From: Macrostomum lignano
Lineage: Eukaryota
Direction of reading: 5' to 3'
NCBI GenBank assembly: GCA_002269645.1
Contig: NIVC01000980.1
Location: forward strand, 372,001-436,000
Length of the DNA: 64,000 nt
Both the position numbers and the translations under genes were made by a program. Below are positions 1 to 64,000 of this stretch, one piece after another (positions within the stretch are counted from its first letter, which is position 1; every line of letters begins with the position of its first letter). The notes under the pieces were generated by a model. That model searched no databases. It was not told where the DNA came from and saw nothing but the letters and a program-made list of their open reading frames with translations.

Positions 1-1070
1 ATGTGACCCAAAGACTAGGACCCAAATGCTTATATCTTATTGCATTAAGAGGGAAAGGTCTAATTAAAATGAAAGAATATATACAAGTTTGTCTCCAAAA
101 CTGCTAAATAGTTAATATTGTGCTTGAAATAAAAGAATAGGCCTAGCAATACTTACATGCAGCTGCTTCAAAGTTATAGCCAAATATAGCTAAGTAATCA
201 GCTAATCGACTCATCTGATTATTCCTTCTTTAATATAAGAATTGGAGTCACAAAAGAAAAAGATTTAGTCTTAAACTTCTAATTTATATTCTTCAGTTTT
301 AAGTGGATATAGTCGCATTTTACCTATTTTCTTGTCTTCATGAAAATATATTAAAATGCAACATAAAATAAGAACTATGTTTATCTTATCCGTAGTCTAT
401 CAACAGTCTCGAAAACAATCAAATTTTAGAACACTTGTAACATTTCAGTAAAAGGCTATCTGGCACAGTAAACCGAAAATGTTGCTTCACTGCCTAGAAA
501 ATAGATGAAAAATACTAATCAACTGCTTTCCCTTTCTTTTCATAGAAAATCTGAAACTGAATAATTTACTAAACTTAACAAAACTAACTTGATATTTTTA
601 AAAAAAGTTACGTTTTGGTGAAAATTGTATACCAGTTTTATTTTACCTAAGTGTGCACTTTTATTGAAATTTCTGCATAAGAAGTAAGATTATTATTTTG
701 AATTTAGTTATTATAGGAAATAGTACAAATTTTTACAGCTTTACTTCAACGTTCAGTAAAAAAAAATTGTTATTTATAGTTCATAATCTTATACCGGTTT
801 TTATAATGCATTTAGAATTCGAGTGCTATATTCAATTCCATATAAATAAACTTCTCTACTAAACGTCAAGCCTAGTCCAGATCTATTGCAGACTTCTATC
901 TATCGACTACTCATTTTCTGTCTGTTCAGAATTCAAGAGTTCTCAGTTCTGCCAAAACGTCAAAGTAGTAGAAGTTATTGCGCTACTGTTTAAAGCAACC
1001 TAAATTATAATTTTCTGTCAAATCACCTTTACTAAGACTAGAGTAGGCTCAAGGCCTCATAAAAAATACT

Positions 1071-1295
1071 ATGGCAACTCAGTCAACAGACGAAATCATT
1101 GAATGGCATAAGAGATTGGGTGGTGACAACTTTGATTATTGGATTCCACCAACTGTAACGGCCTGTTTTACAGAAGAGAAACTAAAAGCATTGAGTGATA
1201 TTCATTCTTCAGGAAATTTTAGCAACTTATCAGAATGTCTAAAAACAAAGCTTCTTCTTGCATTGTGTAATATGCCACAAAGAAACTCTGATCAG
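1071..1295 (+). CDS. NELFA: Negative elongation factor A, coding exon 1
   Basis: ATG..WHKRLGG..WIPPTV..KTKLLLALCNMPQRNSDQ resembles the NELF-A N-terminus (WLHNKLG..WAPPSI..KLKLLLGTLHLPRR). Ends CAG|GTAAGT, phase 0. Confidence 0.88.
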
Positions 1296-3799
1296 GTAAG
1301 TTTTAATTTTGTAACCTATTATTGTTTATTTAAGAGTATGCTTTATAAATGATATAATTATATAGCCTAGCTATTTTAAACTTGGCATTAGCTTAGCAAG
1401 CAAAAGCTCTGCATATATATATGGTCTAAGTCTAATACTAACAGCTATATAGATTGAATATATTGTGATTAAAAATGGCTCTGGCCAAAGTTGTTATTCA
1501 AGATTGTCATATATGGGTTATGAGAAAAACAACTTGGCCTAAATTATCTAAATTGTCATTGTCTTATTATTGTATTGTGTGCATTTACTTAAATTATCAT
1601 ATTGTGTTACATTGGCTATGCAATGATCTCAACTCATTGTGGCAACCATCTGCTTAGAACTTTAGTAATTAGGACTAGGACTAGGACTATTCCTAGTTAA
1701 ATTCATTGGGTCTGACTAAATATTTAGTGTCACATTGTATTGCATTATATTAGTTTAATAAATCTATAATAAGAAGCCATTATATATATTTTTAAACTTT
1801 AGTCAAGATACTATTTAATAGCTATTATAATAGTATATATAAATAAATTTATTCTAAGGTTTTAAAGATATTTTTTGTTCAATTGGATTTTTTTTCAAAG
1901 AAAGTTGATTTGATAATTCAATAAAATTAATTTCTTAATATTTTACTTATTAGGCCCTAGAGTATATCTAAATATACTAAATATTATCTATTATCCATAT
2001 TTAGTCCTATATAATTAAAATGCATGTTTGAAATCGAAGCACTTTATATATAACAAAATACAACTATAGTTACAATATATAATTAGTAAAGTAAATGGTT
2101 TTATACAATTATAGAACAAAGTTAGAGGTTGGATAAGATCTTGATCTTCCTATCATTATTCATGATTTTGACTGTTTTCTTAATCAAATCTCAATTAAAT
2201 CTCAATTTCAAAAGTGCCATGAGTCTGAGATATAAAATAAAGTAAAATAAAGAGCTTTAGTTTGAATATCAATATTTTGAATATAGCATAGTGTTACAGG
2301 ATAATGCTTCTGCCCCCTAGAATCCTACTAATGCCACTAGCTATTATAGGGGTAAACTTCTATCTTCCGAAACAATCTCACCGATTAGCCACTAGCTGTT
2401 ATAGGTGTTTTGTTCTGTCCCCTGTAATGATCTTACTGCTATTACCAAAGTTGTAACAATGTTGATTCTTTTTTGAATATCCTATTAGTCCTAACTTCTA
2501 ATTCCTGACTCTGGTATCATTCTGATAGCATTCTTAGTAGCATTCTGGTAGCATTCTTAGTAGGGTTCAGGTAGCATTCATATATTATATGGCCTGAGCA
2601 GCCTTCTGGTATGTGTACTTTTTCTCCAGTCTAGGCATTACCAAGATTAGAAGGTCACAGAGCTTACTCTTAGTACTCCCTTTGCATGAATTCCCCAGCT
2701 TCTCTCAACCTTCTGGCAAGTTTCTTAAAAACACTCTTACTTATCTTACTAGTAAAATACTTAATGTTTTTAAAAGATCTGAGAACAATTTAGCAAACAC
2801 TTATTATTGAACTAGCTATAAATGATTTAATCGCATAAGCAAGTTGGTTTTCTTTTCCTAAACTTTGCTCCTATTTATACCAACTGAAATGTGTATTTTA
2901 ATAATTTAAGACTATTATTAGAAAATATTTAGAAAAGTAAAACAAAATAAATTTTGGGCATAAGTTTATATTTAATTTTTTCTAAGAAACCCTATTACAA
3001 TAGATTACCTAGACTTTGATATAAACACATTGAATTAAAAATGAATTTGAATCAAATTAGTACCAAAAAACTCTGTGTCACCCATATTAAGGGATTTAGC
3101 CAAGTGTTTAGAAAATTGATGCACCCAAAAATGTCTGTTTTTTTACAAAATTAATAAATTATGTTTTTTTTTACAAAAGTTTACTTTTGCTTTTCAAATA
3201 TATAAAAAGTTGTACAAATAAAACAGCTATTTTCAGTTTTTAGCTTTGTCTTATTTAAACTAAATATCTCAAAATCTTGATCAAATATCATATTGTATCA
3301 TCAAAAAATATCAAATCTCAAAAATTCAATATTGTCCAACCCCTATATAAAGTCCTAAAATATGTACATTAAAGAAAAAATACAATGCAAATACAAATAT
3401 AGACATTAATTTCAGTGCATTATATAAGTATGCAGCATATGCCCTTGCTTATTAAAGTAATCAATTAAATTTTAAAGTTTTACTGATTTGTTTAAGTCAT
3501 CATTGTATATACAATTTTGAATATGACAATTTTTCTAAATAAGTCTATTAAAAACTAAAGACTTAATATTTGGTTTATTAAATATTTTGTTCTATATAGT
3601 CTATGTTAGTCTATAAATATAACTACTTTTGCTGTCCAGAAAGTCATGTGAGTGTATTATAGAAAACCAATTAGAACTACTAGAAAACATGATAACATTA
3701 CTATTTGGTAATTAATTATTACATTAATACCTTTGCATCAATTACAACATGTGAATAGGCAACAAGTTAGCAATAGTCAATAAGTCACCTAACTAGTAG

Positions 3800-3977
3800 C
3801 AGTAATGCAACCAGAAATCCAGAAATTTTTTAAAGGGGGAGCAGTTTTCAGAAGGTAAAGACCAGAGAGGGGCAAAGGGGGTGGCTCTGTTTTTGGCAAA
3901 AAATTGCTTGGTCCCCCTTTGATTTTTTCAAGTCTTTTCTCAATGTAGGCACAGCCACCCTCCTGGTTATGCCACTG
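3800..3977. mobile_element. Decayed hAT-like MITE
   Basis: Imperfect TIRs CAGTAATGCAACCAG ... CTGGTTATGCCACTG. No TSD recovered. Confidence 0.35.
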
Positions 3978-4891
3978 TGTTGAACCTCTTTTTTTTAAGC
4001 AACACATAAATAAGGTTGCACATTTTGTGTGCCATGTCAATAGCTTGGTTTTCTTTCTTGCTTGATTGACAAGTTTTATCAAAAGCTATTCTCTTAAAGA
4101 TTAGATCTTGCCTGTTTGTTAATGCCAGTTATATTCCAATTTGCTACAATAGTGCTTTAGCAAAAGTACCTATTGGAGCAAGTTAACAAACCACAGACAG
4201 CTATCTGTTGCATTTTCAATATTTTTCTGTGCTATGTTACACAACAGTTGAAGAGCAGGGTAATATTGTGTGTTTTAGTTGACAGGTGGCAATGCCAGAA
4301 GTATGGCACATTTATGACCCTTAGGAGCAACATAGTTGTCATTTGAGACTTTGAGCATAGAATTTCAGGACATTTATTTTATTTTCTAGGTTTTCATATT
4401 GGTCTTTATCTGTCATTTTTGCCGTTTTTTTTTTAATTTTTCAAATTGTTATTTTTCACATCATTCTGCCCCTTTTCATTCTTTTGTCTCATGTGTTGCA
4501 CTTTTTGCTTCTGTCATGCATCAATGGGTTTAAAGTAAAATATTACTTAAAATCCATATTGTCAAAGAAGTTCTTTATTCTAAAGAAAACCAACAAAGAT
4601 CAGTTTTGTTCAACAGTTAGTTAGCTTTTATTATGATATATACATTGTATATTCAATAAATCAATGTTGAACTTTCATTTGCTAATAAAGCATCCATGCT
4701 AAATAAATAGCTTTGTAAAATCAATTTTGATTCTTTGCCTTGCTTTTTAAACCAACCCTAGATAATAGTTTATTTTATTTTATTTTATTGCAAATATGCT
4801 GTCTATTAAAATTAATTAGTAGTGCTTATTGCCATTCCTATTTGCTCTACAATATCATTAGTAAGCTCAGAATAGACTTATAAGTAGAATA

Positions 4892-5300
4892 CTGGGTTTT
4901 TTTGTGCGAATGGGTGCGAATAGCATCCTGGTCTTAAAAATCGCACCCTGAAATTTGACTCAGGGTGCAAAAAGCGCACCCAAATTTTTGCAAGGATGTG
5001 ATGTGGGTTTTACAATTTAGTGTTTTACTGTTATGGACATCTTAAGTCCGTAACTTCGTATTCTTAGAATTAGCCAGTAATTTTTTGAATCTTTAATTAA
5101 TGTAAAGCAATTGTCAACTATCAATTAGATTTTGGTATTGGTAAGCACAAGTTTGGATGGACAAAAACTTTGAAACACTATTAGTATTAGACCAGTTTTT
5201 GTCTGCAGCAGTGCAGCGCATCCTGGTCTTGAAAATCGCACCCTGAAATCTAGCACAGGGTACAAAATCGCACCCAAGTTATGAACGAAAAAAAACCCAG
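4892..5300. mobile_element. MITE with 8-bp target-site duplication
   Basis: TIR CTGGGTTTTTTT..AAAAAAACCCAG. Flanks GTAGAATA/GTAGAATT. Internal direct repeat GCATCCTGGTCTT..AAAATCGCACCCTGAAAT twice. Confidence 0.6.
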
Positions 5301-5418
5301 GTAGAATTCAGTAAATCAGTAAATCAGTAAATCAAATTATCCAAGATTTCAGTAAATCAAAGGCCAAAACTAAATTGCACAAATTAGTACAAAATTGTCT
5401 CAATCTCAATCCATGCAG

Positions 5419-5961
5419 TGGCGAGAGCACATTGATGCAATATTCAATGTAGCGCTGAGCGAGGGAAGCGAGAGCTGGGTCAGGCCCATAGCCGACATGC
5501 TGTACACTCTGCCATCGCTTGGCTACCTGCGCACAGGCCTAGAAGACAATCCGCTAGTGTCGGAGGCGCTGACCGCTGTGCAGACTAAACGGCCCTGGCG
5601 GCTCAGTTCGCTGCCAATGGAGGCGGAATTTGTCAATCCGGATGTCCTGGCCGACCTTGGCTGTCCAGACGGTCAACAGCAGCAGCAGCAGCAGAGACAT
5701 TTTGTAATTGTACGCAAGCCGCGCTCGGTGGTTGCTATGGGGGTCATACTGGAGAAAGCGGCCAGGCAAAGAGACGACGCCCAAGGCGGCGGCAGGCGCT
5801 ACACGGCGCCAATTAAGATGCGCAGCTTCGCCAAGAACTGGTTCGACGAAGACGACCAGACTGATAGGCCGGCTAATGAGTCGTCTGCCGCTTCGTCTGG
5901 AGTTCGGCGCCCGGCCAATTCGTCTCTGTCTGCTGGCGGGCATCGGCTAGCGGGATCTCAG
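5419..5961 (+). CDS. NELFA: NELF-A coding exon 2
   Basis: CAG|TGG acceptor in phase 0. WREHIDAIFNVALSEGSESWVRPIADML..LPMEAEFVN..RHFVIVRKPRS matches NELF-A (DPWVLMVADIL, LPLECQYLN, KHFQLKRKPKS). Donor CAG|GTCAGG. Confidence 0.9.
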
Positions 5962-5989
5962 GTCAGGCTGTGTGCGCGTGTTCTCACTG

Positions 5990-6797
5990 CACCCCAGATA
6001 CATATGGATTACCCCAGATACCTATGGATTACCCCAGATACCTATGGATTACCCCAGATACCTATGGATTACCCCAGATACCTATGGATCACCCCAGATA
6101 CCTATGGATCACCCCAGATACCTATGGATTACCCCAGATACCTATGGATCACTCCAGATACCTATGGATCACCTCAGATACCTATGGATTACCCCAGATA
6201 CCTGTGGATCACTCCAGATACCTATGGATCACCTCAGATACCTATGGATTACCCCAGATACCTATGGATCACCTCAGATACCTATGGATTACCCCAGATA
6301 CCTATGGATCACACCAGATACCCTATGGATCACCCCAGATACCTATGGATCACCCCAGATACATATGGATCACCCCACATACATATGGATCACGCCAGAT
6401 ACATATGGATCACCCCAGATACATATGGATCAACCCAGATACATATGGATCAACCCAGATACATATGGATTACCCCAGATACCTATGGATCACCTCAGAT
6501 ACCCTATGGATCACCCCAGATACCCTAAGGATTACCCCAGATACCTATGGACCCCCAGATACTCATGGATCACCCCAGATACCCTATGAATCACCTCAGA
6601 TACTTTATGAATCAGCCCAGATACCCTAAGGATTACCCCAGATACCTATGGACCCCCAGATACTCATGGATCACCCCAGATACATATGGATCACCTCAGA
6701 TACATATGGATCACCCCAGATACCTTATGGATCACCTCAGATACCTTATGGATCACCTCAGATACCTTATAAATCACCTTAGATACCTATGGATCAC
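5990..6797. repeat. 20-bp minisatellite (CCCAGATACCTATGGATTAC), about 40 copies
   Basis: Fills NELF-A intron 2. Confidence 0.95.
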
Positions 6798-6838
6798 ATT
6801 TTTCACCGTTTTCCTCCCAATGCGCCCAAACCGAGCAG

Positions 6839-7137
6839 ATGCGCCGCCCCGTGCAGAGCCAGCCGCCGCTGCAGCTGCTGGCCAGGCAGCGCTCATCCGT
6901 TCACCCGCTGGGGACGCCGGTCGGCGGGTCGCACGGCCTGCATCATCAGCTATCGCAGCAGCCGCCGCAGCAGCGCACCACTAAACTGATTGAGCTGTCC
7001 GAGCCGCCCGCCATCGGCCGCGCCGCTAAGGCCCGTCGGCGTCAGGAAGAAGCGGAGCGCCGTCGACAAGAGGAGCGGGCCGCTAAGGAGGAAGCCGCCG
7101 CCAAGGCCGCCCAGGCTCGCGAAGCTGAGGAGGCCAG
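6839..7137 (+). CDS. NELFA: NELF-A coding exon 3
   Basis: CAG|ATG acceptor. TTKLIELSEPPAIGRAAKARRR resembles NELF-A VKLLDISEL..GREAKRRRK. Donor AG|GTAAGG, phase 2. Confidence 0.85.
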
Positions 7138-7180
7138 GTAAGGACTCTGGGTAGCGCTTAACTGGCGTTTCAAGCTCATT

Positions 7181-7587
7181 GATCCTTAGTTGCTGGGCCA
7201 GCCTCCCAGATCCCCAGTTGCTAGGCCAGCCTCCCAGATCCCCAGTTGCTGGGCCAGCCTCCCAGATCCCCAGTTGCTGGGCCAGCCTCCCAGATCCTCA
7301 GTTGCTGGGCCAGCCTCCCAGTTCCTCAGTTGCTAGGCCAGCCTCCCAGATTCTCAGTTGCTGGGCCAGCCTCCCAGATCCCCAGTTGCTAGGCCAGCCT
7401 CCCAGATCCCCAGTTGCTGGGCCAGCCTTCCAGATCCTCAGTTGCTGGGCCAGCCTCCCAGATCCCCAGTTGCTGGGCCTGCCTTCCAAATCCTCAGTTG
7501 CTGTACCAGCCCCCAGATCCTCAGTTGCTGTACCAGCCTCCCAGATCTTCAGTTGCTGGGCCTGCCTCCCAGATCCTCAGTTGCTCG
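7181..7587. repeat. 28-bp minisatellite (AGTTGCTGGGCCAGCCTCCCAGATCCCC), about 14 copies
   Basis: Fills NELF-A intron 3. Confidence 0.95.
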
Positions 7588-7653
7588 GCTGAGATTTCAA
7601 GACTGAGGCGAATACTCTGCAGTTTTTACAAATCCAGTGCTCCAACATTGCAG

Positions 7654-8125
7654 ACAGCAGGCCCTGGCAAAGGAGGCAGAGGAAACTGCCGCAGCGGCTC
7701 AAGCAGCCTCCGCCGCCGCGGTCGCTGCTGCCTCATCGTCGGTCGTGAATTCCAATGCGGCCGGCTCGATGCCCGCATCTGCGGCTGGCCTGCCGCATCT
7801 GTCCTCCCCGTTGCTGACGCCGTCCGGACCTGCCGGTGCACCGAATTTTGCCGGCCTGTCAACTGCAACGGTGTCGGTGTCGGCGCCATCCAGCGCGCCG
7901 TCGGTTGTTCCAGCGACGCTGCCTTCCCTGCGCCTGACTCCGGCCAGCACCTCGACGCTGACTCAGCCGACGAATCAGCAGCCTGTGCAGCAGCAGCAGC
8001 AGGCGGCGCAGCCTCAACCGCCCGGTGCATCGGCGGCAGCGGCAACGCCGAGCTACCTGCTCCCGTTCGCGCCAGCCTATGCCGGCCAGATGCAGCAGCC
8101 GACGCTGTTTGCCTACAGCCAGCCT
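7654..8125 (+). CDS. NELFA: NELF-A coding exon 4 (Ala/Pro/Ser/Gln-rich linker)
   Basis: TGCAG|A acceptor completes the phase-2 codon AGA. Open GC-rich frame QQALAKEAEETAAA... Donor CCT|GTGAGT, phase 0. Confidence 0.8.
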
Positions 8126-8251
8126 GTGAGTTATTCCAGATTGTCTCTTAGTGGGAGTTGGATTATGTGATCCTATGTTGTTGTACCTGTTGCTCGAATG
8201 TGCGTCTGCCCGCTGTCACACCTTCACTGCTAATCACATTTCACTGTCTTT

Positions 8252-8892
8252 TCTGTCAGCTACCCTATCTACTCTGTCAGCTACCCTACCTACTCTGTCA
8301 GCTACCCTACCTACTCTGTCAGCTACCCTACCTACTCTGTCAGCTACCCTACCTACTCTGTCAGCTACCCTACCTCCTCTGTCAGCTACCCTACCTACTC
8401 CGTCAGCTACCCTACCTACTCCGTCAGCTACCCTACCTACTCTGTCAGCTACCCTACCTACTCTGTCAGCTACCCTACCTACTCTGTCAGCTACCCTACC
8501 TACTCCGTCAGCTACCCTACCTCCTCTGTCAGCTACCCTACCTCCTCCGTCAGCTACCCTACCTACTCCGTCAGCTACCCTACCTACTCTGTCAGCTACC
8601 CTACCTCCTCTGTCAGCTACCCTACCTACTCTGTCAGCTACCCTACCTACTCTGTCAGCTACCCTACCTACTCCGTCAGCTACCCTACCTACTCCGTCAG
8701 CTACCCTACCTACTCTGTCAGCTACCCTACCTCCTCTGTCAGCTACCCTACCTACTCTGTCAGCTACCCTACCTACTCCGTCAGCTACCCTACCTACTCC
8801 GTCAGCTACCCTACCTACTCTGTCAGCTACCCTACCTCCTCTGTCAGCTACCCTACCTACTCTGTCAGCTACCCTACCTACTCTGTCAGCTA
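8252..8892. repeat. 21-bp minisatellite (CTGTCAGCTACCCTACCTACT), about 30 copies
   Basis: Fills NELF-A intron 4. Confidence 0.95.
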
Positions 8893-8923
8893 TTTCATGG
8901 CTGGCACTCCATTAACTTTTCAG

Positions 8924-9459
8924 ACTGCGTCTGCAGCGCCAAACAACATCACGGTTGTGCAGCTGGTCAATCGACCTTACGCGATGCAGCAGCCGCAGCA
9001 GCAGCCGCAGCAACAGCAACAGCAGCAGCAACAGCAGCAGCTTCAGCACCAGCCGCCGCAGCAACAGCAGCAGCTCCAGCACCAGCCGCCGCACCAAGCG
9101 GCCGCCTCCCTGTCTGTCCAGCTGACGCCAGAGCAGAGCCGAGCTGCCGCCGAGCTATTCGCCACGGCCAACAAGCTCACTAAGCCGGAGAAATCAGTCA
9201 TATTGGCTTTTATTGGCGGCAATAGGACTAATTTAACCCCGAGCTCGGCCACCTGGTTCGAATTCACCTGTCCGAATACAAAGAGCGCGTGTTCGATCAG
9301 AATCAGCGAGTCTACAAAGACGTCATTGCGGATCAGTATTTTCAAATGGACTACGCCAGCGGACACTGGACTATTGTTAAACGGTACAAGGAGGGCGCAC
9401 CCGAGGTGCTGGCTAGGCTGGACTATCTTCGGCCTCAGCAGCAGCAGCAGCAGCAGTAA
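8924..9459 (+). CDS. NELFA: NELF-A last coding exon, with a 1-nt frameshift near 9232-9237
   Basis: TTTTCAG|ACT acceptor. LTPEQSRAAAELFATANKLTKPEKSVILAFIGGNR is followed in the -1 frame by PELGHLVRIHLSEYKE..DQYFQMDYASGHWTIVKRY..Q7-TAA. This matches the NELF-A C-terminal domain (LTREQMFAAQEMFKTANKVTRPEKALILGFMAGSR..IQIKLSE..FEMNYATGQW). Confidence 0.88.
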
Positions 9460-10357
9460 TAGCAGGTTTAGCATCTGACATGTTTGCTTCGCTGCATCTG
9501 GGAATTAATCGATCATGTTTGTTGTTGTTGAATTAATAATGCTTAGATCTGTATTTATGTAGCCTGGCGTTTTGTAAATCAAAGCTTATTTTATTTTAAT
9601 TTCAACCATACGCATTGAATGTATACTTGTATATCTAGATCAGTATGTACTTTTTCTGAACAGAATGTAGTACGTACGAAAACCGTGTATAAATACAATT
9701 TGTTCAATGTACTTCTATTGTAGTTTAGCTTTTAGTCTAATGTACTTTAAATGGGTAAGTCTGGTTTAATGTACTTTAAATATTTAATTCTAGTGTAATG
9801 AACGTATATTTTAGATTACACTCGTAGCTTTTAAGTAATGTACTTTTAGGTGTACTAATCTAACGACGTAGTTTCTATTGAGCATGGTGCAACAGTCGCT
9901 AACTCTATACACACAAGGCTACTAATTTGCTGCTGCTAAAAATTTTACAGTTCAATCTCATCTCTGAATAATTCAATAATATGTAGATTGGCATTTTGTG
10001 CTTTGCTGCTCAGGTGTGAATTAGCTGACTAAAAAATAACTTGTGCCGCGCGAGCCTATTAACCATGTTACATTGTTACGTGTGCATGGATGTACCGCCT
10101 GTGTCTGTTATTCAGTGTTCCATCCTGTTAAAGTTTTCCGTGTCCATAATATACATAATCAATCGCTGCACTATTTTCATATTGGATAAGTGCTATTGTG
10201 CCAGCTTAAAAAATTTTAATAACTATAATAACGACTCGTACTAATTATTAATTCAACCTTGTAATTAGCCCTGTTTTTAATTATTTTTTCCTTGCATTAC
10301 TATCGTAGTTTAGCTTTTGATAAAGGGCATCCCAATTGGATCCACTTTTGGGGTTGT

Positions 10358-10670
10358 AGTCTCAAAGGTCGGGGGTTCGATTCCCGATCTCACTGGAACA
10401 ATTTGTGTCCTTGAGCAAGTCACTCAACTCTGCATTGCTTCAGTTGACCCAGCTGTAAAATGGGTGCCAGCATTCGCTGGGGTAATTGAGGGTGTGTGTG
10501 GCGACCCCCCCCCCAGTCCTTCAGATGCCAGCTACTCTGTCAGCCGTACGCAGCCTTCAGATGCGCCGTGCAAATAGCTGCGGCTGAGCTGTCGGTTGCA
10601 CATCTGCCCAATTGGGGCAGGTGTACTGGAAACGCAACTGGTTGGAAATAAACAATTCCTTATTGAAGAA
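10358..10670 (+). mobile_element. 5'-truncated tRNA-derived SINE with CORE-like central domain
   Basis: B-box GGTTCGATTCC, then GTGTCCTTGAGCAAGTCACTCAAC..CAGCTGTAAAATGGG. Second copy at 58320-58540 on the minus strand. Confidence 0.7.
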
Positions 10671-11568
10671 ACCTCACTATAATTTATTTAGTTTACAATT
10701 TAATAAAAGAATTCTTTGTTTGACAAAAATTATGTATTTTTTATGCCGGACAATTTCAACTAAAAGACGCTTAATGTGTGCTTTGCGGGTCGGGGGCATT
10801 CTTTGCTATTAGGCGTATGGCATATATTATATCAATATAACGCAATTGTATGTTAAAGTGCAGAAGCTGCGGTCGAGGCTTGGGAGAGAAGAAACGTAAC
10901 AATAATTACGTTATCGCGGTTATGAAGAGTTACAGACTAGATAAATTCAGATGTCATTAGTACAGACAAATTCAGTTTGTTGGGGTGCTAAAAAACTGGA
11001 AATACTATTATACTAGGGCGCTGTTTTATATTGAAACTAAAACTGTTATTGTACACTTTAAATAGTAGTGCTTTTTAAGAGAGAAAAACAAGCGCAGGCA
11101 TTGTACAGAAGGGTTGCACTTTTAGAACTAATATAAAATGATGAACAAGACAGCTGTCTATACGGTTTAAAGAGTCTTTGCGCACTGTGAAATGATTAAA
11201 ACTGTAATTGAATTAAAAGGCGAATCCAGTGAACTTCGATTTCTTTTTTAATTAAGGAAGTTCTAAACGAGGGAAGGGTGGTTGCAGCCAATAGTTATTA
11301 TTATTATATCTATATCTAAGCTCAGCTTACTGGAGAAGCGAATTCTATGTGTAGGACATATGGGCATAAAACAACAGGTGAAAATTACGAATTAACAATA
11401 GCATAACACGCGATACGACCGTCCTTTCTAGTGTAATAAGTGGCAACTTTTTGTCTACAGGTGCGTAAAATATCGCACTCAAGATATTTTTATATAAAGT
11501 ACCACTTTCAGCCCTGCAACTAATAAAATGTAAATCGTAAGTCTTGATGTTTTACAAGCACTTGCAGT

Positions 11569-12113
11569 CAGTGGCGTACGCAGAGAGGCCTCTTCTCTTC
11601 CCCACCCCCCAACGCAACCGACCGCCACCCCACCCCCAATACAACCGATCGCCACCCCACCCCCAACACAACCGATCGCCACCCCACCCCCAACACAACC
11701 GATCGCCACCCCACCCCCAACACAACCGATCGCCACCCCACCCCCAACACAACCGATCGCCACCCCACCCCCAACACAACCGATCGCCACCCCACCCCCA
11801 ACACAACCGATCGCCACCCCACCCCCAACACAACCGATCGCCACCCCACCCCCAACACAACCGATCGCCACCCCACCCCCAACACAACCGATCGCCACCC
11901 CACCCCAACACAACCGATCGCCACCCCACCCCCCAAAAGTTGTGCATCCAAAAACGAATGAACAGAGCTCAACATTCGCCACTTCTTGGCCGGGGCATCA
12001 ACTGGCCTAAGAGATAGGGGTAGGGGGCGGCTACCAAGGAGATTTGGATGCCACCCAATTTTTAAAGAGTCTGAAGAGGCCTCATCAAATTCAAACTCGT
12101 GCGTACGCCACTG
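11569..12113. mobile_element. hAT-like MITE containing a 27-bp tandem array
   Basis: Perfect 14-bp TIR CAGTGGCGTACGCA..TGCGTACGCCACTG. Flanking 8-mers CTTGCAGT/TGTGCAGC match at 5 of 8 positions. Confidence 0.7.
11610..11935. repeat. 27-bp C-rich minisatellite, about 12 copies
   Basis: Unit CCACCCCACCCCCAACACAACCGATCG, inside the hAT-like MITE. Confidence 0.95.
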
Positions 12114-13297
12114 TGTGCAGCTCATATCGGAGCAGAAACGTAATGAAATATGCGAGAGGTTTTACACAAAATTTGTGATAATCCGTGATTCATGTTTTTA
12201 AAAAGCTTTAAACTGTCTTACGAATAGCATTGAGTCATTCAGTTTGTTTAAATGACCTCACAATAGCGCGGTACAAACTTGACTAATAAAGCAACAATAA
12301 TCGAAGGAGGCAAAGAAAAATTACGTATGCATATAATAATAGTAAAGAATAAAAATTACTTGTCCCGGGCGGGCTTCGTTATTGAATAATAATTGAAAAC
12401 TGCAAAGTTCTATCTTTGTTCAAGTGAGCAGTATTTGTTAAGCTGTTTATGCGTTTTAAATATTGATTAATATGCGATGCGCTGGATTGGCAGTCATGTA
12501 GAATTAATAAACAATGACTAAAACTTACCGTTTTTTCAAGATATTTAGAGGTAAAAAGTAAACTGACTTAGCAAAATAAATCATTTACGAACAAAAGAGC
12601 TAACTTGTATATATGCCTTGTGCATTGAGTATAATATTATATAACAGAAGTCAGTTAGAAACGAGCTTAAAAACTATTGGTAAAAGGGTCGTAAAAAACC
12701 GATATTCCCTCAATGACCAAACACGAGCCGTCTGTCGGTGTGATAGACGGTTCCAATAAAAAGGAAAACACAAACAAACACTGACAAACAAATAAAAAAG
12801 AAACAAAACACACAGACTAGTATAAGAAGATTGGGACAAAAAAGCACAACAGTCTTCTTTAGGATAATGCGTCTAAGAGGAAGCAGAGGTTGAGAGGGGA
12901 GATTAGATATTTAGCAATAGAAATATGTCGTTACTACGTGGATAGGGCGCTCAGCATGCTTTTTTGTCAGCATTTGCTATCTACTTACTGTTAGTAGTGC
13001 TTCGTGTTAGCGCAGTGTTGGCAGTCGCATTTCAGTGTCTCTAGTTTCTAAGTACACTATGTATGTATATTGTCTATGTACATTGCCAACGTACATTGTC
13101 CTTGGGGGCATCCACCTCACGCTATTTCTCTTCTAGCTTCAGTTCTAAATTTAGCCCAAAGTGATTCTCTATTGGCTGATAAATTAGCAGCCAATCAGAT
13201 TATGCTAACTGCAATGCGACTGAACAGCTGCATAGTTTTTCTTTAGTTACGTGCTGTCACTGATTAAAAACGCGTGCTTAGCTTATATGTAGAGCGC

Positions 13298-13462
13298 TCA
13301 GGCCACAGCCTCCGCCGCATTGGGCCCGGCCTCATCGTCGTACTCAACCGACGGGTTGCTCTTTAGAAAATGGGCCAGCTGGTTATTGGATAGGCTGGAG
13401 TTCATCGACCGGCGATCCATATCAGAGTCAAGCCCCATCCTGAAAGCGTTCACAACGCGAAC
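13298..13462 (-). CDS. PMCA: PMCA alternative terminal exon (short tail, VRVVNAFRMGLD...)
   Basis: CCCCCTCTCTCTCTCTAG|GTT acceptor in phase 0. VRVVNAFR matches IRVVNAFR of b-type PMCAs. 54 codons then TGA. Confidence 0.87.
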   Translation of the reverse strand, partial: VRVVNAFRMGLDSDMDRRSMNSSLSNNQLAHFLKSNPSVEYDDEAGPNAAEAVA

Positions 13463-14221
13463 CTAGAGAGAGAGGGGGGAAAAGGGGCTTAAGTTAACGG
13501 CCATTTGATTTAAGTTTGCGGTTTGTTAACATTACGAGCTCAAAGCGAACCTGCGAAAAGCTTTTTTCACAGTTTTTGGCTGGAAAACTCAATAAATAAC
13601 GACATCAAACAGGTCACGCCGAAACTTATTTAAAAATTATAAAATAATATTATAATTATAAACATCGCTTAATTAGCAATGTAGTGCAAGCTGGGATCAG
13701 CTGGGATCAATTCAGTGCAAGCATGTTTGGTGTGCGTGTCTGTGTGCTCGCGCGCAGATGAGAATTTTCTAATATATTACTTACTAACGTCTGTGATTTC
13801 AGTAGCAAGTGGCAAAAAAGATCCAATTTTAATAGAATTGTTTGAAAAAGATGACTCCAGGCCCTGACGGCACCAGAATAGGTGAATGAGGAACTGTAGT
13901 TTGGTTCTGATTGTCTATTCGTAGCATATTAACCTGGACTCCGGGGCAACGATTGATACATTGACTATATGTACCGGCGAAGCAGAGTCGTGCTAAAAAT
14001 CTGACCTTTAGGAATACCGAACGATAAGAGAGATCAACTTTTTAAAATCTGTGATAAATAAAGAGTAGGATAAAGTGCAAGTTTGTTTTCAGTGTGCCTG
14101 TGCAGAGCGGGTTACACGGAGAAGCAGCGGCGCAACTGTTGCTCATTTAATCTTCTAAAAAATTCTAGCAGTCGCACTTTTCACTTTCTATTAGAAGGTC
14201 CTGATCGCTTTGGCTATCTTA

Positions 14222-14712
14222 AATGGGGTAAGGGGGTGCAGCCAATTAAACTGGGGTAAGCTAGAATGCAGCCAATTAAACTGGAGTAAGGGTACAGCCA
14301 ATTAAACTGGGGTAAGGAATACAGCCAATTAAACTGGGGTAAGGGGTGCAGCCAATTTAACTGGGGTAAGGGATGCAGCCAATTAAACTGGGGTAAGGGG
14401 TGCAGCCAGTTAAACTGGGGTAAGGAGTGCAGCCAATTAAACTGGGGTAAGAGATGCAGCCAATTAAACTGGGGTAAGGGGTGCAGCCAGTTAAACTGGG
14501 GTAAGGAGTGCAGCCAATTAAACTGGGGTAAGAGATGCAGCCAATTAAACTGGGGTAAGGGGTGCAGCCAGTTAAACTGGGGTAAGGAGTGCAGCCAATT
14601 AAACTGGGGTAAGGGATGCAGCCAATTAAACTGGGGTAAGGGGTGCAGCCAGTTAAACTGGGGTAAGGAGTGCAGCCAATTAAACTGGGGTAAGGGGTGC
14701 AACTAGTTAAAC
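14222..14712. repeat. 27-bp minisatellite, about 18 copies
   Basis: Unit CAGCCAATTAAACTGGGGTAAGGGGTG. Confidence 0.95.
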
Positions 14713-15404
14713 TTGATCAATTAGTGACCTTCTTGGATTGGTCGTATGCTGGCTGAATGCCTTGCAGAGTGGATCGCTAGCGCATTGGAATTTTCAAGTG
14801 CAAACAAACACAGCTTAACAAAAGAACAATTTCATGGGAGTCGAAGGTATAAAAAACGGCAAGGTAGGACGACCACGATGGACACAGGCAGGACGAGACA
14901 CGTTGACGAGATGTGGGTTGAGACAATTTTTTGACGTTGCTGGGAGATAGATAATGAAGCGGACGAGAAGCTGTGCTCGGACTGAGGGCTAAAGCTCACT
15001 TGCCGTCTAACTGTTGAACTGAGCCGAGGTTCGGTTGTTATACGGATGTTCCAGGTCATTTTTTAGCTCCTGCCTTCAGTAACTTTCAGACCGATTCTAT
15101 TAGGAGTTGTTTCGCGCACATCTTAGCCAGTTTGCCTTTACTGTGGCCTGTTTTAGATTTTCTAACTTAAGCAGTACCCCTCCACCGACTGAGTTGGCAT
15201 GGCTTGGCAAGGACAGCAGTAGTGATGTGAAAGAAACAAAAAATTCATGATGATTTGTACGATAGATAGAAAATTGCCTGCGAAAAGAGACGCTAACAAG
15301 ATAAGAAAACAAAAACTGTTGACGTCGGAGTGGTCTGCGCAACTTTAGAGAGTTAAGGGAGAAAGAAGATAGATGGTGAGAATCATGATGAGAGCTGCGG
15401 TGGA

Positions 15405-15786
15405 GACAGTGTGAGAGTCAGGGTGGAGTCAGTGTGAGAGTCAGGGTGGAGTCAGGGTGAGAGTCAGGGTGGAGTTAGTGTGGAGTCAGTGTGAGAGTCA
15501 GGGTGGAGTTAGTGTGGAGTCAGTGTGAGAGTCAGGGTGGAGTTAGTGTGGAGTCAGTGTGAGAGTCAGGGTGGAGTCAGTGTGAGAGTCAGGGTGGAGT
15601 CAGGGTGAGAGTCAGGGTGGAGTTAGTGTGGAGTCAGTGTGAGAGTCAGGGTGGAGTTAGTGTGGAGTCAGTGTGAGAGTCAGGGTGGAGTTAGTGTGGA
15701 GTCAGTGTGAGAGTCAGGGTGGAGTTAGTGTGGAGTCAGTGTGAGAGTCAGGGTGAGAGTCAGGGTGAGAGTCAGGGTGGAGTCAA
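15405..15786. repeat. Modular 11-12-bp repeat (GAGTCAGTGTGA / GAGTCAGGGTG / GAGTTAGTGTG)
   Basis: Lies just 3' of the stop of the long PMCA terminal exon. Confidence 0.9.
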
Positions 15787-15829
15787 GATAATAGTGGTGA
15801 TGCCTACAATGCTGAGAGTCAGGACGCGG

Positions 15830-16294
15830 TCACACAGCGGGCGGGTCCTCCTCAACGATGGAGGCGCCGCCGGCGCTGGCTCCCGCGCCGAGCTGCAGGT
15901 GGCCGGAGCCGCCTAGCGGGCCAACCCAGTCGATGGAGTGGCTCTTGCCGCCAACTTGTGCGTGCGCGCGAAACACCCCCCCACTGGCAGCCCCGGCAAC
16001 GACGGCACTGGCGGAGCTGCCACCAGCCACTGCGGTCACCCTGCCGACTCCGTCTAAGCCGCCGACGCTGGAATCGGGCAGCGCGGAGGCCGATTCGGCG
16101 TCCTCGGCAGGGTGACCGGCGCCGCCGCTGCCGCAGGCGACGGCATCGTCAGCGGAGGCAAAGCGGGTCATGGGCCTGGGGTGGGTGTTCGACCGGCGGT
16201 AGAGCAGCATCTGGCGCTGCCGGCGCAGCTCAATGAAATCCTTGCGATCCTCCAAGTCCTCCAGGGTGCTTTTGAAGGCGCGGACGACGCGCAG
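15830..16294 (-). CDS. PMCA: PMCA alternative terminal exon (long tail, LRVVRAFKSTLEDLEDR...)
   Basis: ACGCAG|CTG acceptor in phase 0. Completes the CaM-binding motif QTQ-LRVVRAF. 154 codons then TGA. Confidence 0.85.
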   Translation of the reverse strand: MRVVRAFKSTLEDLEDRKDFIELRRQRQMLLYRRSNTHPRPMTRFASADDAVACGSGGAGHPAEDAESASALPDSSVGGLDGVGRVTAVAGGSSASAVVAGAASGGVFRAHAQVGGKSHSIDWVGPLGGSGHLQLGAGASAGGASIVEEDPPAV

Positions 16295-17656
16295 CTGCGT
16301 GGATTTTGATGCGGTTCGGAGATCGAGGGGGAAACGTGTTGGCTTGGCCGGTTGGGAGGCAGAGGTTGGCACTGGACGCAATTGGGGATTCCCTAGTTAC
16401 GGAAACTCCGAGGCTGGTGGAGCGGGCTGCCTCAAGTGAGCCGCGCAACTCGCTGGCATCCGACTCGAAGTCGTGCTTGACTACCGCTGAGCCTTTCCCT
16501 CCCTCTCCCTCTCCCCTCAGCCTCTCAGCCTCTCCCTGTCCCCGTCTATCTCTCAGCCTCACTCTAGACTCTAGCTTTCCCCTTCTTTTCTTCTCTATAA
16601 ATCCTTTCCCTCTGTATCCGCCTCTATTGTTCTCGTCGCGTCACGCAGGATTTCTGCGCGCTACGCAGGCCTCTGCGGAGCTGAACCGCGAACTCGCAAG
16701 GGCATGGGGGCAAACGGGAGGGCAAAAAGAAGGTCAAACAAAAAGGTGAACAAAAAAGTGCCTGAAAACTCAAGTGACAGAATGTGTACGAGCATCGCTA
16801 CTGCCCCCATCTCAATTTAGTAGTAAGAAGCGGGTGCGCGTGTTATCATACGAGTACTATAGAATATAAAATCAATGTAGCTAGCTCGTAAAATAAGTTC
16901 CGTGTCAACTAAAAATGACTTGTGTTCCACTTAAAGAGCTGTGAAGAAGACTTAAAAAAGTTTAGCAAGTTAAGCTTGAAATAATATAGCAAAGCACTCG
17001 TAGCATTCTAACTTGGCTACTAAATTGGGGGAAAAGATAGCTAAGCAACTTTAAAGCAAAATTCCTATAACGGTAGGAAACTTATAGTTATGGTGACTTT
17101 TTTTAGAAAATACATGCATAATTCCATTAATCCAACACCATGCTTACACCAACAGCTAAAGGTAATTAGCTAGCTGATCGTGGAGCAAGGATGCTTACGA
17201 GCGTAATTATCTATATGTACAGTACTAATAAAGATTTAGCAAAGGAATAGTTATCGTCATCGATGCCACTAACTGAAGATAAAGCAAATTATCGAAAATA
17301 TCAGAATCATGCAATCAAATGTTAGAACCGAAAGATAAATGAGAATGCTATTGTTACTACTCAGTAATAAGAATATGCGTAGTATTTGTTGCAAAATAAA
17401 CTGAGTTGGAATTTGGAAGCAACAAACAAAATATGCACAAACTGCTACACAATGGCTAATGATATCCGTGTTTCAGTTAAGAATCTACCTCGTAGATAAG
17501 AGGAACTTATTAGTAGCAAGCTTGCCAAAAGAAAAATGCAATCTACTAAACAGGTTTCGAACGGCTAAAATGAAAGAAAGTAGTGTATATACTGCAGTGT
17601 GCAGATCCAACACCGACATGTGTCTGAAGTTGGCTGGAGCTGTTCTAGCTACTTAC

Positions 17657-17665
17657 CGTTTGCAT
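17657..17665 (-). CDS. PMCA: PMCA candidate 9-nt microexon (MQT) at splice site C
   Basis: Minus strand reads CTCCTTCCCTCCCTTTTTATTCCTGCAG|ATGCAAACG|GTAAGT. Long pyrimidine tract, consensus donor, phase 0 to 0. Confidence 0.62.
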
Positions 17666-19328
17666 CTGCAGGAATAAAAAGGGAGGGAAGGAGACAGTGG
17701 AGCGGGAGGTACGGTAGGCAATAACGGAGCCATTGGTGAGAATTATACTATTCATTTAAGGGAACACATATTGGAAAAATAAATCCGGAAGAGTAAACTT
17801 AACTTGAACTATAGTAAGTCGGCTAAACTATATTTAAGCGAATTTTATTTAGCTTACTTTGAATTACCTTTCTAAGTTGAAAGTATGACAAAATAATAGA
17901 TCTTACTTTCCATAGTATAAATAAGAGTAAATAAAAAAATAATACAGATAGAAAATAATCATATTAATTCAGATAAATTTTTCGAATCGAAAAAAATATA
18001 TAGATGGGGTTGATTATATGTAGAAATAAATTTAACTTGTAATCTAAATATAGTTATTTACAAAATATTTTGTTCGCGATTATAAACCGGATATCGATTA
18101 AATCGTTTACAAAAATATTGTTGCCAATATTAGCAGACCAATCGATAACTATTCAAATAATGGCCAACGTGTTTCAGAAAATTTATTTTAAAAGCACTCT
18201 GCATCTCTACATTCATTATTCTAAACCTAAATGGTGCTTTTTTTCCAGTAAAACAACAAAAATGTCAATTAAATGTTTTAATTTATACGCTTTCATTGCC
18301 GCCACAAATTCACGTCTGCTATATTTAGCTGGTAGAACGAAAAAGAAACGATATTTTCAAACACGAATAGTTTGTTAAATTAAAATTTTGCGTGCGTTTG
18401 TTTTTAGCGCTCGATAGTAAAACGCGCAAAAATCGATAGAAACACGCGTAGAATTTCGCTATTTGACAGTTTCTAATGATCGTTAATTATTAAAATACAA
18501 TAATGTAGTTCGTATAGAGATGCCAGTATATGCGTAAACAAAATAACGTACTGTAGATATAAAGTAGTGCTTTGGACAGTAATAGTAGTTCAAGATGAAG
18601 CGAGACGAGATGACAGCGTTGCTTGTTTTACAATAAGGATAAAAATAATTTTTATCTTTAAAAAAGATTTTCGATAAACTTTACACCGAAAATCAAAAGT
18701 TACGGTGCAGATTTTTTAAGTAGCTCCAACGCCTTTCTTTGTTCCATTAGTTATTTTTTATGTTAGAACTACGAGCGTATATAGACACTACAAGCAATGG
18801 TAAAATTTCAGTAAATATTGAAACCACAAATAGAAGGAAGCAGCCTATATAGCTAATCAAGCGACAACACCGTATATAGTCGAGGTGGCAGGCTTGGGTT
18901 AAACTAAAGCGGTTGAGCGTGTATTTTTAGTATTTATGTTCTGTCAGGATGGGAGAGTAAAACACGACTTGAATTAGAGACTATAACAGAACTAAGGATA
19001 TAATCGATATAAATATGACACAGTATAAATAATGATAAACAAGCAATGGGCGTAATATACGAGCTAGTAGTGATGCTAACTGTACGTATTTGATAAACAA
19101 AGCATGCTAAAATTGTTTATTGATTTTGTTAGTTTGAACAAAACATGATTAACTATATAAGCTACACACGTCGCTATAAGCTTTTAGGTAGCCGCTGGGC
19201 CGAACTCGATGAGTTTTAAGAGTTGTTTCTTGACTCTCAGTTATCTTTCTTTTGTAGCTCCTCTTCTTCCGACTCATTTAATGGCTGCTGATCTTGCTTT
19301 TCCTGCTGCTGCTGCTGTCCGCGGCTGC

Positions 19329-19469
19329 TCAGCAGCCTGTCGCTGCTATTGGAACTCGGAGGCCCAGCCGCCTGCCGACTCCAACTATGGTCATTCGGCG
19401 CTCTTCGATCTTGCGCAGAGCCGACACCATCCAGGGATCGATTGAGCGCAACTCGTCTGCCCGTCGGCG
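19329..19469 (-). CDS. Candidate additional PMCA alternative terminal exon
   Basis: GC-rich island in AT-rich intron. CTGTACAG| acceptor. Phase-0 frame RRRADELRSIDPWMVSALRKIEERRMTIVG..TGC-stop. AATAAA on the minus strand at 19116-19121. Confidence 0.4.
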   Translation of the reverse strand, partial: RRRADELRSIDPWMVSALRKIEERRMTIVGVGRRLGLRVPIAATGC

Positions 19470-19914
19470 CTGTACAGTTGTTGTTGTTGACAAATGAAAG
19501 GTGAGGGAAATTGTAAAGGGGTTTGCGGATTGGGCGCGTCTTATTAGCACATGTATTGAGTCGGGTTGGCCGCTACTAAACCTCAATCGAATGAATAAGC
19601 CGATGAGTTTTCACTTAATCCGCTAGCGCTCTTAGGGCATCCAAGCGCTCTGGAAGAAGACCCCTTCCGTGAACTTACGAGAAAATGACAATTAAGCCTG
19701 ATCAGATCAGTGCATACAAACAATTGGGGCTGTTAAAGAGAGACCTTTTAACAATTGGATAGGAATCATTTTAAGTGTTAGTAACTGCGATTTAGTGTGT
19801 CAAAAACAGCACTCAAGGTGTAAAAAACAATGACGCCTCGATCGGGTGTTAGGAATGGCACTGCAGGTACCAACGATGGCATTTTTGTGTCTACCCTTCT
19901 TCTGTCAGGAAGAA

Positions 19915-20690
19915 TAAAGCTGTTTGAGCGTTGACACTTAATTGAGATGTCAAGAAGAATACCTGTTTGAGTGCTGACACTTAATTGAGATGTCAGGAAG
20001 AATACCTGTTTAAGCGTTGACACTTAATTGAGATGTCAGGAAGAATACCTGTTTGAGTGTTGACACTTAATTGAGATGTCAGGAAGAATACCTGTTTGAG
20101 TGTTGACACTTAATTGAGATGTCAAGAAGAATACCTGTTTAAGCGTTGACAATCGAGATGTCAGGAAGAATACCTGTTTGAGTGTTGACACTTAATTGAG
20201 ATGTCAGGAAGAATACCTGTTTGAGTGTTGAAACTTAATTGAGATGTCAGGAAGAATACCTGTTTAAGCGTTGACAATCGAGATGTCAGGAAGAATACCT
20301 GTTTGAGTGTTGACACTTAATTGAGATGTCAGGAAGAATACCTGTTTAAGCGTTGACAATCGAGATGTCAGGAAGAATACCTGTTTGAGTGTTGACACTT
20401 AATTGAGATGTCAGGAAGAATACCTGTTTGAGTGTTGACACTTAATTGAGATGTCAGGAAGAATACCTGTTTAAGCGTTGACAATCGAGATGTCAGGAAG
20501 AATACCTGTTTGAGTGTTGACACTTCATTGAGATGTCAGGAAGAATACCTGTTTAAGCGTTGACAATTGAGATGTCAGGAAGAATACCTGTTTGAGTGTT
20601 GACACTTAATTGAGATGTCAGGAAGAATACCTGTTTAAGCGTTGACAATTGAGATATCAGGAAGAATACCTGTCTGAGCGTTGAAATTTG
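19915..20690. repeat. About 43-bp minisatellite with a shorter variant, about 18 copies
   Basis: Unit GTTGACACTTAATTGAGATGTCAGGAAGAATACCTGTTTGAGT. Confidence 0.95.
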
Positions 20691-23600
20691 CAATCTATAC
20701 CTAGTCAAATGACAAAATTTCAAGTATCAGTACGCTGGTAACAGCCCCGGTGTCAAGAATGGCGCTGTAGGTGTCAGGAACACCACTTTAAGGATTCAGT
20801 GAGGTTAGAGAGGTTGGTTCCCAATAGTGAGTTTGCTAGGCTAGCAGATAAGATCACTCATCGGAGAATGCATCCGATTTCGGCTTAAAAAATTGGCTCG
20901 AAAAACCGAATAAAAAATGTCATATGCAGGAAAATGACGTATTGCTATAAGATACATGTGGTAATTTTGTAAGTGCGCTATTTAAAACCCGCATGCCACA
21001 TGACTGAGGTATTTTTAATAACTACGTAGTAGCAGTAGAAGAATGGAATTTTATTAAAAAAACCGGCCTTCTAATTTTTATTGGCCAGAGATTTATAACA
21101 TGTCTTAGTGTTGCGTGTTGAGCGATCCATCCTTCTACTTGAAGTTCTGTATACTCAAACCCATAACAATATATATTGGTAGTAGTATTGGTTTTAACTT
21201 ATTATATATATAAACTTACAGTGGTTACATATGGTAGCGATATAGATGGCATAAATATATTACTATATAAATATCGTATTGACAGCACATTTTCTTGTGA
21301 TCTTTTAGATATCTATATTTTAGATATTTATGTATAAGTTTGAATACGATTGTTTTGTTATACTGGTCTATCAACCATGCAGTTTTATTAGGAAATGTTT
21401 AATAAAGAAACAATTTTCTACTTGTATTTTGCTTCGATTAAGATAAATGTGATATTTATCATTGAGTATAGTTAGATACAAACTACGTAACAATATTCCA
21501 GGTTAATATGAGCATGACGAAGCAAAACGTGTGCAATGGTTTCAGATGAAATCAAATCAATTTGTCACTATATAATAGCAGATTGCTAAACATATTTGTT
21601 AGTTTAATGAAAAGTTGAGCTATCTATTTAGCATTATTTAAATTATAAAGTGCAAATTGCAAAGAATCTGATTACTTTTAATTATAAGTCTAAGTTTTGC
21701 GAAATAAGGTGCTACGGTGAGTAACGATTTGCAGTTAACAGAAAAAGTAAAAACAGGGAACGACTGGTTTATATAATACGGGCAACTCGATGGGATTACT
21801 AAACTCGGACGGCACGGCGCGGTTTAAGAAATGTTTTTTAAACACTTTTGTTAATTTTACATCGCTTCGTTTCTGAATATTTTTATTAATTATAATAAAC
21901 TATAGCTAATCACCTAACAACTTTTAATGTAGCTATCGATAATGGAAACGCAAAACTTAAATTTGCTACGTCAAAGCGAAGCTAAAATAATACGCTTGTT
22001 ATGTAATCATTTTTAAAAGCGAACATTAAATTGCTGGCAGTTTTTTAGCATGCGGTAGTTGATTATTCGGATATGCGAGTATTAATCGTGGTACAACAGT
22101 AAATATGATGGATAGTATATATAAGAATATTTTTTAATAATAGTATTCAATATTCACAATTATATTTGTTACGCCCCCCACTTTTCATTTTAAAAAATTC
22201 GATTGACAAATATTCAGCTGTGATTTTAATCTACATGTATCTACTACAACCTTAAGACTTTTACTCATTCGTTACTTTTATTTACATTTATAACGATATA
22301 ACTGCATATATATAACTCTATAACTTATTTAAACTGTGACTATATTTATCACTAAACATTGTATTGTCCAGATGAAATCCAAATCCGTTAAATCATATTT
22401 AACGAACGCGGATTTAGCTTTCAATTGTGGATTATAAGACGCCATGATATACATGTTCTATGTAGTTATTGATTTTAATGACTATTGTTTAATTGATATA
22501 CATGTGCATAATACATTCAAAGCTTACTTAATTAAACACGAAAGGCCGTAGGGGAGGCACAGACTTGTGAGGGTGGACTTGGGGCAAGAAAGATTATTAT
22601 ATGGGTCCTTGGCTGTGTGTACAAAGCCAATGTACAAAGGCTTGGTGAGTGGGGTGGGCAGAGAATAAACTTGTTTTGGACGCATACAGAATTATATATG
22701 TACGGCTCTGGGTGGTTTTGGGTTAGGTGGTAGGGCCTGTATGTACAATTGACACTATAGTAGCTATAATAGCTCGTACCTCCAAAGTCTAAACTCCAGT
22801 ACTCCAGCCCCAATTTTCATAGTAAAAAATGCAGCTAAAGCAAATGAATTAACTAGAGCAAGTTGATGTTATTTTTAAAAAGAATAAGTAAAAAATACAG
22901 AATTTGCTTACGTTTTGTTTGATTAACTACGGAGAGGCAGAGTCTGACTTGTAACACCGGAGAATATTGACGGCCGCTTGTTGACTTCTTCATGCTCAGT
23001 TATCACTTTTGTCGGATTCCAAATTTAGTATCCGCGCGGGAATAATTTTACCCATATTGGAGTGTAGATCGAGACATACGTGTACACATGTACAAAATGT
23101 ACAAGCTGGCGGTCAAAAGCCAGATATCAGGTTCTTTACATTCGGGGACTGGTGCAGGGGTTTGTGATGTTCAGGCTCAAGCTTTTGAAAGTGCAATTAA
23201 TAGATGGAAATAATTAACTCAGCAGCAACAGGCGATTGATCTCTCGTTGTCAACTTGGGGCAACAGTACAAAACAAACATTATTATATTGGAATAATCTT
23301 TCGAGTAATTTTGTGTGGCTGCATAGTTTTGGAAGATTCGATAACTCGTCTTCTGTTGGTACAAATAAAGAGATATCATGCGTTGCTGAGTATATTATTA
23401 GCCATATTTCTAAACTGCAAACCTCACTTTGAAAAGCTTTTTACATGTATGTAATATTAGCAATTTACTCCAGGTAATTGTATGTGTATAAGGTAAATCC
23501 GGACCCTCATTGCATAAGAAGAAAGAATTGACAACAGTGACGTACAACAATGGAGTCTTAACAGTAACAATAAGCATTAGCACGGATGCTTTGACTGCAA

Positions 23601-23767
23601 GCAGCACAGAGACAGACAAAAGCAACATAGTCAATTGGCTAGTTATAGCTAGCAAAGTCGCACCCAATCGTCTCTAGTGGCATTGATTATCTTACGGGTA
23701 TGCCCAACTTAATATTTTGTCTTAACTGATGAAAATGAAATCCGCAAAAGGCGAAAAAAATCTGCAA

Positions 23768-23842
23768 ATTTTTCATGTTAAATTGGTCTGTCACTTGAAA
23801 AAACGTTTAAAATAATGACAAGACCAATTTAACATGAAAAAT
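23768..23842. other. 75-nt near-perfect hairpin (pre-miRNA-like or tiny MITE)
   Basis: ATTTTTCATGTTAAATTGGTCTGTCA / TGACAAGACCAATTTAACATGAAAAAT, about 26-bp stem, one bulge, 22-nt loop. Confidence 0.5.
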
Positions 23843-24000
23843 CGATTAATGCGTCGTTAGAGCAGCATGTGAGGCACAAAATAGTGTGATTAGAACTTTC
23901 TCTGACACTGTTAAGAGACCCAATCACTGTTTTAGTGTTGAAAATCGTAAAATTTCCTATCTCCGTAGTGTCTTTTTCCGGTGAAACCTGCCTTTAAAAC

Positions 24001-24395
24001 TATTTCTAAACGAAAAGCTTTATGAATATCGATAGAGCAATAAGAAAGGCACAACATATCAAAAGATGAACTCTGGATCTGCCTCCCATCAAAAGCAATA
24101 ACAATTTATGTGCTGAAAAAATTAAAACCTCCTATCTCTGTAGTGTATTTTTTCGGCGAAAAGTTGCCTTCAAAATATTTACCATAGATTTCGAGTGTAG
24201 CGTCCTATATATATGTTTACTTGAGTAGTCCTTGAGGTTTTACTGTAAAAGTATACTACAGAGATAGAATAAATTCCTTTTTCAGCACATAAAGTGCTAT
24301 TGCTATTGATAGGAGGCAGACCCAGTGTTCATATTTCGATGCCTTGCCTTCCTCATAGCTCTATTAATACTCACAAAGCATCTCGTTTAGAAAAT
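24001..24395. mobile_element. MITE-like element with about 140-bp imperfect inverted arms
   Basis: 24001-24142 is the approximate reverse complement of 24255-24395. Related sequence at about 61083-61240. Confidence 0.55.
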
Positions 24396-25894
24396 TAGGA
24401 TTATGCTTAATTATCGACTCATTGGTTTTAGAAATCTATTTTGTTACTCTGTTACACATTTGCATGTAACAGAATCCTAAATTTTGTGACATTAGTTTCC
24501 CGTCCATCTACTTGAGTAGTCCTTGAGTCCCGACTGCGATTGTTGCAGATGGTCACACAGATAAATCAAAGCCACTAGGGCTCACTGGGCTTGACTGCCA
24601 TTTTGTTGTGGTTTAGCACAGATCTAGGCGTTATAAGCTGAGCATAGCAAATAATACGGTTAGTGATTGAAAGCACTTTATTAAATACAAACTCAAATAC
24701 AGACAAGTTCATCGTTTTAATTTCAATATTACCAAAATTACCAAAATTGATATAGAAAAATAATCAATCTATCTCCAACAGACATTATTAATTTAAATTA
24801 CTATTGTTTTTTTAAAATAACACTCACTTTACAATCAAGGTGGAAAATAAAGCAAAGTAAAAATAATGCTTAACTAAGCGCATATTAAATTGGCACACAG
24901 ATCGGCAATAACAAAAATCAAGATTGGCACGGGTCCAGCAAATTAAAAAAATAATCGATTAGCGAATCAAAGTAAGAAAAGATGGTTAACAAATTGCATT
25001 GCAGCAGCGGCGGCTATAAGCTTCTCATTAAAGTAGTTTGTAATATTTATTCTATTACGTAATCTAATTACGTAACCTTGATAAAGAATAAAAGTTTTGT
25101 TTAAATGCACCAGTTAAGTTTTGTAAAAAATGCGGATTAGGTCATTTTTCCGATCGTGCAAACACAGGTTGTTGTCTTTCACCAGGAAAATGACACCGCA
25201 TAATTATTAATGATGATATAAATTTTATAAAACGTTTAACGTGATTTGAACTGAAATTTAATTTCGAACAGAAATCCAATTTTCCGTATAATTCACATAC
25301 TTTTTGACAGACTAAAAGAAGCTCCAAAGAGAAGAATGCTTTCATTCCTACTGAGCAGTAGTAGTGTATGGCGCATTGTGCAAGCAAAAATGAAATTAGA
25401 TATTGATCGATAGAATGGACCCATTCTGTAACCGCCACCCCCGTCCCGAACCCTCCAATCCCCAGCGAACGACCCCCGCGGACACAAATTAGATTTTTTA
25501 ACAACCTTAGCTTCGCGGAAAAGCTTGGCTAAAGTCGCCATGCCAGCGACGCTAAATCGCCTGACGGCCGCCAATTGGCCGGGGACAGCGGCTGCAAATT
25601 GGAGCGAGAATTGCGGATTGCAACGGTCTCAGGCGTCTCCTTCTCTCTCAGCTTACTCCACATTCCGGTGTAAGGCATGATGGGACCAGAAAGAATGTGT
25701 GTGGATGGGAGCAACATTTCTGCGCTCTTCCACGTCGACACAAATTGGATATGAATTTTTCATTTACAATTATTTGTACTCTCTTTCTCATTTCTTCTCT
25801 TTTCTCTCGTTTCCTATCGCGCTCTGCTCCATTCATTCCCCTTTAACTCTCTTCTCTCCTCTATTCATTTTCCTTTAACCCTCTACTCTCCTCA

Positions 25895-26185
25895 CCTTCA
25901 TTTCCCTCAACCTCTCCTCTCCTTCATTCCCCTCAACCTCTCCTCTCCTTCATTCCCCTCAACCTCTCCTCTCCTTCATTACCCTCAACCTCTCTTCTCC
26001 TTCATTCCCCTCAACCTCTCTTCGCCTTTATTCCCCTCAACCTCTCTTCTCCTTCATTCCCCTCAACCTCTCTTCTCCTTCATTCCCCTCAACCTCTCTT
26101 CTCCTTCATTCCCCTCAACCTCTCTTCTCCTTCATTCCCCTCAACCTCTCTTCTCCTTCATTCCCCTCAACCTCTCTTCTCCCTA
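25895..26185. repeat. 26-bp polypyrimidine minisatellite, about 11 copies
   Basis: Unit TTCATTCCCCTCAACCTCTCTTCTCC. Confidence 0.93.
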
Positions 26186-26485
26186 TTCTCCCCAACCCAT
26201 CTAACAATAGCAAGATCAGTGTAGTGAGCAATGCAGAATACAGAACGGCACATAAAGCGCTTATACAAGCCACTGCTCAGTAAGGACGAACAAGGGACTA
26301 AATATAGCTATATGAAGATTGCCAAACTCTGGATCCTTCTCTGAATCGAATGATTTTCTCGTTATTCTGGGAACACGTTGGCCATCAATAGTTTTATTAC
26401 TCGTTTAGATAAAAATTCAATTCAATGACAAAAATTATCAAAGAGGTACATAGAGACACAGAACAGTGACAGAACAGCATCTTAC

Positions 26486-26677
26486 CTGCGTCTGCAGCCG
26501 AGCCAAGCCTCGGATCCACAACACCTGTCCCTTCTTGTTAATATCCGATTCAACATCCGTGAGCGAGGCCATCTGGTCGTACTGCTCCTCCTCGAGGATC
26601 TGTTCGATCTCCTGTTCCGTGCTGCCGCCAATCTCCAGGCACGAAGGCAGGACAGAGATTGGCACTGTGATCACCAA
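26486..26677 (-). CDS. PMCA: PMCA coding exon 13 (first half of the calmodulin-binding domain)
   Basis: ..KKGQVLWIRGLARLQTQ|GTAAGA, matching RRGQILWFRGLNRIQTQ. Phase-0 donor at splice site C. Confidence 0.95.
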
Positions 26678-26764
26678 CTGCGGCAATGGCGCGTTTGGGA
26701 TGAATAGAAATCATTGTTTCATTTGTGCAACTTTCTATAGATCTCTATAAATACTTTAGCGGCA

Positions 26765-27409
26765 AACCCCATCCAAGTAACTTGTGTCAGCTGACAGAAC
26801 CCCATCCAGGTAACTTGTGTCAGCTGACAGAATCCCATCCAGGTAACTTGTGTCAGCTGACAGAACCCCATCCAGGTAACTTGTGTCAGCTGACAGAACC
26901 CCATCCAAGTAACTTGTGTCAGCTGACAGAACCCCATCCAGGTAACTTGTGTCAGCTGACAGAATCCCATCCAGGTAACTTGTGTCAGCTGACAGAATCC
27001 CATCCAGGTAACTTGTGTCAGCTGACAGAATCCCATCCAGGTAACTTGTGTCAGCTGACAGAATCCCATCCAGGTAACTTGTGTCAGCTGACAGAACCCC
27101 ATCCAGGTAACTTGTGTCAGCTGACAGAATCCCATCCAGGTAACTTGTGTCAGCTGACAGAATCCCATCCAGGTAACTTGTGTCAGCTGACAGAACCCCA
27201 TCCAGGTAACTTGTGTCAGCTGACAGAACCCCATCCAGGTAACTTGTGTCAGCTGACAGAACCCCATCCAGGTAACTTGTGTCAGCTGACAGAACCCCAT
27301 CCAGGTAACTTGTGTCAGCTGACAGAACCCCATCCAGGTAACTTGTGTCAGCTGACAGAATCCCATCCAGGTAACTTGTGTCAGCTGACAGAATCCCATC
27401 CAGGTAACT
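26765..27409. repeat. 33-bp minisatellite, about 19 copies
   Basis: Unit CCCCATCCAGGTAACTTGTGTCAGCTGACAGAA contains the 12-bp palindrome TGTCAGCTGACA. Fills a PMCA intron. Confidence 0.95.
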
Positions 27410-27441
27410 AAGAATCGAAAAAAGTTTGCATTCTCTCTCAC

Positions 27442-27549
27442 CTGGTGCCAGACGAGGGTGCCAAAACCGAAGCAGAGGCACCAGAGCCAGTGGCTCAGCT
27501 CCAGACCGCGCGTTCTGAACACCATGCCGCCGTACTGGACAATCAGAAT
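27442..27549 (-). CDS. PMCA: PMCA coding exon 12
   Basis: ILIVQYGGMVFRTRGLELSHWLWCLCFGFGTLVWHQ (TM9-10). 108 nt, phase 0 to 0. Confidence 0.92.
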
Positions 27550-27722
27550 CTGCAGAAATTTATTAAGATCACTTTATAACTCAATAAGGTTCAATAAACT
27601 CAATAACGATGAGACAGTCGGGGCCGCTGTACACCCTGTGTGAGCGTGACTGCTCGCCTCCCCTCGGGTTGCGAGTCTTTGATTTGCGGCAGCGCCCCAA
27701 TGGGCCCTGCAAACTGACTAAC

Positions 27723-27925
27723 CTGGAGAACGAAGGTGGTGATCCAGATGAGCACAAACAGCAGGTTGCGCTGCAGGCCCGAGAAGATGTTCCGCTGGTT
27801 GTGAATCTTCCTGGCGTTGATTTCGTTGAACAGAGTCATCAGCACGAAGGCGTTAAATATAGCGGTAAAGTGCTCGGTAGGGACCCGGCTGCCAATCTCG
27901 ATGGGCGTGTCAATCATCTTGTCGC
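27723..27925 (-). CDS. PMCA: PMCA coding exon 11
   Basis: HFTAIFNAFVLMTLFNEINARKIHNQRNIF. CTAG|GC acceptor, CAG|GTTAGT donor. Confidence 0.93.
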
Positions 27926-28031
27926 CTAGAGATAGGTATTGGATTAGGTCATTGTAGCACAGTAGGTTATGACTAGTCTGACTACTCATGGGGTAATCCA
28001 TGCAATTGCAATAGAAAAGTTGGTTCCCTAC

Positions 28032-28245
28032 CGCAGAACAGCAGGAAGAAGGTGATAACCAGCTGGTAAAGCGCATTGCCCACAATATTCCTCAGCATGG
28101 TGGTGTCAATCAGCGGCTTGGTCCGGCCGTAGGGCTTTCTCTCAAGCAGCTCGTCGCTAGGCAGCTCAGTTGCCAGGGCCAGAGAGGCCAGCGTGTCCAT
28201 GATGAGGTTCACCCACAGCATCTGGATGGCTCGCAGCGGCGTGTC
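28032..28245 (-). CDS. PMCA: PMCA coding exon 10
   Basis: [37 protein letters not shown]. Donor G|GTAGGG, phase 1. Confidence 0.95.
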
Positions 28246-28459
28246 CTGTTTTGACGGGCAATGTACTTGTCAATGTACGGATCATACGATCACTCAATGT
28301 AAGTAAGTACGTGTGCATCGAATCTACTCAAATGCACCAATCTACACTCGAAATCTACTATAAAAATGAAACGAATTTACTCAAGAAACCTGTCATGGGT
28401 TACAAAAAAATCTACATGTAACAGCATTAAGGTTATAAAAAAGTGAATCCACACCTATA

Positions 28460-28835
28460 GGGGGCCGTAGCCCAGTGGTCTAGCGCGGCGCTCTTATGTG
28501 CCAGCGGCCCAGGCTCGATTCCCAGTGCAGTCGCATTAATTTGTAGCTAAATTGGAATCTCGGCTTGGCTCTGCTCGTGCAATTAACACCCTTGAGGGCC
28601 AACCCCCAAGGCACTGTGAAGTGTACATGCCTAATTAATGATAATAAAGTTAGGGCCGCTGTACACTCCTGTGTGAGTGTGTGCCTGTGCGTGTGACTGC
28701 GTACGTATCCGCGCGCTTGTGTGCCTGCTCAGGGGAGTCGGCGGAATGGGCAGTAATGCCTCTCGCCGGTTGTGTGACAATGTCGCTTAAAGTGCGCCAG
28801 GGTCCCTGTCAGACCCTGCCTCTAATAAAAAAATC
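28460..28835 (+). mobile_element. tRNA-derived SINE (second family)
   Basis: A-box TAGCCCAGTGG and B-box-like GGCTCGATTCCC, non-pairing acceptor stem, unique body, A-rich tail. A short piece of the body recurs at about 27620-27660. Confidence 0.6.
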
Positions 28836-28879
28836 CATACCCAACCTCAGTACCCAATGTCAGAGCATCTCAACCCTAC

Positions 28880-29266
28880 CGAGATGACGCAGGCGCTGAA
28901 GACGGCCACAACCACAGCGACAACGTTGACAGTTAGCTGGAACTGCAGGAACTTGGAGATCGAGTCATACACGTTGCGGCCCCACATAACGGCCTTGACA
29001 ATGCTGGAGAAGTTGTCGTCAGTCAGAATGATGTCGGAGGCCTCCTTGGCTACGTCAGTACCCTGGATGCCCATGGCAAAGCCGACGTCCGCTTTCTTCA
29101 AAGCCGGCCCGTCGTTGGTGCCGTCGCCGGTGACGGCGACAACCTCGCGACCGGCGGAAATCTTCGAGGCGATGATGCCGGAGACTAGGGTGTACTTGTC
29201 CTGCGGCGAGGAGCGGGCAAGGACGCGGAGCCGAGGCCACACCTGATCAAATCGGTCCTGGGTCAC
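28880..29266 (-). CDS. PMCA: PMCA coding exon 9
   Basis: [48 protein letters not shown]. 387 nt, phase 0 to 0. Confidence 0.96.
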
Positions 29267-29924
29267 CTGCGCAGGTTGAAGGTGATTATAATGTTTTCAT
29301 TTTTAGCCGTTAGGCACTGTAACGCATTTCGCTCAGTGGTCCTTGGTTGACCGCGTCAAGGGAATTCATCTCGCGCAAACTTGTCAGCCAGACTCATGAG
29401 CTAAGGTCTGCGATGCTACACACCGGCAACCCCTCTATTCTGATGCAGGAATGGCTGGGGAACCTTCTCCAAGCTGACTCACAAGCCGATCCAAGGGATT
29501 TGCGTACCGCATGTTTTCAAGGCAGTCCGGTAGTCCTAGGATTGCTGGACTTGACTTTTCACGTAGCCTTGTTGCATGGGTACGGGTTATCCAGGAAGTG
29601 TATCTTTGCGTACCAGGTGCCGGGGACAGGTGCTACTTTAAGGTCTGACTCAAACAGGCTAAGCGACCAGTCCACAAACCGCGGAAACAGCTTCCTTGTT
29701 TCTTTCAAGGGCCCCACGTAGTAACGCCTAAGACAGAACACATGCTTTTTAGATTTACAACGATCCATATGTCTATTTTTTAATTCTAAAAATGGAAAAA
29801 CGCTTCCTTTTCCTTCTAACTGAGAATTGTCCATACCCTTTAGGTAGAATGCTTCGGATTTGAGGACTGAATAAGCTCTGCATTCATCCCAATAACAAGC
29901 GAGGAATCTACCGGTTATTCTCAC

Positions 29925-30167
29925 CTGTCCAGTGTTGGGGTCGCGAATTCGCTTGTTGAAGTCCTTGCCCTCCAGTACGAGGAAATTTTCGCCCGGTTTC
30001 AGAATGCCACACTTGGTAGCGATGGACCGGGCCGTGTTGATGTTGTCTCCCGTCACCATGCGGACGCAGATGCCGGCGTTCTGGCATTTGCGAATAGCGG
30101 CGGGCACCTCTGGCCGCACCGGGTCCTCGATACCGATGACCCCGATGCAGGTCAGCCTTGACACCAC
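29925..30167 (-). CDS. PMCA: PMCA coding exon 8
   Basis: [39 protein letters not shown]. 243 nt, phase 0 to 0. Confidence 0.95.
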
Positions 30168-30254
30168 CTGGTGTTTTCGGGATGAGTAGCCATTGATAAG
30201 CGGACGCTTTTAAAACTGACTGAATTTGCCACTCGGCATCTCTTTGAAGCCTGC

Positions 30255-30725
30255 CACCTTACTAAACAAACAAAGTCACTTCCTTTGAAGTCTGCCGACT
30301 TACTAAACAAACAAAGTCACTTCCTTTGAAGTCTGCCGACTTACTAAAAAAACACGCTTATTCCCTTTGAAGTCTGCCGTCTTACTAAACAAACAAAGTC
30401 CCTTCCTTTGAAGTCTGCCGACTTACTAAACAAACACGCTTATTCCCTTTGAAGTCTGCCGACTTACTAAACAAACAAAGTCACTTCCTTTGAAGTCTGC
30501 CGACTTACTAAACAAACACGCTTATTCCCTTTGAAGTCTGCCGACTTACTAAACAAACAAAGTCACTTCCTTTGAAGTCTGCCGACTTACTAAACAAACA
30601 CGCTCACTCCCCTTGAAGTCTGTCGTCTTACTAAACAAACACGCTCACTCCCTTTGAAGTCTGCCGTCTTACTAAACAAACACGCTCACTCCCTTTGAAG
30701 TCTGCATGCCGCCAATTACTAAACA
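30255..30725. repeat. 41-bp minisatellite, about 11 copies
   Basis: Unit CTTACTAAACAAACAAAGTCACTTCCTTTGAAGTCTGCCGA. Confidence 0.93.
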
Positions 30726-30800
30726 ACAGCCTACCTCTTTAGAGTGTACGGCATTACAAATTAAACACTCAATCTCTTTCATTCACCAAAAGCGACTCAC

Positions 30801-31256
30801 CTGATCCTCATTGTCCCAGTCCGGTTCGCCGTCCAAAGGCACCTCGTTGGGCCCCAGCTGGCCGGAGCCGCGCGGCACGAACTCCTTGAAAGCGATGCCA
30901 ATCGTACGCAGACCGTCGCAGGCCATCGGCTCGATCACCTGGCGGACGATTTGCTCCTGCTCCGGCTTGCCGAACGGCCTTGGCTGGCCCTGGCCGTCCA
31001 GGATGAACGCGCACTTGCTCATGACCATCTCGGAGGCGCCTTTGCAGAACAGGATGTAGCCGCCGCCGGGCCTATTGATCACCGTGGTCATGGACTTTCG
31101 CACCGAGTTGAAGGTGTAGATCTTGTGGATGGCCTCCTCGGGTACCTCGCGTCTGTAGTCGTCATAGTGCTTGCCGAGGTCCAGCACCAGGCCCAGCAGG
31201 GCGCATTCGGTCTTGTTGCCCACTTGCTTGGGCAGCTCGTTGGCCACCTCGGCGGG
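30801..31256 (-). CDS. PMCA: PMCA coding exon 7 (N domain)
   Basis: QVGNKTECALLG..FNSVRKSM..KGASEMV..MACDGLRTIGIAF. 456 nt, phase 0 to 0. Confidence 0.95.
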
Positions 31257-31789
31257 CTGTACATTGATGTTCAATATAATGTACATTTTGTTGATGTTCA
31301 ATATAGGCAATGTACATTGAAATCATGATACTGGATGTAGTTTAAGTGACATTTCCCAATTTTTTGAGATATTTTTAGAGGCGCTTCATGACATTGTTAA
31401 GATTGGCTCGACATTGTTGAGGTTCCTTCTAGGAATTGTTCATGGTTGCTTCAGGGCATCATCAGTTACGAGCCGTAGGATTGATTCTTAGTAGTAGTTG
31501 TGACTCAAGCGACTGTGACCTAATCTAGCTCAAAAAGAGAATTCCGCACAGTGCAATGACTCTCGCTAAAGCTACAGGTAGACCTGAAATGATGAAGGAA
31601 CTGCAGGTTTCGACACAAAAGCTCAAAGCTTAAACAAGCAGTCTGCCTCGAGGCCGTCTTAGCCTGCTAATCCCCAGCCAATCGCCCACAAAGGCAGCGC
31701 TTTGGAAAAAGAGAAAATTGGGAATAAAATTGATTCCGACCGCATCGTCAAATTTGAGGAATAAGAAAATGAACAGAACATTGGCTCAC

Positions 31790-31899
31790 CAAAATCCGCG
31801 ACGTGTAGCCGCTATTAACTGAAATTGCTTTGCAAAGCATTTCGCTAATCTCTTTGGGATAGTCGCTGTACTTCTTGGTAATCTTCTTCTCCAGGGCCC
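31790..31899 (-). CDS. PMCA: PMCA coding exon 6
   Basis: GALEKKITKKYSDYPKEISEMLCKAISVNSGYTSRIL. CGCAG|GG acceptor (phase 1), TTG|GTGAGC donor (phase 0). Confidence 0.9.
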
Positions 31900-32099
31900 C
31901 TGCGGTAGAATTATGATTAACGAGTTCGAGTTAATTCAGGCAATCATTGTTGCTTTGATTCGATGAGTCCCAGGTTCGATTCTTATTTTGGAAGCAAAAT
32001 ATTGTTTTTTCATGTGGTAAAAACTTAAGGAGAGTTGAAGTGTGGAATTTTAGCTCGTAGTAGTATTTGACGTTTTCAATGTGATTCTGAAAAGAGGAC

Positions 32100-32425
32100 A
32101 CGGGATTTCGGACAGGGATTTCGGTCAGGGGATTTCGGACAGGGGATTTCGGACAGGGGATTTCGGACAGGGGATTTCGGACAGGGGATTTCGGACAGGG
32201 GATTTCGGACAGGGGATTCGGACAAGGGATTTCGGACAGGGGATTTCGGACAGGGGATTTCGGACAGGGGATTTCGGACAGGGGATTTCGGACAGGGGAT
32301 TCGGACAAGGGATTTCGGACAGGGGATTTCGGACAGGGGATTTCGGACAGAGGATTTCGGATGGGGATTTCGGACGGGGATTTCGAACAGGGGATTTTGG
32401 ACAGCGGATTTCGGACAAGGGATTC
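32100..32425. repeat. 14-15-bp minisatellite, about 22 copies
   Basis: Unit GGGGATTTCGGACAG. Confidence 0.93.
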
Positions 32426-32508
32426 TCAAGGGTTCAAGAGATTAAGGCGAGGGGATTTTAGGGAGTGAATTTGTTGTTGGCTTTGTCGAGTGAATTTCAG
32501 CCACTCAC

Positions 32509-33042
32509 CTCCCAGGTACACCTGAACGGCAGTCATCCTGTTAGTAGTCAAAGTGCCAGTCTTGTCTGAACAGATTGCTGTAGCATTGCCCATGGTCTCG
32601 CAGGCGTCCAGATGCCGCACCAAGTTGTTGTCCTTCATCATCTTCTTGACTGAGTAAGCCAGAGAGAGGGTGACAGCCAGCGGCAAGCCTTCGGGCACGG
32701 CGACCACGATCACGGTGACGGAGATGATGACGAAGTCGATAAACTTCTGCAGGTCGCGGGTGAAGTTAAACTCCAGGCCGGCTCCGGTTGGCGGCTGGGC
32801 GAAGGTCAGCACGCAGTACTTGATGATGAGGACAAGGAAGGTCACAGCGCCGATCAGCGAGCCGACGTTGCCTATCCGGATGGCCAAGCTGGTGAGCTTG
32901 GCCTGCAGGATGCTCTTCTCCTTGCTTGACGAGTACTTTTTCTTCTTCTCTTCGTCGTCCACGTGATTGGTGGCGCCGTCGCCCCCGGCTGGCGAGGAAC
33001 CGGCGGCGCCGCTCACAGCAGTCAGCTGTACAGCTTCGGGAT
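32509..33042 (-). CDS. PMCA: PMCA coding exon 5
   Basis: [65 protein letters not shown] (TM3-4 and phosphorylated Asp). GGCAG|AT acceptor, G|GTGAGT donor. Confidence 0.96.
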
Positions 33043-33071
33043 CTGCCGTGGGCAGGGATTGGCGAGTTGTA

Positions 33072-33210
33072 AGCACCTGGGACAGGTAATTGTGTCAGCA
33101 CCTGGGACAGGTAACTGTGTCAGCACCTGGGACAGGTAACTGTGTCAGCACCTGGGACAGGTAACTGTGTCAGCACCTGGGACAGGTAACTGTGTCAGCA
33201 CCTGGGACAG
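33072..33210. repeat. 25-bp repeat, about 6 copies
   Basis: Unit AGCACCTGGGACAGGTAACTGTGTC. Confidence 0.93.
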
Positions 33211-34404
33211 ATTGCTTTATAAATAAACCGATAAGCAAACACTTCAAGCATATATTCGAAGGCACAGTTTGCTAGGAAATGGCGGAACAAAACTATACCA
33301 GAGCTCGTGCAAAAAGCATTAAAATTTTCAGAAGATCACTCAGTACACTTCAAATCGATATAGTGTTGAAAATTTCTCTGTGTCCGCTGCTAATTCACGT
33401 CTAGAAATCATTTAAATAGAATTGTAAATAATACACAGCAGGAATAACAAGCTACTTTAAGTAGCTTTACTGCTGTTTTAGTCGGAGAAAACACAAAGAT
33501 GTTTCACGCTTCAACAATATAAATTATTCTAGTTGGAGATTTAGCCGCGCCTCAGTCAGACCTGAGCTGAGAACTAATATTGAGCACAGGGAAGGGGGGG
33601 TGAGCTGCATGCGTTCGAGGCGTTAGTTGAAGAGCAGACAAACTTATGCTTGGGTCCGGGAGGGGGGAAAATTCCCGTGTGGGGATATTTTTAGCCAGCG
33701 GATCGGTAATTAATTCGGCATCAGAATTAAGGGATAACAAAAACTGCATGCTGGGGGGGGGGTGTTCAGCCTGAGACGCCGGAAAAAAGATTCAGAAGAG
33801 AGAGAGGGGAACGGAGGAGGCAGAGCCAACGAAGAAGGTGTGCGTGCAGTCGGTAGAAAATTAATCCCTCGACTCATTCCAGGGCAACCAGGCTTTGCTG
33901 CCGCATGGGCTGGCAGGTTGCGATGGGGGGAGGGGGAGAATTCGCATGGGATTTCTAGCCCACTGCCTGGCCAAATAGGCCATGAGGAAAATGTTCGGCC
34001 AGCAAGGCTTGAGCTTGTTCCGTTTTCCCATCCCGTCAGGGCCATTCTCGACGCATAATATTGCGCCAAAATCATTATTTCCCTTTCATTTGGCTACTCA
34101 ACTCAGCTGCCAATGCCGGGGGTGGGGGCGACAGAGCAGACAAAGCTGTCGAGAATAGGATTAAATCCCCGCTGCTGCCTTGCCCCATCCTAAATCCCCG
34201 AGCACACTCGAATGAATCAGCTGCTGCTAGTTGGGCCAAAATCTTCTCAAGTAATTTGCCTTGATTTGACTTTGGCAGGAATCTGGGCCTCCGCTTGGCT
34301 GTGCTGCATCTATTGCCTATGGGTACCTCATTTATTGCCCACAGGCCAATAAGCTGCTTCTGAAACCAATTCTGCGCATTGCGGATTGATGTTGGAATTG
34401 TTAT

Positions 34405-35530
34405 TTCTGTGCCATGTCTGTGTCTGTGTCTGTGCCTGTGTCTGTGCCATGTCTGTATCTGTATCTGTGCCATGTCTGTGTCTGTGTCTGTGCCTGTGTC
34501 TGTGCCATGTCTGTATCTGTATCTGTGCCATGTCTGTGTCTGTGTCTGTGTCTGTGTCTGTGCCATGTCTGTATCTGTATCTGTGCCATGTCTGTGTCTG
34601 TGTCTGTGCCTGTGTCTGTGCCATGTCTGTATCTGTATCTGTGCCATGTCTGTGTCTGTGTCTGTGTCTGTGTCTGTGCCATGTCTGTATCTGTATCTGT
34701 GCCATGTCTGTGTCTGTGTCTGTGCCTGTGTCTGTGCCATGGTGTATCTGTGTCTGTGTCATGTCTGTGTCTGTGTCTGTGCCTGTGTCTGTGCCATGTC
34801 TGTATCTGTGTCTGTGCCTGTATCTGTGCCATGTCTGTGTCTGTGTCTGTGTCTGTGCCTGTGTCTGTGCCATGTCTGTGTCTGTGTCTGTGCCATGTCT
34901 GTGTCTGTGTCTGTGTCTGTGCCATGTCTGTGTCTGTGTCTGTGCCATGTCTGTGTCTGTGTCTGTGTCTGTGCCATGTCTGTGTCTGTGTCTGTGCCAT
35001 GTCTGTGTCTGTGTCTGTGTCATGTCTGTGTCTGTGTCTGTGTCTGTGCCATGTCTGTGTCTTTGTCTGTGTCTGCGCTAGTGTCTGTGTCTGTGTCTGT
35101 TTATGTGTCTTTTTCTGTGTATTTTCCTGTAATTTGACGGTCTGTGCCTGTATGCTGATGGTCTGTACCTGTATGTTGATGGTCTGTACCTGTATGTTGA
35201 TAGTCTGTACCTGTATGTTGATGGTCTGTACCTGTATGTTGATGGTCTGTACCTGTATGTTGATGGTCTGTGCCTGTAATTTGACGGTCTGTGCCTGTAT
35301 GCTGATGGTCTGTACCTGTATGTTGATGGTCTGTGCCTGTAATTTGACGGTCTGTGCCTGTATGCTGATGGTCTGTGCCTGTATGCTGATGGTCTGTGCC
35401 TGTATGCTGATGGTCTGTGCCTGTATGCTGATGGTCTGTGCCTGTATGCTGATGGTCTGTGCCTGTATGCTGATGGTCTGTGCATGTATGCTGATGGTCT
35501 GTGCCTGTATGCTGATGGTCTGTGCCTGTC
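34405..35530. repeat. Compound satellite: (TCTGTG)n/TGCCA mosaic (34405-35100), then a 21-bp array (35135-35530)
   Basis: Second unit is TGTATGCTGATGGTCTGTGCC. Confidence 0.93.
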
Positions 35531-36055
35531 TATCCTAGCCAAATTCCTTGCAGGCATGTCCTGTGCTTGCCCCTCAATACTTTACTGCGTCTTTCAACTC
35601 AAAGCCAGCTCAAATAATAGCTAGTGCTCACTACGAGCTACATCTAGATAATTCTAAAAAATGCTTTCCTTCCGTCCTTCTCTCTCTACTCCATCCATCC
35701 TCTTAATCCCCATTAGCTTTTTATCCCTATCAGCTGGGATGCAGCCTCTCTCAGCCTTATCCGCCCTGTCACAAAGAGTCAAAACCATAGCATTGAGTAG
35801 CGGCTAGTGTTTCCCTATACAAAGCCCCGGGGGGAGCGACCCCGTGATTATGATTAGTTATAGCATGGCAAAAAAAGTGAAGCACAAGCCTTTTTTAAGA
35901 TGCGATCAATCGGGACTCGATAAAAATAGGCGGAACTGCAGCCGCTTCCTACACCTTCGTACTAATTATGGATGTTCAACTAAAATAAAACTATATATTA
36001 TTGACTGATTAGGCAGCCTGGCGGATTGCGGACAACTCTACCAGGCTCTACTCAC

Positions 36056-36073
36056 GCGGCGCACTTTGCTCGG
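36056..36073 (-). CDS. PMCA: PMCA candidate 18-nt microexon at splice site A (adds about AEQSAP)
   Basis: Minus strand reads CATTTCTGCTTCTATTCCAG|CCGAGCAAAGTGCGCCGC|GTGAGT. Frame-preserving, stop-free in phase 1, located in the first cytosolic loop. Confidence 0.6.
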
Positions 36074-36490
36074 CTGGAATAGAAGCAGAAATGTCGGGCA
36101 AGCTTATTTTTATTGCTTTTCTTGTGGCGATCTTTTTGCTTGCTAATATTTAGCCTAGTTATTTACTGAGTGCCCCTGCGGCTGCTCGGCTATAGTTTCA
36201 AGAGAGAGGCACTGGAGAGATGAAGATGTCAGAGTCTGTGCGAGCGGGTTGGATATTGGACATGACAGTCTGGGTTCTTGAGGTGAAGGGAACGTTTCAT
36301 AAGCTCGAAAATTCATATCGTCGACACGTCTTGCTTGTTGCTTTTCGAGCTCGTGAAAGCGGCCCATGTCACGAACTAAACTTCATGCACGAAATATAAA
36401 TTCTACGAATCGCCTTGTATGCTGCACTCGTTTGTTAACTTGCTTTCTGATACGCAAAAATAGGCTCGTCAGATTTGTTAATTTGCGTAC

Positions 36491-36667
36491 CGTTCGGCTT
36501 GTCGTTAGCGGATCTTTTCTGCGCCTGCGCCGGTGCCGGCTTGTCGTCGCCGTCAGCGCCTTCGGCCTCGCCGGTGGCGCCGAGCAGGCTGAAGATGATG
36601 CCAGCCTGGGAGTTGATGCCGACAGCTGTCACTATCATTCGGCCGGAGCCTTCCATCACGTTGGTGC
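36491..36667 (-). CDS. PMCA: PMCA coding exon 4
   Basis: [34 protein letters not shown]|GC acceptor, G|GTACGC donor. Confidence 0.93.
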
Positions 36668-36840
36668 CTGGAGAGTTTTTAAGATGCGTTACAGAGTGTC
36701 GTTAATATCATGAGATCTAAAGGCTGACATTTGCACTTGTAAATAACTCAGACGTTTGGAGAAACCTGCTTTCCTCAGTTATTCAGTTGAATCAGTTTTC
36801 ACTTCAACTTGCGCCACTAGTGCCCTACTTCAGATTTCGA

Positions 36841-37800
36841 TGTGTTTTCGGGTGACGAGAGCTGTATTAGAGGCCATAAAACAGTCATGAAACAGATAAG
36901 CGGAGAGAGCAGCGCCCTTGGTACAGTGTTTTCGGGTGACGAGAGCTGTATTAGAGGCCATAAAACAGTCATGAAACAGATAAGCGGAGAGAGCAGCGCC
37001 CTTGGTACAGTGTTTTCGGGTGACGAGAGCTGTATTAGAGGCCATAAAACAGTCATGAAACAGATAAGCGGAGAGAGCAGCGCCCTTGGTACAGTGTTTT
37101 CGGGTGACGAGAGCTGTATTAGAGGCCATAAAACAGTCATGAAACTGATAAGCGGAGAGAGCAGCGCCCTTGGTACAGTGTTTTCGGGTGACGAGAGCTG
37201 TATTAGAGGCCATAAAACAGTCATGAAACAGATAAGCGGAGAGAGCAGCGCCCTTGGTACAGTGTTTTCGGGTGACGAGAGCTGTATTAGAGGCCATAAA
37301 ACAGTCATGAAACAGATAAGCGGAGAGAGCAGCGCCCTTGGTACAGTGTTTTCGGGTGACGAGAGCTGTATTAGAGGCCATAAAACAGTCATGAAACAGA
37401 TAAGCGGAGAGAGCAGCGCCCTTGGTACAGTGTTTTCGGGTGACGAGAGCTGTATTAGAGGCCATAAAACAGTCATGAAACAGATAAGCGGAGAGAGCAG
37501 CGCCCTTGGTACAGTGTTTTCGGGTGACGAGAGCTGTATTAGAGGCCATAAAACAGTCATGAAACAGATAAGCGGAGAGAGCAGCGCCCTTGGTACAGTG
37601 TTTTCGGGTGACGAGAGCTGTATTAGAGGCCATAAAACAGTCATGAAACAGATAAGCGGAGAGAGCAGCGCCCTTGGTACAGTGTTTTCGGGTGACGAGA
37701 GCTGTATTAGAGGCCATAAAACAGTCATGAAACAGATAAGCGGAGAGAGCAGCGCCCTTGGTCAGTGTTTTCGGGTGACGAGAGCTGTATTGGAGGCCAG
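36841..37800. repeat. 84-bp near-perfect tandem repeat, about 11.4 copies
   Basis: Unit GTGTTTTCGGGTGACGAGAGCTG..GCCCTTGGTACA. Confidence 0.96.
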
Positions 37801-39310
37801 TCATAAAACTGATAAGTAACGCCTTTGTTTGTGTTGCTGTTGATAAGCACGACTGAGAACTGTACAAGAATGCATTTTTATGAAGAAACTCAGAAATCTT
37901 AAAAGTTGCGATTGTAATTCAAAAGCCTGCAATACGAGCGTGGATCGAAAAAGGGAAAACATTTTTCGCAGTTCAGACAGCCTAGGCCTCAACTGCCTGC
38001 AGCCGTGACCCAATGCTTATGCATCACAGCATACGCAAAACATCCAGCCGAAATGAAAGATTATTATTAGAAAGAATGCTAGGAGTTTCAAATACTATAT
38101 ATTCTTACACATACGCCTAGGGCGCATAAGAAAACAGGGGAATCGATATGCGTAAAAAATTCACCCCATATCGACTGCTGGGTAAAGAGGGCAAAGTGGA
38201 TTCCGAAATTCCAATAGCCAGACTGTTCTCTCCGAAAGTCGCAGCAGTGCTGACAAAATGCCGGAGCTGTCGCCAGGATGCCGCCCCCCTCCGCCCCCTA
38301 TCCCTTAAACCAGACCCCCCCAGGCAGCGGTGAAGACGGAAGGGGGGTGAAAGTCGAGAGGGAAACTGCGGGAGGGGCGGGCGGGCGGTGGCTCTTCTTC
38401 GGCGACGACAGCCACATTGACTTTCTTCTTTCTTTCCCTTTCCTCTTCATCTCGCTTCGATTCGCTCGGCTGATGGCAGCGCGGACCAGCTGCTGAAGTG
38501 GTGGCCGCCCCCCCCCCCCACCTCGGCGGGGTCAGCTGTGCTGTGCGCACCGGCTCGCCTACCGCCAAGGAAAGGTAGCTTAGCTGAGATGAACGCAGAC
38601 GAACTAAGGTCGGCAAGAACTTTTGGCAGGAAAAAGGAGGCACCTCCCCCCTCCCCCCTAATTAGAGCTGCCGCCGCATGGGCTGGCTAGGTAAGGCAAG
38701 ACGGGGGCGGGGTTTTCTGGGATGGAACGGGGAGCTGGAAGGAAGATTAACCCAGTCTGTAAGCATCCTATAACATCGGCATCTTCCTCTGATGCTTCAA
38801 ACGTCTGCCCAGTCTCTCTCCAGACTCTGACAGCAGAGTTTTATCAGCTTGGGAGAAGTTCGGGTATAGCTTGGACAGAGGTGGCGGCGGGCGGTTAGAG
38901 GGAACGCTGACACAAGACTGTCTCTAAGCGAACGTCGAACGGCGATAACGATGAGTGGGTCTCTTCTTGGGGGGGGGGGGAAGTTTAGAAGATTTTGTTC
39001 AAACAATCTTCTGCGGGGCCGATGGCAAAGTCAATATAGTCGTAGTTCCCGGATGTGTCTCAACTCTCTCTCAGTCAATCTTTCTGTCTGCTTACTTCAG
39101 TTTTACTAGTTCCTTCGCCAGAACGTAAAAAGCATTTTCTAAAATTTTCAGGCTTACTTGAGTATTTGCAAGTAACTTTGTGATTCTATAGACGATTTCT
39201 AAGTAACACGAATCAGATTTAATTAATTATTGGACTAATCAATCAGACAGGGAGACAAGCAATCAATCTGTCACTCTTTCTGTAACAATTTCTCTGTAAT
39301 CTCTTTAGTT

Positions 39311-39830
39311 AGTCATTCTGTAAGTAATTCAGTCATTCTGTAAGTAATGTAGTCATTCTGTAAGTAATGCAGTCATTCTGTAAGTAATGCAGTCATTCTG
39401 TAAGTAATGCAGTCATTCTGTAAGTAATGCAGTCATTCTGTAAGTAATGCAGTCATTCTGTAAGTAATGTAGTCATTCTGTAAGTAATGCAGTCATTCTG
39501 TAAGTAATGCAGTCATTCTGTAAGTAATTCAGTCATTCTGTAAGTAATGCAGTCATTCTGTAAGTAATGCAGTCATTCTGTAAGTAATGTAGTCATTCTG
39601 TAAGTAATGCAGTCATTCTGTAAGTAATGTAGTCATTCTGTAAGTAATGCAGTCATTCTGTAAGTAATGTAGTCATTCTGTAAGTAATTTAGTCATTCTG
39701 TAAGTAATGTAGTCATTCTGTAAGTAATGCAGCCATTCTGTAAGTAATGTAGTCATTCTGTAAGTCATTCAGTCATTCTGTAAGTCATTCAGTCATTCTG
39801 TACGTCATTCACGACATTCAGCCATTCTTT
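39311..39830. repeat. 20-bp minisatellite, about 26 copies
   Basis: Unit AGTCATTCTGTAAGTAATGC. Confidence 0.95.
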
Positions 39831-39895
39831 GATTTAAGTGAAATTTATATCCAAGCGTCTGCTAACAGTTAAAAACGTCAGAATTTCGAGCTCAC

Positions 39896-40282
39896 CAGAC
39901 ATCAAAATGGGATCCCGATCCTCGCCCTTCTTCACGTGGTCGCTTTCTCCAGTGAGACTGCTCTCGTCTACCTTGAGATCGTTGCTCTGGATGATGATGC
40001 CGTCGGCGGGCAGGGCATCGCCGTACTTCACCTGGCAGATGTCGCCGACAACGATATCGTTGACCAGCACCTTGGACACCTGGCCATTGCGGATGACATC
40101 GAACAGGTGCTCCTGTTCGAGCTTGGCCTGCAGTCCGCGGAACTGCCGCTCCTTGCTCCAGTCGTTGAATGCCGTCACCAGCACCACGACCACTACGGCG
40201 AAGGCGATGGCGACGCCCTCGATCCAGCCGGCCTGCTCCTCGCTGTCGTCTCCGTGAGTCTCGCCGGGCGTCTTAGTGCGGA
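39896..40282 (-). CDS. PMCA: PMCA coding exon 3
   Basis: [37 protein letters not shown] (TM2 and actuator TGES motif). Phase 1 to 1 GT-AG junctions. Confidence 0.95.
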
Positions 40283-40339
40283 CTGCGGGGAAGAGAGAGA
40301 GCGTGGATTTCTGCGTCCTCTTTCCTGCAGTCACTTCCA

Positions 40340-41030
40340 CCCACTCACTGCAACCGGCAAACCCACTCACTGCAACCGGCAAACCCACTCACTGCAACCG
40401 GCAAACCCACTCACTGCAACCGGCAAACCCACTCACTGCAACCGGCAAACCCACTCACTGCAACCGGCAAACCCACTCACTGCAACCGGCAAACCCACTC
40501 ACTGCAACCGGCAAACCCACACTCCCTGCAACCGGCAAACCCACTCACCGCAACTGGCAAAGCCACTCACTGCAACCGGCAAACTTACTCACTGCAACCG
40601 GCAAATCCGCTCACTGCAACCGGCAAACCCACTCACTGCAACCGGCAAACCCACTCACTGCAACCGGCAAACCCACTCACTGCAACCGGCAAACCCACTC
40701 ACTGCAACCGGCAAACCCACTCACTGCAACCGGCAAACTTACTCACTGCAACCGGCAAACCCACTCACTGCAACCGGCAAACCCACTCACTGCAACCGGC
40801 AAACCCACTCACTGCAACCGGCAAACCCACTCCCTGCAACCGGCAAACCCACTCACCGCAACTGGCAAAGCCACTCACCGCAACTGGCAAAGCCACTCAC
40901 TGCAACCGGCAAACCCACTCACTGCAACCGGCAAACCCACTCACTGCAACCGGCAAAGCCACTCACCGCAACTGGCAAAGCCACTCACTGCAACCGGCAA
41001 ACCCACTCACTGCAACCGGCAAACCCACTC
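40340..41030. repeat. 22-bp minisatellite, about 31 copies
   Basis: Unit CCCACTCACTGCAACCGGCAAA. Fills PMCA intron 2. Confidence 0.95.
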
Positions 41031-41050
41031 CCACAGACCCAAACACTCAC

Positions 41051-41224
41051 ACTTTTGATACAGCGAGATGCCCAGAGACACAAGCGCGCAGACAATCAGC
41101 ATAATCAGCGTGTAGTCCTGCATCGCTTCGAGCGCCAGCTGTAAAAAAGTCTTTGGCGGCTTCGGCGGGATCACGTTGGCGCCGAACGCCTGCTTCCGGC
41201 TGGACACTTCGCTCTCGTTGATGC
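41051..41224 (-). CDS. PMCA: PMCA coding exon 2
   Basis: AFGANVIPPKPPKTFLQLALEAMQDYTLIML (TM1). GCAG|GC acceptor, T|GTGAGT donor, phase 1 to 1. Confidence 0.93.
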
Positions 41225-42689
41225 CTGCACAATGGGGTGCGTGATTCGGGCTTGAAATTAGACCCCCATTCACTCAGCACTGCACTATTCGCTCGCGGGC
41301 AATCAATCAAGTAAATATGGGAGTCCCACACTGAAAGATGAAGACATACACTGCGTACCTAGGGCTCTCACGCATTTTGGACTTTTTAGATTGAGGTTTT
41401 GTACTTCCCTATAAAATTTCAGCTTTAAAAAGTTTAATACGCTACATATCGTTACTTAACTCGCGAGAAGTTCTACATTAAGCGGTGCATAAACTAGCAC
41501 ATAAATATTGAAATATTGAAAGCATGCAGCCACGATCATTAGGTCTAAATAAATCTGTTTTGAACCTTACAAGATGTCAAAGCTAAATTTGAAGATTGAT
41601 CATCCAGCTCGAGCCCGCAAAACTGGCACTTTGTTGGGAGGAGGTTGGTTAACAAATCGATTGATTTTTCTCTTAGCGAGATCAGACATGGGTGGGGGGC
41701 ACACCAATTCGTGTTTACAAGTCTCTTGCCGGCTTCTCCGTCAGTCTCTTTGCAGTGCGTGTGAAGTGTGTGTAACTGTGCGCTTTCTGGCTGTGATTTC
41801 CCTGCCATACCAAAGTGCATGTTTTCCTCAGTCAGGGTGGGGGGGCTGCAGGGAAAAAAAGGGAGAAAAATCCCCTTATTGCCACTTATAGATCCCAAAT
41901 ATATTAGTTATGCATGCGAGCAGACGAGTCAGATTAGAAGGTGCAGGAAATCAGTTGACACACAGAAAAAAGTTGACAGAGAGGTGAGTGGGCAAAGTTT
42001 GTCTAACATGATTAGATAATGTCAAAGCGTTGCGCCTCGCAAGATTTCGCTTGAGCATAGTGAAAGAGACTCAGTTTTCATTTGACGCACTCAATCCACT
42101 CTACAGGCCTCTGCCTCTCCCATAGGCGAAATGGGAAACAAGCAGTGGGAGAGCAAAGTGCCCCCGTTATTTTTGGGATAACTCCAGCATCCCAGGAAGA
42201 AATGGGAACTACTAGTATAGCAAAGGCCGTCTATCTCATCTGGCAGTGAACAAGGGCGGCATTTATATGCATATCGCTCGCTCCTAACCCTGCTGGTCCC
42301 GGCAACCGCCCTCCCCCCCCCCCGCGGGAGAGGAGAGGCATCGGGCGAACCGACCGAATAGGCTACGAGCTTATATGGGAAGCCGCAGAACCAGCAGAGG
42401 GCAGCGGACGCGTGATTTATATCTCCACTTGGCGGGCCTTTTTGGGTGGAAATAGGCCAGGGCAAAATGGCTACACATCCAGCCGGCCTCCAGATATGGG
42501 AACGATGAAATAATCCTATTGAGACTAGCTGGGGTAAATTTTCCCAAATACGAGTCACGGAGAGGGATCAGCAAGCTTGCAGTGCTCTCAGTGCGTACTT
42601 TTAGTTGGTAGCGGCTATTAGAGCAAGTGTAGGTATCAGATGCCAAATTTTATTGTCCGACATAGTGATCAGCTGATACTGGGAAGGGG

Positions 42690-43400
42690 AGTTGACAGTG
42701 GACAAGGAGAGTAGACAGTAGGGAGACAGCTGGTATAGACGGTAGGGAAGGGAGGGGTAGACAGTAGGGAGACTGGTGTAGCCGTTAGGGAAGGGAGGGG
42801 TACACAATAGGGAGACTGGTGTAGCCAGTAGGGAAGGGAGGGGTAGACAGTAGGGAAGGGTAGACAGTAGGGAAGGGTAGACAGCAGGGAAGGGTAGACA
42901 GTAGGGAAGGGTAGACAGTAGGGAAGGGTAGACAGTAGGGAAGGGTAGACAGTAGGGAAGGGATGGGTAGACAGTAGGGAAGGGTAGACAGTAGGGAAGG
43001 GATGGGTAGACAGTAGGGAAGGGAGGGGTAGACAATAGGGAGACTGGTGTAGCCGGTAGGGAAGGGAGGGGTAGACAGTAGGGAAGGGTAGACAGTAGGG
43101 AAGGGTAGACAGCAGGGAAGGGTAGACAGTAGGGAAGGGATGGGTAGACAGTAGGGAAGGGATGGGTAGACAACAGGGAGGGATAGACAGTAGGGAAGGG
43201 TAGACAGTAGGGAAGGGATGGGTAGACAGTAGGGAAGGGTAGACAGTAGGGAAGGGATGGGTAGACAGTAGGGAAGGGTAGACAGCAGGGAAGGGTAGAC
43301 AGTAGGGAAGGGTAGACAGTAGGGAAGGGATGAGTGGACAATAGGGAAGGGAGAGGTAGACAATAAAGTGAGGTAGACACTAGGGAAGGGAGGGGAAGGC
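42690..43400. repeat. G-rich 18-23-bp minisatellite
   Basis: Unit GGTAGACAGTAGGGAAGG(GATG). Confidence 0.92.
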
Positions 43401-44004
43401 AGTAGGCAGGGGGATGGAACTATTGCTGAGAGTGATGAGGTGGGAAGCAGTTATAGAAATATAAATAATCATGAGAAATTCCCAATGGATCTCATAAACA
43501 TAAAAAGCAGACGACTGCCCGGTTGGCAGGGAAAAGATTCGCAGCAAAAAAATAATTTGAGTGAAACATAACAGGAAATCTAATTAATATATGAATTATT
43601 GACTATTGCTGTTGATAATAAGTTGGGACAATTGGCGCGTAAGGGGGACTGGAGGCGAGGCTATGGAGGGAGGTAGGGAAGGAGGGATAAATAAAAATAG
43701 AACCGACGGCTGAGAGATCAATTTCAATTGAAACCAAGTGCTGCCGCGGCATGCAAACACAGCACGGATGAAGTTGGGAGCCTGAGGCCTACCCTGGAGA
43801 CTCGTCTCAGGCCTCCAGAAGCTGCTCGATATATGCCGAGTGACTGGTTAAACCAAGGACACCCAGAACCAGAGCTTGAAGTGACAACTCCTCACCAAAC
43901 CCTTCATTTTCGAACATCTTTTACAAACTTAGTCTCATTTTAATAAAGCTTTATAAAAATTCTGCTGAATGAGCAATAGGCCATGTGCTAGGAAGGTTTT
44001 ATAT

Positions 44005-45222
44005 CACCTAAATTTCCCATTACCTAAATTTCACATCACCTAAATTTCACATGACCTAAATTTCACATCACCTAAATCTCACATCACCTAAATTTCACAT
44101 CGCCTAAATTTCGCATCACCTAAATTTCGCATCACCTAAATTTCACATCACCTAAATTTCGCATCACCTAAATTTACATCGCCTAAATTTCGCATCACCT
44201 AAAAATCAAATCACCTAAATTTCAAATCGTCTAAATTTCACATCACCTAAATTTACATCGCCTAAATTTCGCGTCACCTAAAAATCAAATCACCTAAATT
44301 TCAAATCGTCTAAATTTCACATCACCTAAATTTCACATCGCCTAAATTTCGCATCACCTAAAAATCAAATCACCTAAATTTCAAATCGTCTAAATTTCAC
44401 ATCACCTAAATTTCACATCACCTAAATCTCACATCACCTAAATTTCACATCGCCTAAATTTCGCATCACCTAAATTTCACATCACCTAAATTTACATCGC
44501 CTAAATTTCGCATCACCTAAAAATCAAATCACCTAAATTTCACATCACCTAAATTTCGCATCACCTAAATTTACATCGCCTAAATTTCGCATCACCTAAA
44601 AATCAAATCACCTAAATTTCAAATCGTCTAAATTTCACATCACCTAAATTTCATATCGCCTAAATTTCGCATCACCTAAAAATCAAATCACCTAAATTTC
44701 AAATCGTCTAAATTTCACATCACCTAAATTTCACATCACCTAAATCTCACATCACCTAAATTTCACATCGCCTAAATTTCACATCGCCTAAATTTCGCAT
44801 CACCTAAATTTCACATCACCTAAATTTACATCGCCTAAATTTCGCATCACCTAAAAATCAAATCACCTAAATTTCACATCACCTAAATTTCGCATCACCT
44901 AAATTTACATCGCCTAAATTTCGCATCACCTAAAAATCAAATCACCTAAATTTCAAATCGTCTAAATTTCACATCACCTAAATTTCACATCGCCTAAATT
45001 TCGCATCACCTAAAAATCAAATCACCTAAATTTCAAATCGTCTAAATTTCACATCACCTAAATTTCACATCACCTAAATCTCACATCACCTAAATTTCAC
45101 ATCGCCTAAATTTCGCATCACCTAAATTTCACATCACCTAAATTTACATCGCCTAAATTTCGCATCACCTAAAAATCAAATCACCTAAATTTCAAATCGT
45201 CTAAATTTCACATCACCTAAGT
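44005..45222. repeat. 15-16-bp satellite with higher-order structure
   Basis: Base unit CACATCACCTAAATTT, with variant monomers in a recurring order. Confidence 0.93.
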
Positions 45223-46184
45223 TTCAAGAATTCACTTTGAAATTTGGACCTTTTATTAAAGTTTTGGCGATACGAAAAGATGATGCAGGGTAGCTGACCT
45301 ATCTTCTGTGCGTAAACTCATGTGGGCAGGAGTTGCTGCTCCAAGCTCTGGCTCTAATTCGCCTTGCCGGAGCCGAAGAAGAGCCCTGGGCCTCGGGTTA
45401 ATTGCTAAGACTCCCGTTTCGATTCCTATAGGGACTCCGGGGCAGACCCGTGCTGCAACTGGGGTGGAAAGTCGATAAATTCCCAACTTAGAGGCTCCCA
45501 GTTGCCCTCCTGCCCCAACCCCACCCCCAGCCCGGAGGGACCCCCATTGACTGTTCCGGGGGTTGGACTTCTCGAATCCGTCTCAAGCCAGCGTCTGCAC
45601 TTCCCCATAGCTACCCGTCTTTATCTGTGGCCGACGCCGCCTCCCCACCCCCTCCGCTCAGCTCCTTAGCTGGCCTCAGTAGTTTTAGCTTCCTCTTTTA
45701 GTAATCGAAATTCAGCTCAACGGGAAGGGAGGATGAAGGTTATAGGCAGAGCTTCGACTTCTCCGCTGATCTCTCTGCCGCCACGTGTATCAAAGAGCTT
45801 GTTTTGCTTGTAGTCAGGCCAGACAACTGAGTAGCCGGCCTGATCTATTATTATTAGAGAGAAAAACAGCTATTTTTGCTCTCTGAATCTCCAATAAGAA
45901 CGAAAAAAGGTGCATCCGCTTTGCCCTTATCCTCAGCATCTCTTTTGTCTTCACTGCCATCCTCGCAAGCTGGTCTGAATGCTCACGCTAGAATTAACGA
46001 ATTCTAGAGCTACATAGAGCTGCACTTTTTCTTAGCGTAATAAAAAATTCTCTCAGTTGTGATTTGCAATTGAAATGAACTATTGCTAAATACGAAAACA
46101 GGTTTTGCGTTTAGGAAGCGCAGAACGGAGCAGATGATTCATTGAATTCACTAGTTGTTGTCACTCCTTTCTGGCAAATAAAAT

Positions 46185-46380
46185 CGAGTAGTTCACGGTT
46201 TCCTGGAAAATATAATCAAGAGTAGTTCACAGTTTCCTGGAAAATATAATCAAGAGTAGTTCACGGTTTCCTGGAAAATATAATCAAGAGTAGTTCACCG
46301 TTTCCTGGAAAATGTGATCAACAGTGGTTTACTGTTTTTTTTGAAAATGTGATCAAGAGTGGTTCACCGTTTCTTGGAAA
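46185..46380. repeat. About 40-bp degenerate tandem repeat, about 5 copies
   Basis: Unit GAGTAGTTCACGGTTTCCTGGAAAATATAATCAA... Confidence 0.8.
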
Positions 46381-46637
46381 GGGTAGTCAACTTAAAAAGC
46401 TTTCTAGGAAACTTAAAAACAATTAGATTGATCGTTTCCAGGAAATACTCGTACCTAACCGAAGAGGTTGACTATTTCTAAGAAAGTGAAAAGCAAAAAG
46501 CAGAAAAACTTCTAGGAATGTTAAAACTTAAAATTAAGTTGTTATTATTTTTTGAAAACTTGAATCAGTCGCTTTCGAGTGACTTTCAGACTGCAAAACT
46601 GGCTAACAAACTCAGTTTTAAGAAATCGACCTCTCAC

Positions 46638-46794
46638 CGCTCTGCGGCGAAGCCTTCAGCCGTTTGCACAATCCGTCTACGCCGCCGTAGTCGCTTTGAA
46701 TTTTGCTGACGGCCTCGTGCCCGCGGCACTCCATAAGGGTGCGCAGCTCCTGCAACGAGCAGCCGTACTCATTTCTACCGCCGCCCGCCGCCAT
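46638..46794 (-). CDS. PMCA: Plasma membrane Ca2+-transporting ATPase (P2B), coding exon 1
   Basis: [52 protein letters not shown] matches the PMCA N-terminus (ELRALMELR..YGDVYGICTKLKTSP). In-frame TGA three codons upstream of the ATG. Donor G|GTGAGA, phase 1. Confidence 0.92.
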
Positions 46795-46859
46795 TGAAGC
46801 TCAGTGCTGCTGCCCAGCTGGCTGAGAAGAGTCGGAAACAATCAAAATCCCTGTTGTAC

Positions 46860-46945
46860 CTGCAATAGCGCTGAAGACCGCGGCCTGTCCACTTGATGCC
46901 GAAATTGTTCAGTTTCAAGAGCTCTCGGTTCGGTGTGTTTTTTAG
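46860..46945 (-). other. Candidate PMCA 5'-UTR exon
   Basis: TTTTTACAG| acceptor and CAG|GTACAA donor. Followed by a 38-nt GT..CTTCTCAG intron (46822-46859) into the ATG-bearing exon. Confidence 0.45.
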
Positions 46946-47529
46946 CTGTAAAAAATGAGTGGGGCGGTCAGGCCGTCAGGGTTGCCGCTCCCGGTCCAGC
47001 TGGGAGTTCGCCATGTAATCTCTAATCAATAAATCAATAAATCAATAAATCAATAAATCAATCGCTTAAATTTTCGGGTAGTTCTTAAACTTAGAATACT
47101 GGTATTCTAGCCAATCGAGGATGCTGTGTGACAGAGAATTCCTCAGTCTCCTAGCTGGGTCATATATGTATATATATATGCATATCAGCTCACTGGGAAT
47201 CCACTCTGCTCAAATGCTGCCGCGGCTCAATTACTAAGCAATTAATTACTGAGCAGCAGGGGGCAGAGAGAGATTGGGGAAATGGGAATAGGCCAGCCAA
47301 AGATTGATGGCTCAGTGGAGATGTAACGATGTTCAGGGGCGTCGCCATGGATTTTATGGTGGGGGGACAAAGCCAAGAATTCAAAATGTACATGACAAAA
47401 TTTTGGCACTCATTTTGGCGTCACAGGCATTCATTTTGGCGCCGCATTCACTCATTTTAGCGCCACAGGCAATAATTGTAGCGCCTCTGGTATTCCTTTT
47501 AGCGCCACAGGCACTCATTTTAGCGCCGC

Positions 47530-48872
47530 AGCCAGACCCTGAAGCATTTGGGCAGCAGCCCCTGAGACACTCAGCCAGACCCTGAAGCATTTGGGCAGCA
47601 GCCCCCGAGACACTCAGCCAGACCCTGAAGCATTTGGGCAGCAGCCCCTGAGACACTCAGCCAGACCCTGAAGCATTTGGGCAGCAGCCCCGAGACACTC
47701 AGCCAGACCCTGAAGCATTTGGGCAGCAGCCCCTGAGACACTCAGCCAGACCCTGAAGCATTTGGGCAGCAGCCCCTGAGACACTCAGCCAGACCCTGAA
47801 GCATTTGGGCAGCAGCCCCTGAGACACTCAGCCAGACCCTGAAGCATTTGGGCAGCAGCCCCTGAGACACTCAGCCAGACCCTGAAGCATTTGGGCAGCA
47901 GCCCCTGAGACACTCAGCCAGACCCTGAAGCATTTGGGCAGCAGCCCCTGAGACACTCAGCCAGACCCTGAAGCATTTGGGCAGCAGCCCCGAGACACTC
48001 AGCCAGACCCTGAAGCATTTGGGCAGCAGCCCCGAGACACTCAGCCAGACCCTGAAGCATTTGGGCAGCAGCCCCTGAGACACTCAGCCAGACCCTGAAG
48101 CATTTGGGCAGCAGCCCCTGAGACACTCAGCCAGACCCTGAAGCATTTGGGCAGCAGCCCCGAGACACTCAGCCAGACCCTGAAGCATTTGGGCAGCAGC
48201 CCCGAGACACTCAGCCAGACCCTGAAGCATTTGGGCAGCAGCCCCGAGACACTCAGCCAGACCCTGAAGCATTTGGGCAGCAGCCCCTGAGACACTCAGC
48301 CAGACCCTGAAGCATTTGGGCAGCAGCCCCTGAGACACTCGGCCAGACCCTGAAGCATTTGGGCAGCAGCCCCTGAGACACTCAGCCAGACCCTGAAGCA
48401 TTTGGGCAGCAGCCCCTGAGACACTCAGCCAGACCCTGAAGCATTTGGGCAGCAGCCCCTGAGACACTCAGCCAGACCCTGAAGCATTTGGGCAGCAGCC
48501 CCGAGACACTCAGCCAGACCCTGAAGCATTTGGGCAGCAGCCCCGAGACACTCAGCCAGACCCTGAAGCATTTGGGCAACAGCCCCTGAGACACTCAGCC
48601 AGACCCTGAAGCATTTGGGCAGCAGCCCTGAGACACTCAGCCAGACCCTGAAGCATTTGGGCAGCAGCCCCTGAGACACTCAGCCAGACCCTGAAGCATT
48701 TGGGCAGCAGCCCCTGAGACACTCAGCCAGACCCTGAAGCATTTGGGCAGCAGCCCCCGAGACACTCAGCCAGACCCTGAAGCATTTGGGCAGCAGCCCC
48801 CGAGACACTCAGCCAGACCCTGAAGCATTTGGGCAGCAGCCCCTGAGACACTCAGCCAGACCCTGAAGCATT
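47530..48872. repeat. 42/43-bp minisatellite, about 31 copies
   Basis: Unit GCCAGACCCTGAAGCATTTGGGCAGCAGCCCC(T)GAGACACTCA. Confidence 0.96.
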
Positions 48873-51800
48873 TAGGCCTACAGTATGAGAGCCTATCCAC
48901 AAGGCATTTATCAATTAACAGAATCGTCAGAAAAGTGCAATTTAAACAAGCAGCTTCAGTCAGATATAAATCGATGCAGCTCATATTGTAAATATTGATA
49001 TTCATTAGAAGAAGGCGGACATCAAATAACGGAGAAGCCATGTTAGATATCAATTTTTGCATATGTTGCAAAGTGCGTAGTTAGTAATAGATGAAAGAAA
49101 GCACTAATATAATAAATTTGGGGCACCAAGAAACGCACTGGTATTGGGGGGTTAACAAACGATATTTTTAAACGTGCCTTGGCATCAGGAGGCATTCGCC
49201 GCAGGGGGGGGGGCGAGCGGAGAGAGGGTGGAAACGAAAAAATCTCTTTTAGCCTGTTACCCACGACACTCCCGGATAGAAGGAGATGCGGTTGAAGGAA
49301 CAGATGCCTGCAGGCTGGGCGGTTTGGGTGCCGCAACCCCCCCCCCATGTGCGTGCAGTCGGGCCTTTTTTGGGGCTCTGAGGTTTGGCCTGGATTGGTT
49401 GTTGGGCAATCTCGAGGATTAGGGCTTGGGTTGGCGAGACAGGCAGGCATGGAAGGAGAGAGACAGGGGATTTTTATCCCAAAGCGATCGCGGCCTGAGT
49501 TTTGTTCACTCTTTCCTCCTTAGCCTCTCCTCCCCTCACCTTCCCCTCACGCGTACCACCCTGCCCAGACCCTATAGTAACTAAACTAACTGGAAGGCAT
49601 CTGCGCGGCGGGCCACAGACCGGGTTGGGAGAGAGCGGGTGGAGCCTGAAGCGTATATAATAATCCTAGCAGCTTTAGGGACAAATGTACTCCCGCAGCC
49701 TGAGGGGAGAGGGAGCAGGCGGTGGGATAGGAATTAGCGTCCACCCAGGCTAAAGCGAGCGGCGTAGGGGAGGCCGAAGCCGTCTTCCTTCCTCCCTTGC
49801 CCCTCCTCTGCGCTCCTTCGTTTCCTCGCTTCCCAAGTCGCCATTTTTGCCGATCGCATTCTCCCCGCACACGCACACAACCGCATACCCCAGGCGCGCA
49901 TGCAGGCACCCAAATGCCTGCTCCAAAGCTCCAAAGAACCACGAGGATGCCGGATAGAGCAGAGCCTATACATATAGGGGGAGAGACCGTTTGAATATAT
50001 TTTTGTGGGCCACTGCTGCAGTGAGCTGACTCGGGCTGCGGCTGGTACGGCAAGGGGGAGGGGTGCGGCTGGGAGGCAAGGAAGGGAACCCGTGCCACCC
50101 GCTTCCCAATCTATCCACTGTTCCCAAGCCCAGCATCATCTAGCCTGCTCCATTCTCCAGCCTTCTCCCTCTCTCACTGGTGACTTTCATATTTCAAGCT
50201 GAACAGACAAAATAGTTTAAAAAAGCCACGACAATAGACAGGCATGTTAGACCCTGATAGAGACTGTTGAGGCCAGGAGCAGCAGAAGCATGACAAGAGA
50301 CAAACGGGGACAGGATCCCGAGCCGCAATCATAGATCTATGTAAAATCTATAGTCAAAAACGGCACAGCCTTGGGCGCACCGAGAATGAAAAGGGATCGG
50401 GAGAGAGCTGTTGGAAGGAAGGGTTTTAAAGCTAGTAAAGCAGCGCGATCCCGAAAACGCGGGCGCTTGAGTCAGGGGAAGGGGGAATGACAAATCCCTA
50501 AAAAGGTGGATTTTGGCCATACATTGGGGGGGGGGAATGACAAATCCCTAAAAAGGTGGATTTTGGCCATATATTGGGAGGCTATATTCAAGACTGGAGC
50601 AGCAAAGTGCCCTCGCTACTCTCGATATAATGGCATTACACTGGCCCTATATAAGATTTTTCTGCCTAGTTGCAGGGCACATTCAGCCGACGGGGGAAAT
50701 CTGGGGGAGGGGAGACTGAATCTCTCTCTATTGGGTAAATACAGAGTCGGTGTAGGGACCAGTTGAACACCCAGGGGGCTATGGTGGAGGGGGGGGGGTA
50801 GGAGGGCGACAAGGACCAGCCAAGTGGAGCAACCAGAATAATAAGAAGAGAAAACTTTTCCCACTCTCCTCTCCCATTCCCTCTCCTTCCCTCTCTCGGA
50901 ATGAAATTAAGCGCTGAGCAGGGGGACGGACAGGGGAGAAGGTAAAGTCGCTGGGAGCCGAGCGCTTCACACAGATTTCAGTTGCCTCTCGATCCAGAGT
51001 CTGCTTTCCCCCCCCGCTCTCCCCGCCCCTCGCTTACCCTCTACATTCCAAGAAAACTCCAAAAAGTCCCTCCATTCCCCTCAACCCCCTGCCCTGACGA
51101 CTTCGGACTTCAGGCGAGGGGAAAAATCGGCTAGAGAGCGAGGGGGGGACACGGAAGGCTCAAGAAAAAATGTCGGGAATGAGGAAGACTGCGACAGAAC
51201 AAAATGGGCCTTCAGCTCAGTGCACTTCGAGTCGAAAAGAGAGAAAAAGGCAAACTGACTCTCGCGGTTGAGGGGAAGGCCCGCTTTTGTGTGCTCTCTC
51301 CTCAGAAGGACTTTGCACTCCGGTTAACTCATTATCAGCCAGGCTGGAAGTGGGAAGAAAAATTCGCTGCAGAAGAAAAAAGCAGGAGGGAGAGCTTGGA
51401 AAAGCAAAGAGGCGCGGTGGAGCCACGGGACAGTGAAGAGGAGAACTTGGAGGCCATGTGAACTAACTCGGCGTGGGAATTGTCGAAGAGCGAGTGTTCG
51501 ACGAGTAAAAAGTGATCGGGATCCGGGAGACGGGCAAAAATAACTGAGTGCTTCCAGAAGTGAAAAAAAATATATACCCCATCCCCTAACAGAAATAGTG
51601 TAAGTAAGTTTCTTAATTCAGTAAGCAGAATTATTTTTAGAAAGATGAAATAAAAAACAAAATTATGGTAAAAGATAAATAAGACAAATTAAATTTCACT
51701 TTTTCTAACTAGATGAATAAAATCGAAAACAGCTAATATGCTGGCATAAAAAATATTGCCATCTAAAGCAAATTTTGACAAATTATAACTAACACATGCA

Positions 51801-54800
51801 ACTGGTACTTTCCTTGTCCTCAGACTGTAAAACGTAACATAAATATAAATCAAAACAATGTCATTATTTATGTCATTTGCGACAAATGATGAAGGAATTG
51901 CAATAAATTTAATTAAAAGCATATTTGTAAACTAAATAGAGATCCTGTTTAATCAGTGCTTCTTTACAACAGAAAAACCTTATGAATAAACACAGTTTCG
52001 AAAAATTTACCATGAACCCTAATGAAGTCTCTCAAATAAAATACTGAATTACTTCATTTTACTGAGCATTATAAATCTGCTCTGAATAGATTTTTGCTAT
52101 AAAAAATTCTCCCAAAACTTTAAATACACATGTAACATCCGACTTTTTGCCTATTTTGCTCCTAAAAAACATTTCAAGTCACTAATTTTATTGCACTCAA
52201 AATTAAAAATAAAAATTTACGAAACTCTCTGGCGTGTAATATTTCTATTGTGTAGTTAGAATGTTCATAGAAGTGTACATGTAGATTTTTATGCCATACT
52301 CACGTTAAGCAAAAATTATATTCGCCAGTTAGTTACGATAACTCTGATACCATATTAAGGTAACATATCTAGATTAGTCAAACGATAAAGCGGTGTGTAA
52401 ATATATTTCAAAGACCCGCGACGATATATCGATTGTCGTGTATTTTATCATTGTTGATCATTCAAGCTTACTTTAAAATACTTTAGCAATGAGGAAATTG
52501 GCAACTGACGTAATTTATCCGTATACTACCAAATAAAAACATGCTGGCAGTTTTTTGTTTTAACCGTTTTCTACCACGGTGTTTGGACTTCTAAACTTAC
52601 GAGCTACATAGAAAATAAAAATAATGTATTATATTATATCCCTCAATCTCTCTAAATTATTTTAACTCGCCTTTAACGTGCCTAGTTCAGAGCTGAATAA
52701 GCCATATCTAGAAAGCCTGCATTAAAACTTAAACCTATAAAACTTAAAAATTAAAACTTTTTATGATGTGACAACGGTCTGGGTGGCCCTGCTAAAATTT
52801 GTATAATCTTAAAATTTATTTCTCCCTTGTGCGCCCATGTCTAATACCAACCTGCGGCCTCTCTCCCGATGATTCATCGGATGACCCTACGTCCACCCAC
52901 TCTTTTGTCACCATTCCAACCTCCATGTTATTACTCAATAGCCAAGCGGAACGCACCCAGCCAATTGAAGCCCCATTTGTGTATTTAAGCCATTTTTCGC
53001 TGTCCCGTGACCTCCAAATTGAATCACCTTCTAAGCGTCCCATTTTATTAGCCAATTTATTGGCTAATAAATTGGACAGTGTTCGCGCTCACTCATAACT
53101 TCCCTGCCAGTACAATAATCGATTCTAGCTTTCCACCCCATTAGAATTAGTGATTTCTGCTATTGACTTTCTATTGAATTCGAGGTCAGCTGGTGGTACG
53201 TCATGTTGGCAGCAAGGACCTGTTGGTACTAAGTAATAACATTCAATATATGATTATTACAATGCTGTGAAACATAATTAAACCCTCAAAAGGCATACAA
53301 ATTTTGAATATGGCTACATAATTATTGGCTTAGTGAAGAAAGCGAGTAGCAGAGAATTAAAAAATATGGTTGCACGCATATGGCGCACAGGCAGACAGAC
53401 ACAAAGCGTACGGAAAATCAGCCTTTAATTTTTTCCGTTGTTCGTGAGTGCCGAGTCCTTCTACTACAGTGGTCCTTGGTTGGCAGTAGGCTAGAACCGT
53501 TCTAGCTGAAGTCGGCGCCCAGGTGCGAGAGAGCGCACGATGCACGTGATATACAGCACTTAGCGGTTGGGAATGTAACAGTCTCTAGTGGCACGTCATG
53601 ATATCGTAGTATCCGCCAGTTGGGGACTTTGTGCAGGATTGACTCTTGAGAGATTGGCCCCGGTGTGATATTGGCGTCGCAAAAGGCGGAAATCAAGATA
53701 GCGACACTGCTTAGGCGTCATGCAATCGGGCCGGGAGTCACCACACTAAGCAGAAGACTATTCAACAGAGGATCCTTTGTGCCGTGATTGGCGAAGGTAC
53801 TAACGTGCTACGAGATTGCTAGACCACTAAGAGTAATGAGGGAACGTGTGAACTTTATGGTTTTCAGGTGCGCAGTGCGAGAAGAGTCCTGTTCACAGCC
53901 TGACAACTTCCCCATGCTTGACCGCCAAGGAAGTCATTAGGATTGAAATGAAGAAAAATAAGGGATTTTGTGATTTAGCAGCGCAATAACAAATAGGAAT
54001 CATCCGGTTGATAAGATCATTATGGGATAAAAAATACCCAGTTTTCAATTTAACTAGGGTCTAAAGGTCGGTCACGTGACGGCTCACGTGTTGCCATGAC
54101 TCCGTATCCTTGAAGAAAAACGAGGATTGACGCATTCAGGTAGCCAATGACGCAATTGCGGGAGTCTTGGTAAATATATACTCAGCAACAGTCAAAAGTT
54201 CCACCCACCCTCCAAGCGAGATTAAAATTTGCTCACTTATTGCGACAACTTCTCACTCACAATTCTACCCTCCAGTTACGCAACTAAGCCGCCACGAGGA
54301 AGGGAAAGTTGATTGAATCAGTAATAAACGTTTAGTCGTACAAAATCAGAACAGTTTTTATGCATGCAATATGCAGTTAGAATCGCGATGCTTAGTACCG
54401 CGTGTGGGATCCCCTCGCACGCAGAACTGCGGATGAGGATGAGGATCAGGATGAGGCGGCGCAGAAAGTCCTGGGGAAGCTGCTGGCAAGCGTTTTCAGT
54501 GGCATGACGCAGCTCCGCAACATTCTGTGGTGGATTCTCTTTTCGAATGCTGCGTTTTAGGAAGTCCTAGACATGATTCATGTCTGGGGACCGGGAAGGC
54601 CAGCGCAGAGTGCGCAGCTGCAGCTGTTCTTTCAGTTGACTAACAGCATCGGCTCGGTGTGGCGGCTTTTGTTTTGTACCATGCGTTATGCAGTCCCAAG
54701 CCACCCCCAAGTTTCAATAAGCTTCGCGTTTGCCGGTAAGTTGCGTCTCTCGCAATAAGCGAGAAAAAGTCATCTTGCTTGGAGGGTGGAACTTTTAACT

Positions 54801-55776
54801 GTTGCTGAGTGTAATTCGTACATTTAGGGGGTCAGAGAACAAAAGAAGAAAATTAAAAACAATAGGGGGGGGGGGGGTTATATTAAAACAGGAGCAGGAA
54901 ATGTTGGGGGAAGGATTGAGTTGATGGAGATGGGGTAAAAGCCGCGCTCGACCCAACGGCCAGATTCCTACGCGCTTGAGCCCCCAGCCTGAGTAGTGCA
55001 GGTGCCGCCAGAAACAAAACTTTAAAGGTCGTAATTAAACAAAACAAAGATAGACTTTTCGACGATGTGAAGTTTCAAGCTCGGGATATTTCGAAAGTTG
55101 CGAAGGCTGTTTACGAACTTACATGCGTGTACTGCCCCAAGTTAAGAAGGCAATGCAGGGATCGGACCCACACGCGGTCAACGAAAAATCGCGTGTTACT
55201 CGGAAAAAGCGAACAGCTCAACTCCAATCAAGCAAACGAACGCGCCAGCCAGGTATGGAGAGATTCAGGAAGGAAACTGGCGTGGAGCCAGATTGATTCC
55301 AACAGGCAGGGAGAATGGAATGCTCCGCGGGATGTCTTTTTGTGTAGCCAGCTAAGTGAAAGTTAGAGGATCGGCCTTCCCCGATCGCACAGCCAAAATC
55401 CCCCGCACAGATTTTTTTAAGTGTAAATATGCCGCCGAACTGAATAAAGCCCTGCCTACCTGCAGGCTGGCATGGCCAGCCAGCAGCTTATTTGATGAGG
55501 CAACATATACCTTATCAATCCTGCGCCATCAGGCCTTTCCCTCCTGGCGCACGTGGCTTCCAAACTCGCTGCTCCGGAAGGCGGTCCATTTAGAAGTCAC
55601 TTTTTTCCTCTCACTCCATCTCCACGCGGTCCGGCTCAAACTAGCGAGTCACGACATGAGCGCGCACAGTCAGTGTGACGCACTCGGATCCGGGATCGGG
55701 TCTGAGTGGCTTATTGCACCGGCGCCATAAGGCCACACACACGAGCTGGCTCAACTTTCCATCTTTTTCGATTCGG

Positions 55777-55808
55777 TATAAAACGCCGCGAGCTGGGCCT
55801 TTTCACTG
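55777..55808 (+). promoter_or_regulatory. TATA box plus initiator of the homeobox gene
   Basis: TATAAAA at 55777-55783 and TCACTG (Inr-like) with its A at 55805, 28 nt downstream and 68 nt before the ATG. Confidence 0.45.
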
Positions 55809-55872
55809 GCTCAACAGGTTGTAGAGTAAATAAATCTATTTGAAATTCGAAGCTAGAAACTCCAGTTTGTCG

Positions 55873-56219
55873 ATGGACCAGCAACAGGAGCAGCAGCAGC
55901 AGGAATGGCCGCAACTGTTGGACAACTGCTGTACCGACGGGTCTTTTCCATTGTCTGCAGGGATGTTTGCAGGCGTTGACACAAGGGAAGACAGTTCGAC
56001 AACTGCAAACTTCCCGCAGCAGCAGCAACAACAACCGGATCCGACCTCGGGATCAACAAGACGTCGACGACGAACGACCTTCAGCCATCAGCAGAAGCGA
56101 GTGCTTCGCGACGCCTTCTTCAATTGCAATCGCTACCCACCGCAGGCGGTCGTGCAAGACCTGTCAATGCGATTGGAACTGGACTGCAAGATTATTGAGA
56201 CCTGGTTCCAGAATTACCG
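55873..56219 (+). CDS. Divergent homeobox protein, exon 1
   Basis: RRRRRTTFSHQQKRVLRDAFFNCNRYP..LSMRLEL..IETWFQNYR is a homeodomain. Donor CG|GTTGGT, phase 2. Confidence 0.85.
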
Positions 56220-56322
56220 GTTGGTATTGAAAATTTTTACATATACGAGTCCGCACGCTTGTATAAGGATACCGAACACAAAGGTCTTATAGACTCGCGC
56301 CCGATAAAATGAATGTTCTAGT

Positions 56323-56566
56323 CAGGGGCGTCGCCCCTGGGGGGGGGGAAAGTCATGGACGTGTCCCCCCCCCCCCAGTAAAAGCTATGGGGGGACACGC
56401 CAATGCTTTGTTCCCCCACCCCACCTTGTTACCCGTTTTGGAAATCAGTAATTTTGCTTTAGGGCAACCAAAAAATAGCGCCTGCGGCGCCAAAATGAGT
56501 GCCTGCCAAAGCCAAGAATTTTTTACTTTGTCCCCCCCCGCCATAAAATCCATGGCGACACCCCTA
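56323..56566. mobile_element. hAT-like MITE in homeobox intron 1
   Basis: TIR CAGGGGCGTCGCC..GGCGACACCCCTA. Flanks GTTCTAGT/ATCCTAAT. A related inverted end starts at about 47335. Confidence 0.6.
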
Positions 56567-56712
56567 ATCCTAATAAGTAGAGTTATATTTCTCACGAATT
56601 ACCCATTAGAAGGAAAACTCAACGGACTTATATGTCATAGGTCAATAAAGTGTGTTTACCATACGTTACGCATGCAACTTACAGTAGCAAAAACCGTCAA
56701 ATCTGCATGCAG

Positions 56713-57074
56713 GTCGAAGATGAAGCGAGAAAATCCCGAGGAGCATCGCCACTGGGTGGAGACGTCTCTGCGTCGGGTGTGCGGAGTGCAGCAGCTCGAG
56801 CCGACGCCGCCGCCGCCACCGCAGCAGCAGCCGCCACCCAGCCCGCCAAAGCGAAAAAAGTCGAGCAGTTCAACCGACAATGGCGTGACAATGACTATGA
56901 TGACGGCTCAGCCATCTTTGCCAAAGATACAGAAGCAGCAGCAGCAGCAAGTGGAAATGACAGCTGAGTTAGCCGTGGCTCCAGTAGAGTCTGCCGCTAC
57001 AGGCAGTTACACCTGCGACTGCTGCTGCTGCAGTGGCACTTGCTGGAGAAGCTCAATGGCCCCAGGAGCTTTTG
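56713..57074 (+). CDS. Homeobox protein, exon 2
   Basis: ATGCAG|G acceptor completes the Arg codon, giving WFQNYRSKMKRE. Pro/Gln-rich, SPPKRKK basic motif. Donor G|GTGAGA, phase 1. Confidence 0.8.
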
Positions 57075-57274
57075 GTGAGAAAAGTCATGGATCTCAAACT
57101 GTCAATCTCTCTAATGAGAACATTATATTCCTAAATACGCAATTGAAGCTCTCTACCATACGGTCGCTATAAAAATGGAAAATCGGTTTAATCGAATGAA
57201 AGCTGATTTAGGAAATATTTGTTTTTTGCATGCAGAATTGGAGTGATTCAACACCCGATTTTTAGTACGGAGTC

Positions 57275-58192
57275 ACATCACAAGCTCGAAAAATCACATC
57301 GTCAAAAAGCAGCCACCAACACAAGCTCGAAAAGGGTTCGGGTTAGGGTTAGGGTTAGAGCTCTTGCCTTTTCGAGCTTGTGATGGTGGCTGCTAAACTT
57401 TTCGACGATGTGACTTTTTGAGCTTGTGACGGAGCCCTGTTTCGACGATGTGATTTTTCGAGCTTGTGACGGAGCCCTGTTTCGACGATGTGATTTTTTG
57501 AGCTTGTGACGGAGCCCTGTTTCGACGATGTGATTTTTCGAGCTTGTGACGGAGCCCTGTTTCGACGATGTGATTTTTCGAGCTTGTGACGGAGCCCTGT
57601 TTCGACGATGTGATTTTTTGAGCTTGTGACGGAGCCCTGTTTCGACGATGTGATTTTTCGAGCTTGTGACGGAGCCCTGTTTCGACGATGTGATTTTTCG
57701 AGCTTGTGACGGAGCCCTGTTTCGACGATGTGACTTTTTGAGCTTGTGACGGAGCCCTGTTTCGACGATGTGATTTTTCGAGCTTGTGACGGAGCCCTGT
57801 TTCGACGATGTGATTTTTCGAGCTTGTGACGGAGCCCTGTTTCGACGATGTGATTTTTCGAGCTTGTGACGGAGCCCTGTTTCGACGATGTGATTTTTCG
57901 AGCTTGTGACGGAGCCCTGTTTCGACGATGTGATTTTTCGAGCTTGTGACGGAGCCCTGTTTCGACGATGTGACTTTTTGAGCTTGTGACGGAGCCCTGT
58001 TTCGACGATGTGATTTTTCGAGCTTGTGACGGAGCCCTGTTTCGACGATGTGATTTTTCGAGCTTGTGACGGAGCCCTGTTTCGACGATGTGACTTTTTG
58101 AGCTTGTGACGGAGCCCTGTTTCGACGATGTGATTTTTCGAGCTTGTGACGGAGCCCTGTTTCGACGATGTGATTTTTCGAGCTTATGATGT
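57275..58192. mobile_element. Palindromic MITE-like element with a TTAGGG core and a 40-bp array in its right arm
   Basis: Left arm ACATCACAAGCTCGAAAAATCACATCGTC.. is the reverse complement of the right arm/array unit. Centre is GGGTTCGGGTTAGGGTTAGGGTTAG. Confidence 0.6.
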
Positions 58193-58319
58193 CGTTAGTA
58201 CATACAGTATGCGCCTTCCTTATGTCCCAACGTAGAGTACGACGCGAAGCATGAAAAAATGAAATTTGATGCCGGAAACCCTTCAGGTGAAGGCTTATGA
58301 TTCCGAAATACCAACTACG

Positions 58320-58540
58320 AGATGTGCAACCGACAGCTCAGCCGCAGCTATTTCTTGGTTGCCACACACACCCTCAATTACCCCAGCTAATGATGGCACC
58401 CATTTTACAGCTGGGTGAACTGAAGCAATGCAGAGTTGAGTGTCTTACTCAAGGACAAAAATTGTTACAGTGGGATCGGGAATCGAACCTCCCCACCTTT
58501 AAGTCGTGAGCCCGACTCTCTAATAACTAGGCTTCACCCT
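58320..58540 (-). mobile_element. tRNA-derived SINE, same family as 10358-10670
   Basis: Reverse complement aligns by eye with the 10358 copy. Keeps the tRNA-like head (AGCCTAGTTATTAGAG..GGTTCGATTCC). Confidence 0.7.
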
Positions 58541-58568
58541 ATAGAAAGTCTTTTTCTAACTCCTGAAG

Positions 58569-58822
58569 CACTCGAAAATCAAACCCGACATCCAGAGGCC
58601 ACCGGAGTCGGAGACTGGAATTGGAACTCAACGTCATCAAACGGTACAGCGCGGACAGAAACTCATGCGGTGAACTGCTGCGATTGCCGCTGGTGCTCAG
58701 AGGCTGTGGGGCTAGCGCCAAACTCTGCCGGGACGTACCAGCTGCAGCATCAGCAGCCGATGGAGTACGGACAGGCTCATGCTGCTTCATCATTCCATAC
58801 CGGATGGAATGCGAGCGGTTGA
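58569..58822 (+). CDS. Homeobox protein, exon 3 (terminal)
   Basis: CTCCTGAAG|CA acceptor fits phase 1. Open frame to TGA. The three exons total 963 nt, i.e. 320 aa plus stop. Confidence 0.65.
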
Positions 58823-59174
58823 AACGTTGAATTAAACTTACATGTATGTCTGCATGGTAACAGACTTGATCTTTATTTATTTATCGAATGTTAGCGAAGT
58901 TTCCTAAACTGGTGGAACTCATGTAAGAAAGTTCTATCTTTATATAAACGCAATTAGTGGTTAGCGACCGTGAACTGAGCAGCATAAAAATACTCAATAA
59001 AATTTGGTTTAGATTAAGTTTTTAAACAGCTATGTAAACTTTCATACAATTAAATGTACCTGCTATTTACCACATGAATTCTTTTTTTTAGCTTCTTTGT
59101 GGTGCGGATATCTTATTTTGTTTTATTTGATTTGCAATTGCTGATTCAACCTGTTGTCAGGACTTTAGAAGCTT

Positions 59175-60085
59175 CTGAGCAGTCTGAGTAGCTAGTGGGT
59201 CTCTGAGCAGTCAGAGTTGAGTCTCTGAACAGTCTGAGTAGCTAGTCGGTCTCTGAGCAGTCAGAGTTGAGTCTATGAACAGTCTGAGTAGCTAGTGGGT
59301 CTCTGAGCAGTCAGAGTTGAGTCTATGAACAGTCTGAGTAGCTAGTGGGTCTCTGAGCAGTCAGAGTTGAGTCTATGAACAGTCTGAGTAGCTAGTGGGT
59401 CTCTGAGCAGTCAGAGTTGGGTCTATGAACAGTCTGAGTAGCTAGTGGGTCTCTGAGCAGTCAGAGTTGAGTCTATGAACAGTCTGAGTAGCTAGTGGGT
59501 CTCTGAGCAGTCAGAGTTGAGTCTATGAACAGTCTGAGTAGCTAGTGGGTCTCTGAGCAGTCAGAGTTGAGTCTATGAACAGTCTGAGTAGCTAGTGGGT
59601 CTCTGAGCAGTCAGAGTTGAGTCTATGAACAGTCTGAGTAGCTAGTGGGTCTCTGAGCAGTCAAAGTTGGGTCTATGAACAGTCTGAGTAGCTAGTGGGT
59701 CTCTGAGCAGTCAGAGTTGGGTCTATGAACAGTCTGAGTAGCTAGTGGGTCTCTGAGCAGTCAGAGTTGAGTCTCTGAACAGTCTGAGTAGCTAGTGGGT
59801 CTCTGAGCAGTCAGAGTTGGGTCTATGAACAGTCTGAGTAGCTAGTGGGTCTCTGAGCAGTCAGAGTTGAGTCTCTGAACAGTCTGAGTAGCTAGTGGGT
59901 CTCTGAGCAGTCAGAGTTGGGTCTATGAACAGTCTGAGTAGCTAGTGGGTCTCTGAGCAGTCAGAGTTGAGTCTATGAACAGTCTGAGTAGCTAGTGGGT
60001 CTCTGAGCAGTCAAAGTTGGGTCTATGAACAGTCTGAGTAGCTAGTGGGTCTCTGAGCAGTCAGAGTTGGGTCTATGAACAGTCT
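59175..60085. repeat. 50-bp minisatellite, about 18 copies
   Basis: Unit TCTGAGCAGTCAGAGTTGAGTCTATGAACAGTCTGAGTAGCTAGTGGGTC. Confidence 0.95.
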
Positions 60086-60578
60086 AATTAAAAAGTAAAC
60101 TGAATTAAAGTTATTCAGTCCAATTAAAGTAAATTTATAATTCAATACTGTATTAAGACCTGTGTAAATTTAGTAATTAAAAGTTGATATTTACAGACGG
60201 ATAGATGCCAAGTGCATACATGTAATACGCACAAAATTACGAGATTACACACAAGAAAACTGTCGAAAATAGTTCATGAGAACAGCAAAATATTTGAAAC
60301 TTGGAATAATCTTTAAAAAACGATCATTAGCATCTGCTGTTCACAGCTAATGAAGCATAGTAAAACTTGTATACAAGTACAAGTGAGTAATCAACAGACC
60401 ACTATAATGCGCTCGCAACTAGCTAGATGGGCCACTCAGCAAAATTTAGCGTGTAGCCTACTTTCAGTCTAGTAGTAAGTTAAATAGAAGCATTATATTC
60501 TAGGTCAACCTCAGCAGAACCCACCAACCGCGTCCTTTCACCCTAAAAACCCACCCGCTACCCCCCCCCCCAATTTTT

Positions 60579-62144
60579 GGGATAGCGACGTTTGCCTGCG
60601 GGACGTTTGCCAGCCGACGTTTGCCTGCGGGACGTTTGCCAGCCGACATTTGCCAGCCGACGTTTGCCAGCCGACGTTTGCCAGTGGGACGTTTGCCAGC
60701 CGAAGTTTGCCTGCCGGACGTTTGCCAGCCGACGTTTGCCTGCGGGACGTTTGCCAGCCGACATTTGCCAGCCGACGTTTGCCAGCCGACGTTTGCCAGC
60801 GGGACGTTTGCCAGCCGAAGTTTGCCTGCCGGACGTTTGCCTGCCGGATGTTTGCCAGCCGACGTTTGCCTGCCGGAAGTTTGCCAGCCAAAATTTGCTA
60901 GCCAATAAAAAGCCAGTCAGTGAAAAATTTGATACTGAAACATTCGCAGTTTAGCGGTTTGACAAAAACCGTTTTCACTCCAACTTTTTGACGGTCATTC
61001 GCATATATACAAGTTTGAAAGCAAAATATATAAATTATGCAGTTCATCAGTCTAACGTCTAATATCTAGTTTAACAACGATTTTGGCACAACATATCAAA
61101 AGATGAACATTGGGTTTGCCTCGTATGAAAGCAATAACAATTGTTGTGCTGAAAAGATGAAAACTTCCTATCTCCCTATGGCCTTCAAAACATTTTTCAT
61201 AGATTTCGAGTGCTGCGTACTTCTACTTTAGTAGTCCTTGGCATGACTAAGCTTTGCATACGTAGTGTCTAGCGCTTGCTATTCTACTAGCTTGCTACTG
61301 GCGGCTTGTCTGGCTATTCAGCTATATAGCTTACTATAAAAACGTACCGCATTCGACTCGTCTACACATGTACGTTGAGATCGCGGTTTCCTTGCTTACT
61401 TGAGTAGTAATACAACAGCATTGGAATCAATTTGCTTACTTTTAGATCTCCCAATGAACTGAGAAATATATGAGCCAGAATTACCACTCAGCAGCTCTTT
61501 TTGTTTGCTTCATAACTTAATCGCTGGAGATTCCCGTTTTAATCTGCGCGTCTTCTTTCGCACATCAAAAATCAAACATCTCAAACTGGGAAAAACGATA
61601 CACAATTGTCAAAAGTAAACAATATTTTCACATTCAAAGAAAATCGTTGTTAAACTGGATATTAGATGTAAATCTATATAAATTGCATAATTTATATAGA
61701 TTTTGCATAAATTGCATAATTTATAGATTTTGCTTTCAAACTTGTATATATGCGAATAACCGTCAAAAAGTTGGAGTAAAAACGGTTTTTGTCAAACCGC
61801 TAAACTGCGAATGTTTCAGTATCAAATTTTTCACTGACTGGCTTTATATTGGCTAGCAAATTTTGGCTGGCAAACTTCCGGCAGGCAAACGTCGGCTGGC
61901 AAATGTCGGCTGGCAAATGTCGGCTGGCAAATGTCGGCTGGCAAATGTCGGCTGGCAAACGTCGGCTGGCAAACGTCGGCTGGCAAACGTCCCGCAGGCA
62001 AACGTCCGGCAGGCAAACTTCGGCTGGCAAACGTCCCGCTGGCAAACGTCGGCTGGCAAACGTCGGCTGGCAAATGTCGGCTGGCAAACGTCCCGCAGGC
62101 AAACGTCGGCTGGCAAACGTCCCGCAGGCAAACGTCGTAGACCC
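60579..62144. mobile_element. Non-autonomous foldback, Mutator-like DNA transposon
   Basis: About 470-bp inverted arms, with 15-bp subterminal repeats (CGACGTTTGCCAGC) outside and unique AT-rich sequence inside. Exact direct repeat CAATTTTT at 60571-60578 and 62145-62152. No transposase ORF. Confidence 0.8.
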
Positions 62145-62382
62145 CAATTTTTATGCCTTCCTCGGTGCCTAAAGCTGCCTGCCATGTATATTTCAGTGGC
62201 GCTTGGCAAATAATGTACGTCAGATTACGGCTGCACCCAATGCCTGCAAGTCACTCTAATCTTCTTCCTTTTTACTCGGATAAAATAGCTTACACATTCT
62301 TCCTTACTACTGATCTAAAAGTAGAAGAGAACTAGATTTAATAACTAAGCAAAATATATTTAGGCAAGCCCACAGAAACTAA

Positions 62383-62816
62383 AATAACTAGATGGGCCAC
62401 TTAGGCATTTATACTTAGTAAAACAGCTTTCTACTTCAGTTCAGTAGCAAAGAAGAATACATAAGCTATTTTTATAAAAAAAGGCAACTGAAATGACTGA
62501 TAATTGTTTACGAGTAGAAGCCCAAGCTTGCAGGCGTAAACAACTTGCTAATTGGTTCAGCAATAATGTACATTAGCCACTGAAATGTACATGGCAGCTT
62601 TGAGCTGGAATTCCGAGAAAGGCAATAAAAATAATTGGGGTGGGGCGGGGGTATAGTGGAAAAGACGTTGCTTGGAGATGTTTAAGGCTGGGGGATAAGA
62701 GCCAATAAATGAGCCCTGGCTTTAAAAATAAATGGTATATATTTGCTTCTGTTTAACTTACTACTGAACTGGAAGTAGCTTACACGCAAATGTGCTGAGT
62801 GGCCCATCTAGTTATT
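62383..62816. repeat. Dispersed repeat (AACTAGATGGGCCACT..) in inverted pair; third copy at about 60418-60490
   Basis: AATAACTAGATGGGCCACT at 62383 and its reverse complement ending at 62816. Confidence 0.5.
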
Positions 62817-62880
62817 CCAGTATTTGTGGGTAAAGCCTAAAACGATAGTAAACCTGGATACAGAGTAGAATTTTTTGCTC

Positions 62881-63483
62881 CTAGTAATCAGTAATTTTTG
62901 AAAATTCTGAGCCCATATTGAGTTCACAGTTTCTAATTAGTCGGCTTCTACTTATGCTACCATTAGTAGTACTAGTGGTAGTTGACGCAAGGTTGCCCCC
63001 TAAGGATTGGCCGGATCCGCTGAATGCAACAAATCCTTTGGAGAGCTGTTGCTGTTGCTGCTTCTGCTCCGCGTCAGTGGCGGCAGCAGGAGCAAGTAAA
63101 CGACGATGCTGCGGGTAGTTCAGTGTGCCCCAGTTATAATTAAAGTTAGGACGGCCGCGCTCATGAACAGCTGTGGCGCCTGTTGCTGTACTGCCGTCGC
63201 GTCTGATATCCACTGTGGAAACCGTGGAACCCGAGATTGAGCCTTCCGAATGTTCTGTCCCCTGTTCGGCATTCACTAGGCTCTCGACCTCATCGGAGGA
63301 CTCATCCGAAGGCGTTTCAGAGACATCAAATTCAACTGCCAGATCGCAGTCAATGATGCAGACAGAGGAAGCCGGGCGAACATCGACAACGCTGAGACGG
63401 TAGCGTCGGCCGTTCAGCTTCAAGTCGATCTCGTCACCAATGCTGAGGCAGATGAAATCGCGAAGGCGATTCTCCAGAACAGC
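62881..63483 (-). CDS. UFD1: Ubiquitin fusion degradation protein 1, terminal exon (gene continues beyond the window)
   Basis: CCAG|AVLENRLRDFICLSIGDEI..VCIIDCDLAVEFD matches UFD1 (AVLENALRNFACLTTGD..IIECDMNVDFD). C-terminal SHP box FVAFSGSGQSLG. TAG stop. Confidence 0.9.
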   Translation of the reverse strand, partial: AVLENRLRDFICLSIGDEIDLKLNGRRYRLSVVDVRPASSVCIIDCDLAVEFDVSETPSDESSDEVESLVNAEQGTEHSEGSISGSTVSTVDIRRDGSTATGATAVHERGRPNFNYNWGTLNYPQHRRLLAPAAATDAEQKQQQQQLSKGFVAFSGSGQSLGGNLASTTTSTTNGSISRSRLIRNCELNMGSEFSKITDY

Positions 63484-63489
63484 CTGGTT

Positions 63490-63995
63490 GGAGTGATAAT
63501 CATGGGGAGGAGGGGCGGATTGGAGTGATAATCGTGGGGAGGAGGGGCGGATTGGAGTGATAATTATGGGGAGGAGGGGCGGATTGGAGTGATAATCATG
63601 TGGAGGAGGGGCGGATTGGAGTGATAATTATGTGTAGGAGGGGCGGATTGGAGTGATAATTATGTGTAGGAGGGGCGGATTGGAGTGATAATCATGTGGA
63701 GGAGGGGCAGATTGGAGTGATAATCATGTGGAGGAGGGGCGGATTGGAGTGATAATTATGGGGAGGAGGGGCGGATTGGAGTGATAATTATGGGGAGGAG
63801 GGGCGGATTGGAGTGATAATTATGGGGAGGAGGGGCGGATTGGAGTGATAATTATGGGGAGGAGGGGCGGATTGGAGTGATAATTATGGGGAGGAGGGGC
63901 GGATTGGAGTGATAATTATGGGGAGGAGGGGCGGATTGGAGTGATAATCATGAGGAGGGTGGATTAGAGTGATAATAATGGGCAGGAGGGACGGA
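63490..63995. repeat. 32-bp G-rich minisatellite, about 15 copies
   Basis: Unit GGAGTGATAATTATGGGGAGGAGGGGCGGATT, abutting the UFD1 acceptor. Confidence 0.94.
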
Positions 63996-64000
63996 TGGGG

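What the first reader, a model, noticed from the sequence alone, without database searches (positions are those of the whole stretch)
17657..17665. 9-nt microexon (Met-Gln-Thr) inserted in the middle of the CaM-binding/autoinhibitory helix
Seen: an ideal pyrimidine tract plus CAG, ATGCAAACG, then GTAAGT. It lies between exon 13 and both terminal exons and is frame-neutral. Inclusion gives RLQTQ-MQT-LRVVRAF (or -VRVVNAF), echoing the preceding LQT. Known: the PMCA CaM site binds through Trp/Phe anchors spaced 1-18, and neural microexons of 3-27 nt typically remodel interaction surfaces. Inference: a three-residue insertion moves the anchors to 1-21 and could switch autoinhibition or CaM sensitivity. 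Gene predictors would miss it.
Basis: partly seen in the sequence, partly recalled or inferred. Interest (0 to 1): 0.75.

Follow-up and report, generated by a model that had tools for sequence, protein, structure and literature searches.

The report
Conserved 9-base exon in calcium pump
A 9-base exon adding Met-Gln-Thr to the calmodulin-binding helix of a plasma-membrane calcium pump is very probably real, because the same exon sits at the same place in tapeworm and fluke genomes and is annotated there both included and skipped; its effect on the pump has not been tested.

Summary
ATGCAAACG (17665→17657) follows a 91%-pyrimidine tract plus CAG and precedes GTAAGT. It lies in phase 0 between the ...RLQTQ exon and two alternative last exons of a PMCA gene.

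Sequence alone is only suggestive: 0.017 such sites are expected per shuffled intron. Conservation decides it.
- AG|ATGCAR-NNN|GTAAGT occurs once on the gene strand, in the intron after the QTQ exon, in all four independent flatworm lineages fetched, encoding MQT or MQA.
- Flanking intron sequence is not conserved.
- Differences within the exon are synonymous, apart from Thr/Ala.
- GenBank models carry the insert: Hymenolepis microstoma CDS31938.1 (QTQ-MQT-LKVVNAF) and Dicrocoelium dendriticum CAH8519489.1 (MQA).
- Dicrocoelium also has the skipped isoform CAH8519498.1, and an assembled contig encodes the skipped form.
- An unidentified lineage carries the three codons fused into its last exon.

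So this is a conserved cassette microexon at the classical PMCA splice site C. The insert moves the Phe anchor from position 18 to 21 and puts Thr at 14 and Val at 18. Weaker calmodulin binding or autoinhibition is inferred, not shown. No RNA data exist for this unidentified species, and I found no paper describing the exon.

The parts
17657..17665 (-). 9-nt cassette microexon ATGCAAACG, encoding Met-Gln-Thr, phase 0/0
   Evidence: Sequence read. It is the only strict microexon-like site in the window. Orthologous 9-nt exons are ATGCAAACT, ATGCAAGCT and ATGCAGGCT in loci L004, L007, L005 and L001.
17666..17717 (-). 3' splice region: about 50-nt pyrimidine-rich tract ending in ccTGCAG, with a UGC at -5..-3. 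It lies inside an 80-nt zone free of AG.
   Evidence: The orthologous acceptors are also pyrimidine-rich, with AG-free zones of 72-123 nt.
17651..17656 (-). 5' splice site GTAAGT (full consensus)
   Evidence: GTAAGT is invariant at all five orthologous microexons (counting the window), whereas the donors of the upstream exons vary: gtaaga, gtatgt, gtgagt, gtgggt, gtaatt.
26486..26677 (-). Upstream exon ('exon 13'). It encodes LVITVP...KKGQVLWIRGLARLQTQ, the N-terminal half of the calmodulin-binding domain. Donor is CAG|gtaaga, 8,820 nt upstream of the microexon.
   Evidence: Matches Pfam PF12424. Aligns to PDB 2KNE chain B and 1CFF.
15830..16294 (-). First alternative last coding exon ('b-like'): LRVVRAFKSTLEDLEDRKD... 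through to a stop codon. Its acceptor has a weak pyrimidine tract. It lies 1,362 nt downstream of the microexon.
   Evidence: Homologous to LRVVRAFKSTLED... in spider, insect and Mya arenaria proteins and loci.
13298..13462 (-). Second alternative last coding exon ('a-like'): VRVVNAFRMGLDSDMDRRS... through to a stop codon. Its acceptor is strong. This is the exon type joined to the microexon in the flatworm gene models.
   Evidence: Aligned with the flatworm C-termini in alignment A1.
13298..46794 (-). Whole PMCA (P-type IIB Ca2+-ATPase) coding region that hosts the microexon. The upper bound is approximate; the first coding exon begins [25 protein letters not shown]...
   Evidence: tblastn of the full-length Dicrocoelium PMCA (P0170) maps 12 collinear segments from 46767 to 26480. 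The DKTGTLT motif is visible. All 120 best homologues carry P-type/PMCA Pfam domains, and all that carry a source name are Ca2+/cation-ATPases or uninformative names.

Best explanation
The 9-mer is a genuine, evolutionarily conserved cassette microexon of a plasma-membrane Ca2+-ATPase gene. It sits at the ancient phase-0 intron that splits the calmodulin-binding and autoinhibitory helix after ...RLQTQ, which is the vertebrate 'splice site C'.

When the exon is included, Met-Gln-Thr is inserted between the N-terminal half of the helix (W-x-RGL-x-RLQTQ) and the C-terminal half ([LV]RVV[RN]AF). Counting from the Trp anchor, inclusion has these effects:
- Hydrophobic residues are kept at positions 12 (Met) and 15 (Leu/Val).
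- The conserved Val14 is replaced by Thr.
- Val, instead of the principal Phe anchor, sits at position 18.
- Phe moves to position 21, about 4.5 A further along the helix and about 60 degrees round it.

The likely consequence (inferred, not shown) is a pump with altered calmodulin affinity or kinetics, and probably weaker autoinhibition. That would be analogous in outcome to the vertebrate 'a' variants but achieved by a register shift.

Recognition of so short an exon probably relies on its invariant consensus donor GTAAGT, its long pyrimidine tract and its long AG-free zone.

Shown here: the site, its frame, its conservation, and annotated included and skipped isoforms in relatives. Inferred: use in this species, regulation, and the biochemical effect.
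For: Conservation of the exon:
- AG|ATGCAR-NNN|GTR occurs once on the gene strand, in the intron directly after the QTQ exon, in every flatworm locus that contains that intron.
- Dicrocoelium dendriticum L001: ATGCAGGCT.
- Hymenolepis-like L004: ATGCAAACT. Trematode L005/L006: ATGCAAGCT. Cestode L007/L008: ATGCAAACT.
- The motif occurs only once in the 64-kb window, on either strand. A motif of about 20 bits falling in introns of 1.3-24 kb in four independent lineages is far beyond chance.

Pattern of constraint:
- In alignment A2 only AG, the 9 nt and GTAAGT are conserved; the flanks are not.
- Differences within the exon are synonymous (CAA/CAG, ACG/ACT, GCT/GCC), apart from Thr/Ala.

Protein-level evidence:
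- H. microstoma CDS31938.1 reads RLQTQ-MQT-LKVVNAF.
- D. dendriticum CAH8519489.1 reads RIQTQ-MQA-MKVVDAF. Its sister isoform CAH8519498.1, and a 1159-aa protein from an assembled 4.5-kb contig (P0170), lack the three residues.
- A genomic contig (L013) and relatives (P0130, P0176) have QTQ-MQA-MQVV[QH]AF within a single exon, so the insert-bearing pump can be the only form.

Splice signals:
- The strict splice-signal pattern is unique in the window, with 0.017 expected per shuffled intron.
- The donor GTAAGT is invariant in all five lineages and AG-free zones span 72-123 nt.

Location in the protein:
- The region aligns without gaps to the PMCA4b peptide bound to calmodulin in 2KNE, and to 1CFF.
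- The 1-18 Trp/Phe anchors and the importance of V14 and F18 are described in PMC12693652.
- Adding MQT lowers the PF12424 score by about 9-10 bits, so the insertion is atypical for the family.
Against: - No transcript or junction evidence exists for this species. Its proteins are absent from the searchable collections.
- The exon sits 8.8 kb from the upstream exon here, against 0.14-1.1 kb in the parasites. Here it is followed first by a b-like exon that the parasite loci lack. Its partner exon and its level of inclusion are unknown.
- No candidate was found in the 9 kb upstream of the b-like exon in the bivalve Mya arenaria. None of the other metazoan PMCA C-termini examined has the insert. 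The exon is therefore lineage-restricted.
- The biochemical consequence is pure inference. Calmodulin is plastic and may accommodate the insert with little change.
Confidence: 0.8

Rival explanations
1. The exon is real but constitutive in this species. It would always be spliced in, so it would not act as a regulatory switch.
For: An unidentified lineage has the three codons fused into its last exon, which amounts to constitutive inclusion. The splice signals here are very strong: 91% pyrimidines and a consensus GTAAGT donor.
Against: In Dicrocoelium both isoforms are annotated at one locus, and an assembled contig encodes the skipped form. A trematode-like intronless contig (P0010) also lacks the insert. 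A 9-nt exon lying 8.8 kb into an intron is rarely constitutive; that last point is general knowledge, not tested here.
Confidence: 0.12
2. The site is a chance splice-site-like motif in a long intron and is never used in this species.
For: Post-hoc pattern matching in a 13-kb intron. With a relaxed pattern (at least 60% pyrimidines, GTRAG donor) 1.3 sites per intron are expected, and 2 are seen. There are no RNA data.
Against: The same 9-mer, coding MQT, with the same AG and GTAAGT, is found at the orthologous intron in four other lineages and in annotated proteins. The strict pattern has an expectation of 0.017.
Confidence: 0.04
3. The site is a recursive-splicing or decoy exon. It would help remove the 10-kb intron stepwise and would have no role in the protein.
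For: It lies deep in a long intron and pairs a strong acceptor with a strong GTAAGT donor, as recursive-splicing exons do (general knowledge).
Against: - Joining exon 13 (...CAG) to ATGCAA does not regenerate a 5' splice site, so the defining feature of a recursive site is absent.
- In the parasites the exon sits only 142-1134 nt from the upstream exon, where no stepwise removal is needed.
- Substitutions are synonymous.
- The residues are present in annotated proteins and are fixed in one lineage.
Confidence: 0.04

Closest known systems
Vertebrate PMCA (ATP2B1-4) alternative splicing at site C ('a', 'b' and other variants)
   Same: Same gene family and the same phase-0 exon boundary after ...RIQTQ in the calmodulin-binding helix. 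The hits show QTQ|IRVVNAF (b) against QTQ|MDVV... (a). Splicing at this site changes the C-terminal half of the calmodulin-binding and autoinhibitory domain (PMC12693652).
   Different: Vertebrates include long exon inserts that replace the downstream half of the domain and the tail; the sizes (tens to about 200 nt) are from my own knowledge. Here a 9-nt in-frame exon keeps the downstream half and shifts its register by three residues. It exists in addition to a choice between b-like and a-like last exons.
Annotated flatworm PMCA isoforms: Hymenolepis microstoma CDS31938.1; Dicrocoelium dendriticum CAH8519489.1 (with MQA) and CAH8519498.1 (without)
   Same: Orthologous exon. It has the same position, the same length, the same AG|ATGCA...|GTAAGT signals, and the same (MQT) or near-same (MQA) peptide.
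   Different: In those parasites only an a-like last exon follows, and the microexon lies 0.14-1.1 kb from the upstream exon. In the window it lies 8.8 kb downstream, and a b-like last exon sits between it and the a-like exon. I found no publication describing the exon.
Insect and nematode cassette at the same junction (VIGGELQERLIPVPYSK-x-TDQA, about 23 residues)
   Same: An alternative, in-frame insertion between QTQ and IRVVNAF in protostome PMCAs (P0019, P0020, P0036, P0057, P0183, P0196, P0212).
   Different: The sequence is unrelated and the exon much longer. It separates the two halves of the helix completely rather than shifting them by less than one turn. It was not found in the window or in the flatworm loci.
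Srrm234/eMIC-dependent neuronal microexons (PMC8797185)
   Same: Length is 9 nt and a multiple of three, and it lies inside an interaction surface. It has a long AG-free zone, a long CU-rich pyrimidine tract, and a UGC just upstream of the acceptor. These are the features listed for eMIC exons and seen here.
   Different: Tissue specificity and dependence on the factor are unknown. UGC lies within 10 nt of the acceptor in only 3 of 5 lineages. The donor here is strong, whereas fly eMIC exons have weak donors.
Schistosome micro-exon genes (MEGs)
   Same: Flatworm spliceosomes routinely handle symmetric microexons (my own knowledge, not tested here).
   Different: MEGs are secreted-protein genes built almost entirely of microexons. 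This is a single microexon in a conserved ion pump.

Membership tests
PMCA (P-type IIB Ca2+-ATPase) | P-type ATPase core with the phosphorylation motif DKTGTLT and E1-E2, hydrolase and cation-ATPase-C domains | tested here: met
   [14 protein letters not shown] lies in the exon ORF 33094-32429. That exon matches PF00122. Twelve collinear tblastn segments map to a full-length Dicrocoelium PMCA. All 120 best homologues carry P-type/PMCA Pfam domains, and all that carry a source name are Ca2+/cation-ATPases or uninformative names.
PMCA (P-type IIB Ca2+-ATPase) | C-terminal calmodulin-binding autoinhibitory domain (Pfam PF12424; Trp and Phe anchors spaced 1-18) | tested here: met
   PF12424 scores 47.3 bits (b-like form) and 54.1 bits (a-like form) without the insert, and 38.2 and 44.2 bits with it. 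All exceed the 22.9-bit cut-off. The region aligns without gaps to the calmodulin-bound peptide of 2KNE.
Alternative cassette microexon (27 nt or shorter) | Short, symmetric exon flanked by a competent acceptor and donor | tested here: met
   9 nt, phase 0/0, 91% pyrimidine tract plus CAG, GTAAGT donor.
Alternative cassette microexon (27 nt or shorter) | Present in mature mRNA of this organism | not testable with these tools
   No transcript data for this unidentified species. No protein identical to the window's C-terminal exons turned up in either C-terminal protein search.
Alternative cassette microexon (27 nt or shorter) | Both included and skipped isoforms exist | tested here: inconclusive
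   Met in the orthologue: D. dendriticum CAH8519489.1 (included), CAH8519498.1 and contig protein P0170 (both skipped). Not tested in this species.
Alternative cassette microexon (27 nt or shorter) | Evolutionary conservation of the exon and its splice sites | tested here: met
   Five lineages counting the window (L005/L006 and L007/L008 each count as one): only AG, the 9 nt and GTAAGT are conserved.
Srrm234/eMIC-dependent neuronal microexon | Cis code: UGC near the acceptor, long pyrimidine tract, long AG-free zone | tested here: inconclusive
   In the window UGC lies at -5, pyrimidines are 0.86 and the AG-free zone is 80 nt. Orthologues have AG-free zones of 72-123 nt, but UGC within 10 nt in only 3 of 5. 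The feature list comes from PMC8797185.
Srrm234/eMIC-dependent neuronal microexon | Neuron-restricted inclusion that depends on the eMIC domain protein | not testable with these tools
   No expression data.
Recursive splice site or recursive-splicing exon | Ligation of the upstream exon to the site regenerates a 5' splice site (AG|GTAAGT) | tested here: not met
   After ligation the junction reads CAG|ATGCAA, which has no GT.

The most novel reading that the evidence does not exclude
The exon is an old register-shift switch. It would predate the split of tapeworms and flukes and is shared with whatever lineage the window comes from. Adding less than one helical turn would convert the PMCA calmodulin-binding and autoinhibitory helix from the canonical 1-18 Trp/Phe mode to a different mode: either 1-21, or 1-18 with a Val anchor. 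That would produce a pump with measurably different basal activity and calmodulin kinetics. It would be a third, previously undescribed way of tuning PMCA at site C, alongside the vertebrate long inserts and the arthropod 23-residue cassette.
Probability: 0.4. Interest if true: 0.7.

Novelty: new variant of a known kind. Interest (0 to 1): 0.6.

Why it matters
Splice site C is the classical point at which animals tune how strongly a plasma-membrane calcium pump is autoinhibited and how it responds to calmodulin. All described cases replace or separate the second half of the helix.

A conserved three-residue insertion would be a natural 'helix register' experiment. It moves the main Phe anchor by three positions while preserving the hydrophobic pattern up to position 18. 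That makes the roles of the V14 and F18 anchors, in calmodulin binding and in autoinhibition, directly testable with matched natural isoforms.

It also shows that a 9-nt exon in a housekeeping transporter has been kept across parasitic flatworms. That is relevant to annotating their calcium-handling genes. It also gives a simple motif (AG|ATGCAR-RCN|GTAAGT after the QTQ exon) for finding the exon in other genomes.

Tried and rejected
Searches that gave little:
- A protein search with the MQT-plus-b-like junction peptide returned only a spider fragment without the insert. In the larger search every listed hit was under about 730 aa, so full-length isoforms were mostly out of reach.
- H. microstoma CDS31938.1 has no genomic record in the contig index. 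A Hymenolepis-like assembled contig (L004) was used instead.
- Rfam finds nothing in the window.
It was rerun with three insert-bearing relatives. It found one further insert-bearing protein (P0176) and no insert in other animals.
- Literature searches for a PMCA/ATP2B microexon, or for flatworm PMCA splicing, found no description.

Loci that could not answer the question:
- Mya arenaria L009 has no 9-nt candidate in the 9.1 kb upstream of the b-like exon, but the QTQ exon is off the locus.
- The Schistosoma curassoni L011 and Protopolystoma L012 contigs lack the QTQ exon, so they are uninformative.
- In the spider locus L010, QTQ and LRVVRAF are contiguous, with no intron.

Things not achieved:
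- The organism could not be identified. The best identities are only about 60-76% and fall across flatworms, insects, nematodes and annelids. No 100% match to the window's exons was found.

Readings rejected: chance motif, recursive splice site and purely constitutive exon (see rival explanations).

Full report
**Observation.** The feature is on the minus strand. Read 5'->3' the sequence is ...ctcccgctccactgtctccttccctccctttttattcctgCAG|ATGCAAACG|GTAAGTag. The exon occupies 17665->17657, the acceptor CAG 17668-17666 and the donor 17656-17651. Pyrimidines make up 91% of positions -25..-4, and no AG occurs in the 80 nt upstream of the acceptor AG.

**The host gene.** It is a plasma-membrane Ca2+-ATPase on the minus strand.
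- Twelve collinear tblastn segments to a full-length Dicrocoelium PMCA run from 46767 to 26480.
- The DKTGTLT motif is present.
- The exon at 26677-26486 ends ...KKGQVLWIRGLARLQTQ|gtaaga in phase 0.
- Two alternative last coding exons follow. The first is LRVVRAFKSTLEDLED... (16294-15830). The second is VRVVNAFRMGLDSDMD... (13462-13298).

**Chance.** I defined a strict pattern: at least 75% pyrimidines, AG, 3-27 nt in frame without a stop, then GTAAGT. It occurs once on both strands of the whole window. Its expectation is 0.017 per 13-kb intron in 300 dinucleotide shuffles. A relaxed pattern is expected 1.3 times per intron and is seen twice. The sequence alone is therefore suggestive, not conclusive.

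**Proteins of relatives.** Among PMCA C-termini retrieved by homology, two flatworm proteins carry a three-residue insert exactly at this junction.
- Hymenolepis microstoma CDS31938.1 reads WLRGLNRLQTQ-MQT-LKVVNAFRMGLDS.
- Dicrocoelium dendriticum CAH8519489.1 reads RIQTQ-MQA-MKVVDAFRMGL.
- The Dicrocoelium cluster also contains CAH8519498.1, which is three residues shorter and reads QTQ-MKVVDAF.
- It also contains a 1159-aa protein from a 4.5-kb assembled contig that lacks the insert.
- Included and skipped forms are therefore both annotated at one locus.
- Two Paragonimus models and an intronless trematode-like contig protein (P0010) lack the insert.

**Genomic loci of relatives.**
- In the Dicrocoelium locus L001, MQA is a separate 9-nt exon, cttgcag|ATGCAGGCT|gtaagt, lying 142 nt after the QTQ exon.
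- I searched every fetched locus for AG|ATGCAR-NNN|GTR. It gave exactly one hit on the gene strand in each locus, always in the intron after the QTQ exon.
- L004 (Hymenolepis-like): ATGCAAACT. L005/L006 (a trematode): ATGCAAGCT. L007/L008 (a cestode): ATGCAAACT.
- The window has one hit on either strand, at the reported site. The 88-kb Dicrocoelium locus has one extra hit, on the opposite strand and without a pyrimidine tract.
- In the alignment of these regions only AG, the nine bases and GTAAGT are conserved.
- Differences inside the exon are synonymous (CAA/CAG, ACG/ACT), apart from Thr/Ala.
- The microexon donor is GTAAGT in all five lineages, while the donors of the neighbouring upstream exons differ in every lineage. 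AG-free zones upstream of the acceptor are 72-123 nt.
- This is the signature of selection on a coding microexon and on the strong signals needed to recognise it.

**A lineage with the insert fixed.** Genomic contig L013 has several PMCA exons separated by short introns. It and its relatives (P0130, P0171, P0172, P0176) encode ...RLQTQ-MQA-MQVV[QH]AF... within one exon. The insert-bearing pump can therefore be the only form in an organism, which argues that it is functional.

**Distribution.**
- An exhaustive profile search of the representative library found no insert in the other PMCA C-termini listed, from vertebrates, insects, nematodes and others.
- Insects and some nematodes have an unrelated cassette of about 23 residues at the same junction.
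- The bivalve Mya arenaria has the same order of last exons as the window (b-like, then a-like). It has no 9-nt candidate in the 9.1 kb upstream of its b-like exon.
- The parasite loci have no b-like exon.
- The window's organism could not be identified. Identities to all hits are 60-76%.
- By its exon order it resembles a spiralian with the ancestral arrangement. By the microexon it groups with flatworms.

**Where the insert falls in the protein.**
- The region aligns without gaps to the PMCA4b peptide bound to calmodulin in PDB 2KNE, and to 1CFF.
- PMCAs bind calmodulin through a 1-18 motif anchored by W1 (Trp1093) and F18 (Phe1110). V14 is a further conserved anchor, and F18 is a principal one (PMC12693652).
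- With MQT, position 12 is Met (was Leu/Val) and position 14 is Thr (was Val). Position 15 is Leu/Val (was Val) and position 18 is Val (was Phe). Phe moves to position 21.
- The insert therefore preserves the hydrophobic stripe at 12, 15 and 18. It removes V14 and swaps the aromatic anchor for Val, or forces a 1-21 spacing.
- The Pfam model of this domain loses 9-10 bits when MQT is added.
- The inference is altered, probably weaker or faster-exchanging, calmodulin binding and altered autoinhibition. This is not demonstrated.

**Comparison with known systems.**
- The boundary is the same one used by vertebrate site-C splicing, but the mode differs. Here it is a 9-nt in-frame register shift, not replacement of the distal half.
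- The cis features resemble those listed for eMIC-dependent microexons: UGC near the acceptor, a long pyrimidine tract and a long AG-free zone (PMC8797185). Neuronal specificity and factor dependence are untested, and UGC is near the acceptor in only 3 of 5 lineages.
- It is not a recursive splice site. Ligation to exon 13 gives CAG|ATGCAA, which regenerates no donor.
- No paper describing a PMCA microexon was found. The exon exists only as unremarked features of two public annotations.

**Verdict.**
I put the probability that this is a genuine conserved coding microexon at about 0.9.
- Alternative, rather than constitutive, use in this species is likely but unshown.
- The proposed effect on calmodulin binding and autoinhibition is a reasonable, testable inference.
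- It is a new variant of a known kind of regulation, of moderate to good interest.

Noticed in passing
window 5990-63996 (for example 26765-27409, 36842-37799, 47529-48877, 44003-45226): Almost every intron and intergenic stretch carries a long, highly homogeneous minisatellite. Periods are 14-84 nt, arrays run to about 1.3 kb, and copies are 84-99% identical. More than 25 arrays occur in 64 kb. These produce the long spurious repeat ORFs seen.
   Followed up: partly
window 16294-15830 and 13462-13298; L009 9150, 10922, 17107: The order of alternative last exons (b-like LRVV[RK]AFKSTLED first, a-like [IV]RVVNAFRMGLD second) is the same in the window and in the bivalve Mya arenaria, which has a third exon, IRVVNAFQTDLD. 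The parasitic flatworm loci have only the a-like exon.
   Followed up: partly
window 16295-16354 versus 13463-13522 (minus strand): The acceptor of the b-like last exon has a poor pyrimidine tract (ccgaaccgcatcaaaatccacgcag). The a-like exon has a very strong one (ccccttttcccccctctctctctag). This suggests a regulated choice between the two tails.
   Followed up: no
L013 3660-4142; L002 190-672: An unidentified organism (runs ERR14173670 and SRR23782939) has QTQ, MQA and the a-like sequence fused in one last exon. Both flanking introns have been lost and the insert is fixed.
   Followed up: partly
proteins P0019, P0020, P0036, P0057, P0183, P0196, P0212, P0025: Insects and some nematodes have an unrelated cassette of about 23 residues ((V)IGG-x-L-x-ERLIPVPYSK-x-TDQA) at exactly the same QTQ junction. 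This boundary is a recurrent hot spot for in-frame insertions across protostomes.
   Followed up: no
L010 10085-10177: In the spider Trichonephila clavata locus, QTQ and LRVVRAF are contiguous, so the site-C intron is absent. The PMCA is annotated there as several short separate genes.
   Followed up: no
window 5395-9478 (+), 55840-56292 (+), 62881-63423 (-): Neighbouring genes, from ORF fragments. One matches the NELF-A N-terminal domain weakly (20.8 bits, below the cut-off). One is a clear homeodomain (50.3 bits). One matches a UFD1 N-terminal subdomain (31.8 bits, below the cut-off).
   Followed up: partly
window 15830-16170 (minus strand): Beyond about 45 conserved residues, the b-like tail continues for some 110 residues of Gly/Ala/Ser-rich low-complexity sequence before the stop. 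Just downstream of the stop lies a minisatellite (15399-15785). Whether an internal donor shortens this tail is unknown.
   Followed up: no

Follow-up and report, generated by a model that had tools for sequence, protein, structure and literature searches.

The plasma-membrane Ca2+-ATPase gene (PMCA/ATP2B) Mlig025778g2 of the flatworm Macrostomum lignano contains a genuine 18-nt microexon, already annotated, in the intron that separates its exons 4 and 5. Taken as a whole, the evidence assembled below makes it very probable that this segment is a bona fide PMCA microexon, the flatworm copy of a spiralian site-A module, with a modest tuning effect on the linker that it enters. Splice signals did not suffice for this assignment, which draws on transcript-derived annotation, on a paralogous gene within the same genome and on the gene structures of other phyla.

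The PMCA locus and its 18-nt exon

The gene lies on the minus strand of the window, the 64,000-nt stretch of contig NIVC01000980.1 analysed here, and was rebuilt from open reading frames, a rough tblastn guide and splice sites, giving 13 core coding exons followed by alternative 3′ exons. Its assignment to the PMCA family follows from homologues that are 59–62% identical over 95–100% of the length and carry PF00690, PF00122, PF00702, PF00689 and PF12424, from a match of the loop segment to human PMCA1 (6a69; E = 3.8e-82, phmmer against solved structures) and from the DKTGTLT motif in exon 5. A full-length query returned a best match of 99% identity and three paralog groups at 75–78% identity; it was used in place of a 243-aa protein query, which had matched proteins of at most 424 aa and no close relative. 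The features of the locus, in gene order, are:

46794-46638, minus strand: exon 1, with the ATG
41224-41051, minus strand: exon 2
40282-39896, minus strand: exon 3
36667-36491, minus strand: exon 4, ending in phase 1 with donor gtacgc, within a coding sequence identical to PAA74051.1
36074..36490, minus strand: upstream intron, 417 nt, its last 20 nt being catttctgcttctattccag
36056..36073, minus strand: 18-nt microexon, CCGAGCAAAGTGCGCCGC, entered and left in phase 1, encoding (A)EQSAP(H)
36050..36055, minus strand: microexon donor GTGAGT, read from the sequence
33043..36049, minus strand: remainder of the intron downstream, with about 1.1 kb of minisatellite (34406-35120, 35135-35529)
33042-32509, minus strand: exon 5, starting (D/H)PEAVQLTAV..., with the basic region, TM3–TM4 and the CSDKTGTLT phosphorylation motif
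31899-31790, minus strand: exon 6
31256-30801, minus strand: exon 7
30167-29925, minus strand: exon 8
29266-28880, minus strand: exon 9
28245-28032, minus strand: exon 10
27925-27723, minus strand: exon 11
27549-27442, minus strand: exon 12
26677-26486, minus strand: exon 13, ending ..LQTQ
17657..17665, minus strand: 9-nt site-C microexon, ATGCAAACG (MQT), donor gtaagt, within PAA74051.1
13298-13462, minus strand: last exon used in PAA74051.1, VRVVNAFRMG..

The site-C microexon is preceded by the acceptor ..ttattcctgcag (longer form ..ctttttattcctgcag). Three alternative 3′-terminal coding regions follow ..LQTQ on the minus strand, at 19240-19469, 15833-16294 and 13298-13462. The first, RRRADELRS.. 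(19469-), is used by the gene copy L003 (PAA59731.1) and shows in the window copy an apparent frame shift after ..IVGVG relative to that protein, while LRVVRAFKST.. (16294-) is absent from all retrieved models. Further upstream, an open frame on the minus strand that contains ..NRLRDFICLSIGDEIDLKLNGRRYRLSVVDVRPASSVCIIDCDLAVEFD.. (62884-63627) resembles an exon of a UFD1-type ubiquitin-fusion-degradation protein, in which case such a gene would neighbour the PMCA gene on its upstream side.

Exon 4 ends at 36491 with ..AAG CCG AAC G/gtacgc (slashes mark exon boundaries), in phase 1, and exon 5 starts at 33042 with cacggcag/AT CCC GAA GCT GTA. Within the 3.4-kb intron between them, the minus strand reads ...catttctgcttctattCCAG, then CCGAGCAAAGTGCGCCGC (36073-36056), then GTGAGT, or, in longer context, ...gcccgacatttctgcttctattccag, the microexon CCGAGCAAAGTGCGCCGC and gtgagtagag.... 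Pyrimidines make up 75% of the last 20 nt of the upstream intron, a UGC begins 14 nt upstream of the microexon, and the AG-free zone before it measures 27 nt. When the microexon is skipped, the split codon is G/AT, that is Asp, and the peptide runs KPN-D-PEAV; when it is included, G/CC GAG CAA AGT GCG CCG C/AT encodes AEQSAPH without a stop, giving KPN-AEQSAPH-PEAV, so that a single Asp is replaced by seven residues for a net gain of six. The first-pass annotation had placed the microexon, its pyrimidine tract with CCAG and its GTGAGT donor at these positions in the intron between exons 4 and 5, all of which are present in the sequence, and translation reproduced the stop-free peptide change that it had given.

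The same intron holds a minisatellite at 34406-35529, which takes up about 1.1 kb of its 3.4 kb and whose periods are 6/23/58 nt and 21 nt; similar arrays occur in many other introns of the window, and L003 and L004, though near-identical copies of the gene, differ in array length. A second minisatellite, with a 25-nt unit (33068-33210, 5.7 copies, 98% match), stops 26 nt short of the exon 5 acceptor. In gene orientation, each of its units has cccag/gtgctgac, an AG/GT pair with a CTGAC branch-point-like motif, placed before the real acceptor.

Splice signals and an open frame do not exceed chance in this intron. It contains 144 in-frame, stop-free AG...GT segments of 3–63 nt, and a small position weight matrix (PWM) trained on the gene's own 14 acceptors and 13 donors ranked the microexon second among these candidates, behind a 12-nt decoy. 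The decoy (35643-35632, minus strand; ATGTAGCTCGTA, acceptor cattttttagaattatctag, donor gtgagc) is likewise in-frame; it occurs in no gene model, and no evidence of its conservation was found. Because the PWM cannot separate the microexon from this decoy, splice signals were rejected as sufficient evidence and, being at chance level, they made independent evidence necessary, from annotation, from the paralog and from other phyla. The number of candidates and the higher-scoring decoy are what speak for a chance pseudo-exon, whether an unused frame-preserving AG..GT segment or an artefact of transcript assembly. That explanation is nevertheless scarcely credible against the three lines of evidence laid out below: independent transcript-based models of three gene copies all include the exon, a paralog whose introns are otherwise unalignable has an 18-nt phase-1 counterpart, and a brachiopod and a bivalve share the architecture.

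Transcript-derived models and paralogous genes

From exon 4 to exon 5, all 4159 nt compared match NIVC01000980.1 of GCA_002269645.1 without a difference (100% identity), and the exon model with the 18-nt exon, the 9-nt exon and the last exon 13462-13298 translates identically to PAA74051.1 (1177 aa). Behind the GenBank annotation stand RNA-seq (STAR, StringTie, TACO), a de novo transcriptome and TransDecoder rather than ab initio prediction (PMC5730564). Since the annotation behind PAA74051.1 is RNA-seq-derived, transcripts support the microexon, which already stands in a public annotation, the evidence of its inclusion being transcript-derived annotation rather than reads; the exon thus stands in a coding sequence of transcript origin as a frame-preserving (3n) unit of 18 nt. 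The same protein of this locus carries both AEQSAPH and MQT, which bears out the earlier proposal of microexons at both hotspots, A and C.

The members of the 90%-identity cluster fall into two forms. The included form, ..DKPN-AEQSAPH-PEAVQ.., is found in GenBank PAA59731.1, PAA74051.1 and PAA56555.1, which are the three RNA-seq-based models, among those for copies of this gene, that reach across site A. The skipped form, ..DKPN-D-PEAVQ.., appears only in UniRef A0A1I8GKK0, A0A1I8GHF3 and A0A1I8HFK8, older models whose provenance was not established. PMC5704211 and PMC10733133 describe M. lignano as a recent polyploid, which accounts for the 98–100% identical copies L003 and L004. The copy L003 keeps 98% identity even in the intron and is therefore uninformative on selective constraint.

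More informative is the second paralog group (L001 and L002; Mlig032505/Mlig009734), 78% identical to the window gene. There, exon 4 ends ..ACG GCT G/gtaagg, and a first microexon lies about 1 kb downstream of it: ..ctaactgtcaaacatttcctttccacccatctgcag, then GTGAACAGAAGACGCCGC and the donor gtgagt, 18 nt in phase 1, encoding GEQKTP(H). The peptides GEQKTPH and AEQSAPH share four of seven residues. Among the nine in-frame 18-nt candidates in the 6.4-kb intron of this paralog, the annotated one is the only one to share at least three of seven residues, the rest sharing at most two. A blastn-short comparison of the two introns found nothing in common beyond the 12-mer CGCCGC/GTGAGT (E = 1.2), and nucleotide identity between the two microexons is 11/18, as against 0.59 at four-fold sites in exon 3; as 11/18 is not above the four-fold identity, the conservation argument rests on length, phase, position and peptide.

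This paralog group has a second microexon, TTCTGAATCCGGATGCCAAGAGACCTG, of 27 nt, encoding (L)LNPDAKRP (L001 16750-16776, L002 16164-16190). Its DNA is identical in L001 and L002, and it is included only in the L002 protein (P0249) and skipped in that of L001 (P0123). It looks like a true alternative cassette and, as far as gene models go, directly attests alternative use at site A within the family. A search of the window intron for a homologue of this 27-nt microexon found no convincing one; the best candidate for a second microexon there, 35915-35886 (LPIDRILKKA), was set aside for its weak donor, gtgctt. The intron of the third paralog group (L005) is in phase 1 as well (..GCG AAC G/gtgagg ... 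cag/CC GCC GAG), and no microexon candidate in it passed the pyrimidine and donor filter.

For the window microexon itself, alternative use is plausible: most whole-animal transcripts of the gene would carry it, and a minority would probably lack it. The count of at least eight combinatorial isoforms in the first-pass annotation is to be read as a proposal. The competing reading, that the exon is constitutive and the skipped models are gene-prediction misses, so that this gene has no alternative splicing at site A, is a real possibility, though less likely than not. A constitutive exon accords with inclusion in three of three RNA-seq-based GenBank models spanning the site, with the frequency at which gene predictors miss microexons, and with the ends of the three skipped UniRef models, which read through into the site-C intron (..LQTQVRCCSITVMCLYLPLI) and suggest imperfect models. 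Against it, a UniRef model of paralog group 2, A0A1I8GWH9, which is not a GenBank PAA entry, holds that paralog's 18-nt exon (AGEQKTPH), so that the pipeline could catch microexons if this model shares its source with the skipped ones. Site A is, moreover, used alternatively in the 27-nt exon of the paralog, in a 21-nt exon of the brachiopod Lingula and in 36-nt cassettes of insects, the last two of which we describe below.

Site A in other phyla and in vertebrates

Two further spiralian genes show two small exons in the same intron:

Lingula anatina (L007): exon 4 ends ..GAT CAA G/gtatg; first microexon 21 nt, GAPHNVP; second microexon 27 nt, (V/L)LSGDDQKS; exon 5 opens AC GTA GAA
Mactra antiquata (L009): exon 4 ends ..AAT GCA G/gtatt; first microexon 30 nt, GTKESGPNQP+T; second microexon 24 nt, VLSDADRV; exon 5 opens CC CCA GAA

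The 21-nt exon of Lingula is present in one annotated protein (P0126) and absent from another (P0173), whose locus (L006) starts downstream of site A and is of no use for site-A structure. N-terminal PMCA exons and the 27-nt microexon are present in duplicate in L007 (17230-17310 and 23629-23709; 27514 and 29634), and the model P0126 (1503 aa) fuses the duplicates, which stem either from the assembly or from a genuine tandem duplication. In Mactra, the 30-nt segment (L009 28956-28985, CM103824.1; donor gtgagt) lies inside a 14-kb site-A intron and is missing from the annotated protein; it agrees with GTKGAGPTQPL, an insert seen in a related bivalve-like protein (P0205), and we take it for a probable microexon that the annotation lacks.

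All species checked have G as the last base of exon 4, in phase 1, and flatworm, brachiopod and bivalve have in common a first microexon that ends with Pro plus C/T and a second that starts (V/L)L. Among these genes, the codon following the first microexon is Leu or His, and Val or Asp when the exon is skipped; exon 5 opens with two nucleotides that finish a D/H/A codon, followed by (P/A/V)E. The window gene differs in showing the first microexon only, and the first-microexon peptides differ as well, AEQSAP in the window against GEQKTP, GAPHNVP and GTKESGPNQP; similarity to the peptides of other phyla comes down to the terminal Pro and the following Leu. Conservation of the window exon shows in the 18-nt phase-1 exon of the paralog and in the microexon layout of Lingula and Mactra.

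Insects and mites have, at the same point, a cassette equivalent to 36 nt (EAKKQRKKKSLT and similar) that is in or out among RefSeq isoforms. In the same loop, it follows directly on the ..KKMKK with which the corresponding exon closes; it keeps the reading frame and is alternative within one species, for example Anabrus simplex X1 versus X2. Unlike the neutral to acidic window exon, this cassette is strongly basic, and at 36 nt it is longer; it is known by isoform comparison only.

We therefore picture the window microexon as the likely flatworm copy of an old spiralian site-A module. Such a module would consist of an exon 4 ending in G, a first microexon of 18–30 nt ending in a Pro codon plus C/T, often a second microexon of 24–27 nt encoding (V/L)L(S/N)xD.., and then exon 5, with all junctions in phase 1; its intron would have the same phase as, and a position similar to, the intron of the vertebrate site-A cassettes.

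Within the protein, the insert falls between the A-domain motif GIIFSLLGA and a basic stretch, in the first cytosolic loop (TM2–TM3), as had been proposed for it, close to the lipid-binding region: the basic stretch downstream of the microexon corresponds to the acidic-phospholipid-binding region. The microexon lies about 45 residues upstream of that stretch, in a poorly conserved linker, and a phmmer alignment with human PMCA1 (6a69) places AEQSAPH directly upstream of AKAQDGAAMEMQ. Partial vertebrate models start with (A)KKQDGAVAMEMQ, in the exon after site A; a primate ATP2B3-like contig has this exon opening ..gtgtgcag/CT AAG AAG CAG GAT GGC, in phase 1 as in the spiralian genes, and in the comparison with this locus the distance to KEKS(V/I)LQ is similar, 35 versus 44 residues, across a linker too divergent for codon-exact mapping. 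Loop position and intron phase agree with vertebrate site A; codon-exact orthology cannot be shown because of the divergence of the linker.

Site A of vertebrate ATP2B1–4 resembles that of M. lignano in its short 3n exons in the TM2–TM3 loop, upstream of the phospholipid-binding basic region, in a downstream exon entered in phase 1 (primate cag/CT AAG AAG CAG GAT GGC; M. lignano G/AT CCC GAA) and in the ability of one intron to hold several small exons. PMCA2 has three of them (PMC5641333); Lingula, Mactra and the paralog of M. lignano have two each. The w/x/y/z inserts of PMCA2 amount to 45, 14, 31 or 0 residues, so that the window microexon, with 18 nt and a net six residues, is far shorter, and vertebrate site-A inserts have no recognisable sequence similarity to it. 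The comparison supports the same intron phase and a similar position, and the cassettes themselves are at most putative orthologues.

Function, regulation and comparative meaning

According to PMC5641333 and PMC6987452, a site-A insert must exceed 30 residues to bring about apical targeting. With a net gain of six, the window microexon is, on length alone, unlikely to act in membrane targeting. By analogy with the vertebrate inserts, its inclusion or skipping would alter the length and charge of the linker before the lipid-binding segment, as modest regulatory tuning rather than as a large targeting insert, and among readings of its function, such a modest influence on the linker beside that segment is the most plausible.

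We regard it as unlikely that the exon belongs to a neural, Srrm234/eMIC-dependent programme and is co-regulated with the 9-nt exon at site C. Features given for eMIC exons include a UGC shortly before the acceptor, an extended zone free of AG and a strong branch site (bioRxiv 10.1101/2021.02.24.432780). The M. lignano exons resemble eMIC/SRRM3/4 (Srrm234) microexons in size class (at most 27 nt), in the proximity of a UGC to the acceptor and in a pyrimidine-rich tract: the exon lengths of 18 and 9 nt fit, each of the four PMCA microexons examined in M. lignano has a UGC among the 15 nt before its 3′ splice site together with a pyrimidine-rich tract, the exon of the paralog adds a CTAAC branch site and an AG-free zone of 44 nt, and both microexons occur together in PAA74051.1. 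A UGC near the acceptor is, however, also present at six of 14 other exons of the same gene (p = 0.07), so that the cis features of the window exon are not distinctive within its gene, and its AG-free zone is just 27 nt, without a CTRAY branch site. Its presence in the dominant whole-animal models would, moreover, be unexpected for a strictly neuron-restricted exon unless the gene itself is neural.

As the microexon is already in the GenBank coding sequence (PAA74051.1), the locus needs no re-annotation, and at the level of the locus our result is mostly confirmatory. Its wider value is comparative. In the papers found, invertebrate site A is treated only as an "insert" relative to human PMCA2z (including PMC5641333 and PMC6987452), and our literature search found no paper on flatworm site-A microexons or on their shared architecture across Spiralia; relative to that literature, the window microexon is a new, undescribed member of the known class of PMCA site-A exons. 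Comparison between species also reveals unannotated microexons, such as the 30-nt exon of Mactra.

What appears to be the same phase-1 intron, with one or two tiny, frame-preserving exons, recurs in flatworm, brachiopod, bivalve and vertebrate genes and, by isoform comparison only, in insects. In its most far-reaching form, the two-microexon site-A module would be ancestral, at least to spiralians and possibly to bilaterians, with the vertebrate w/x/z exons descended from it and with flatworm co-regulation of sites A and C by neural Srrm234/eMIC; we give this full scenario little credence. M. lignano is amenable to transgenesis and RNAi and could serve to test the effect of a small site-A insert. 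Together, these comparisons suggest that PMCA site A is an old alternative-splicing hotspot rather than a vertebrate invention.
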